Assembly (NCBI RefSeq): GCF_018350175.1
Contig: NC_058368.1
Coordinates: 23,438,001-23,502,000 of the forward strand
DNA length: 64,000 nt
Reading direction: 5' to 3'
From: Felis catus
Lineage: Eukaryota
Shown: one piece after another, positions 1 through 64,000 of the stretch
Layout: every line of letters starts with the position of its first letter
Numbering within the stretch: the first letter of the stretch is position 1
The notes under the pieces: generated by a model
Told to the model about the DNA's origin: nothing
What the model saw: the letters and a program-made list of their open reading frames with translations, nothing else
The model's database searches: none
Made by a program: the position numbers and the translations under genes

Positions 1-381
1 TTTATCTTTCCTCTGCAGTTTTCTCTCCTAAAGGCTCTCCTCCTCCTCTTCCATGACCTTATGCATGCACAGTAGAGGCAGCATGTGAAATGGCTCGTAT
101 CTGTTTCTCCCACCAGATGTCAAGGTTGGTCTGCATTACCCTCTGTGTCTCCTGACATCACAGACACCAGCAGTTTGACATCCTAGAGAGAGGTGGTGTG
201 GGGCTAGTGGCTGGAAAATGTTTACACTTGGACAGAAAGAATCAGACCACCTTCTACCTTCCACACACAGTACCTGAAGGGCTTACTTTCGAGAACTTTC
301 CCAGATGCTGTTACATTGGATTCTCACAACAGTTCCCTCAACTAGTTCTATTATTATCTTAAAAGATCTTATGAGGTTTCT

Positions 382-546
382 GGGGTGCCTGGGTGGCTCA
401 GTTGGTTAAGTGTCCAACTTTGACTCAGGTCATGATTTCACGGTTTGTGAGTTCGAGCCCCACATCGGGCTCTGTGCTTACAGCTCAGAGCCTGAAGCCT
501 GCTTCAGATTCTGTGTCTCCCTCTCTCTGCCCCTCCCCCACTTGTG

Positions 547-584
<38 letters not shown>

Positions 585-638
585 ATGTCTATCTCTCTCT
601 CAAAAATAAATAAACATTAAAAAGAATAAAAATAAATA
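382..638 (+). mobile_element. CanSINE (SINEC family) with internal (TG)n expansion
   Basis: ggggtgcctgggtggctcagttggttaag tRNA-like head, CT-rich body, A-rich tail. Confidence 0.95.
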
Positions 639-846
639 GGGGTGCCTGGGTGGCTCAGTCGGTCAAGTGACCATCTTTAGCTCAGGTCATGATCTCACAG
701 TTCATGGGTTCGAGCCCTGTGTCGGGCTCTGTGCTGACAGCTCAGAGCCTGGAGTCTGCTTCAGATTCTCTGTCTCCCTCTCTCTCTGCCCCTCCCCCAC
801 TCATGCTCTTTCTCTGTCTTAAAAATAAATGTTAAAAAAATAAAAA
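639..846 (+). mobile_element. CanSINE directly behind the previous copy; the pair shares a 20-bp TSD
   Basis: Second ggggtgcctgggtggctcag head at 639. aaaagatcttatgaggtttc occurs at 361-380 and 843-862. Confidence 0.95.
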
Positions 847-1116
847 GATCTTATGAGGTTTCAAGCTTGCCCAAAGGGTAACACCAGGATTCAAATCCAG
901 ATCTTTTTATCTTAACTCCAATGCTTTTTCATTACACCACACTGCTCTACCTGTTACCATGTTCTTTCAAGAACTTTCCAGAACATTATAAAGAAGACTT
1001 TATAGAATATCCAACCATTAGCTTTGAGCCACCCAATAATTTAGAGCTGATAATAATAATAATATCAGCTAATAATTATTGAATGCTTACTATGTGCCAG
1101 GCACTGCACTGAAAAC

Positions 1117-1340
1117 TTTTTTTTTAATTTTTTTTTTCAACGTTTATTTATTTTTGGGACAGAGAGAGACAGAGCATGAACGGGGGAGGGGCAGAGAGAG
1201 AGGGAGACACAGAATCGGAAACAGGCTCCAGGCTCTGAGCCATCAGCCCAGAGCCTGACGCGGGGCTCAAACTCACGGACGGCGAGATCGTGACCTGGCT
1301 GAAGTCGGACGCTTAACCGACTGCGCCACCCAGACGCCCC
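1117..1340 (-). mobile_element. Young SINEC_Fc-type CanSINE
   Basis: Reverse complement reads ggggcgtctgggtggcgcagtcggttaagcgtccgacttcagccagg..., with CpGs largely intact. Confidence 0.95.
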
Positions 1341-1365
1341 TAATTTTTAAAAGTTTGTATTTATT

Positions 1366-1418
<53 letters not shown>

Positions 1419-1622
1419 GAGAGAGGGAGGGAGGGAGGGAGGGAGAGAATGAGAGAATGAGCACACAGGAGGGGCAGAGAGAGGGAGACAGAGAATCCTT
1501 AGCAGGCTCCACACTGGCAGTGCAGGACCTCATGCAGGGCTTGAGCTCATGAACCATGAGATCATGATCTGAGCCGAAATCAAGAGTTGGTCGCTTAACC
1601 AACTGAGTCACCCAAGTGCCCC
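1341..1622 (-). mobile_element. Older CanSINE with (GA)n expansion
   Basis: Ends cacccaagtgcccc. Diverged TSD tgcactgaaaacttt / tgtgctgagaacttt flanks the pair. Confidence 0.9.
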
Positions 1623-1679
1623 TGTGCTGAGAACTTTATGTGCATCAAATCTCATTTAAGTCTTAAAAACCCTATATAG

Positions 1680-1840
1680 CTTTTCTCCTCAAAATGTGGT
1701 CCGCAGATCAGTTGCATGGGCATTACTAGGAACCTGTGAGAAATTCAGCTTTTAGAACCTGCTTCAGATCCCCTGAATCAGAGCCTGCATTTTACTAAGA
1801 TGTAGGCCACTTGTGTGATCGTGGATGTCTGAGATGTTCC
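1680..1840. mobile_element. MER5A-like hAT-Charlie non-autonomous DNA transposon
   Basis: ctcaaaatgtggtccgcagatcag...ctgaatcagagcctgcattttactaagat matches the MER5A pattern. Confidence 0.65.
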
Positions 1841-3216
1841 ACTCCTAGGAACTGCCCTGGCCCATTTTATGGAGGAGAAAAATAAGGCTTGGGGAGATTT
1901 CAGGAACTTAGGTGTCCATTTAGCCAGTACGTTCAAACCAGGCTGCCTGCCTCCAAAGTCTTGCACATCACAAATGGCTACTTTCCATATCTGAGCCTTG
2001 GCCTGCATGCCTGTCACACGGGGATAAAGGTGCCTTAGGGTTTTGGTGTCATCTCATGAAATGCGAGGTAATCGTGCAAAGCAGCAGACTGAGCATCTTG
2101 CCCACAACTGAAGGACAGCTCAGTTTATTTTCTGTAAAATGGTGTTAATAATGCCCACCTTTCAACAGTCTGAGACTCTCTACCATAATGCCTGCAAAGA
2201 GCTTAGCCAGGGTTCAACAAATGGTGATTATATTTTATGTGTGTAATGATGAAAACTCATGAATAAGGACTAGATTCTAAGCAAGTGTTTCTTCATAAAT
2301 TTCCAGGCAAAGCATGATTTCTGCTTGTTTGGAAGGACAAGGACTCTCTTTCTGTGGCAACCCCCACTCCCTATTCCTATAGCAAGAAACCTAAAAGCGA
2401 AATAAGCGGGAAGGGAGACATTTTATCTCTCCAGAGGCCTCCGTCTTCTCCTGTGCGTATTTTTTCAATAGGGAGAAAGCTGGACATGGTCATGAGCAAA
2501 TGTCAATTTCTTCTTTTGTGGCAATATCTCCCTGCTATGGATGTGATTCTAACAGTATTTCAGCCTGTGAATGAATGCCACTTTTTTGTATTCCTGTGTC
2601 ACAGAGCCCTTTCCCTTTCTCACCAGACGAGACATCATGGGTCTTTCTGAAGTAGCTCGCGCCAGGAGGTCACACATGGGCTTGGTGGCCAGAGATCTGG
2701 CCATTTGAAAGTTCACTGTGTCACAGATGTGGTCTGACCTCTGGCTGATAGGCTGTCAGTCCCTCATTCCACTGGGAGCCTTCACGCCCTGCTTGTGGGT
2801 TGCAGTGGGAACATCTTTTTTGTGGAGTGACAGGTGCAATTCCTTTTTCACTCACTGCCTTGCATCGTGTTGCTTCTAAGTCTAGGCTTCTTTTCAGAGT
2901 CCCCATTTCCACGAGGTGGTGCAGGGCAGTGGCTTATGCACTCCAGTCTCTGGTGACTGACTGCATTCAAATCTTGGCTCTGCAGGTTACTTAACCTTTT
3001 TTTGTGCTTCATTTCCTTTGCTGGAAGGGAATAGTAAAAGTACCTACCTGCTTGCTAGGGTTGTGAGAGTTTAGACGGACTTAGAACAGTGCTTACTATA
3101 TAGGAAGTATTCAGTGATGGCTCTTGTTACCTTTGTTTTTCCCAGGAAATCTGTGACCCAGTCAGCATAGTTTTGTTTCCCACTTAACCGATGAGCACAT
3201 TAGGGTCACCCAAGCA

Positions 3217-3470
3217 TAGGTTCGTAATCCCTTGCATCCAAAAGCATTGAAACAAAGAGATTTTTAAAAAAGTAATTATTTGGTAGTAAAACTTGACCAG
3301 AACTGACATGTTGGTATCTATGATCTTTATCTTACCTAGTGTATATATTCATGTTTCACTGAAATAGTAGTGTGTTTGATTTTGGGTGTGGCTTTGTGCC
3401 CCTCTGAGGAGCTGATGAAACTTTCTGAACTTCAGATGGCTTGCCTGAAAAACAGGGTTTGTGATACGCT
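3217..3470. mobile_element. MER96B-like DNA transposon
   Basis: taggttcgtaatccctt start, aaaacttgaccagaactgacatg...gtgtgtttgatt body, and gggtttgtgata end resemble MER96B. Confidence 0.6.
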
Positions 3471-4289
3471 CGTCACTGGGTTGCTGGGGGATTAGATGCA
3501 GGAATGCTTATATATTGAGAAGACAGGCCATCCTGTTCCTCTTCTCCCAGACTAATTAGAGTCAAGACTTCTGGGAAGAATATAATAGGGCTCTTAGAAT
3601 GAGCCATTTAATGGAATCTCTTGAGAAAACTATTGAAAGGTACCATTAAGGTACATTAAGGCCCACTTCTTGATTCTGTAGGGTCTGGGGCAAGCAGGAA
3701 AAGAGCCAGACTCTATTCTGCCCACCAGTGTCTTACAGGGTCCAAAGGTCAGAGGGGCTGTATTGCTAATTATGATGCAGCAAGTGCAGATGTCAACTCT
3801 GAGCCAGGTTTTGATGCTACTTCCCATCACCCCAGCCTTGACCCCACCTGCGCTGACTGCACGTGACTGATCTCACAAGCCGCCCAGGCTCTGGGGGCTC
3901 CTCTGCCTCCTGTCTTCTCCTCCCTCCAGACACCAGGCACAATAGGTTGTCCTTCCGTTTGATGAACTCTCAATTCAATCCTGGATCTGTGACTTGACAT
4001 TCGTGGTCCTCTCTGCCTGGAACATGTCTCTTCCAGATTTTCCCTCATCATCTAAGTCCTAGGCAGGTCCATTGTCATCTCCTAAGAGAGAGGACCTGGC
4101 CACCCCTCCTAGCTAAATGACCCCTCTTGCTTCTCATAACTCTCTATCCTACAATCATGGTTTTCTCTCCCTTTTCTACTAATCATTTACCCATTATCTG
4201 GTAATGGTTATTTGATCTATTGGTATATGTATATATACCATATATATTTTATTATATTTTTAAATATTTTTTATTTTACTTTTATTATA

Positions 4290-4342
4290 CTTTATACTTC
4301 ATTTTATTTTATATATAGAGAAAGCACACAAGTGGGGGAGAG

Positions 4343-4389
<47 letters not shown>

Positions 4390-4511
4390 CCTAAGCAAAC
4401 TCCACACTCTGTTTGGAGCCCAGTGTGGGACTCAATCCCACGACCCTGAGATCATGACCTGAGCCAAAATCAAGAGTTGGATGCTCAACTGACTGAGCCA
4501 CCCAGGCACCC
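4290..4511 (-). mobile_element. CanSINE
   Basis: (GA)n body; ends ctgagccacccaggcaccc. Confidence 0.9.
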
Positions 4512-4532
4512 ATCATTTATATACATATATAT

Positions 4533-4736
4533 ATTTAAATGTTTATTTATTTAATTTGAGGGAGGGAGAGAAAGTGGGGGAAGGGCAGAGAGAGACAGAG
4601 AAAGAGAGAATCCCAAGCAGGCTCTGTGCTGTCAGCACAGAGCCCACTGTGGGGCTCTTTCCCATGAGCTGTGAGATCATGACCTGAGTGGAAATCAAGA
4701 GTCAGATGCTCAACCTACTGAGCTACCCAGGTGCCC
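4533..4736 (-). mobile_element. CanSINE
   Basis: gtttatttattt tail; ends gctacccaggtgccc. Confidence 0.9.
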
Positions 4737-5159
4737 TGTGATCCTTGGTTTACGTTTTTATTGTCTCTCTTCCTGCATAGAATGCAAGTTCTTTAGGTGT
4801 GGTGGTTTTGCCAGTCTTGTTGATTATTGTGTTCCCAGACTATAGAACTGTGCCTGGCACATACACTTATTGATAAATGAATAAATGAATGGGAAATCAC
4901 AAGGGAAACCCAGCCTGAAAGACCTTGTGTCCACTCTATACAGTGGCATCTTGAGGGGATTCCATCCTCTCCAGATTGTTTTGAGTAGCATGGATATCCT
5001 GCTGATATCATGGAAAGCAAACCATAGGATAGTATAGCCTGATTGATTGAAGCCTAAGGAAAAATATGAGGCAGAACATAATATCCTGTAGAGCATCTTG
5101 TCACAGTGGGGTTGGGGATAGAATACAGAATGGGTGCAGGATTTGGGGTGGTAGAGTGG

Positions 5160-5345
5160 TAGAGATTCAGCCACACTTGTAAAATGTTTCTTTTTAAGAA
5201 AAAGAATCTGAAGCAAATATAGCAAAATGTTAATATTTGATAAAGCTGAGTAGAGGATGCATGGATATTTGGAATAGGGTACTTTATAGTGTTATCATTG
5301 CTTGAAATATTTTATAATAAAACTTATGAAACACATAAACACTTT
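5160..5345 (+). mobile_element. Old L1M (L1MC/ME-like) 3' fragment
   Basis: gaagcaaatatagcaaaatgttaatatttgataaagctgagtag...ttgaaatattttataataaa. Confidence 0.55.
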
Positions 5346-5669
5346 AAAAACACATATTTTTATTAGGTAAGATCCAGGAAGTTATATTCCTCTCTGTGGA
5401 TAGGGGTAGTTTTATTGAGAGGTGAATGGAATTCATGGATGGAAACTTATAAAAATAAGTGATTGCAGAGAGAGGAAATCAGGACCCTCCAGGTAGAGCA
5501 ACCAGGTTAGAATCTGGGGGGAGCATCTATGAATGATCTTCTTGTGAAGGGCTGATTTTCTTGGGGACTTTTCCTCTAGACTCTGGGAATAGTTACAATT
5601 AATCTCTCCTTCTCCCAAGTTATAATTCCCTTTAAAAATTTGTTTAGTGAAGAAATTCATGTATGTACA

Positions 5670-7105
5670 GCCTGTTATGGCTTTCTGGGGATATGAAAGA
5701 CAGGGTGGTAAAGAGAAAAGGGAATCTTGTGCCCCATCTCCTTTGTATCTTAAAGAGGAAGCTTCATCCTATGGGTAGATAGAGTTGGGATTTCCATGTG
5801 TGGACATCAGGACTGTGAGTAATTGCCCAGGGGAAGCTGGGAGGGATGGGGTATGAATCCTTGATGCTGAAGACTGCTCCTGAGTGACCACTTAGAGCTG
5901 TGTAAAGCTGTATGCTTGTCTCCATGTGTTAATGAGACCTGGAATATGAGCAATAAAGGGAAGTGGGCACCTGTGTTGGATATGTATAATAGAACATGAT
6001 ATGGAATGTGAAGTTTTACATTCTAAAGACAAGGGAGAGACACATCTAGGGCAGTCTTACTAAGAGATGATGAATATGATCAGCAAGTAACAATCTGTTT
6101 CATCTGTTTTTGCTTATAAAAAAAGACATCTGAAAGGATTTTATTGAAAGAAATCCATATTAATGGAATTAATTCCATTAATTAACTTCCATATTAATGG
6201 AAAACTCTTTGGCTTTTATTCCGGGTTGTTCCAAACACTACGCACCGCCCCCCCCCCCCCCCCCCCCGCAACTCCTTTCCAAGAGGACCACTGTAGAGAC
6301 TAGCAGTCCTACAGAAGGGAGTGCTGGTCTCTCAATCCTGGCAGAGGCCTGGTGGGTAGTTTACTTTTGGAATGGGGCAGAGAGAGAGAGAGAGAGGTAT
6401 GGGAAACTTCACGTGTCCCTGGGATTGGAGAGTAAGATTGATGCCTGCCTCCTTCATAGAGAGTTATGAAGTGGGTAGGCTGTCTGGAACAGCCCTCAGA
6501 GGTAGAGAAGGGGGGCAGGGGAGCACTGCATCTGGGCCAATCTATAATGACGTTTGAGTTCCCATCACCATCACCAGTAGAGGTAAACAGGCTACCAGCC
6601 ATCTTGAAGGGATCTTCCCCCAAAAGGGCACCTGCAAGGGGAGGGAGACAGCAGCAATTAGAGGCCAAGGTTGGACTGCTGAGTATAGGAGATGGGAGGG
6701 TGGGTACTGGAAGAGGCTGTCCAGAGAGCCCAGGGCCCAGGTCAGAGAACCGGTCAGTGCCAAATTCAACACGTCTGTCAGGGAGGCTCTGAAGGATGGG
6801 CCCCTATATAACTTGAAGGCTTGATGTCTGGCTACAGTGATCTCAGGGGGATTTTCTGTAGTTTTCTCCCCTTCATCGTCCCCACCTCCCTGCCTCCCTG
6901 AGTGTGGAAGAGGGCAAAGATGGAAAGTGAAAGGTGGAAACGGTGTGAGAGACTAGATCATGTACCTATGGCATGTGTTTGGCCCATGGGCCAGAACTGA
7001 ATTAGGAAGCAAGGAAGAAATTGTAAATAAGATATGATATTGCTGTTTTTATATGATACTACTGAATTTTTTAATACCTGGAAGTGAGTCTTAAATTGCA
7101 TTAAA
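5670..7105. mobile_element. Possible ancient LTR-derived sequence, family not assigned
   Basis: G-rich, LTR-like composition with aataaa/attaaa near the ends of two blocks. Recognition is weak. Confidence 0.25.
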
Positions 7106-10100
7106 GTGGTGGGAACTGCCTGAGATGTTGTCTGGGGGGCACAGTAAGCTTTGATGTAGCATGCCAGTAACAGGAGAAAAATAGAGCCATTTCCTGGTTG
7201 TGCCTTATAGTAATCAGCTCATAAAATAAACCACAGAGAACTTGGTACAGTGCCTTGTGGATGGCAAATTCTTGGTAAATGCCAAAAGGCATTACTATGA
7301 CCATAATTTTTATCCTCCCCTGCAGAGCAAGTGAGTCAGGTCGAAATCACCAGTCTGCAGACTCAAGAGGACAGAGGGTAACTGAGGGAAGCAATGCCTC
7401 ACAACCAGTATAAAAATCCTGTAATCAAATCACACTTTAAAGTTCACCCTCAGATCTACTTGCCTGGAAAATGCCAAAGAAAGAAACAGGAAAGATGAAA
7501 TCTCTTAAATTTGTGTGGAATAAATGTGCTGTCCTTCCTAAGAAAGAGGGAGAATGTAGGCCCACCATGGGTGACATTTCCTAGATCTGTTCCAGGAAAG
7601 GTCTCTTGATTGAAGCTTTCAGAGCATTTCAGCATTGGGATGGGTGTACATTTTGGGTGTGGTTTTTATACAGTCTGTGGGCCGTGGGAGTTGCAAGGCA
7701 CAGATCCATTCTTGCTCCTCTGACTTTCATGTGAAATTAGCACAACTGTCTTTTTTCATACCAAGTCATGTCATTTCACCATGGCCTCACCCTAGATGCG
7801 GAGAAGAGCCTTAGGTATAAGTATTTACTTTGTGGAGAATCTGAAAGGATTACTATGCTAGTAAACACAGGTGAACACAGGGAAAGCATGGATGGTAGAA
7901 ATTTATGCTAATCCAAAAATGTCAATTGCTTTAATCCTTACCAACCATCTTTGAGACCCTAGGTTCTTCACAGACTAGTTTGAGTTTTATTTTTGTTTCT
8001 TGCTAATCTAATATTTGGTGATGATGGGAAGCACTGAGATGGAAAGAAAATAGGTAAAGTAATGGGGCAGGAGAGTCTAATCCATAAACTGGATTGAATA
8101 CTTAGGCGTTAGCTATAAATACTGTTTTGTAATTATCTGTCATCGTCTGGGTGATTTATACTGACACTCTGTGAATTATGAGAGGAGAGATGTCCCCTTA
8201 ACCTGTTTTGCCTCCTCTTTGGATTTGGCTCTGTTAATAATAAAGCTTAGAAAACTCAAGAAAATTATCACTGACTCAGAATCACAGAAGGTACCAGGGC
8301 ATTGGGTAGGTATAAATTTTAGGCAATCGAGGCGTCATTTGAAAGAAACCTTTGTTAGATCAGAGCATTTCCTGGAATAACACACTATTGAGATTAGCCA
8401 TGATTGATTCTGGGAATCTTGGGGTCACTTTCTCTACAATTGTTAGGAAAACAACCCACCCAAGAAATTGATATGGTTGAGCAGAACATGTATAGAACAG
8501 TTTAACCCATCCATCTCTTCCTGGGAAATAGCTTGTTTTTAAATCACAGGAGTACTTTGTTTTTTTGAGTGCTGACCCCACCTCTATTTTAGGTGACCTG
8601 AGAATAATATGACAAAAAAATTTCTTCAAATACATGAAAGAAGTTGACTCACTAATGTGACGACAGACACGTAAGGAAATAAAACCCTCTAAATTCAGTG
8701 ATTCTGTTATTCTGCCACAGCCCATGTACCTGCCTCTGCCTGTGTTAGCTCTCCACCCTCACTGAGACCTCCAAACTTTCCCTTCCCTGGTCTTTTCACT
8801 CGTTGGTTATACACTACCCTGCTCATTTCATTCGTCCTTTGGGTAGCTCCTTGTTAATTTACTTCATTTGTTATACAGCTCCCTGTGCATCTCAGTCACT
8901 TGACAAACACCTCCATTCAGTGCTGCTAGGCATATGCTGTGAGAGGGCCAGATGGATGGGAATAGAAAAAGTTATCAGGACAGAAGTGGCAGGTACCCTG
9001 TCCCTTGCAGCGAAGTCTGAACAAATGTGAAAAACCTTCAATCAAATCCAGGCTGGTGTTACTACCCAGAGAACTGGCCTGAATCACAAAAGGGCAAAGG
9101 CACTGGCATCTTGACTGATATTTGGGTCTGGCCTTCATGTGAGAAGAACCAGTAACTGGTTACAACTCCCAAGGAGACTGGTAAGAACTAGGCAAGTATG
9201 TGAGGTCGCCTAGCTCAGTGGTTAGAATTCAGGACGACTGTTCCAGTTCCTCCCTTCAGAATGTGGTAGGTGGCTGGAGGTGGGGTGGAGGTAGAGTTAG
9301 CAGAAAGCCTGGGCAGGAGGTTGTGGTTGAGGTGGGAAGATCCTATGGAATGGGAACAAAATACAACATCTGTGGCTACATTTAGGACCCCTCTACTCTA
9401 GATATTCAGACTTGAGATAGGAGATAACTGGGAAGTTCCTAATTTGATGCTAGCCTGGATTCCTCTTGCCCCATGGCCAAACCTCCAGATGACTGACCTA
9501 GTATATTTTCGGTTGCTTCTTGAGGGCAAGAGCTGCGACTTACCTATTCTCTTACACATCTCAGGACCTCTCACTATGCATTGAACATGGCCAACATGTC
9601 ACAGGTGACATCTGAATAAATACCAGAAAGGATATTTTAGACAGTGAGCTTCAATCTATAAGCCTTACCATTTATTTTTCCTATTTTTCCCAAGCTCTCA
9701 TATTTAATCCTTTATTGTAGACACCAACCAGTTTTAGATACTGATTTAGATTTTCAAGTCTTTGCACTGCTTTAAATGCCCTGTGCCTTTCTTTACTCTC
9801 TTCCCTGATCCAAAGTAAGAATTATGTTCTATCCATAACCTGGGCATGCAACTCCCATTGAATGCACAAAAGAGCGCTGTTACAATTTCTCTCCCTCCCC
9901 CGTTTTGTTGAGATATAATTGATATTAAACGTTGTGTAAGTTTAAGGTGCACATTTTAATGATTAGATATTACAAAAATGATTAGCACGATAAGGTTAGT
10001 CAACACATCCTAATCATTTTTCTCATTTCAATGGACTTTGTGGTCAGAAAGAGCTGCATTTGGACTCCAGCTGTATTGGTCAACAGCTGTGAGACTTTGG

Positions 10101-10684
10101 GAAAGTTATTCACCCTCTCTGCTCACCTATATATTGTGGATTACACAGCTATGCCTTAGCATTATTGTGAGGTGGTAATAAAGTCAAAAGTATAACCTAC
10201 CTAAGAGTGCTAATGAGTAGGCGTTAAATCCCCTTTCTCCCATGGACCATAGCAAGGCTCTACTTCAGTGGTTAGTTTCCCTCTCCATACATCTCTCCAA
10301 ACTACTCTTATAACTGCAATATTTATTTGTTTTTTTAAAAAAATAATGAACAAATTAACTCACCCATAATCATACAACTGGAGTTCAGTACAGCCAGGAT
10401 TTAAACTCTGTTCTTTCTAACTCATGTGCCCACATGCTCTTTCTTTTCTGTGCATTAGCAGGTTTCTAGCATCAAGTGTATTTTATTCTATTCTAACATT
10501 TTGAAAATTGAACCAAGTTTTAAAATTTCTGTATTTTCACAGAATCACACATGACGAGCAGAAAGCAGACATCAAAAAATGCTAACCTGCTGTGGTTGTA
10601 CTCAACTGATCCAATATCTCATTCTTCAACCAGCACAGAAATAGGTTCCCCTGAGTGTATGTCCCTACCTTTATCCATATACTC

Positions 10685-11110
10685 ATGTATGAGCATCTGA
10701 AAAATGATCATGTCAAATTCCTGGAACCTGTAAATGTTACTTTAGCTGAGAAAAGGTCCTTTGCAGATGTAATTAAAGATCTTGATATTAGGAGATCATT
10801 ATCCTAGATTACCCAGATGGGTCCTAAATCCAATTGCAAGACAAAGAGGGTTATTTGGGACAGATAGAAGAGAAGATACAGAAAAGTGAAGGAGACAGTG
10901 GGGCCACAGAGGCAGGTATTGGAATGATGGCCAAGGAATGCCTTGAACCATCAAAAGCAGGAAGAGGCAGGGAAAGATGCTCCTGCACAAACTTCCAAGA
11001 CACCTTGATGTCAGACCTCTGGCCTCCATAGCTGTGAAAGAATAAATTTCTGTTGTTTGATGTCACCAACATTGGAGTAATTTGTTACTACAAACTCGGA
11101 ATGAATATAC
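10685..11110 (+). mobile_element. MLT1 (ERVL-MaLR) solo LTR, MLT1B/C/D-like
   Basis: cctggaacctgtaaatgttac...tttgcagatgtaattaaag...aataaatttctgttgttt...taatttgttac. Confidence 0.8.
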
Positions 11111-12704
11111 CATGTATTTATATGCATAAGCTAAATAAAATGGTAAGAAATTACATTTCTTGAGTGCTTTCCCTCTCCTGTGATTCCTATCTCAGACATT
11201 TTCCCAAACTTTGAAGCAATGTTGTTAGCTTGGTTTCCTATCTTAACTATTAATGCTGTGTCTGCCTTTGCTGGTTGTGTAATTGTAGGGCCTTACAACC
11301 AATCTTAAATAGAAAAAGGTCAGGTGACATTAGGTGAAGTTTGGAGAGTCTGGGTCTTGGAGACCCAAGGTCAGTGTTTTGTCTTTAATCATTTGCTTAG
11401 AGGAAGACAGAAAGAAGAGGTCAGAATTTCCTTTGAATATGGAAAATACTAACTACGGAAATGGGTAAGGATGATTGTTTCATTACTTGGCAAATTGATT
11501 TTAGCTCACGAGCAACTGGTGTCCCTAGATCTGAAAACCATGCCAATGGGTAGTTTAACACATTCTTTGAGGAGATGTGACAACTGCCACAGTGAAGATC
11601 ATACATTGTTTTAAAATTTAATTCCTATAGGATAATATTGAGGTAAAAATTGCAGTGATCTCTTGACATCCAGAAGTGATAAAGTAACCAAAGGTTATTT
11701 GCAAGTGATTTGTAGTGAATAATTGCAGACCTAAGGTAGAAAATGAAATAGATTAAATCTTAAAGACTTGAGATAAGGACTCTAGTTCTGGAGCTAAGGT
11801 ACAAGATCTGTATCTTTACTAGATAGGAGAGAAAGGAGAATAAATAGCTTTCTGATAAAAGAAACTTGTCCATAGTGATGATTTCTCCAAAGACCTATTT
11901 TCTTTGTTAGAAAATCAAAGAGGAAAATTATATTGCAAGGTCGCAGAATTAATCTTTTTCTGAACAACAACAACAAAAATGCAATTAAAAAGACATAGAT
12001 TTATACCTGGAAATAAATCCGTTGAAAGTGATTGTGGTTGCTCTTTGAGTGTCAGCTGGCTGGGGACCGATACATGAATAAAAATTATTCCTGATTAAAA
12101 GATCTGTGGAAGTCGGGTTTGGTTTCATGTCAGAGTCCATTGGTCACTCAGAGGTGGCTGCACTCTGTTCTATAGGAAGGGCAAATCAATCAGAGTGAGA
12201 AAGAATTAGAAGCCGAGATGTTCCTAGTCATCCTGGTTTTATTCATCATGGTTTTATGAATTCTCAATTTTAACTCTCATAGCCATTATAAATTTTCATT
12301 TTTCTTGGCTATTACTGCGTCAGAGATGTCACACAGCTGTTTCTATGGCTCTGATCATCCACTCTCTCTTTTATTTTTATAAGTTCCTATCATCATCATG
12401 GTGCTTTGGATGACAGCTGACAGGTGAAAGAGATGGCACTTAGGGGGAACTTTCTCCAAGCTGTCAATATCCAGATATAATCTTCTGGGGAAATAATAAA
12501 AAAGAAATTTCATTTTTTGGAAATCAGCTACTTTAGCCATAAGGCATGCTTCTATTTGTCACATAATGTAAGAATTAAAAAAAAATACCAAGATAGAAAA
12601 CTAAAATTAAAAAAAGCCTTGAGTATATCTCTTGGAGTTCTTTACCACTATCACATCTAGGTTATCTGGGACTCTCTGGTCACAGTGTTTTTCACTCTAA
12701 GTAT

Positions 12705-12932
12705 ATGTTGTCTACTATTGTGTAACAAACTACTTCAAGATTAGCAGCTTAAAATAATAAACATTTATTATATCAGAGTTTCTGTGTGTTAGAAAGTAGG
12801 AAGCAGCTCAGCTGGATGTTTCTATCTCTGGGTTTATCATGAAGTTACAGTGAAGCTGTTGGCTGGGGCTGTAATCATCTCAAGGCTTGACTGTAGGAAG
12901 GTCTGCTTCCGAATCCATTCACATAGTTGCTG
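12705..12932 (-). mobile_element. MLT1 (ERVL-MaLR) LTR, 3' half
   Basis: tgtgtaacaaactac...gcagcttaaaataataaacatttatta...ggctggggctgtaatcatctcaaggcttgact. Confidence 0.75.
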
Positions 12933-13430
12933 GCTGTTTGCAGATTGGGCACTCAGCAGTAGCTGAAGCCAGGTTGGCCTTGGCAAGTGGAAGCCTGTGG
13001 TTTTGAGCCCATGCATAACCTCCATCCTTGCTGCCATGGCCATTTTGTTCATGAGCTTGTTGGGCAATGGCAGGGGTGGCTGGAAAAAGAGGCTGATGAC
13101 TCTTTATGGATTGGCTGTCCAAACCACCTGTATGTTAAAATCCTCTGAGATCATTCACATGGGACAAAAATATTTTTCACATTCTGTGTCTATTCAAAAA
13201 TAGCTGTCTACATACCTCCTTCCTAGACCTCCTAGCCACAATTTTCTAACCTTGTTCCTTCCAAATCCTTGACAATCCTGCCAAGCCATTAAGCCACAGC
13301 TCCTGATTTGGTATAGACATGTACCTTTGGGCATCTCTTCCATCATTCCCTGATATTTAAATGTGTCGCTGCTCATGGAAATTCTCACACTGTCAAATAA
13401 CAGCCATGGCATATTGGACAACATTACTTT
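12933..13430 (-). mobile_element. ERV-L pol fragment (RNase H end plus integrase HHCC zinc finger)
   Basis: ORF 12919-13122 translates QPLFPATPAIAQQAHEQNGHGSKDGGYAWAQNHRLPLAKANLASATAECPIC, matching the ERV-L integrase N-terminus (H..H..C..C). Confidence 0.85.
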
Positions 13431-13890
13431 TTAGTGGCATAAAACAGACATAATGTCTTCATCAAAAGAGCTTTATTGTTTTTACATAACAATTAGTCTG
13501 CAGTCTAAGCTGGGTCCTCAAGAGAAACTTTAAAAACCAAGGCACCTTCTAGCCCCCCACTAGTACCCCTGGGCCATGGTTTTCCTACTCCTGATATAAG
13601 ATGATAACAAAGTTCTATTAACCTTTTGCTCAATACAGCTTTATATTTCCATTCTAGAAGAAAGGAGGAAAGAAAGGGCAGGAGGAGAAGGATTATGCCA
13701 ACAAATACTTTTATCAGGAAAATAAGAGCTTCCCTACTCTGCTTACATCTTACTGGCCAGAACTATGTTCCATGGTGTTCCACAGTGGAATAGAGTCTGA
13801 GGAAATGAATATTTCTCAGTGGTCATATTGCCTCCCAAAACAAAATTGGGATTCTCTAAGTGAGGAGGAAAGGATGAATGGATATTGGCA
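13430..13890 (-). mobile_element. Old MLT1 LTR fragment(s)
   Basis: ctgcttacatcttactggccagaactatg...gaggaaatgaatatt...aaaattgggattct...gaatggatattgg. Confidence 0.55.
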
Positions 13891-16192
13891 GTTTCCATTA
13901 TTTATTATCTTTTTCTTTTCTATAGTTTGTTGCAGTGGTGGTTAGAAACAACTGTAGGTTGAGGATATGGGGGAAAAGATAGGAGAAAGAGGAAGGTACT
14001 GTCAGGAAGAGGAATTGGATGCTAGAGGAATGGAATCCCTTCATTTTTAGTAAATTTAGTTAATTTCTACTTCATATAAGGTGCCATTTTGTTTCTAAGA
14101 GAGAAGACCTAGGAGGTAAGTATTCCTTAAATTTCATGCCACTTCTGCCTTCCTTTCCTCTCTGAAAGGAGAACCTCTTGTTCACCCATTATTGTTTGAT
14201 GAGTCTTACAAGGATTTGCTTTGGTCCACAATACCTGTTTGGTGGTTGTCTGTCTTCTCTGTCAACAACCAAAGTGGTTTCTTTGAGTTTCTTTATTCCT
14301 CTGGAGACACTGGCTGTATATTTGCTGTCTAAAGCAAAAGAATGACTCTAAGATCATGTTTTCTGGTTGAGTAGTTAGGAAGGGCACAGATTATTATACT
14401 AGTGAGGCAGGCAATTTTAAGTAGGAGGGATTTGGGAAGATAAAAGTTCGTACCATCTATCTAATACATCAAGTTTTCTACTTGCCTAAGCAAGGGTGTT
14501 TAGTGGTAGACCTTGTCCTTTAACTCATCTCAGTGACACTGAATACCTAAGCCCTAGAATGCTAGAATTCTACCTAGATGCTCTCTAGATTCCTGGGGGA
14601 TAGACTTTGAACAGGGTGGCCTTCTGTGCAAAAGCTGTTTTATGTTCATGACTGTATTTAATTCAGAAGCCACCAGCATCACAAGTCAAATGGCAGATTT
14701 TCCTACCAATGAATTATTCTTATGCCATCTTCTGACATTGAACTGGGATAGAACATAGATTATTTGTTGGGGGGGCATTGATTAACACATTTGTTATGTG
14801 TGAGACTAATATACATGATAAATCATATATACGTTGATAAACTGAAAGAAGAATTTACTGTGCTATAAAAATCTCTATGTCTAAACTAATAGTGAATACA
14901 GTGATATAAACCTGGTGTCACAGCTCATAAACAATGTAGAAAAAGATTTTAATTCTTCATTTTCCCTGAGATAAGTATTGCCAGTCTCAGTGAAAACCTA
15001 TTCAATCAGAGTTTCTCCTTCTTGGATTAGTAGATTTTAATAATTTAAGTCATGTCTTTGATTTCTAGGTTGTCTCCATGGCAACCTAGTTGGAAGTCTT
15101 TTTGGCAACTAAGTGGGTGAGAACATGTCCCACAGCCACCCTGACTTATGGAAAAGTGCCACCAGCTGTTTGTTTTTCATTTCTAACAAGTTACAGAGCA
15201 TCATATTAGAATATTATCCCCTGAATATTTGTTCTGAGGAGGATTTAGACTCTTATATTTCATAGTTTGGGACTCTACTGATCTCCACCTGACATGACAC
15301 CACCCATTTCTTTCAAGTCTATGTTCTCTATTCTGGTGTGGCTAGTATCCCAGGTCATTGATTCTGTGGGAAAGCCAAACTTCTTAGAAGGAGAAAGGCT
15401 TATGGCTGCCAATCTGGCCATTGCCTGTGACCTTGATATTCCCTCTATGATCCATGCCCTGCAGGACTTTGTGATTTTCTGTCTCTTCCAACCCAGGGAT
15501 ATAATTTGGCAGCTGATCTGTCATGACACTTGAATAAAGTTCTCTTCTTGTTCATGACCCACTTCTTAATAATAAGAACATGAAGTCAAAGAGGAGGAAG
15601 GGAGTTTAGAGCACTCAATTCTTCATTACCTGCCATCCCATTCTCTGGCAGCTCATTACACAGGGCTGCCAAATTCCTAGGTAAGATGTCAGGCTACCTT
15701 GAAAACTACATTTACTAAAAACTTCATTTGTAACAGACATCCAAGGGAACGTAAGAAAGTAGCAGAGAACAATTAGCTGACAATATCTTTTTCTGGATCT
15801 ACTTCATTATTTATCCTGTTCTTGCAACTGTCAGAACATATTTGTGTGTTCATTCATTTAAAAACACTGGCAGGAGCTAGTAGAAATCCAGTTTTCAGTT
15901 TTTCTTCCATGGTAGTCTCATGGAGAGATTGTACTTTTTCATATCCTAAAGAAATATAGCTTGTAGGAGTCCAGAGAGCAGGAGCTTCAGGTTAACTTAC
16001 AAGGGAAGGTATAAGAAATCCCCTCATAAAAATTTTACAGAATTGTAACATCTCAATTCTCTTCTCTACCCTCACATAATACTCTTTTCTTTCTTCACAT
16101 GAAAATTATTTTTCACTGTATTTGTAATTTCTCCTTAGATCTTTACTTTTCCTCAGATAAGCCCCAGTTCTGGGTTCTGTGGGTTATCTGGC

Positions 16193-16835
16193 TGTAGCAG
16201 AGACAGCTAGCTAACCACCACACATGTGTACTTCCCTTTCCACAGTGGGCAACTGTCCAGCTGGAGACTACTCTTCCCAGTCTCCTTGAATCAAAGCAGG
16301 ATTGTGTGATTAGTTTTTTCCAAATAGAATATGAGCAGAAGTTATATGCTTCTCTTCTGAGCTGGGGTTTTAAGAAATGATTGTGCATTCTCAGCCCTTT
16401 CTTCTCAGGACCTCTGACAAGATTCAAAGAACTCTGAGGTCCAAGGGGATGGTGGAGCCACCGGGCAGAAGGTGACTATGTCCTGAATTACCACATGAAG
16501 ACACTTGGCAAATGCCTGGACAGTGCCATAAGTATGCGATAACCTTCTCTTGTGTTAAGTCACTAGAATTTTATGACTTATTTGTTAAAGCAGCTGGTGA
16601 TAGTCTATCTAACATATAATATTTTTAAAAATAGCTTATTTATTTTGAGAGAGAGAGCATTCACACATGAAGGGGGAAGGGGCAGAGAGAGAGGGACAGA
16701 GAGAATTCCAAGCAGGCTCTGCACTGTCAGTATGGAGCCCAGAGTAGGACTTGAACTCAGGAGCCGTGAGATCATGACCTGAGCTGAACTTGGACACCTA
16801 ACCAATTGAGCCAGCCAGGTGCCCCTTTAATATAC
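16193..16835 (+). mobile_element. MLT1 (I/J-like) solo LTR with a SINE inserted at its 3' end
   Basis: tgtagcagagacagctagc...tagaatatgagcagaagt...tgtgttaagtcactagaatttt...tttgttaaagcagc. Confidence 0.7.
16620..16825 (-). mobile_element. CanSINE
   Basis: Ends gagccagccaggtgcccc. Confidence 0.9.
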
Positions 16836-16989
16836 CATCTTTAATCCCAGATTTCATCTTTTCCATCATTGGTCCTTTATAAACTGGTTGCTTCCTGTCT
16901 TCCTTTGTTCCTTCTTACTCTCCATGATTTTCCTGGGTGAACAGCTAAAGGGATAGGTAAGACTAGAAGTAGAGGACAAGTGGGGAGAT

Positions 16990-17643
16990 GATGAATTCTG
17001 TTTTGGAGATATTAATTTGAATTGCCTATGGGATAGTCAGGTGAAGACATCAAGTAAGAATTTAGACGTTTGCCTCCAATTTCAGTAAAGTGTAGGCTAG
17101 AGGTACAAGTTTCAGAGTCAATAGCATAACACATTTAACTCCAGAAGGACTGTTGAGATTATCTAGGAAGAGAGAGTAGAGAATGGAGAAATGAGCCAAA
17201 GATTGAGCCTTAAGTTCTTCAACATTTAGAGGATGCATAGGGAAGGTGTTTGACAGAGTAGAAGGGGAAATAGAAGGAAAACTAGGAAAGGATGTCAAAG
17301 GAGCCAAGAGAGAAGATTTGGTCAAGAAGGAAGGAGTGGTCACTATTTCAAATGTTATTGATTAGTGGGATAACCATGGCAGCATCAATGACCTTGATAG
17401 AGATGCTTCCTCAGATTGATGGTGGGAAGCCAGACTAGAATCATTGAGGATAGAACTAGAGGTAAGGACATGGAGACTGTCTGGTGTAAAAGACCCTGAA
17501 AAAAATTACACAGGAAGAATAGCAGGGAAATAAGGTGGAGTGGAAGGGGGTGTAGGATGTGGGGTCAAGGAAGATTTTCTTGAAAAAAATTTTTAAAATA
17601 TTTATTTATTTTTGAGAGACAGAGACAGCATGAATGGAGGAGG

Positions 17644-17692
<49 letters not shown>

Positions 17693-17900
17693 AAAAGCAG
17701 GCTCCAGGCTCTGAGCTGTTAGCATAGATTGTAATGTGGGGCTTGAGTCCACGAACTGCAAGATCATGACCTGAGCCAAAGTCGGACGCTTAACCAACCC
17801 AGGTTCCCCAAGGAAGGTTTTCTTAAGATGGTAATCCCTTGAACCCATTATATGCTATTGGAAATGATCCAGTCGGAAAAGGATAAAAAAGACACAGGAA
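16990..17900 (-). mobile_element. L2 fragment
   Basis: gatgaattctgttttggagatattaatttgaattgcctatggga...aacatttagagg... resembles L2. Confidence 0.65.
17580..17809 (-). mobile_element. CanSINE
   Basis: TSD aaggaagattttctt / aaggaaggttttctt. Confidence 0.9.
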
Positions 17901-18484
17901 CGTGCACACCATGACACTTTCCAACTGTTCAACATGAATCAGATGCAGTGAAGTTTCTTCTTACTCTATAGACTCTTCCATGATTGAGCTAACCTAACGT
18001 GACTTCCGCTTCCTCCAGCCTCCTACAGAATGTACGGCATGTATGTCTTTTCATATAGTTGCTCTGAACAGCTTGGTAGGGTAGAAGCACCAGTGTTTGG
18101 AGTTGGAAAGACTGGAACTGAGTTTTCTCTGTCCCCTTTTCAGTGTTTCTCTAGGCACATCGCTTTTCACTTTTTGTCACTTTCTATTCCCAACCATTCA
18201 GATGCACCTGAAGTCCATGTATATTGCCTCCATAAATTCTTGACCTTTTCAGGTGCTATCCCCCAAGTCAGATATGCCCATTTCCTCTTCTCTCCCTCTA
18301 GGAATGGCTAAGTCCTACTAATCAAGCTCAAGTATCTTCTGTATAATACTTCCTTGACCTTGTTAGTTAGATGATCATTCATTGTAATCCCAGAGGAACA
18401 CTGAATTCTTCTGCAGTAGCACTTATTACCCTGCAGGACAATTGTCTTTAATAGTCTTACTCTCTAATAGGCCTTGAGCATCTT

Positions 18485-18745
18485 ATTTTTCCTTCCCTTC
18501 CTCTGTGTTCATCAGTTTTGTTTCTGAGACTCTTAAGAGACTCTTAAATACAGAGAATAAACTGAGGGTTGCTGGAGGAGAGAAGGGTGTGGATATGGGC
18601 TAAATGGATGATGGGCATTTAAGAAGGCACTTGTTGGGATGAGCATTGGGTTATATGTAAGTGATGAACCACTGAATTCTACTCCCGAAGCCCATACTAC
18701 CCTGTGTGTTAAGTAACTTGAATTTAAATACATAAATTAAAAAAA
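18485..18745 (+). mobile_element. Short carnivore L1 3' end with an inverted 5' segment, inside an L2
   Basis: TSD aata(g/a)gccttgagcatctt at 18466-18484 and 18746-18764. 18485-18525 is L1 3'UTR in reverse orientation. Confidence 0.8.
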
Positions 18746-21399
18746 AATAAGCCTTGAGCATCTTGACAGTAGAAACCATGCCCCATTTATCTCTGATATC
18801 CAAGTGACTTTCACAGTGTCAGTCACATGAAAGACATTCAAAAAATTTTTAAGGAATGAATGGATGACTGAAATAGGCAGAAGATTGGCTGTTGTTTTCT
18901 GGAGTCATTTGTCATTAACAATCTTTATTTACACAGTGTCTAAACAATATTTTTTTTGCTTACGTGGGTGCTCAGATATGTATGGCCTGCATTGAATCAT
19001 GCATCATTATGTTAAAGGATAAAGAAATGTCCACGTCACTGCTAGAACGTTAGTAAAATATATTCTAATAATAGATGGTGTGACTTAAGAAACTTTAAGA
19101 AATAGAAACAGAGAAGAAATTGGGTAAATAAACACAATATACTGATGAAATTGCCTGGAAAAAAGCTTTTGATTTTAAAGAAACCAAGGGGCATTACACA
19201 ATATATTTCCAGGGGTGAGAAAGTTAATTCTCATTGGATAACAAAAATTAATATATGATACAATGTCAGTAATAATTATCTTAAACTGATGTTGAGAAAA
19301 TATCTTTCTGTTACTGTTGTTTTAATCCCCTCTTGATACAGAGGGGAAGTGGAGAGGGTATACTGTCTCATCTTCAGGGCAATTTATCTTAACAGATATG
19401 TCACTTTTCAATGAGACTGTTTGTGAATTACCTGTAGGTGCTTTGAAAAGCCAGACTTACAATTCAGTCATAAGCAGCACACTTGTTTTATGAAATCAGT
19501 CACCTTGCAGTCTCTGTGATTAGAAGGTGCTCCTTGAGAACCACTAGGATCTCCCAGCTGTCTCATAATGGACATTGAAAAAATGTCCTTGAACTTTAGG
19601 GGATCAAAGTGACAACAACACACTGAATAGAAGATAAGGAACTTGTGTGCTTTAAGATGTCTGTAGCAATTGGAGGAAATAAAGTTCTTATGGCAAATTA
19701 TCCACATGACTAAATGTGGCTTAAAAACTCAAAACTGTAAAATGGAATATTAATCCTGAAGAAGAACTGTCTTCTGTTCCCCTCCCTAACAGTTAAAAAT
19801 AGACTTTCACTGATATGTGTAAGAATTTCCTAAGGAAAATGAAGGCAAAAGAAATTAACTTCAGATTTTCAGAATGTATGTTAGGTCTAGACTAAGAAAA
19901 CATCTTCATAAAACTCACTTAATGGTTGAGGAAAGCTGGAGAGAATGGAAAGCTTTGGAATGTTAACATCAGAATGTAAGGACTAGATTCTTAACTCTAG
20001 AATGACTTCCCACGTCACCTCATATTTATAAATCACATTTGGTCACAGAATTGAAATGCAGAGTTCTATGAAATATGGAGTTCATTCAACAGACTGAGAA
20101 GTAGGTATAATGAGGAGTGATGCACAAAGAATAAGGACCAGGGTGGCAAACACTAGGAACTTGTTAGTGCAGAATCTGGAATCTCAGCTACTTCACGCGC
20201 ACATCAGAGTTCGAGAGGTGCTGCTCTAGTCTGTCCACTCAAAGAGGTAAGTCTAGCTATTCTGCCACTCTGGGCCTCTTTTTCCATCTGTAGACTGGGT
20301 GGAGAGGCATTAGTCACTAAGTTCTTATTCCTGACCTTGAAGAGACCCTGAAGTGGAGGTGAGCCCTGGAAGGGAGAGGGCTATGTCTACACAAGACACC
20401 TGGCCGGTGCTGCACTGAACAGCACCAACCTTGTACCATGTAAAATGCCATATACATGCAAAACTGCTCTGTTATTGGGTGAAATGCAATGTCAGGACAG
20501 GTGACATTTTTTCTTTGGAGTGTCATGCTGTGATGGCAGGGGTCATTTGCAGTCAGTCCTGGAAGCCAGGGGATTGAAGCCCAGAGAGAGCAAGAGAATG
20601 AGAGAGCGAGAGCAAGCTCAGGGCAGATGAGCTTCAGTGATCCAAGAGGGGCAGGACCCAGTTAAGAGAAAAGATGAAAGGTCACATTAATGATGACACA
20701 TCATCTTTCTCCTCTGTTAAGTTCTCACTGGATGTATCTCAGTGCATTCTACCCAGACATTACTGGCTTCCATATGTTAACCATCATTAAATATTTACAT
20801 ATCTTAGTGTACCTCAAATCTTTTTTTATTTAGTGCTAGTCTGAGGGTTCCAAAATCTTCCCTGTCTCTCTTCACCTCCAAATCTCCCATTCCAAAAATG
20901 TCACAATGTTGCTTTCAGGTGCCGCCTGTCACTGACTAACAGCTGCTCAGATAAGCTGTTCCTTTTCAATCCCATCTACTAGCAAATTTTAACAAGAGCT
21001 ACAGACGTGCAGAGAAAACAGAAATAACGGAAAAGCTGGCATTCCAAATGGTGTAAAAAAGAAAAGGATCTGGATAAGTCATTGAGAGTGTAATGTGACT
21101 GTGTTACTTGTCATCTCTGCTGGGACCTCTGAGAAAAACTGATCCTCAGGGACTCTTGTTGCCCATTTAGAGTGGACATGTTTCCTAGGCTGCTCATCTT
21201 GCCTTAATTGAAACAGGATTGATTTTAGTCTCTGTAAATTGGGTAGGATGCTATTTAAGGTGTCTTTGAAGTTTTCGTCATGAAGGTGCTCTGGTGTAGG
21301 AAAATCAACTCCTAGGTCTGGAGTTGGAAGGCTGGGTTTGAGTTCTGACTCATTAGCTAAGTGCCCTTAGGAAATTCACATAGTCTTTCTGAGCATCTG

Positions 21400-21815
21400 C
21401 TGTACTCTAAAATCTTTCCTTCTTTCTTTGTGGGCACATGGTTGCCCAATTAGAGACCACATTTCTCAGCCTTCTTCATAGCTGGGTATGGTATCATGAC
21501 TAAGTTCTCTCCAGTGGAATGTAAGGAGAGGTGATGTGTGGGGAAATGGCCTACCATGCATTCTTTCTTCTTCTCCTTGTATTAGTGGGGCAGGATGACC
21601 CAGCTTCTATGGTGTAGATGAAGACAACACCCCTAGGGGATAGCAGATGAATAAGATGGAAGGACCTGAATCTCAAGATGTCTTCATGACATCTAGCTGC
21701 CTTGCCAGCTTGCACCTCCAAAGCTCCATACTATAAAGTATGAGAGAGACAAATGTCTATTTCATCCACGGCATTTTTTGTCTCATTATAGGTACTTATT
21801 CTTAGCCTTAATAGA
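21400..21815 (+). mobile_element. MLT1 (J/K-like) LTR inserted in a MIR (21290-21940)
   Basis: agaccacatttctcagccttcttcatagctggg...catgactaagttctctccagtggaatgtaag..., with MIR halves on both sides. Confidence 0.6.
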
Positions 21816-22023
21816 ACATCTATATCTTTATTGTAAGATTGGGGAAATCATAGCTTCTTGACAGAACTGTTGTGAGGGTTGTTACATGATGTATATAAAT
21901 GTTTTATAAATTGTAAAGTACATACTATTATAATGTTAGCTTTTATTGTTTTTGCCATTACATTGCATTGTACATGAGACCACAGGTAGGCATGACAGAG
22001 GATGGGATAGAAGATGGGTGCCA

Positions 22024-22241
22024 GGGGCGCCTGGGTGACGCAGTCGGTTAAGCGTCCGACTTCAGCCAGGTCACGATCTCGCGGTCCGTGAGTTCGAGCC
22101 CCGCGTCAGGCTCTGGGCTGATGGCTCAGAGCCTGGAGCCTGTTTCCGATTCTGTGTCTCCCTCTCTCTCTTCCCCTCCCCCGTTCATGCTCTGTCTCTC
22201 TCTGTCCCCCCCCCCCCAAAAAAAAACGTTGAAAAAAAAAA
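22024..22241 (+). mobile_element. Young SINEC_Fc-type CanSINE
   Basis: Perfect 15-bp TSD agaagatgggtgcca (22009-22023, 22242-22256). CpGs retained. Confidence 0.97.
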
Positions 22242-22349
22242 AGAAGATGGGTGCCAATAATAAAGGGTCTGGAGGGGCATAAGGCACTTCTTTTAGCAGA
22301 TCTATTGATCCTGCTGGGAAACATGGGAAGGTATGAATAGAGAAGCATA

Positions 22350-22600
22350 ATGGCCAAATTATGGATTCAGATTCAGACTACCTGGATTTTAATCCAGATT
22401 CTGCCACTTACTACCATAGGCAAGTTACTTAGCCTCTCTGTTCCTCAGTTTTCTCAGAAAAATTTGGATGATAATGGTGCCAGCCTCACTGGGTTGTTGT
22501 AAAGATTAACATGAGCTGTGGGAATTCATGCATATGTGGCACTTTGAACAATGCCTGACATACAAGAATCATGCAACAAATGGCATTAGTATTTGAATTA
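22350..22600. mobile_element. MIR
   Basis: cagactacctggattttaatccagattctgccacttact...ggcaagttacttagcctctctgttcctcagtttt. Confidence 0.75.
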
Positions 22601-23202
22601 CCCCTATGTTTACAGAAAAGGACAAATGGAAATGGAGAAGTGGGTGCTTAAATGTGTAAGTGGCCTCTCCATCTCAAGATTCACCATTATCCAAGGCCAC
22701 TTCAACGTCCTTGTGGAGACTTACTAACACCCAGAGTCCAAAATCCCCTTTCTTCTCAACTCCTATCACCATACTTCATTGGCTGTCAAATGTACATTTT
22801 TGCATTTCAAAAACTGCGATCAATCTTAAAATGGATGGAGTTTTACAGTTGTTGTGGGCCAGGCAGGAATTGTGATGCAGTTGGCATTGCCTGTCATTGC
22901 ATGAACAAACGGGGCCACAGCTATTCATATTATTGTTGCTGCAATTGAGTTATGTACAGTGTTGGTTTGATTGTTATTTTAAATACCTTAATAAATGTTA
23001 TGCTGATAGTTGGCATTAAAGTGATACATTATGAACCCAAATAGACATGGAAACAGAGCAGCAGCATGTACATTTAATATTGCTTAAGGGGATATTTGTA
23101 GTTGGAGGCATGATAACAATTCCATATTCACTTGAACAGGAAGAGCCAAGATAGGACCTAAGGAAGGAAAACTCCCATGAATAGATAAAACTGTTATATT
23201 TT

Positions 23203-23414
23203 GGGGCGTCTGGGTGGCTCAGTCGGTTAAGCGTCTGACGTGGGCTCAGGTCATGATCTCACAGCTGGTGAGTTTGAGTCCTGTGTCGGGCTCTGTACTG
23301 ACACCTCAGGGCCCGGAGCCTGCTTTGGATTCTGTGTCTCCTTCTCTCTCTGCTCCTCCCCGACTTGTGCTCTGTCTCTATCAAAAATAAATAAATGTAA
23401 AAAAAAATAAAAAA
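23203..23414 (+). mobile_element. CanSINE inside the DNA transposon
   Basis: Perfect 16-bp TSD aaaactgttatatttt. Confidence 0.95.
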
Positions 23415-24179
23415 AAAACTGTTATATTTTATTGCTGAGATATATATACAAGGATTGCCAGCCCCATGCTTAGATATGCAAATAAAGATGGAAAAATTGT
23501 CAAAGTTCTCAGAATACATGAAAAGAACTTTTAAAGCCACAGGAGGCTAAGTGTTGAAGATGATGATGCTTAAGGCACTGCATCACTAAACATCAATTTG
23601 TGAGAAAATTTTGTTAACTTTGAATGGAAGCAGATTAATTTTCAGCAACATGTGATTCACCTGAGGAAAAAAGTATAAATTAAATCAAATGGAAAATGCT
23701 GATGAAGTCTCAATAATTTTTGCATGTTTAGAAATTTTTATGTTAGAGGTATGAGAGAGATAAAGAACTTGATCATGGGTAGGGAAAAACATCATATTAC
23801 TGTAATAATATGTAAAATTTCAGAGGCCAGAAGTTGTTAGCCATATTTAATTTAGTCCACGAAACAATATCTAAGAATAAGATACTCCTCAAAGATTTAA
23901 GAATATGGATGGATGATGGTTGAGTTGATAGAAGATTGGCTTAATGTAATCTGATATTGACTGCTTGTAGCTGTGCATAAATCACCAAAAATGTTAATTC
24001 TTAATGTAATTTGGATATATGTTCAAATAACTAAAGAACAAACTCACATAAAGTTTAGGGACTTGGTTATTATTTTTCAGGGCATGATGGGACATCTGTA
24101 AGCCTTCAACATTTCCAGCCACAGACCATTTAAAGACAATTTGAGGAAGGAATGTGAATCCTGGCTCTTGTGTGGGAAC

Positions 24180-24372
24180 TTTTTTTTTTTAAGGTTTATT
24201 TATTTTTGAGAGAGGGAGTGCAAGTGGGGAAGGAGCGGGGCGGGGGGGGGGGACAGAAAATCCAAAATAGGCTCCACACTGACAGCAGCAGTGGGGCTTG
24301 AACTCACAAAATGTGAGATCATGACCTGAGCCTAAGTCCGACACTCAGTTGACTGAGCCACCCAGGTGCTCC
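24180..24372 (-). mobile_element. CanSINE inside the DNA transposon
   Basis: TSD tgtgtgggaacttt / tgtctgggaacttt. Confidence 0.9.
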
Positions 24373-25659
24373 TGTCTGGGAACTTTCTGATTACCCTTTC
24401 TGGTAAGTTAAAAGAGAAAAAAAAAAGTGCTAGTATTAAAATTGGTAGTTTGCATGGTAAAGGGCTTGAAAGAAAGCCTGAGAGACAAATGCTGCTCTTA
24501 ATGACACAAAGGACAGTAATGTGCAGGAAAACATGACCATCAATGAGTCAAAAAGTCATCTGAACAGAGCTACATCCAGTGTGAAAAAATTTGGGGACTG
24601 CCTTAAACAATTTGTTATAAGTATACATTTTTCCTTTTAAATAAATGTATAGGAGAGATACGTGAAAAAAATCTGCATCTAAAATTTTAAAGGTTTTTTT
24701 TTTATAAAAAGTTGTAAGAATGTATTATACCTTAATTATCTTCATTTTTTTTCTTTCTTAGTACCTTATGAAATGATGGCATATAGCATATTCCAATTAA
24801 TGATGTGCTAGATTCAACCCACTTCTAAGGCTGGAAGATTGATACCCCAGGAACAGCCCAATCTCTGATGTCTTAAATGTCAGTATTTATACCTCAACCC
24901 TACTTTCATGTCCTTCCTGATTTCTTACTTCCATACTCATACAAAATATCTTCTTTATGCCAAGAAAACATTTAAATTCCCTCAGTTCCTCTTTTTTATT
25001 TGCTTTTCCAATTCATCAATCCCTTCCTGTGTCCATTCTGTGATCTAGTCTAGACCCCATGGAAGGAAGCCATGGTGTATATACAATATATACAATATAT
25101 ATCTCATTGGTATCTCATTGTGGTTTTGATTTGTATTTTCCTGATGATGAGTGATGTTGAGCAACTTTTCATGTGTCTGTTAGCCATCTGGAAGTCTTCT
25201 TTGGAAAATACTTGTTGATGTCTCCTACCCAATTCCTAACCTGATTATTTATTTTTTGGGTGTTGAGTCTGATAGGTTCTTTATAGATTTTAGATACTAA
25301 CTCTTTATCTGATATGTCATTTGTAAATATCATCTCCTATTCCATAGATTGTCTTTTAGTTTTGTTCATTGTTTCCTTTGTTATGCAAAAGCTCTTTATC
25401 TTGATGAAGTCCCAATAATTCATTTTTGCTTTTATTTCCCCTGCCTCTGGAGACATGTCTAGTAAGAAGTTGCTATAGTCAAGGTCAAAGGGATTTTTTC
25501 CTGTCTTCTCCTCTAGGATTTTGATGGTTTCCTGTCTCATATTTATGTCTTTCATCCATTTTTAATTTATTTTCATGTATGGTGTAAGAAAGTGGTCTAG
25601 TTTCATTCTTTTGCTTGTTGCCGTCTAGTTTTCCTAACACCATTTGTTAAAGAGACTTT

Positions 25660-25897
25660 CTTTTTTCTTTTTTTTTTTTTTTAATTTTTTTTTTCAACGT
25701 TTATTTATTTTTGGGACAGAGAGAGACAGAGCATGAACGGGGGAGGAGCAGAGAGAGAGGGAGACACAGAATCGGAAACAGGCTCCAGGCTCTGAGCCAT
25801 CAGCCCAGAGCCTGACGCGGGGCTCAAACTCACGGACCGCGAGATCGTGACCTGGCTGAAGTCGGACGCTTAACCGACTGCGCCACCCAGGCGCCCC
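25660..25897 (-). mobile_element. Young SINEC_Fc-type CanSINE inside L1
   Basis: TSD agactttcttt. Near-identical to 1117-1340. Confidence 0.97.
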
Positions 25898-26574
25898 ATA
25901 GACTTTCTTTCTTCATTTGGATACTTTTTCCTGCTTTGTTAAAGATTGGTTGACTATATAGTTGTGGGTCCATTTCTGGGTCCTGTTTTCTGTCCCACAG
26001 AACTATGTGTCTGTTTTTGTGCCAGTACCATACTGTCTTGATGATTACAGCTTTGTAGTATAGCTTGAAGTGTGGAATCATGATCCCTCCAGTTTTGCTT
26101 TTCTTTTTTCAGGACTGCTTTGACTATTTGAGGTCTTTTGACATTTCATATGAATTTTTATGATTGTTTGTTCTAGCTCTGTGAAAAATGCTGGTGATAT
26201 TTTGATATGGATGACATTAAATGTGTAGATTGCTTTGGGTAGTATAGATATTTTAACAATATTTGTTCTTCCAATCCATGAGCATGAGATTTTTTGTTTC
26301 CTTTTCTTTGTGTCTTTTATTAGTGTTCTATAGTTCTCAAAGTATAGATGTTTTGTCTCTTTGGTTAGGTTTATTCCTGTGTATCTTATGGTTTTTGGTG
26401 CAACTGTAAATGGAATTGATTCCTTGATTTCTCTTTTTGCTGATTCATTATTGGTTTATAGAAATGCAACAGATTTCTGTACATTGATTTTATATGTTGT
26501 AATTTTGCTGAATTTGTGTATCAGTTCTAGTAATTTTTTGGTGGAGTCTTTTGAGTTTTCTACGTAGTATATCA

Positions 26575-26715
<141 letters not shown>

Positions 26716-26924
26716 TCATGACCATAGAGGAAAAACCTTTCAGTTTGTCCCCATTGAGGACAATATTAGCTGTGAGTCTTTTGTATATAGCCTTTATCAT
26801 GTTGAGGTATTCTCCATTTGTCCCTACTTTGTTGAGGGTTTTTATCAAGAATGGATGCTGTATTTTGTCAAATACTTTTTCTGCATCTTTTGAGATAATC
26901 ATATGGTTCTTTTCCTTTTGGTTA

Positions 26925-28385
26925 TTTATTTATCTATTCTTTTGATTATTATTTTTTACTTAAATCTAAGTTAGTTACCAAGTGTAATAAAGATTTCAGG
27001 AATAGAATTTAGTGATTCATCACTTATATATAACACCCAGTGCTCATCCCAAGAAGTGCCCTCCTTAATGCCTATCACTCATTTAGCCCATTCCCCACCC
27101 AATACCCTACCAGCAACCCTCAGTTTGTTCTCTGTATTTAAGAGTCTTTTATGGTTTGTCTCCCTCTCTGTTTATTTAATTTAATTTAATTTAATTTAAT
27201 TTAATTTAATTTAATTTAATTTAATTTATTATTATTGTTATTTTAATATAATTTATTTTCAAATTGGCTAACATACAGTGTGTAAAGTGTGCTCTTGGTT
27301 TTTGGGGTAGATTCCTGTGGTTCATCGCTTACATACAACACCCAGTGCTCATCCCAACAACTGCCCTCTTCAATGTCCATCACCCATTTTCCTCTCTCCC
27401 CCATCAACCCTCAGATTGTTCTCTGTATTTAATAGTCTCTTATGGTTTGCCTCCCTCCCTCTCTGTAACTTTTTTTTCCCCCTTCCCTTCCCCCATGGTC
27501 TTCTGTAAAGTTTCTCAAGGTCCACATATGAGTGGAAATATATCTGTCTTTCTCGGACTCACTTATTTCACTCAGCATAATACCTTCCAATTCTATCCAC
27601 ATTGCTGCAAATAGCATGATTTCATTTTTTTTCTCATTGCCAAGTAGTATTCCATTTTATATAAAAGGCACTATAAACATTGGGGTACATATGTCCCTAT
27701 GAATCAGCACTCCTGTATTGTTTGGATAAATTCCAGGTAGTGCTATTGCTGGGTCGTATGGTAGTTCTATTTTTAATTTTTTGATGAACTTCATACTGTT
27801 CTCCAGAGTGGCTGCACCAGTTTCCATGCCCACCAACAGTGCAACAGGGTTCCCATTTCTCCACATCCTCACCAGCATCTGTTGTTTCCTAAGTTGTTAA
27901 TTTTATCCACTCTGACTGGTGTGAGGTGGTATCTCAATGTGGCTTTGATTTGTATTTCCTTGATGATGAGTGACATTGTCCCTCTCTATTTTTTTAATCT
28001 TATTTTTGTTTCCCTTCGCCTCTGTTCATCTGTTTTGTTTGTTAAATTCTACATATGAGTGAAATCATAAAATACTTGCTTTCTCTGACTGACTTATTTC
28101 GTTTAGCATTATACATTCTAGTTCCATCCACGTTGTTGCAAATGGCAACATGGCAAATGGTAATCTTTTTGATTACCAACTAATATTCCATTGTGTGTAT
28201 GTATATTTATACAATGTACATACATACATACATACATACATGGATACACACACACTACATCTTCTTTATCCATTCATCAGTTGATGGACAATTGGGCTCT
28301 TTTCATACTTTGGCTATTGTTGATAGTGCTGCTATAAATATTGGGGTGCCTGTGCCCCTTCAAATCAGCACTCCTATATCCTTTG
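26925..28385 (-). mobile_element. Two nested 5'-truncated L1 3' ends (inner ~27175-27978 with (TTTAA)n tail) inserted in the long L1
   Basis: Two L1 3'UTRs. The inner copy is flanked by tccctctctgtt / tccctctctatt, and host ORF2 resumes at ~28390. Confidence 0.8.
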
Positions 28386-29074
28386 TTAGCTTTTATTTTA
28401 TTAATGTGATGTATCATATTGATTGATTTGCAAATATTAAACCACCATGCATCCCAGGAATAAATCCCACTTGATCATGGTGAATAATTCTTTTAATGTA
28501 CTTTGGGTTTGATTTGCTAATATCTTGTTCAGAATTTTTGCATCCATGTTCATCAGGGATATTGGCCTATAATTCTTCTTTTTAGCGGGGTCTTTGGTTT
28601 TGGAATCAAGGAAATGCTGGCCTCATAGAAGGAGTTTGGAAGTTTTCCTTCCATTTCCTCTTTTGGAACTGTTTGAGAAGAAGAGGTAGTAACTCTCCTT
28701 TAAATGTCTGGTAGAATTCTCCTAGAAAGCCTGGACTTTTGTTTATTGGGAGAGTTTTGATTTTGATTACTGATTTAATTTCTTTGCTGGTTATGAGTCT
28801 GTTCATATTTTCTGTTTCTTCCATCTTCAGTTTTGGTAGTTTGTATGTTTCTAGGAATTTGTAAATTTCTTCCATATTGCCCAGTTTGTTGGCATATAAT
28901 TTTTCATACTATTCTCTTATAATTATATATATTTATGTGGTGTTGGTTGTAATCTCTCTTTTCATTTGTGATTTTATTTATGTGGGTCCTTTCTCTTTTA
29001 TTTTTGATAAGTCTGGCTAGGAGTTTATCAATTTTAATTCTTCTAAAGAACCAGCTGTTAGGTTCATTGACCTT

Positions 29075-29295
29075 CTTTTCTTTTTAAAAAATTTTAAAAA
29101 TATATTTGAGAGAGAGAGACAGAGCACAAGCAGGGGAGGAAGGAACATAGAGAGAGGGAGACACAGAATCTGAAGTAGGCTTCAGGCTCTGAGCTGTCAG
29201 CACAGAGCCTGATGTGGGACTGGAACTCATGAACCATGAGATCATGACCTGAGCTGAAGTTGGACACTTAACAGACTGAGCCACCCAGGTGCCCC
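29075..29295 (-). mobile_element. CanSINE inside L1
   Basis: TSD gttcattgacctt / gttcattgatctt. Confidence 0.93.
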
Positions 29296-29579
29296 ATGTT
29301 CATTGATCTTTCTACTCTTTCTCGTTTGTCTGTTTCTATATTGTTTCTTTATGCTCTAATCTTTATTATTTCCTTTCTTCTGCTGGCTTTAGGCTTTATT
29401 TGTTGTTTGTTTTCTAGCTCCTTTAGGTGTATGGTTAGGTTGTATATTTGAGACCATTCTTTCTTCTTGAGGTAGGCCTGTTTTGCTATATACCTCCCTC
29501 TTAGGACCTCCTTTGCTGTGTTGCAGAGGTTTTGGACAATCACTATCATGATTTAATTTTCATTTGATTCCCTATATTT

Positions 29580-29800
29580 TTATTTCTTTTTTAAAAAAGT
29601 TGTTTTAAAGCTTATTTTGAGAGAGACAGAGCAAGTGAGCAGGGAAGGGGGCAGAGAGAAAGGGAAAGGTAGAATCCCAAGCAGACCCTGTGCTGTCAGT
29701 GCACAGCCAGATGTGGGTCTAGATCCCATGAACTGTGAGATCATGACCTGAGCGAAAATCAAGAGTTAGATGCTCAACCAACTGAACCACCCAGTTCACC
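29580..29800 (-). mobile_element. CanSINE inside L1
   Basis: SINE body and tail; ends ctgaaccacccagttcacc. Confidence 0.88.
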
Positions 29801-32800
29801 TCTATTTTTCTTGGCCTCTATTTTTTTTTTAATTTTTTAATTTCCTGGTTAACCCATTCATTCTTTAGTAGGATGTTCTTTAACCTCCATGTATTTGTGG
29901 TCTTTCCTAATTTTTTCTTGTGGTTGATTTCAAGTTTCAGAGTGTTGTCATCTGAAAATATGCTTAATATGGTCCCAATTTTTGGTACTGGTTGAGGGCT
30001 GATTTGTGATCCAGTATTTAGTCTATTCTAGAGAATGTTCCATGTTCACTGTAAAATAATGTGTTCTGACTATGTCTGTTAAGTCCTTTCAGTCCAGTGT
30101 ATCATTCAAAGTCATTGTTTTCTTGTTGATTGTGGGGTGTTAAAGTCCCCTACTATTATTGTATTCAATGAGTTTCTTTATATTGGTTATTAGTTGATTT
30201 ATATATGTATGTCCCTCAAGTTGGGGGCATAAGTGTTTACAACTGTTAGATCTTCTTGGTGGATAGACCTCTTAATTATGATATAAACCCTTCTTCATCT
30301 CTTGTTACAATCTTTGGTTTAAAATTTAGTTTGTCTGATATAAGTGGAGCTACTCTGGATTTCTTTTGACTTCTATTAGCATGATAGATGGTTCTTCATC
30401 CCCTCACTTTCAATCTGCAGATGTCTTTAGGTCTAAAATGAGTCTCTTTTAAGTTGCATATAGATGGGTCTTTTTTTTTAAATCCATTCTGATACCCTAT
30501 ATCTTTTGATTAGAGCATTTAGTCCATTTACATTCAAAGTAATTATTGGTAGATGATAATTTAGTGCCATTGTGTTACCTAGAAAGTCACTGTTTCTGGA
30601 GATTTTCTCTGTTCCTTTCTAGTTTTTTGTTGGTTTTGGTGTTTCTTTCCCACTTAAAGGGACCCCTTTAATATTTCTTATAGGGCTAGTTTAGTGGCCA
30701 CAAACTCCTTTAGTTTTTGTTTGTCTGGGAAGCTCGTTGTCTCTTCTTCTGTTCAGAATGACAACCATACTGTATAACGTATTCTTGGCTGCATATTTTC
30801 CCCTTCAGCATGTTGAATATATCCTGCCATTCTCATCTGGCCTGCCAGGTTTTTGTGAGAGATCTACTGATAACCTGATTTATCTTTCCCTGTTGGTTAG
30901 GATGTTGGTAAGGTTAGTTTTCAAGATTATTTCTTTATTTCTATATTTTGCAAATTGTACTATGATATGTCTTCATTTTGGCTGGCCTTATTGAATTTGA
31001 TAAGAGTTCTCTGTGCTTCCTTGTTTGGATGACTGTTTCTTTTCCCAGATTAGGGAGGTTTTCAGCTATAATTTTCTCAAATAAACCTTCTGCTCCTTTT
31101 CCCTCTCTCGTTCTGTGACTGCTATGATACAAATGTTTTTATGCTTTATGGAGCCATTGAGTTTCCTAAGGCTACATTTGTGATCTAATACTTTTCTTTC
31201 CCTATTGTTTTCAGCTTCACTATTTTCTGTAATTTTATATTCTGTATCACTGATTTGTTCCCCTGCTTTGTCCATCTTCATTGTCGCCACATCCATTCAG
31301 TTTTGCGTCTGGGTTATAGTATTTTTTTATTTGGGGCTGACTAGAATTTAGTTCTTTTACCTGTACATAAAGGGATTCTCTAGTGTCTTCTATGCTTTTC
31401 TGAATCACAAATAATATCCTTACGATTGTTGTTTTAAATTTTGATTCAGACATATTGTTTATATCTCTTTTGATTATATCCCTGGCCATGACCTCTTCCT
31501 GTTCTTTCTTTTGGGGTGAATTCCTTTATTTTGTCATTTTATCTAGGTTATTGTTGTGTGTGTGTTACGAAATTTGTTATATATTCTGCTCCTGACTGAG
31601 CGTGATGGCTATATTAAGAAGAGGTGCTGTACTGTCCATGGATTGATGCTTCAGGAAGTATTTCAGAGAGTGCACTCTGCTGTTGTATTTTGGCTGCTTT
31701 CTTCCTCAGGACAGTCCTCTGCAGATTTTGTCCTTGACTGCAGTGGGGAGTGTTTGGACCTTGTCCACAGTGTGGCAAGTTTTAAATAAGTGTGTTTTAG
31801 TCTGCTTATTAAGAGGCTAGATCCTGTTTCCCCTGGAGCTGGAGATTTGCAGCTCTCCATGATCAGTAGACTTGGTGTGTGTGGGGAATTGTATTGGTTT
31901 TCTGGGTGATGGGCCTGATGCCCTGGTTCTCAGGCTGACTTGCCTAGAAAAGATGCACCTGGAGGGCTCAGTGGGTAGGGGTTGGTGTAAGTTGCTCCAG
32001 CCTCCACTGGGGACACTGTGTTGCTCAATGAGGTCTGTCAGTGCCGAGGGGCAGGGGAGTAGGGAGAAATGGCATCATCCCACACTTCAGTCCCTGGAGC
32101 ATGGAATTCACACCTGCCACTATTCTGGAAACTCTCACAGAAGAGTGAACACTCTCCCCTCTTGTGTCCCTGGCTTCCCTCAGATCCCTGCCTTCACCCT
32201 GTGCCAGAGCTGTCTGCCTGTGTTTTATCTCAGGCACACAGCTGGGTTTCAAACTCCAAATTTTAGGGACCTGGCATGGTGACCTTTGCTGATTCTCTGG
32301 GGGAGGGTCTCCTCACACTGCAGTTGTGCCGGTTAGTCCCAGAAAAGCAGTCACATGATCATGCAGCAGCTTGGAGTTTATGGTAAAGCACAGCAAAAAA
32401 CCAACACCAAGGTCTGCTGCCCTCAAAAAGGGGTCTGTGTTCCTATGCTAATGAATGGGGCAGCATGTTGGCTCCCACCATCTCTTTTGTCCCCTGAGAG
32501 ACCATGCCACCTCTCCCAAATGCACTCCAAGAAGGGAAATTGTCTCTCCTAGTGTGACCCAAGGGATTCTTAGACTACTACACTGTCTACTCCCATGCCT
32601 CTGCCCTCCTTCCCCACAGGAGTACTGCTATGCCTTCCAGGGTCCACCCAGAGGTGGTGTAGACTTCTAAAACTTCAGAGTTTGGGCTTTGATGCTTATA
32701 AAAACTTGCAATAATCAGCCCCTCTCATTTCCAAGTCATTGGTTTTGGGGAAGTATTCTCTTGTGCAGTCCTGTGTGCCACTTTCTCTCTGTCTCTCTGA

Positions 32801-33489
32801 GATCAAGACTCACTCCCCTCTGCAGCACCCACTATTCTTTTCTCCCTGGAATCATGTCTTGGCACCTCCTACCTGCCACATTGTGGCTTCTTTTCTCCCT
32901 CAAGTTCTTCAGTTTGTTCTTTGGCATTCAGATAACTTTCTTGGGTGTTTGGAATGATTTAATATTTATCTATGGTCTAGGGATGAGGCAAACCTAGGGT
33001 CCCCCTACGGCTCTGCCATCTTAACTCCTCCTCTATGCTATATTTTCTTTAAATTTAGCTTTGATTTTTTAAAAAATACCTTTGTTCTTTAATCTATTTG
33101 CATTGACCTTTTTGTATGGTATAAAATTAGAACGTAATTTTTTCACTGTGTACATGAAGGACCTTTTGTCTAAGCACATTTTATTCTATTCATGGTCTGT
33201 GTGATTCTCTTTGTTCCCACACTACAACTTTTATAGCTTTGCAATTTGTCTTAACATCTATGGCGTCTCAAGGGTGAGTGACTCATTGTTATTTATTTTT
33301 TTCAAATTGTCTCGACTATTTTGGCCTTTTATTCTTTCAAAGTGAATTTCAGGATCAATTTTCATGGAAAATACTGTTGGTATTTTAAATAGAATTGCTC
33401 TGAATTTATAAGTAGTTTGGGGAGAATTTTTATCTTTATGATATTGAAGGGACCCTCTTATTAACTAAGGTCTTGCTCATATGTAATTT

Positions 33490-33635
33490 TTAGACCAATA
33501 ACATAGACATCACCTGGTCTTGTTGGAAATGTGGAATTTTAGTTTCCATCCAATACTTGTTGAATCAGAATCTTCATTTTAACAACAACCACAGAGTTGT
33601 ATGCACATTCTTAAAGTTTGAGAAGTGTGGTTTTA
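33490..33635. mobile_element. MER5A-like DNA transposon
   Basis: catcacctggtcttgttggaaatg...gaatcagaatcttcattttaacaa...tatgcacattcttaaagtttgagaag. Confidence 0.7.
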
Positions 33636-33924
33636 AAGTCACCCCTTCCTTTCTTCTAAACAGAGCTAGAGATTAGGGGTTTAACTTTATATTTTAAACC
33701 TTTATCTCCACTACATTCTCTTAAGCAAAAAAAAAAAAAAAGATGCTAAAATATCTATCATCTTAATAAGTGCACTCCAACCCCAGGTGCATATCACCCA
33801 TTTATATTCACTCCCTTTAAAGTCAACCTCCTTGAATGAGACATCTGTGCTCATTGCTCCTGCTTCCTCACCTTCCAACCATTTCTCAGACTTCTATTCT
33901 CCATAATTTTATCAAAACTGCTCA

Positions 33925-34368
33925 TAAGAATGAATGAGATTTTGCTATTAGTGACAACATGGATAGACCTAGAAGATATGCTAAGTAAAATAAGTCAGAG
34001 AGAGAAAGACAAATACCATATGATTTCACTTATATGTGGAATTTAAAAATCAAACCGTTGCAAATAAACAAATGAAAAAATAACCACACTCATAAAGACA
34101 GACAACAAACTGATTGTTGCCAGAAGGAAGGGGTTCGGGAGAATGGGCAAACTGGTGAAGAGGAGTGGGAGGTACCGTCTTCTAGTTATGGAATGAAAAA
34201 TCCATGGGGATAAAAGATACAGCATAGGGAATATAGTCAATGGTATTATAATAGCAATGTATGGTGACAGATGGTAGCTACACTTGTCAGCATAGCATGA
34301 GGTATACACTTGTTGAATCACTATGTTGTACACTTGAAACTAGTGTCAACTACACTTCAGTAAAAAAC
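33925..34368 (+). mobile_element. 5'-truncated L1 3' end
   Basis: acaacatggatagacctagaag...aaataagtcagagagagaaagacaaatacc...gtcaactacacttcagtaaaaaa. Confidence 0.85.
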
Positions 34369-34459
34369 CCACACAAGACATAATGTTGAGTGAAGAAGAC
34401 AGATACCAAAGGTGACTTGTTATATGATTTAGTATGTACAAAGTACAAAAATAAAAAAT

Positions 34460-42562
<8,103 letters not shown>

Positions 42563-45309
42563 TTTTTTGAAAAGGTTATAAAAATAGAGAAGCTAATGTA
42601 TAGTGTTAGAAGTCAGGCTAATGTTTATCCTTGGCAGGATAAGTGCAATGGGCCAAGGGGAGGTTTTGGGGTATTGGTATTGTTCTATTTCTTAACCTGG
42701 TTATGTGAATGTGTTCACACTGTAAATTTATGTGTACTTCTTGGTGTGCATGCTAAACTTTAATAAAAATCTCAAAAATACATTTTCCAAATTGGAAAAA
42801 AAACCCAATCTGTTTGAGCTTACTAAGGATTTTCTAATTTCCAAATCCATTGGGCATCTCGAGTGCTCGCTTTACTTTACCTTTTTGAAGAATCATTGTA
42901 CTTTAATTTATTCTTTCTTTTGTCTATTTTCACAGCAGCTGACTCAGCTTGGGCCACTATCACCTCCTGCCTGTACCCATGCAATTCTCTCCTAACCTAT
43001 TCTTCCCTCTCCAGACAATATACTTTATCCTCTCTAGAGCTTCTTGACTTCTTCTAAATGTAAATCAGATCCGGTTAGTGCTTTTCTTAAGGTTCATATC
43101 TCACAGGTAAAACTCGAAACTTCTTGGGCCATCATAAGAGGACCTTGTGGATTATGTTCATGCCTGACCCTCTACCTCATTTCCTTGACATTCCCTTTCA
43201 TGAAACTTGTGTTTTAGCCAGGCTAGAAGGCTTGCAGTTTCTTGGTATCCCACGTCATTTCCCGTGTCCATGTCTTTGCATTTCCTTCTGCCAGAAACAC
43301 CTTGCCTATTTATCAAGCATGTACTCATTCTCCCAGATCCAATTCAGATGGCTCTCCCTCTGTGGAGACTTCCCTCTCCATTTAGAGGGGATCTCTCTTG
43401 GCCACCATGGGCTGAATTTCTATGATTGTGCTTATCCCTTAGGATAGCAACTACTGTTTACCTCTCCTTCCCTACCAGCCTGTAAACTGGTAGTGGAAGG
43501 TCTTACTCTTACTTGTTTTTATATCCTCAGTGCAGGCATTCTAGGCATGTCATGAATGCTTATTGCATGAACAAATGGATGCCTTAATCAGGTTAGTAGA
43601 GGAGACATTTGTTCATGATGCCACTGCTGTCTCTGCTTGTAGTAGTTTCTGTTCCTGGAACTTGCCCACACCCTTCTGGGACCATAGAAAATTCTCTCTC
43701 CCCTGGGAAGCCCCTCACAAGATGCTCCAGCTGGAAGGGACCTCTTCTTTTCTCGTGCTGAAATACCACTTCTTTCTGCCCCCTCTCTTAGTCACTTACC
43801 TCTTCCTCAGTATTTGTGCTTCTCTTGCTCAACACAAGTCATTTGTAAATTGTCTGAAGGGACTGTGTCTTACTCTTCTGTGTCCTTCCTCCAAATTCTC
43901 ACCAAATGTACATGGAAGACACTTGGTTGATGTCTATTGAGTTGAATCAGCATGGTTTTAACTCACACAAATGTGGAGTTTTCATCTAGAACATAAAGGA
44001 AGCTTAGATTCCTGAACTGGAGAGAATGTTATGTGAGTGGAGCACACAGAGTGATTATTAGCATCAGGCAGGTGGGTCATTACAGAAATCAAAATAACTG
44101 CAAAAGAGAGAGCCTTAGGTCTGAAAAGGCCACCTCTGCAAGGAGGCTGCCTTACAGAAATGCTCTCAACCCCTATGGGGGTGCTTGGTAAACCTGTTAC
44201 ACTGTAGCCTAGGGTGGGGGCAAACACTGCCCTTCACTAAGCCTGTTTAAACTCAGATCAGTTTTGGGGGCCAAGTTCTGGGAAGCTTCTGAAGGGACTT
44301 TTAAGAAGATGTCAAAGGGGAGAATGTGATTAAATTTTCTTGAGCTATGGGAGACCCTGGGAAAAAACATATTCCCTTTGCCTTAACTCCCTTGGATGAA
44401 ACATCATGGTGGAGGAGAGTTCTGATCATTCCCAGAGGGCTTAGAATTCTAATCTTTGGTTAAATTAAGCAGCACTGGAGAGGAAAAAGAACTTACTTGG
44501 TAAAAACAATGAGCTTAAAAGGGACAAGCTGAGCTTGTGGTGCAGCATATGTCTTCAGCAATTAGATGAGCTCAGATCTCATCCTGATTCTTACCCACAC
44601 TGCTGGCCTGAAGAAGGGGCTCAGTAATATCAAATATGCTAGTGGTGAACATTTCCTTTGATTTTCTCATGAGACATCAGAGATTTCAATATTTTCTTGT
44701 AATATGTGTTCATCATGTGCTATTTTAAAACCTGCCTTGAAAACAGGCTTGCAACCCTCAATCCTTTTTTTTTTTTTTTTTTTTTTAAGAGAGCAAGGAT
44801 GTTCATGGCCCAGGTGGCTGCCACTGGAGTTTTGGCCACACTGGGGCAGGTGGGCTGAGTACTGAGGTCCCCACCATTCCTCTGACAGGACAGAAATCCT
44901 GGCTGGGTTACCTTTGAGCTTCTAGGACTTGGGAATGCTGATCAGAGTATGCAGTGTATGCACACAGTTACTCTGTGGCCCAGAAGGGTCATATCTAATT
45001 TAAAAAAATTCTTCAGTATATTCAACCCAATGAAGCATAGACGGAGTGTTTTCATGTTAAGGCTAGAGTAGAGCTGCATTTCAGTGGCTTCCATTTTTTT
45101 TTTTTTTCTTTTCAGAGTAGAGACAAAGGGAAAGGATTAAAGGAGGTTGGAAGACAGCTCTAATTGTATCTTATTCATGTGGTTGATGAACTTAACACAC
45201 ATCTCAATTCCGACATCAAAGAGGCCTGAGTCTTCTCCATCAAAGTGACAGTTCAGTTGGGAAAGCCATTATACCATGTAAGCACAATGAGTGAAATTGC
45301 GTTGGATGT

Positions 45310-45770
45310 TTTGTTTGCCCTTCCAGTTATACTCTCTTCCCTTTTCCATCATGCTTTGAGCCCCATGAATAAATCAGAAGGTTTCTTACCCTCTGGCTCC
45401 AGGTAGGGTTTGGGCAAAGGAAAGCACTAGCAAGAGATTGGAGGGAGGGAGGGCAATCAGGTTGAGGCATTCCTTGGCTTTTCTCCTGGTTATCATAGGT
45501 TATATGAGTTCTTTTACTTAAGAGCACAGCTTCTGTTAAGTGATTGGTCCTCCTTTATAATTTTACTGATTTCTCAAGGTTTTGGTAATTGCCTCTTCCC
45601 CTGCTGGTCCAGTCCTAGGAGGAGATGACAGCTCTCTGGTCTCTCTCTAGCCTCAGGGCTTTGCTATCCTTTTGTATCTTTTGACCCTGGCCACATTTTG
45701 TAAACAGTTACTTTATTAAGGGCCTCCCTGGGTGCCCTCACTAAATGTGTGGCTTATATCCTGCCAGATG
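45310..45770 (+). mobile_element. LTR33-like ERVL solo LTR
   Basis: ccctctggctccaggtagggtttgggcaaaggaaagcactagcaagagattggaggg...tgtaaacagttactttattaag...tcctgccag. Confidence 0.65.
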
Positions 45771-46191
45771 GAGGAGGCACCTTAGAAATGCAGCACAGGG
45801 TCACTTAACACAGCATGTGGGAATTCTGGAAGGTATCCTGGAGGAGGTGAGGCATGAAACAATTAAGGGTTAACCAGGTAGAGGGGAATTTAGGCAGTTG
45901 GCCCTTAAGGGGCTAAGTTGGAAGCAGTTTGTAGTGGTTGAAACATTGTTCCTGAAGGCAAAGACATTACCTGTCTTGCTTATTGTTATAGACTCAGCTC
46001 CCTGAGGACCCAGGGCACATGGTTTATGATCAGTCATCGTTGCTGAATGAATGAAAGAATGGATGAAGGCAGGGAATTGCAAGAGAAGAGGCCAGAATAT
46101 TGTTCTACGGGATCCTGATCACAGGGACACTGTGAAGTCTTGGTAAGGAGCTGGGGTAAAGGGGGAGGACCATATTTAAAAATGTGTAGGG

Positions 46192-46385
46192 GGTAGGCAC
46201 CTGGGTGGCTTAGTTGGTTGAGCATCCAACTTTGGCTCAGGTCATGGTCTCACGGTTCATGAGTTCAAGCCGTGCATTGGGCTTGTTGCTGTCAGAGCAG
46301 AACCCACTTTGGATCCTCTGTCCCCTTCTCTCTGTGGTTCTCCCCTGCTTGTGCTCTCTTTCTCAAAAATAAACATTTAAAAAAT
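46192..46385 (+). mobile_element. CanSINE
   Basis: ggcacctgggtggcttagttggttgag head; flanked by aaaatgtgtagg / atatgtagg. Confidence 0.9.
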
Positions 46386-46484
46386 ATATGTAGGAGGAAC
46401 AAAATCAAAAGAACTTGATGAATACGTTGATGAGTAGAATAAAAGAAGATTCAAAGATGACAAGCAATATGGATCTACATTATC

Positions 46485-46722
46485 TTTTTTTTTAGTTTTT
46501 AAACATTTATTTATTTATTTTATGGTAAAATAGTTGCTTTTTTAAAATATGAAATTTATTGTCAAAATTGGTTTCCATACAACATCCAGTGCTCATCCCA
46601 ACAGGTGCCCTCCTCAATGCCCATCACCCACCCTCCCCTCCCTCCCACCCCCCATCAACCCTCAGTTTGTTCTCAGTTTTTAAGAATTTCTTATGTTTTG
46701 GCTCCCTCCCTCTCTAACCTTT
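46485..46722 (-). mobile_element. Short felid L1 3' end
   Basis: tttattgtcaaaattggtttccatacaacatccagtgctcatcccaacaggtgccctcc. Confidence 0.85.
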
Positions 46723-47046
46723 TAATAAGCCATTTTCTCCTGTATTCATTTGAGGTCCTTTTGTGACCATTAATACTGACACCTTGGGAATTCCTGCTAA
46801 CTGGAGACTTCAACCCTGAGGTAGATTATACCCTACATGTCTAGATAATCATTCAATCAAATGTCCTCCGGCCACCTGAGTTAAAGAGAGCACAGTGCTC
46901 TGTAGTCTCTTAAGCCCAGGCTCTGGGAATTAGCACTAAGCTTATGTGAAGGAGGCCATATCTGCCCTACCAGACAGGCAGCTCTCTCTGAGGGGCTGGA
47001 ACATTTCTTTTGAAAGATGGGCTATTCTCTTTTAAAATGTAAATAC

Positions 47047-47268
47047 TTAAAAAAAATTTTTTTTTAACGTTTATTTATTTTTGAGACAGAGAGAGACAGA
47101 GCATGAACAGGGGAGGGGCAGAGAGAGAGGGAGACACAGAATCTGAAATAGGCTCCAGGCTCTGAGCTGTCAACACAGAGCCCGATGTGGGGCTTGAACT
47201 CATGGACTGCGAGATCATGACCTGAGCCGAAGTCGGATGCTTAACCGACCGAGCCACCCAGGCACCCC
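47047..47268 (-). mobile_element. CanSINE
   Basis: TSD taaaatgtaaatactt. Confidence 0.95.
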
Positions 47269-47718
47269 TAAAATGTAAATACTTTAAGCAGGTTTTCAGA
47301 TTTTTTTTTTTTTTAAAATGACCTTTAAGTCTTCCTTTTACCAGTATTTATTGAGAACCTACTGTGTGCCTGAGGGATAGATTTGGGGATTATAGAGACA
47401 TGATCCTTGCTTTAAAGGGCTCATAGGACATTTCACCTGTAAAGACAAGACAGTATTCCCTCCCACACAGGATGTTCCTAAAAACCTCTGTGGAGAAGTG
47501 TCTGAAGTTTGGGATCCAAACTTTAACTCCTTCAAGAAAGAGCCGTGCATACTGAGATTCTCATGATTGCATAAAAGTGATATAGCCACAACTTTTAGGG
47601 GGGTGGGCAGTGTGGTGGGTCAGCCATGGGTAGTTGGGAGGTGCACATGAAGAGGCACACCAGCTCAGCAGAGGTCAGGGACAACTGCTAAAATGAGGTT
47701 GCATCTGTGCATATAGTC

Positions 47719-47949
47719 TTTTTTTTTTTTTTTTAATTTTTTTTTTCAACGTTTATTTATTTTTGGGACAGAGAGAGACAGAGCATGAACGGGGGAGGGG
47801 CAGAGAGAGAGGGAGACACAGAATCGGAAACAGGCTCCAGGCTCCGAGCCATCAGCCCAGAGCCTGACGCAGGGCTCGAACTCACGGACCGTGAGATCGC
47901 GACCTGGCTGAAGTCGGACGCTTAACCCACTGCGCCACCCAGGCGCCCC
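47719..47949 (-). mobile_element. Young SINEC_Fc-type CanSINE
   Basis: TSD tgcatatagtctt. CpGs retained. Confidence 0.97.
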
Positions 47950-48029
47950 TATGCATATAGTCTTAAAGGGATATTAGGCCTGGGTGGAGAGCTGATGTTT
48001 CTGGAGATGATGTTTCTGTCCCAGCAAGT

Positions 48030-48730
48030 GGTGTATGCAGGGAGAACATTTAGGATTTACTCTCATAGCAACTTTGAAGTATATGATACAGTATCATCAA
48101 TTATAGTAACCACACTATACATTGGATCCTCAGAACTTATTCATCTTATACCTGGAAGTTTATACCTTTTGACCAACATCTCCTTATTTCTCCCCCCCCC
48201 CCCCCCCCCCCCCCCCCGAGTCCCTGACAACCACCACCCTACTGTTTCTCTGAGTTTGGCTTTTTCTCGATTCTACATATAAGTGAGATGATACAGCATT
48301 TGTCTTTGTCTGTCTGACTTATTTCACTTAACATAATGCCCTCAAGGTCCACCCATGTTGTTACAAATGACAGGATTTTCTTCTTTCTCCTGGCTAAATA
48401 ATATCCTATTGTAAATGTTTACCACATCTTCTTTATCCACTCATCAATCACTGGATGCTTAGGTGTTTCCTTGTATTGACTATTGTGAATAATGCTGCAA
48501 TGAACATAGGGGTGCAGATTTCTCTTCAAGATAGTGATTTCATTTTTTTTTCAAATATATACCCAGAAGTAGAATTGCAGAAAAGAAAGTAATTATGTGA
48601 GGTGATGGATGTATTAATTAAGCTTATTGTGGTAGTCATTTTGCAATATATATGTGTTAAATAGTATTGTACACCTTAAACTTATACAATGTTATATGCC
48701 AGCAGTATCTCAATAAAGCTGGAAAGAAAA
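48030..48730. mobile_element. L1MA/MB-like 3' fragments in opposite orientations (- 48030-48580, + 48580-48730)
   Basis: gagaacatttaggatttactctcatagcaacttt... then gtaattatgtgaggtgatggatgtattaatta...tctcaataaagctgg. Confidence 0.7.
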
Positions 48731-49533
48731 GGGTGAATTGTATGTGAATAGGTGAGTTTGTGAAGGTAGATAAATGGCAATATAGGAACTAAGCAGGAGT
48801 CAGATCACACATGCAGTTGCCTGCTATTCTCTTTCTATTAGCTAGTATTCCATTATGAAACAATACTTATTTACAGTAAACAAATCCAAATGATGCAGAA
48901 AGATATAAGGTGAAAAGTAAAAGTTCTTTATCTCCTAGTGCCACTGCCCAGAGGAATCAAAACCTTTAAGATATTCCATGTTTTCTTTCATTTTTCTCTG
49001 TGCGTACCTCCCTGTGCATTCAATCTTTATTTTTACAATTTACACTGTGCCTATTTCTTCAAACTGCTTTTTAAAAACAATTTATTTTTGATATAATTCC
49101 ATTCCATTTCTACCTGACCTAGTTATTGCATCTTACATAAGGAATCATCACAACTTATCAACCAAGTTAAATGATGGACCTTTTGTTGTTTCCCATTATT
49201 ACAATTAATCCTGAAAGCAACTTCCTTACATCTTTGTGCAAATATGTGTATTTGTGAAATAAAATCTTAAAAGTGGGATTGATAGCTGTCTATTGCCATG
49301 TTATTCTTCATAAATTGCACCATTTTTAGCTACACTTGTGGGGAGAATAGCATAGTACACAGAGTTGTTCAATGGCTAGGTTGTATACCTGAAACTCATG
49401 TAACATTATGCTACAACAAAAGAATAAACTTTCTGACAGAATAGGTTCCTATTCAGTTTTAAATAAACATACTCATGTTTGTGAATACAAAAAAAGTTGC
49501 AACACTTCGTATTCACACTAATAAATGTATGTT

Positions 49534-49956
49534 TGTTGAAAGGGGTCAAGAGGATGTGACCGCCTGTTGACCTGTGAGCTACACCTGGGCTATCGGGCTG
49601 CTCACCTGTTCCCCATCCTTGGAATATACCTTCCACTTCCCTGGTTATTCCCACAGCCAGAGCCATTTTCAAGGACGCTTCCTTGAGAAAGCCACATGTT
49701 GTTGAGACCATCTGGGCTAAATTGTGACTGAACTCAGTGCAGGTCTCTATATAAACTTTTAAGATTCTGGAAGGCAGGTGTGGACATCTACTCATTTCCC
49801 AGCTGCCCAAGATAAGCCTGGTAAGTAAGTTCCCTTGCTTATTGAGATGGCCGCCTTCCAGTCTGCAATGGCCTTTCTTCCATCTCTCCTCCTTGCTCTC
49901 TGGGCCAGGAACCAGGTCTCTTTTCACCAGAAAACTCTCAAGGTTGTGAAGCAACA
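49534..49956 (+). mobile_element. Solo LTR (ERV1-like, probably carnivore-lineage)
   Basis: TGTTG...CAACA termini, TSD atgtt/atgtc, TATATAAA at 49748. Confidence 0.8.
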
Positions 49957-52720
49957 ATGTCTGAGAGTGCCAGATACGAGATTTTATTCAACTTGAAAAG
50001 CCTGGAAATTATCATATTTAATATTTCACCATATTGGATATAATTAGACTTTACTGTTGTCTAGCTGATATCTATTTTTCACTTCTCTCCTCTGACTATA
50101 TAATTTACTTAGGTATTGGTAACTTCTTATGTATAAATTGCAAATCCCAGTTAGAATGAAAAGAAAGAAAATCTCATAGGTACTAATTAATAGCTTTCCC
50201 TTATTTGACCATTTAATTTCACTCCTACGTGTACTTCCTCCAGGACATTTCTACAGCTTCTGAAATGTGTTTTCTTTTTCTGCCTTAAGTAATGACTATT
50301 TTAAATTATTGTACATACTAAGTTTTTTCTTAGCCCATCCTTGCTGCTCTCTCTGGGTACTTAACCCTCCTTATTATTTCCTAGTTTTTCAAGGGTAATG
50401 TGGCACCTCAATTTCTGCTTATGTTGTAGTCAGGGAAGTAGAAAATAAGCAAAAAAGAATTCATATAATTTCAGATGGAGATAAGTCATGGAAAAACGAA
50501 GCAAGGGCAGATTACAGAGTGTTTGAATTAGAGAAGGGAGTGGAAGCCGATGTTCACAAATGAAGGTGAAGCAAGACCTCCTAGAAAAAGTGACTTTTGG
50601 GCAGACCCCAAATGGTAAGTGAGAATAAGGCAGGAGGTGAACCAGGCAGATGGAAGAATGTGCAAATGCCCTGGGGTGGGAAGGAGCTTAGCATGTTTGA
50701 GTAGCAAGAAGCCAGCTTGGCAGGTGAGGGATGAACAAGGAAAAGGAAGGGAAGGCCATTAGGAGGAGTTTGGACTTGACTGGTTGGAAGGGAGACCGTT
50801 GGAAGGTGTTAAACTAGGGAAAGACATGATCTGATTTATGTTTTTAAAAGGCCATTCTGGAGATACGTGCTCTACTGCCTCTTCCCCCGACTCTCCAACC
50901 CTCTTAGTCTCCAGCCCTCATAGTCTCAAGATCTTCTCCCTTTGTAAAAATAGCCCTCTTTTTTTTTTTTTAAACCACTTGGCATTGTGAAGTTACCAAA
51001 TAGAACAAAGCAAGGATTAAACTGCTTTATGTGTGGCTTTATATGTGGCCCTTGATCTCTCCTCTGAGTCCTTCAATTCATTTCATCAGAAATAGTTCAA
51101 TTATATCAAGTCATTGGGTGCTAGCTGCAGGATCTGGAGATAGATCTGTCAAAAGATTAGATGCCATTTAAAAACAATCATTGTTGTCTTATAACACGTC
51201 CAAGTACAGATCTGGGTTGCTTTAGGTGCATCCTTTAACTTATTTAACTTGTTAGAGTTGCCTGAAATGTTCCATTCCCATGGAAGTTTAAAAGGAAAGC
51301 AATTTAACATAAATCCTTTCCTTTTTCCTCTGTCTCTAATTTTTATTAAAGTTCTCTTTGTGTAAAAACATTGCCTATAAAAGTCAACTTGAATGTGAAT
51401 TACAATTAGAGATACAGCCTCTGAGGTTGCCAAAAGAGGTTCTTCACAGATCCATTAACATTTCCCCAGTTCTCTGTTGGATGATGTAGATTCAGCTCCA
51501 GGACAGCTTTTGGCTACTTCTCCATTTAGCCTCGGCACGTTGGCTGATGTCTATCAAGCTAATTGCTGGCTAATTCTACAATAGATGCGTCCCAGGTGTT
51601 TTCTGCCATCTCTTGAAGCTTGTACTCTGTTTCCTTCTGCACTTGGACTCCTACTTACATCTTCACTGACTTGCATAATGCATAAGTATCTAATCTCTCA
51701 GAAAGCTAAGACTCTCCTTGTTGTAAGCCCTGGATTAAAAAAATCCTTGCTGACTACCGTGAGTAGTTTAGGAATTCTGATTAACAGCAAAAATCAAGTC
51801 TGAATGACTTGATTATTTGAAACTCAAATCTGGGACTGTGACACACAATAGCCAAACCATACAGTGCAAACAGAAAGGGAGTTGGCTGGGGTAGGTGGTG
51901 GGGAGTATTGGGGGGTGGTAGTGAAAGGAAGGTGTCAAAGAGGAGTGATAGGCAGTGCCCACACAACTGTGGTGTCTGCTGTCTCATGTACTACTTGCTA
52001 ATACAACAGCAGTGAGTGGACCTACAGCTTTAAGAGGATGCCAGCTATCCCTCCATGTTGCTTTTACTCTAGAAGCTAAAAGTTTGGAATCTGATGTTTT
52101 CTAGAACCTCAGATGATAGACTCTTTGGCATCCTGGGTGGAATTTTTGTTATCAGTCTTTGAAGCCACAGCTTTTATCTATGATCTGTTACGGAAAGTTT
52201 GTTTGAGTAGTACCTTCCTAAAGACACCCATCCTGAACCACTGTGTTTAAAATTGCAACACTCCAGACTCCCTATACCTTGTTGTTATTTCCTTTTTCCT
52301 GCATCTGTCACCTTCTAATATACTATGCTGACTATTTATTCTGTTCATAGTCTTTTTCTTTTTCCCCTGCTAGAATATAAGCCTCAAGACTACAGGGATA
52401 TTTGTTTTAGTGATTCACATATCCCAAGCACTTATTTAGAACAATGCCTGGAACACAGTAGGTGCTTAATAAGTATTCCTTGAGTGAATGAATGATGTCT
52501 CAAAATAATAATAGGTAGTAAATATCAGCTCAAGATTCTTTCTTATTTTGGGGATCTGATTAATTCAGCTGTTCAACCAATCTTCATTTGTGAACACTTG
52601 CATAATGTAATGTACTGTATCTACATCTATCATAACTTTTAGTATAATTTCCTTACCTACCATGTATATTTCAGTCTTAGGCTCAGACTATCAAAAGCCA
52701 TTAAACTAGCTATTACCTTC

Positions 52721-52936
52721 TTTTTTTTTTTTTCAACGTTTATGTATTTTTGGGACAGAGAGAGACAGAGCATGAACGGGCGAGGGGCAGAGAGAGAGGG
52801 AGGCACAGAATCGGAAACAGGCTCCAGGCTCTGAGCCATCAGCCCAGAGCCTGACGCGGGGCTCGAATTCACGGACCGCGAGATCGTGACCTGGCTGAAG
52901 TCAGACGCTTAACCGACTGCGCCACCCAGGCGCCCC
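52721..52936 (-). mobile_element. Young SINEC_Fc-type CanSINE
   Basis: Perfect 14-bp TSD gctattaccttctt (52709-52722, 52937-52950). Confidence 0.97.
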
Positions 52937-53073
52937 GCTATTACCTTCTTGATAGACAAATTGATCTAATATAGTGTGATCCCTACAATTAAGTATATAA
53001 TATCTTAAGATCTTTTCATTATATACCACTTTTACTTTTATGTGAACATCCCCTCTCCTTCAATTTATCATAG

Positions 53074-53726
53074 TGTCTCTGGTGGGAGAGTCTGCCCTGT
53101 GTGAATGGAGGTCTCAGCCCTTGAATTCCCCCGCGAAAACATTTATGTGACTATCCATGCTGGAGTAAGACAGCCAGAAGGAAAGTAGTAAGCACAAAGG
53201 AGTTTATTAAAGCAAAAGTACACTCTCAAGGTGGGAGAGGGGCAGGGTGCTTGAGGTGGCTCCAGGGTTGTTTTGGTATTGGATATTTTTTGCACCTCTT
53301 CGAGCTTGGAGGAGCTGTGGCTACAGTGGGGTGGTCTCTACTGGAGGCTGATTCTAATAATTTGGGGCAAGTCCTTTAACAGGTTGGGGAGTTTTTGACC
53401 CTTTACAAGGTTGTACCAGAACCATCATGGAAACCTTTCTCTATCAGGTGGGGCTGTCCCGCTGTGCAAATGCATTACAATGAGTCTAGGGGTTACCCTG
53501 GGGCAGAGGTGGAAGAGGAAAGCTCATGCTCCGCACCTGGGGCTCTTGATCTTTCAGCCCCAAGGTCTTGGAAGCCCCTGGGTCAGGATGTTGTGCCCCA
53601 GGCTTCTAATGTACCTTATTTCTTACCATCCTTGCCCCCGTTTATGTCTCTATCATTCCCCTTTAAGGATTTGGGACTCTGCCTCCCGCATTCCTTCCAC
53701 TGCTGACATCTAGTTTCTACCTAACA
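53074..53726 (-). mobile_element. Solo LTR (ERV1-like)
   Basis: TG...CA ends (tgtctctgg...ctacctaaca), minus-strand AATAAA near 53203, and a GC-richer block than the flanks. Confidence 0.6.
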
Positions 53727-53899
53727 TCAGCTAAGTACTTGATTACTAACTATAAAGTGCCATCGGAATTTCAGTCTTATGGTGCTTGTAATGATTTTAA
53801 AATGTAATTGGATAATAGTTTTGTTATTGGTGGTGATAGCACCTCGGGATTTATTCTCATGAGATGTAAGTTGCACACTGGCCTGCTGCAAATGTTTCC

Positions 53900-54350
53900 T
53901 GCTAGCTGTGCTCCCTGCCTCCAGGTCTTTCCCCCTTGACTCTATCCTCTACAACTGCATCAGACTGTCTTCCCTAAAGCCCAGCTGTGACCATCCACGC
54001 TAATCTCAGAAACTTTCAATAGTCCCCCGTGTCTATGCAATTAAGCCCCAATCTTTAGCATCTTACTGAAAGTTCTCTTTAATGACCTCAAATCACCTTC
54101 ACAGGCTTACTTCACTGTCTATTTTCATATTCCTACATAATCAGGAGAGTCATTGCTTCCCCTTGTGCTCTAGGCATTGTGATTCCTGAACTTGTCTCAT
54201 GCTGATTCCTCTGACCAGGAATGCCCCACAGCCTGGGTTCTGTCAAATTCTTGTCATCTTTTAGACCTCGGTGAAAGGCCACCTCCTTTATGGAATTTTT
54301 TTAAATTCCCATAATTGGTTGTGCTCCTCCTCTCTTTGAAGTACTGTAAC
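53900..54350 (+). mobile_element. L2 fragment
   Basis: tcttccctaaagcccagctgtgaccat...aaactttcaatagtcccc...gctgattcctctgaccaggaatgcc. Confidence 0.6.
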
Positions 54351-54419
54351 TTAAAAAAAAATCACGATGTATAGATTCTAGTTCTTTTTTAAAACTTTCT
54401 TTTGTTGTGGTAAGAACTT

Positions 54420-57400
54420 TCTTTTTCCAGTTTCACCAAGGAATAAAATTGACAAATAAAATTGTAATATATTTGAAGTATACAGTGTGATGACTTGATA
54501 TACATATGTATTTTGAAAAGATTCCCACATATAAGAGATACCATGCAGTATTTGTCTTTCTCCATCGGGTTATTTTACTTTGTGTAATACCTTCTAGATT
54601 CATCCATTTGTCACGCATGGCAGGATTTCCTTCTTTTTAAAGATCAAATAATATTTTATTGTGTATATATGCCACATTTTCTTTATTCATTCATCTGTTG
54701 ACAGACATTTAGGTTGTTTCCATACCTTTGCTGTTGTGAATAATGTTGCGAAGAGCATGAACATGGGAGGGCAGGAATCTCTCTGAGCTCCTGATTTCAA
54801 TTTCTTTAGTTATGTATATCCCAAAAGTAGGATTGCTAGATCATATGGTAGCACTATTTTTAATTTCTTGAGGACATTTCATAATGTTGTTCATAATGAT
54901 TGTACACTTTACATTCCCACCAACAGTATAGAAGAATTCCCTTTTCTTCACATCCTTACCAGCACTGGTTATCTCTTGTCATTTTGATAATAGCCTTTCC
55001 AGTGGGTATGAAATAATATCTCATTGTGGTTTCAGTTTGCATTTTCCTGATGATTAATGATTTTGAGCATCTTTCCATTTACCCATTGGCCACTTTTATT
55101 TCTTTTTGGGAAAATATTTATTCGGGTCTTTTGCCCATGTTAAAACTCTTTGCTATTGTGTTATAGGAGTTTCGTGTATATTTTGGATATTAGATATGTC
55201 GTTTGCAAATATTTTCTTTCATTCTGTGGGTTGGCTTTTCATTTTGCTGATGGTTTCCTTTGCTACACAGAAGATTTTTTATTTGATGTAGCCCCCTTGT
55301 TTATTTTTGCTTTTGGTTTCGTTTTTGATGTTAAATCCAAAACTTATTGCTCAGACCAATGTCAAGGAGCTCATCCCCTATGTTTTCTTGTAGGAGTTTT
55401 ATAGTTTCAGGTCTTATTTTCAAGTCTTTAATTCATTTTTGTGTATGGTATAAGATAGTGGTGCAGTTTATTTCTTTTGCATGTGGATGTACAATTTTCT
55501 GAGCATCATTTATTGAAGAGGCTGCTCTTTCCCCAGTGTATTTTCTTGGATACTTTGTCCAAAATTAATTGACCATATAAAGCATGAGTTTGTCATGGAT
55601 TCTTGGTTCTCTTCCACTGATTTATGTGTCTGTTTGTATGCCCATCTATATTGTTTGGATTACAATAGTTTTGTAATATAGTTTGAAATCAGGAAGTGTG
55701 ATGTCTCAGGCTTTGTTTCCTTTCTTAAGATTGTTTTGGCCATTTTGGGTCCTAGTGATTCCAGATTTTAGGATATTTTTCTACTCTATGAAAAATACAT
55801 GGAATTTTGACAAGGGATTGCTTTGAATCTGTAGATTACTTGTGTAGTATGGGCAGTTTTACAGCATTACTTCTTCTAATCCATGAAAACAGAACATCTT
55901 TCCATTTATTTATATCTTCAATTTTTTAATCAATATTTTATACTTTTCAGTGTACAGAACTTTCCATTCCTTGGTTAAGTATTTTATTCTTTTTGATGTT
56001 ACTATAAATGGGATTGTTTTCTTAATTTTTCTTTTTGATAGCTTATTGTTAGTATTTAGAAATATACCTGAACTTTGTATATTGATTTAGTTTCCTGCAG
56101 CTTTATAAAATTCATTTATTTGTTCTAACAGTGTTTTTGGTGGAATCTTTAGATTTTCTGTGTATTAGATGATGCCATCTGTAATTTCTTTCTTTTCTGA
56201 TTTGGATGCCCTTTCTTTCCTTTTTTTCCCCCCTAATTGCTATGGCTACCAATGTCAATTGCTATGCTATGTTCAGTGGAAGTTGTGAGAGTGGGCATTC
56301 TTGTTTTGTCCCTGTTCTTAGAGGAAGAACTTTTAGGTTTTTACCATTGAAAAGCTTACCATGATGTTAAGAGTGGGCTGGAAATATATAAATTTTATTA
56401 TTTTGAAATACATTCCTTCTATTACCAATTTGTTGAGAATTTTTATCATAAAAAGGATGTTGATTTCTTTCAAATGCTTTTTCTTCATGTATTGAGATGA
56501 TCATATGATTTTTATCCTTCATTTTGTTAATGTGGTGTCTCACATTGATTAATTTGCATATGTTGAAGTATCCTTGTACCTTAAGAGTAAATCCCACTTG
56601 ATCATGATGTATGATCTTTTTAATGTATTGTTGAATTCAGTTTGCTTATATATATATATTTTAAATGTTTATGTATTTTTGAGAGAGACAGCATGAGCAG
56701 GGAATGGGCAGAGAGAAAGAGGGACAGAGAGAATCCCAACAGGATCCACACTGTCAGCGCAGAGGCTGATACGAGGCCCAAACATATGAATCATGAGATC
56801 GTGACCCAAGGTGAAACCAAGAGTTGAACGCTTAACTGACTGAGCCACCCAGGCACCCCAGTTTGCTTATATTTTGTTTAGGAGTTTTGCCTCTGTAGTT
56901 TTTTCTTTCTTCTAGTGTCCTTGTCTGATTTTGGAATCAGGGTAAAGCTGGTCTCTTAAAATAGTTTGGAAGTTTTCTCTTTTCAGTTTTTTTTTAAAGA
57001 GTTAGAGAAGGACTGGTATTCTCCTTTAAATGTTTGGTAGAATTCATCAGTGAAGCCTCTGGTCCTGGTGAGGATACAACATCTTTTGTTTATTGGTAAG
57101 GTTTTGATTAGTGGTTCAATCTCCTTAATTATAATTGGTCTATCCCATTTTTCTATTTCTTCATGATTCAGTTTTGGTCGGTTGTATGTTTCTAGGAATT
57201 TCTGGTTTCTTCTAGGTTGTCTAATTTGTTGGCATATAATTGCATATAGTAATTTCTTATGATCCTTAGTATTTCTGTGTTAACCATTGTGATGTCACCT
57301 CTTTCATTTCCAGTTTTGGTCTTCTCTCTCTGTTTTTTTTTTCTAGTTTTTATAGAGAAAATTTTTCTTACTTAAAAAATATTCGCTCAATATTAGAAAT

Positions 57401-57690
57401 TGATCTTTTCTATTTTTTTCTAGTCTATTTTATTTATATTTGCTCTGCTTTGTTATTTTCTGCCTTCTATTAACATTCTTCTAGTTTTTCTAGTTTCTTG
57501 AAGTGTAATATCAGGTTGTTGATTTGAGATCTTTCTTTTTTCGTAATGTAGGTGCTTATTGCCATAAACTTCCCTGGTAGAACTGCTTTCAGTGCATTCC
57601 ATTAGTTTTGGTTTGTTGTGTTTCCATTTTCATTTGTCTCAAGATTTTTTGGATTCCATTTTGATTTTTTCTCTGGCCCATTGGTCTGGC
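54420..57690 (-). mobile_element. 5'-truncated older L1 (L1MA/L1_Carn-like), decayed ORF2 plus 3'UTR
   Basis: ORF fragments [29 protein letters not shown] and MNLEGITQSKIT; 3'UTR at 54420-54540. Confidence 0.88.
56655..56859 (-). mobile_element. CanSINE inside L1
   Basis: TSD cagtttgcttatat. Confidence 0.93.
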
Positions 57691-58719
57691 CTGGCAGCTA
57701 ATATTTGTTCTCAGCCACATTTTACCTTTTACCATGCTTGGAGGAGATAGGGCTATCAAGTTTTCTTATTCTCTACAAACTTCGTGTTCTTGTCACCTAC
57801 TTTTTGACATTTCTGTGATCTAGGCAGCTAGAATATAAGTTTTCTTGACCCCTTGCAGACTGCAATCTCATCTCAATCAGAATTGTCAAGTGGGTTGCTG
57901 AAAGCCACTCTTTAGCCTGATTGGAGAATAGAGCCCTACCTGGCTGCAGACAACTCTTTGCTGGGTATTTCCCAAACCTAGGACATTTCCTGCTTGAGTA
58001 CATGGCTGAATCACAGAATATGTTCAGTCTGACCTCAGCATCTTTCACTTGTATGAAGCTGGAACCAATTATCAGAAAGAAATATTCTCTATTGAGTTTA
58101 GGAATTTTCAATTACTGAAGTTTCCTTTTAGAACAGAAATGTACTTTTTATTGTGCCAGACTACATGATTTTTTTTTTTATCTTTGAATGAACACATGGT
58201 TATTTTTTTTTTTTTTGAAGCCTGACTCTTGGAAAGCAGTCTTATACTAATATTTATTTAAACATGGCCGACTATGGGTCAGAAAATCTAAGAGGTAATT
58301 TGAAATGCACTTTGGAGTATGTTATATTCAAATCTTCCAGGAGATCAGTATGTTTCACTAAACTAGATACACAAAATTTTATATATTCCTTAATATATGA
58401 ACGATGATTTTTACCAATAACATTTATAGTATTGTGGAGCTAACTCATCAAAGATAATTCTCTACAAGTGCTGCCAAAAATCAGAGCTGATCTTGGCATG
58501 AATCCAATGTTTCTGGGTCTGAAGTCTTAGGTCTCCAGGCATGGGGAATTTGGCCTTCTATCATCAAGACAACAAGAGAATTTCCTACATTTTGCCTAAA
58601 ATGAAACTCAACCAATTTTTCTCCCATTTAGCACTTTAGTTACTTACCTCTAGTTATTTTTCACTGATAGGAAAGAAACTACTTTTATCAAAGAACATAG
58701 AAATGCAATTCATTTCTTT

Positions 58720-58920
58720 CTTTTTTAATGTTTATTTATTTTTGAGAGAGAGAGAGAGAGAGAGGAGGGGAGGGGCAGAGAGAGAGGGAGACAGAAGATC
58801 TGAAGTGGGCTTTTTGCACTGACACCAGAAAGCCCCATGTGGGGCTCGATCTCATAAACTGCACGATCAAGACTTGAGTCAAAATCAGAAGCTTAACCAA
58901 CTGAGCCACCTAGGTGCCCC
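58720..58920 (-). mobile_element. CanSINE
   Basis: TSD caattcatttctt / cagttcatttctt. Confidence 0.93.
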
Positions 58921-59514
58921 TCAGTTCATTTCTTGAATGCCTGTTTTTGCGGGTACAGTGTGTCACGGGAATTTTTAAAATGAGTAAACTGTGGTCTCTG
59001 CTCTTTAAGGAATGGCAATTCAGTAGTAGGGACAGGTAAGGCATAAATAGCTAGAATACAAGGTAGCTCTAATCAGTGCTATAATTAGGATGTGCAAATA
59101 CCAGAGTATGAGAGATTAATGGTTTTAGATTACGAAAGACTTCCTTCTCCTATTTTCTTCTAGAAACTTCCTTAGGCTAACACTTCTGGCCTCTCTCCCC
59201 ACTAAGTGAGGAGAAGTGATGTTCAGATCTACTCTCCAATCTATCAGTTTCAGTGGTAGAGGCCTCTGACCTTGTAAGCAAAGACTGTTTGTCTATGTTT
59301 GCCTTAGTGAGAAGCTTAATTCTGGCATTTAATAGGCCTCTTTGCCTTTTGTACCTTGCTCTTCAACAATGGTAATAAATTAATGATAATATTGCCAGAG
59401 ATCAGAATGTGTGGTATAAAAACACATATAAACACTTTTATCAAAACAATTTAATTGTAGAGATATGCTAAGTTACTTCTCATTTTATTGATCAGTTACT
59501 TGAAAAATTCTGCA

Positions 59515-59915
59515 CTGTTAGCTTTTTGCTGATGCAATGTAGTATAATGAATAATTCCAAAATTTAGTGGCTTATGATAACAAATATTGATTCACTGCTT
59601 ATAAGTCTAATGGTGGGCTGGCCATGGCTCTCCTGGGCTTTGCTAAGCTTGATGTGTCTTTCATTCTGGGATCTTCTTTGGCGTGAGTTATTCTCATGGT
59701 GGAGGACAGGAATGCAAAAGGGGCAAACTGAAGCTTGTAATACCTCTTACAGTCTCTGCTAACAGCTGGCATATTGTCATCTCTGTTCACACTTGATTGG
59801 TTAAGGCAAGTCAAATGACCAACTCCAAAGCCAATGGGGCAAGGACATCTACTGTATTCACAGTGAACCATGACAAAGATGAGGACAGAATAAAGGGTTG
59901 TGATATAATTTCCCA
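59515..59915 (-). mobile_element. MLT1 solo LTR
   Basis: gttagctttttgctg...caaaatttagtggctta...ttggttaaggcaagtcaaatgaccaactccaaagccaatgggg. Confidence 0.7.
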
Positions 59916-60239
59916 TATGTACTTCTGGGTTTCAGTTAGTTTCTTGTATATAGAATCTTTAGCTACTTCATGCTATTTGCATCATCTAACTTATTTATTC
60001 CATCTGTCTTTGATAAAACTCTGAAGACATTCACAATTCTTTAGTCTCCTGCCATAGAGGATCATTTGGGTGAATATTTTAATGTAAGTTAGTAAATATT
60101 ACTAAATATTTAATGTGAATTATTTTAATATTCATAAAACTTTGGAAGAGCCTGTGAGGTTGGACAAATTCTTTACTACCAGAAAATATTTATTTCTTAA
60201 TATTCTTAGATGAACTGGGGTCATAATTACTGTTCTGTT

Positions 60240-60750
60240 TGTGGTGGGCAGACTATAGGGTGCCTCCATGATCCCTGCTTCCTGGTTCTCTGATTCTTGT
60301 GGTCTCCTTTTCTTGAGTGTCAGTAGAGCTGTGACTTGCTTGTAACAAATAGAATATGACAAATGTGATAAGACATATGTGATTATATGTAAGTGATTAT
60401 ATAATATTGTAAACCCTGTCCTGCAAGGATATTCTTTCCTGCTGGCTTTGAGGAAAGGTATGACTATGTTGGGAAGGCAGAGATCTGAGAGTGGCTTCCA
60501 GCCAATGGTTAGCAAGAAAGTGAGGTTCTCAGTCCAACAACTTAATAAAACCAAATGCTGGTAACAACTATGTGGGCTTGGGAATCGATCCTTTCAGTTG
60601 GGACTCAGATTAGACTGCAGCCCTCACTGATATTTAGATTGGAACCTTGTGAAATCATGAGTCACAGGACCCAACTAGGCCCATACTCTTGGTCCATAGA
60701 AACTGAGATAATAAGTGTGTATATTTCATGTATTGTTAAACATTATTAGA
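60240..60750 (+). mobile_element. MLT1 (E/F-like) solo LTR
   Basis: tgtggtgggcagactatagggtgcctccatgatccctg...gctggctttgagga...ccatagaaactgagataataag. Confidence 0.75.
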
Positions 60751-61261
60751 AAACTTTTTAATCCATTATCCATTTTGGAGTATCAAGGATAAAATGTCTT
60801 TGTTAATTGTGTTACCTGCTAATTTTATTTGTTTCATTTCGGTTTCCTACTTTGTTACTATTGGTTTTGTTTGTGTATTAACATCAAGAATTTTGGGTGG
60901 TAAATTCTGTGTAAGCAGATTTTCTTAAATCCCTTCATCTCATACATACTTTTATGTTTACAGAAAATTAAAAATACATGCTTTTAAATTAATATTTAGT
61001 AAACCTCTACAATGTATTTGGCACAATCCTATGTGATGGGGCTACAAAGCAAGAGACACAGAAATGGTTCCTGCCTTCATAAAGTTTATGTTTTATTGGA
61101 AGAATCAGATAATAACAATGAAATACAGTTTTGAAATTACACACTTGAATAACTGCATGAAGAAAATAAATAAGTTGCTGCTATCTAGGAGTAACTAGAT
61201 CTTTTCTAGCAAAGTCTTTTGAGGAGTTAGCATTTAAACTGAGATTTAAAAGATGAGAAGC

Positions 61262-61478
61262 GGGGCGCCTGAGTAGCTCAGTCAGTTGGGCGTCCAGCTT
61301 CGGCTCAGGGTATGATCTTGTGGTTTGTGAATTCCAGGCACACGTGGGGCTCTGTGCTGACAGCTCAGAGCCTGGAGCCTACTTCGGATTCTGTGTCTCC
61401 TTCTCTCTCTGCCCCTCCCCCACTTGTGCTCTGTCTTTCTCTATCAAAAATAAATAAATGTAAAAAAAAATTGTAAAA
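61262..61478 (+). mobile_element. CanSINE followed by a SINE 5' fragment (61495-61600)
   Basis: TSD aaaagatgagaag on both sides. Confidence 0.93.
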
Positions 61479-61692
61479 AAAGATGAGAAGGTGAGGGGCA
61501 ACTGGGTGGCTCACTTGGTTATGACTCTTGATCCCAGTTCAGGTCTTGATCTTGGGGTTGTGAGTTCAAGCCCTGTGTTGGGCTCTGTGCTAGGCATGAA
61601 GGTTATGTAAAGAGATAGGTAGATGAGAATGTGCAAATTTAATCTCATCACTTTAGAACTGGATGAGTTCTGTTGGTGCAGAATTTTGTTTG

Positions 61693-61696
<4 letters not shown>

Positions 61697-61735
<39 letters not shown>
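61697..61735. repeat. (TG)n microsatellite
   Basis: Perfect dinucleotide run of about 19 units. Confidence 0.95.
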
Positions 61736-61739
<4 letters not shown>

Positions 61740-62849
61740 AAAATATGGATTGGATAGGAATTGGGTTCAGAAATGAATGCAAACAAAAATATCTTGGATT
61801 TCAAGAGACTGAAAGAAAATATAATTAACAAAAAGTGTATATAATCTTGTGATAACTTGGATAGGAATTGTATGGTATAATACTATGTCAACAATTCTTA
61901 GGTTAAGAAAAAAGATACTTAAAAATAATAGAGACATTGAGTCCCATCTAGTACATGTTGGCCATATATATACTTATTTATGAGAGCAGAGTGAAGATAT
62001 TTCTGAAACTGCTTTGTATAACTATCTCCCTCTGCATCTCTTCCTTTTTTTTCTGCAATTGTTCTGCTGGCTTTTATTAAGCCATAGATATTTCACCCCA
62101 CTGTGAATCTAAATCTTTTGCTCCGGTTATTTCTACACACCTGCACTGAATTTTAGAACAGAGGTCAGTATACATTCTGGGAACACCACAAAGAAAATAA
62201 AATTTTCTCTTACTTTGGCTTGAACTTTTTTTTTTCCAGTCAGTTTCCAGAGTGTTTGTTTCTCAGGCATTTTCTCTTGATGGCAAAAGTCTGTCTCCCA
62301 AAAGCATGTTTGGAACTGAAAGTGCATTTGTCTTGAAAGGCTGGCGCCATCTTAAGTGTAAATGTGTGCTTTGTGAACATTAGTAGTTGTTGAGAAAGAC
62401 AAATAATGGAGATTGTGTGTATGAGTTCTCTGTGTCTGTATGTGGGAGAGGGAGAGGGAAGTGGGAGGAAGATTAGAAGGGAGTCAGGAGGAAGAAGCAG
62501 AAGAGAAGTAAGGAGAGAAAAAGGACGTTGTTTGAGACAGTTGATAAACAGAAATCAGTTTGACCTGAAGCAGGTGCCAGAGTTACAAAGACCATCACAA
62601 TAGAACTATATGTACTGATGAGACAGGAAATGATGGGAGAAGGGGACCACTTAGAGGAATCTTGTCAGATAGACAGGAAGGTACCAGAGAAGAAAACTAG
62701 GAACGATATAGTCCTCCTTTTCTGGGCTATGTTCTAGAAAAAGTGGCTAACTCAAGCTCCTTGTGACAATGGGTTTAATGATTCAGGAGCCAACTTTTTC
62801 AGGACTAGGATCTAGATAAGCAGCTAGATACCTGGAGTGTTGTTTTATT

Positions 62850-64000
62850 TTTCCTTTTAGTTAAGTTTTTAATTTTAATTCCAGTATAGTTAACATATGG
62901 TGTTATATTAGTTTCAGGTGTACGATATAGTCATTCAACAATTCTATACATTTCTCAGTGCTCCTCATGATAAGGATACTCTTAATCCCCTTCATCTATT
63001 TCACCCATTCCCCCACCCACCTCACCTCTGATATGCTTTATTTTAAACAAGTACCCTTACTTAAGGTTTTTTCTTTCAACAAGATCAATTTTTACTTGAA
63101 GCATACTTCAGAATACATGATTCTAAAAGATACATTTAAAATATTCCATCCAAGAAAGATGGAATACACACTTTCTTCTAGAACACATGGAAGAATCCCC
63201 TGGTTAACTCACATAATAAGAAACACAACAAATAGTACACATTTAAGAAGATTGAAATCAAATCATTCTAATCACAATGGCACACAACTAAAGATCAACA
63301 ATAAAACAAAGCCGGAAAATTTACAGGATAAATATTAAATATTTAACATATTAATATTAAACATCACACTACTACATAAGCAATGGGCCAAATAAATCAA
63401 ATGGAAAATCAGAATAGGTCTCAAAAGAAAAACACAATATTTCAAAACCTATGGGATGTAGCAAAAGCAGATGTTAGAGTGAAATTTATCATATAAATGC
63501 TTGTATTAAGTTGTTTATTTGAACTTTTTTTCTTAACATTATAACACAAGGAACTAGAAAAAGAAGAAACTTAGCTGAAATTTAGCAGAGGAAGGAAATA
63601 AAAGAAAATTCAGAAATAAAATAGAGATCAGAATAAACAAATACATAACATTGAACATAGTGACCAGTTTTTCCAAAAAAAAATAAGCAAAATTGGCAAT
63701 GCTTTAACTACATTAAAAAAAGGAACAGAGAAGCCTCAAAAACCAAAATGAGAAATGGAAGACAGTCATCAGATAAACACAATGTGATAACAAGTTACTA
63801 TAAACAATTATATACTAATAAATCAGATAACTTAGAAAAAAACCAGACAATTCCTAAAAATGCACAAGTTGCCATGAATATTTAATCCAAGAAATAGCAA
63901 ATCTCCTTAGACAATAACAAGAATGAAAGTTGAGTTAGGAATCAAAAATCTCCCAGCACAGAGAAGCCCACGACCACATGGTTTCACTGGTGAATACTAC
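62850..64000. mobile_element. L1 3' end (- strand, 62850-63030) followed by a decayed L1 ORF2 fragment (+ strand, ~63110-64000, running off the window)
   Basis: tttaattccagtatagttaacata... 3' end; then FHPRKMEYTLSSRTHG and gatggtttcactggtgaa-like ORF2 motifs. Confidence 0.8.

Follow-up and report, generated by a model that had tools for sequence, protein, structure and literature searches.

Probable remains of a long-dead RGS22-related gene in the cat genome: a lead on a lost gene

Candidate exons and their surroundings

The window considered here is a 64-kb stretch of Felis catus DNA (NCBI RefSeq assembly GCF_018350175.1, contig NC_058368.1), on the minus strand of which lies a series of exon-sized segments (Table 1) that a sequence-only reading had described as an 11-exon decayed gene. 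The segments are where that reading placed them, 20 of its 21 short peptides being recovered on the minus strand in the expected places, with the missing one crossing a junction, and the sites it quoted (gcactttcag, GTAAGA, ttggttccag, taatccag, GTAAGT, ATGAAT, ATGAGT and tatAC) are all present. There are indeed 11 pieces, though the exons number 10, exon H being cut in two by a SINE flanked by a target-site duplication. The AATAAA noted about 110 nt downstream is found at close to that distance, yet in DNA where the motif is common.

Table 1. Features of the locus (positions within the window)
Feature	Position	Strand	Description
Exon A candidate	62214..62315	minus	102 nt; frame open; ordinary AG acceptor; GTAAGA donor within top 5%
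Exon B candidate	61974..62140	minus	splice sites ordinary; three-frame translation
Exon C candidate	60136..60214	minus	79 nt; 0 stops; donor ATGAAT non-consensus
Exon D candidate	59923..60048	minus	126 nt; 3 stops (TAA, TGA, TAG); acceptor good
Exon E candidate	59355..59413	minus	59 nt; 1 stop; AC acceptor
Exon F candidate	58449..58557	minus	109 nt; 1 stop; non-consensus donor ATGAGT
Exon G, short form	57940..58058	minus	119 nt; ends at CAG/GTAGGG, strongest of all donors here
Exon G, long form (sequence-only reading)	extends to 57801	minus	frame open in short and long forms
LINE-1 fragment with nested SINE, G-H intron	54503..57683	minus	many copies elsewhere in window; labelled by eye and from ORF2-like frames
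Exon H, 5' half	52937..52992	minus	start 52992 (decayed AC acceptor) if G is short
Exon H, 5' half, alternative start	52982	minus	after AG, if G is long
Young carnivore SINE within exon H	52709..52936	minus	14-bp target-site duplication, both copies seen
Exon H, 3' half	52661..52708	minus	3 stops; ends E-I-Y-M at strong donor GTAGGT
Exon I	51659..51729	minus	71 nt; 1 stop; sole segment with both sites in top 2%
Exon K candidate	51455..51575	minus	2 internal stops; ends at TAA
AATAAA	51342..51347	minus	108 nt past last stop; chance rate 2.3 per kb

The exons are single-copy and flanked by repeats, with no copies elsewhere in the window; this status is defined by copies within the 64 kb, a definition that old low-copy repeats could also satisfy. 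Repeat alignment touched the two halves of exon H solely as run-on from the SINE, of which the window holds 22 further copies, and left the other 9 of the 11 pieces untouched. Rfam gave 0 matches to structured RNA across 57900-64000, and inspection by eye of minus-strand frames for further exons, in 42800-51700 and the non-repeat parts of 1-25100, yielded nothing firm. We take exon A, for which no RGS22 match is apparent, to be the least certain member. Exon B is probably frameshifted, with its true end near 62028 instead of 61974, because the word G-V-K-Y-L-W-L, in the putative RGS22 register (below), sits in a different frame from the one originally chosen.

The joined frame and its lesions

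Exons C to K join as a single 263-codon frame without a frameshift; the B-C junction is out of phase if the AG is used. Three of the seven junctions are GT-AG, including H-I and I-K with donors in the top 2%, and the other four require a non-consensus site that was picked to preserve phase. The lesions of the joined frame are 11 stops (in 261-263 codons; the other two frames have 18 and 24) and the SINE, with its target-site duplication, inside exon H. Its helical moment is 0.298, compared with 0.267 ± 0.020 for shuffles (P=0.07). Eleven stops correspond to 0.2-0.6 substitutions per site, a divergence from which more frameshifts are expected than the gene model has, and this counts against the model.

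Splice and exon-chain signals in relation to chance

That no gene ever stood here, the exon-like islands having arisen by chance in old, AT-rich DNA that is unique or derives from ancient repeats, with boundaries, frames and near-consensus sites freely chosen and the RGS22 likeness a product of pattern-seeing, is unlikely but the most serious of the alternatives. Signals drawn from the sequence itself, namely chain score, stop count and splice sites, do not exceed chance or the window's other DNA. The best stop-tolerant exon chain on the strand of the locus scores 19.9 per kb, the lowest among 8 strand/region sets, the other 7 giving 24.0-29.2 per kb; it beats all 12 local shuffles (145.9 vs 120 ± 10), and exon I alone is recovered by it exactly. 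A random frame would carry 16.5 ± 3.9 stops as against the 11 seen (P=0.09), and when the best of three frames is taken the null is 7.1, fewer than observed, as would suit chance islands. The top 5% of GT/AG sites include 4 of the 9 donors, strong ones remaining at A, G, H and I, and 2 of the 10 acceptors, the remainder being ordinary. Splice scores near background, like the lack of excess conservation in exon G (below), had been named beforehand as outcomes that would tell against a former gene.

Conservation and age

A phmmer search of 1.84 billion proteins gave only 4 matches, each an unnamed gene call made on the orthologous DNA of a mammal. Since at least 3 other lineages carry the orthologous stretch, at 50-83% residue identity, the locus is old. 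Divergence of exon G, the only exon so compared, looks neutral in all six orthologous gene calls (P0002-P0007), identity being at or below that of the flank on at least one side: 33/40 within the exon against 6/7 and 39/46 in the flanks for P0002, 23/40 against 25/39 and 22/45 for P0003, and 15/27 against 32/46 in one flank for P0004. Since exon G is not conserved above its flanks, nothing there is alive, and with the stops and the SINE this agrees with the original description of the segments as dead, unprocessed and not themselves a repeat seen elsewhere in the window. In Data S1 of a PhyloCSF survey, human chr13:47-48 Mb is missing from all 56 chr13 entries (PMC6886504). Equal divergence of exon and flanks, this blank in the survey list and the blank fragment searches described next are what chance islands predict, but they are also expected of a gene that died before the placental radiation.

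Searches for a protein family

Family searches used unspliced pieces, each holding at most about one-third of an RGS domain. Pfam gave nothing at a meaningful E-value for 18 long frames (one DUF, at 0.21), 27 exon frames or 5 proteins, and the RGS profile PF00615 matched 0 of 45 frames from such unspliced pieces, the RGS domains of RGS22 being themselves divergent (PMC13443885). None of 8 PDB queries, one of them in the wrong frame, gave an RGS protein at E<=10, an RGS22 chain being presumed, from axoneme structures that model RGS22, to be among the sequences searched. The best PDB match (E 0.065) was to a designed protein and names no family; those to CD200R, HP0242, Cas12i, a cytokine receptor and coatomer (E 0.15-1.9) were judged to be chance. 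Three word searches, with exons F and G (longer) and with exons C and D (longer, near), gave 0 of 126, 0 of 31 and no candidate; among metagenomes 0 of 477 pattern matches were confirmed and a degenerate exon-G pattern had 0 matches; and two open pieces had no usable match in the ESM Atlas. Literature search listings contained no account of an RGS22-like paralogue, of the motif together with RGS22, or of such a locus. The claim of a real former gene was confirmed by no tool, and the unspliced pieces gave no multi-exon protein match, a result of little weight for decay of this degree.

Likeness to RGS22 and RGSL1

RGS22 is a metazoan component of radial spokes, needed for cilia to beat in a coordinated manner, and is part of a sperm-specific spoke bridge (PMC13443885, PMC11779644); its four RGS-like domains span mouse residues 408-530, 664-779, 846-975 and 1019-1141 (PMC13443885). 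In length the segments at the cat locus fit two RGS-fold domains in tandem, each some 120 residues long; the block from the end of F to I has about 105 codons, close to the size of domain 2 in RGS22, with 116 residues (mouse 664-779; PMC13443885, as above).

The match to RGS22 was made after the peptides had been seen, and may be biased by that. What the sequence-only reading had offered as a loose RGS22/RGSL1-like flavour becomes, on this post hoc comparison by eye, a putative set of ordered, largely gap-free matches to RGS22 domains 1-2, stronger than was claimed. Words that presumably follow the order of these domains are G-V-K-Y-L-W-L in exon B, H-L..Y-F-L in C, W-N..E-V-A-K in D, T-H-S in E, R-P-K-T and V-E-N in F, L-Q-P in G, E-I-Y-M in H and the L/Y spacing in I. 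Counted from V-E-N through exon I, about 22 of 99 residues would be identical, ungapped over three junctions, and the D-E junction, with its AC acceptor, would likewise hold register. Exons B to K appear colinear with the two domains; this presupposes that the linker falls short of the RGS22 one by about 90 residues. The exons could also be read against domains 3-4, with a weaker fit. It is on this comparison by eye that the case for a former gene rests, and against chance islands stands the order of the presumed matches over eight segments, in register across junctions set by splice signals.

This likeness, comprising the presumed ordered words, the block of domain-2 size, short exons and the helical pattern, has to be set against the differences: the cat locus is disabled, only two domains are seen and no search matched it to RGS22. 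Identity is presumably only about 22%, and the region, probably 13q14-like, differs from the 8q22 position of RGS22.

Quite improbable is a decayed multi-exon gene of another family, be it that of RGSL1 or of some helical protein with no relation to RGS22; so is an incomplete RGS22 copy that was dead on arrival and without function of its own. The low presumed identity would suit either, and the stops allow a divergence of up to about 0.6 per site, a level at which the ancestor and its relic should share 32% identity. RGSL1 is a testis-expressed multi-RGS-like protein encoded at 1q25. It presumably belongs to the same broad family, and a word of exon E may resemble it, but no ordered run of matches to it is apparent and its neighbours, RGS16 and RNASEL, do not fit the placement of the cat locus. 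A divergence of 0.5-0.6 substitutions per site should have left neither a gap-free register nor donors that can be recognised, and their retention would favour a coding period as a separate paralogue.

Nature of the remains and their significance

The stretch probably holds the long-dead remains of an RGS22-related gene, to be treated as a lead on a lost gene and not as an established find because no database search confirmed the kinship. On balance the locus seems best read as a pseudogene of the RGS22 family, unprocessed, dead since roughly the time of the placental radiation and probably lying between SUCLA2 and HTR2A; the once-coding frame, the kinship, the position and the age are what we infer, while the segment positions, the joinable C-K frame, its stops, the SINE in exon H and the neutral-looking divergence of exon G are observed. 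The segments would be what survives of the internal exons of a gene with introns and, as in RGS22, several tandem RGS-fold domains, and would cover about two of these plus their linker. Translation would have ceased in the distant past, no later than about the placental radiation, with stops, splice-site changes, a few indels, the LINE-1 and SINEs gained afterwards, and the present-day locus would have no role as a protein gene. By analogy with RGS22 (PMC13443885, PMC11779644), the living ancestor would most likely have been a non-catalytic RGS-fold scaffold of the radial spokes in motile cilia or sperm tails, and not a G-protein GAP. Ancient unprocessed or unitary pseudogenes found by comparative annotation (PMC6886504) are likewise relics of exon size that carry stops, have lost splice sites and lie where genes are few; a search match tied those to an intact orthologue, whereas the cat locus has no such link and looks more decayed.

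A tentative extension is that a third multi-domain RGS22-like vertebrate gene once lay beside SUCLA2 and HTR2A, intact still in some non-placentals and lost in the placental ancestor, and that it encoded a radial-spoke paralogue not recognised so far, the loss of which would mark a shift in how mammalian sperm or cilia are designed. If so, marsupials, reptiles or amphibians would be expected to have a gene that annotation has passed over, the paralogue would be a candidate to explain why spoke make-up differs between lineages, and PhyloCSF-type surveys would have overlooked an old gene loss. For the cat nothing follows, the locus being dead or never a gene.

Very improbable is continued splicing of the segments, as a non-coding RNA or as a short transcript coding for a product of the open exon G frame: the frame of this longest exon is, as originally claimed, open for 104 codons in cat, it is open too in P0002, P0003 and P0004, and the strong donors persist, but openness among the matches is selected, since gene callers report open frames only, P0003 has a compensated frame change within exon G, P0004, P0005 and P0007 are without its first third, and exon H contains the SINE. 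Part of 57800-60300 is contained in 20 of 24 rows of sequencing runs, with no bearing on splicing or expression. Six of the rows are RNA: five metatranscriptomes, three of them with shares of 0.45-0.74, and a transcriptome of another organism at 0.05. Exonic sequence makes up 492 of the 2501 bases of that interval, and the higher metatranscriptome shares therefore probably reflect DNA carry-over.

Exon chain

The ten minus-strand segments, exons A to I and K, are probably the remains of an unprocessed pseudogene whose ancestor would have been an RGS22-like, multi-RGS-fold ciliary scaffold gene with its own coding life, dying no later than about the placental radiation and now presumed inert. 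The short peptides of the sequence-only reading are, with the exception of one spanning a junction, found in minus-strand frames at their proposed places (20 of 21). Its eleven exons are indeed eleven pieces, though of ten exons, exon H being split in two by a young SINE, which is flanked by a target-site duplication of 14 bp. Joined, C to K share a single reading frame of 263 codons, interrupted by 11 internal stops. Junctions E/F, H/I and I/K are GT-AG. A site one base off consensus is needed at C/D, D/E, F/G and, with the short form of exon G, G/H; the off-consensus sites described earlier are borne out, with four junctions involved rather than three when short G is used. B/C is out of phase if the AG of that junction is used, and exon B, judging from its register with RGS22, probably stops ~50 nt short of the end originally proposed, with a frameshift inside it. 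No further copy of any exon occurs in the window. An AATAAA, first placed about 110 nt after the last stop, is 108 nt from it (local rate 2.3 per kb).

The longest exon, G, has two candidate forms. The short one makes use of the strongest donor in the locus (9.3 bits, 0.2 per kb) and leaves H dependent on a weak AC acceptor (-8.1 bits). The long one, first proposed, uses GT and AG sites and is open over its entire length in cat and three orthologous gene calls, the frame continuing open beyond the strong donor in P0002, P0003 and P0004. That this frame is fully open in cat holds, over 104 codons.

Upstream of exon A by 30 nt is the YY1/initiator-type word AAGATGGCG; from its ATG a different frame stays open for 36 codons, as far as 62240. 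Two stretches appear by eye to be old MaLR (MLT1-type) LTR remnants, a second copy of either not being found in the window. The one at ~60240-60790 ends ~25 nt before the exon C acceptor and may have removed its pyrimidine tract.

Features of the minus-strand locus and its surroundings (window positions)
Feature	Position	Strand
Word AAGATGGCG	62345-62353	-
Exons A-I, K	62315 down to 51455	-
Putative MaLR remnant	~60240-60790	-
Putative MaLR remnant	~59520-59900	-
Open frame of exon G	57797-58111	-
Exon G, short form	57940-58058	-
LTR-looking stretch	~53150-53700	
Exon H, halves	52937-52992, 52661-52708	-
SINE within exon H	52709-52936	
Longest open frame	49406-49987	-
Stretches faintly like later RGS22 domains	~7200-7400, 44740-44800	-
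LINE-1 pile	~24700-42700	both

Signal and chance

On sequence alone the exon chain is not more than chance, and chance exon-like islands, unlikely as we hold them to be, are a serious rival. When sites are scored with splice matrices and ranked against GT and AG sites of the unmasked window DNA, the top 5% takes in the donors of A, G, H and I (4 of 9) and the acceptors of D and I (2 of 10), exon I alone being strong at both ends. A stop-tolerant exon-chaining program, run on 8 strand/region sets and 12 local shuffles, gave the exon strand the lowest score of the eight (19.9 per kb, the others 24.0-29.2) and one above every shuffle (145.9 vs 120 +/- 10); it recovered exon I exactly, and for B, D, F and K only single ends. 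Random frames of equal lengths contain 16.5 +/- 3.9 stops against the 11 observed (P=0.09), and the best of three frames 7.1; the other two frames of the join have 18 and 24. The helical moment of the joined frame is slightly raised (P=0.07).

Likeness to RGS22

Comparison with human RGS22 was made by eye, after the peptides had been seen. By this comparison the exons seem to lie in order along domain 1, linker and domain 2, with matches at G-V-K-Y-L-W-L in exon B (second frame), H-L..Y-F-L in C, W-N and E-V-A-K in D, T-H-S opening E (its register kept over the AC acceptor), R-P-K-T and V-E-N in F, L-Q-P ending short G, E-I-Y-M ending H, and an L and Y pattern in I. Counted by eye between V-E-N and the end of exon I, ~22 of 99 positions are identical, gap-free over three junctions; a rough hand score of this block is modest, borderline against one protein and not significant against a database. 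Such a score explains the blank searches and also limits the RGS22 claim, beside which descent from another gene family, or a copy dead on arrival, would be improbable. The domain 1-2 reading requires a linker ~90 residues shorter than that of RGS22, and an ordered but poorer fit can also be made to domains 3-4. No defining feature of the RGS22 family was found in the analysis, so the locus is not assigned to it. The block from the end of F to exon I, ~105 codons, is near the length of RGS22 domain 2. According to PMC13443885, RGS22 has four RGS-like domains of ~120 residues (mouse 408-530, 664-779, 846-975, 1019-1141) without G-alpha contact residues, and PMC11779644 locates it to radial-spoke heads and a sperm-specific spoke bridge.

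Searches with unspliced pieces of the chain in Pfam, PDB (eight), three protein word searches, two metagenome scans and the ESM Atlas found no named relative, nor the multi-exon protein match that had been hoped for; Rfam gave no match, and a literature search no description of such a locus. With 20-60 informative residues per query, little power is expected at low identity, so the blank result speaks more strongly against the libraries containing a close, intact orthologue than against a distant relative. Survival of an intact RGS22-like paralogue in non-placental vertebrates is conceivable, though we lean against it.

Conservation and age

The frame holding F and G, searched with phmmer against 1.84 billion proteins, gave 4 matches (E 7e-22 to 2e-4), all unnamed clusters of one or two members from Logan and ENA assemblies. 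They continue uninterrupted through the supposed intron, and are therefore gene calls on orthologous mammalian DNA rather than spliced proteins. The excess conservation looked for in the segments, and tested for exon G, is absent, exon G being no better conserved in these calls than its flanks: identities are 33/40 vs 6/7 and 39/46 (P0002), 23/40 vs 25/39 and 22/45 (P0003, with P0006 alike), 15/27 vs 32/46 (P0004), and 20/40 and 21/40 vs 9/10 (P0005, P0007). Within exon G, P0003 shows a frame change that is compensated, and P0004, P0005 and P0007 differ over the first third of the exon. The region is therefore old and neutrally evolving in the lineages of those calls; a living transcript, as far as sequence can indicate, would be most improbable. 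Of the 56 chr13 places in Data S1 of a PhyloCSF survey (PMC6886504), none is at 47-48 Mb.

At 0.2, 0.3, 0.4 and 0.6 substitutions per site, neutral decay simulated on open frames with the same codon make-up produced 6.9 +/- 2.6, 9.4, 11.5 and 14.5 stops, respectively. The 11 stops therefore imply at least 0.2 substitutions per site, which at mammalian rates would mean an order-of-magnitude age of 100 million years. A locus that old is expected to have several frameshifts, and the exon model has one or two; more may be concealed at the four odd splice sites, and the shortfall counts against accepting the single C-K frame at face value.

Genomic setting

No protein gene is evident among the 60 open frames of at least 90 residues in the window, the longest of which (193 codons) is within an LTR-looking stretch; there is another such stretch. 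By human coordinates, with a 13q14 inversion allowed for, the window would lie in the gene-poor interval between SUCLA2 and HTR2A. Of this placement PMC6478563 bears out only the position of SUCLA2 in 13q14.2. Carnivore SINEs and LINE-1 are present by eye; over one stretch of 18 kb, LINE-1 fragments of both orientations are piled up, and SINEs are nested among them. Two short stretches noticed by eye faintly resemble the later domains of RGS22, which could well be chance; were the likeness real, the relic would extend far downstream of exon K.
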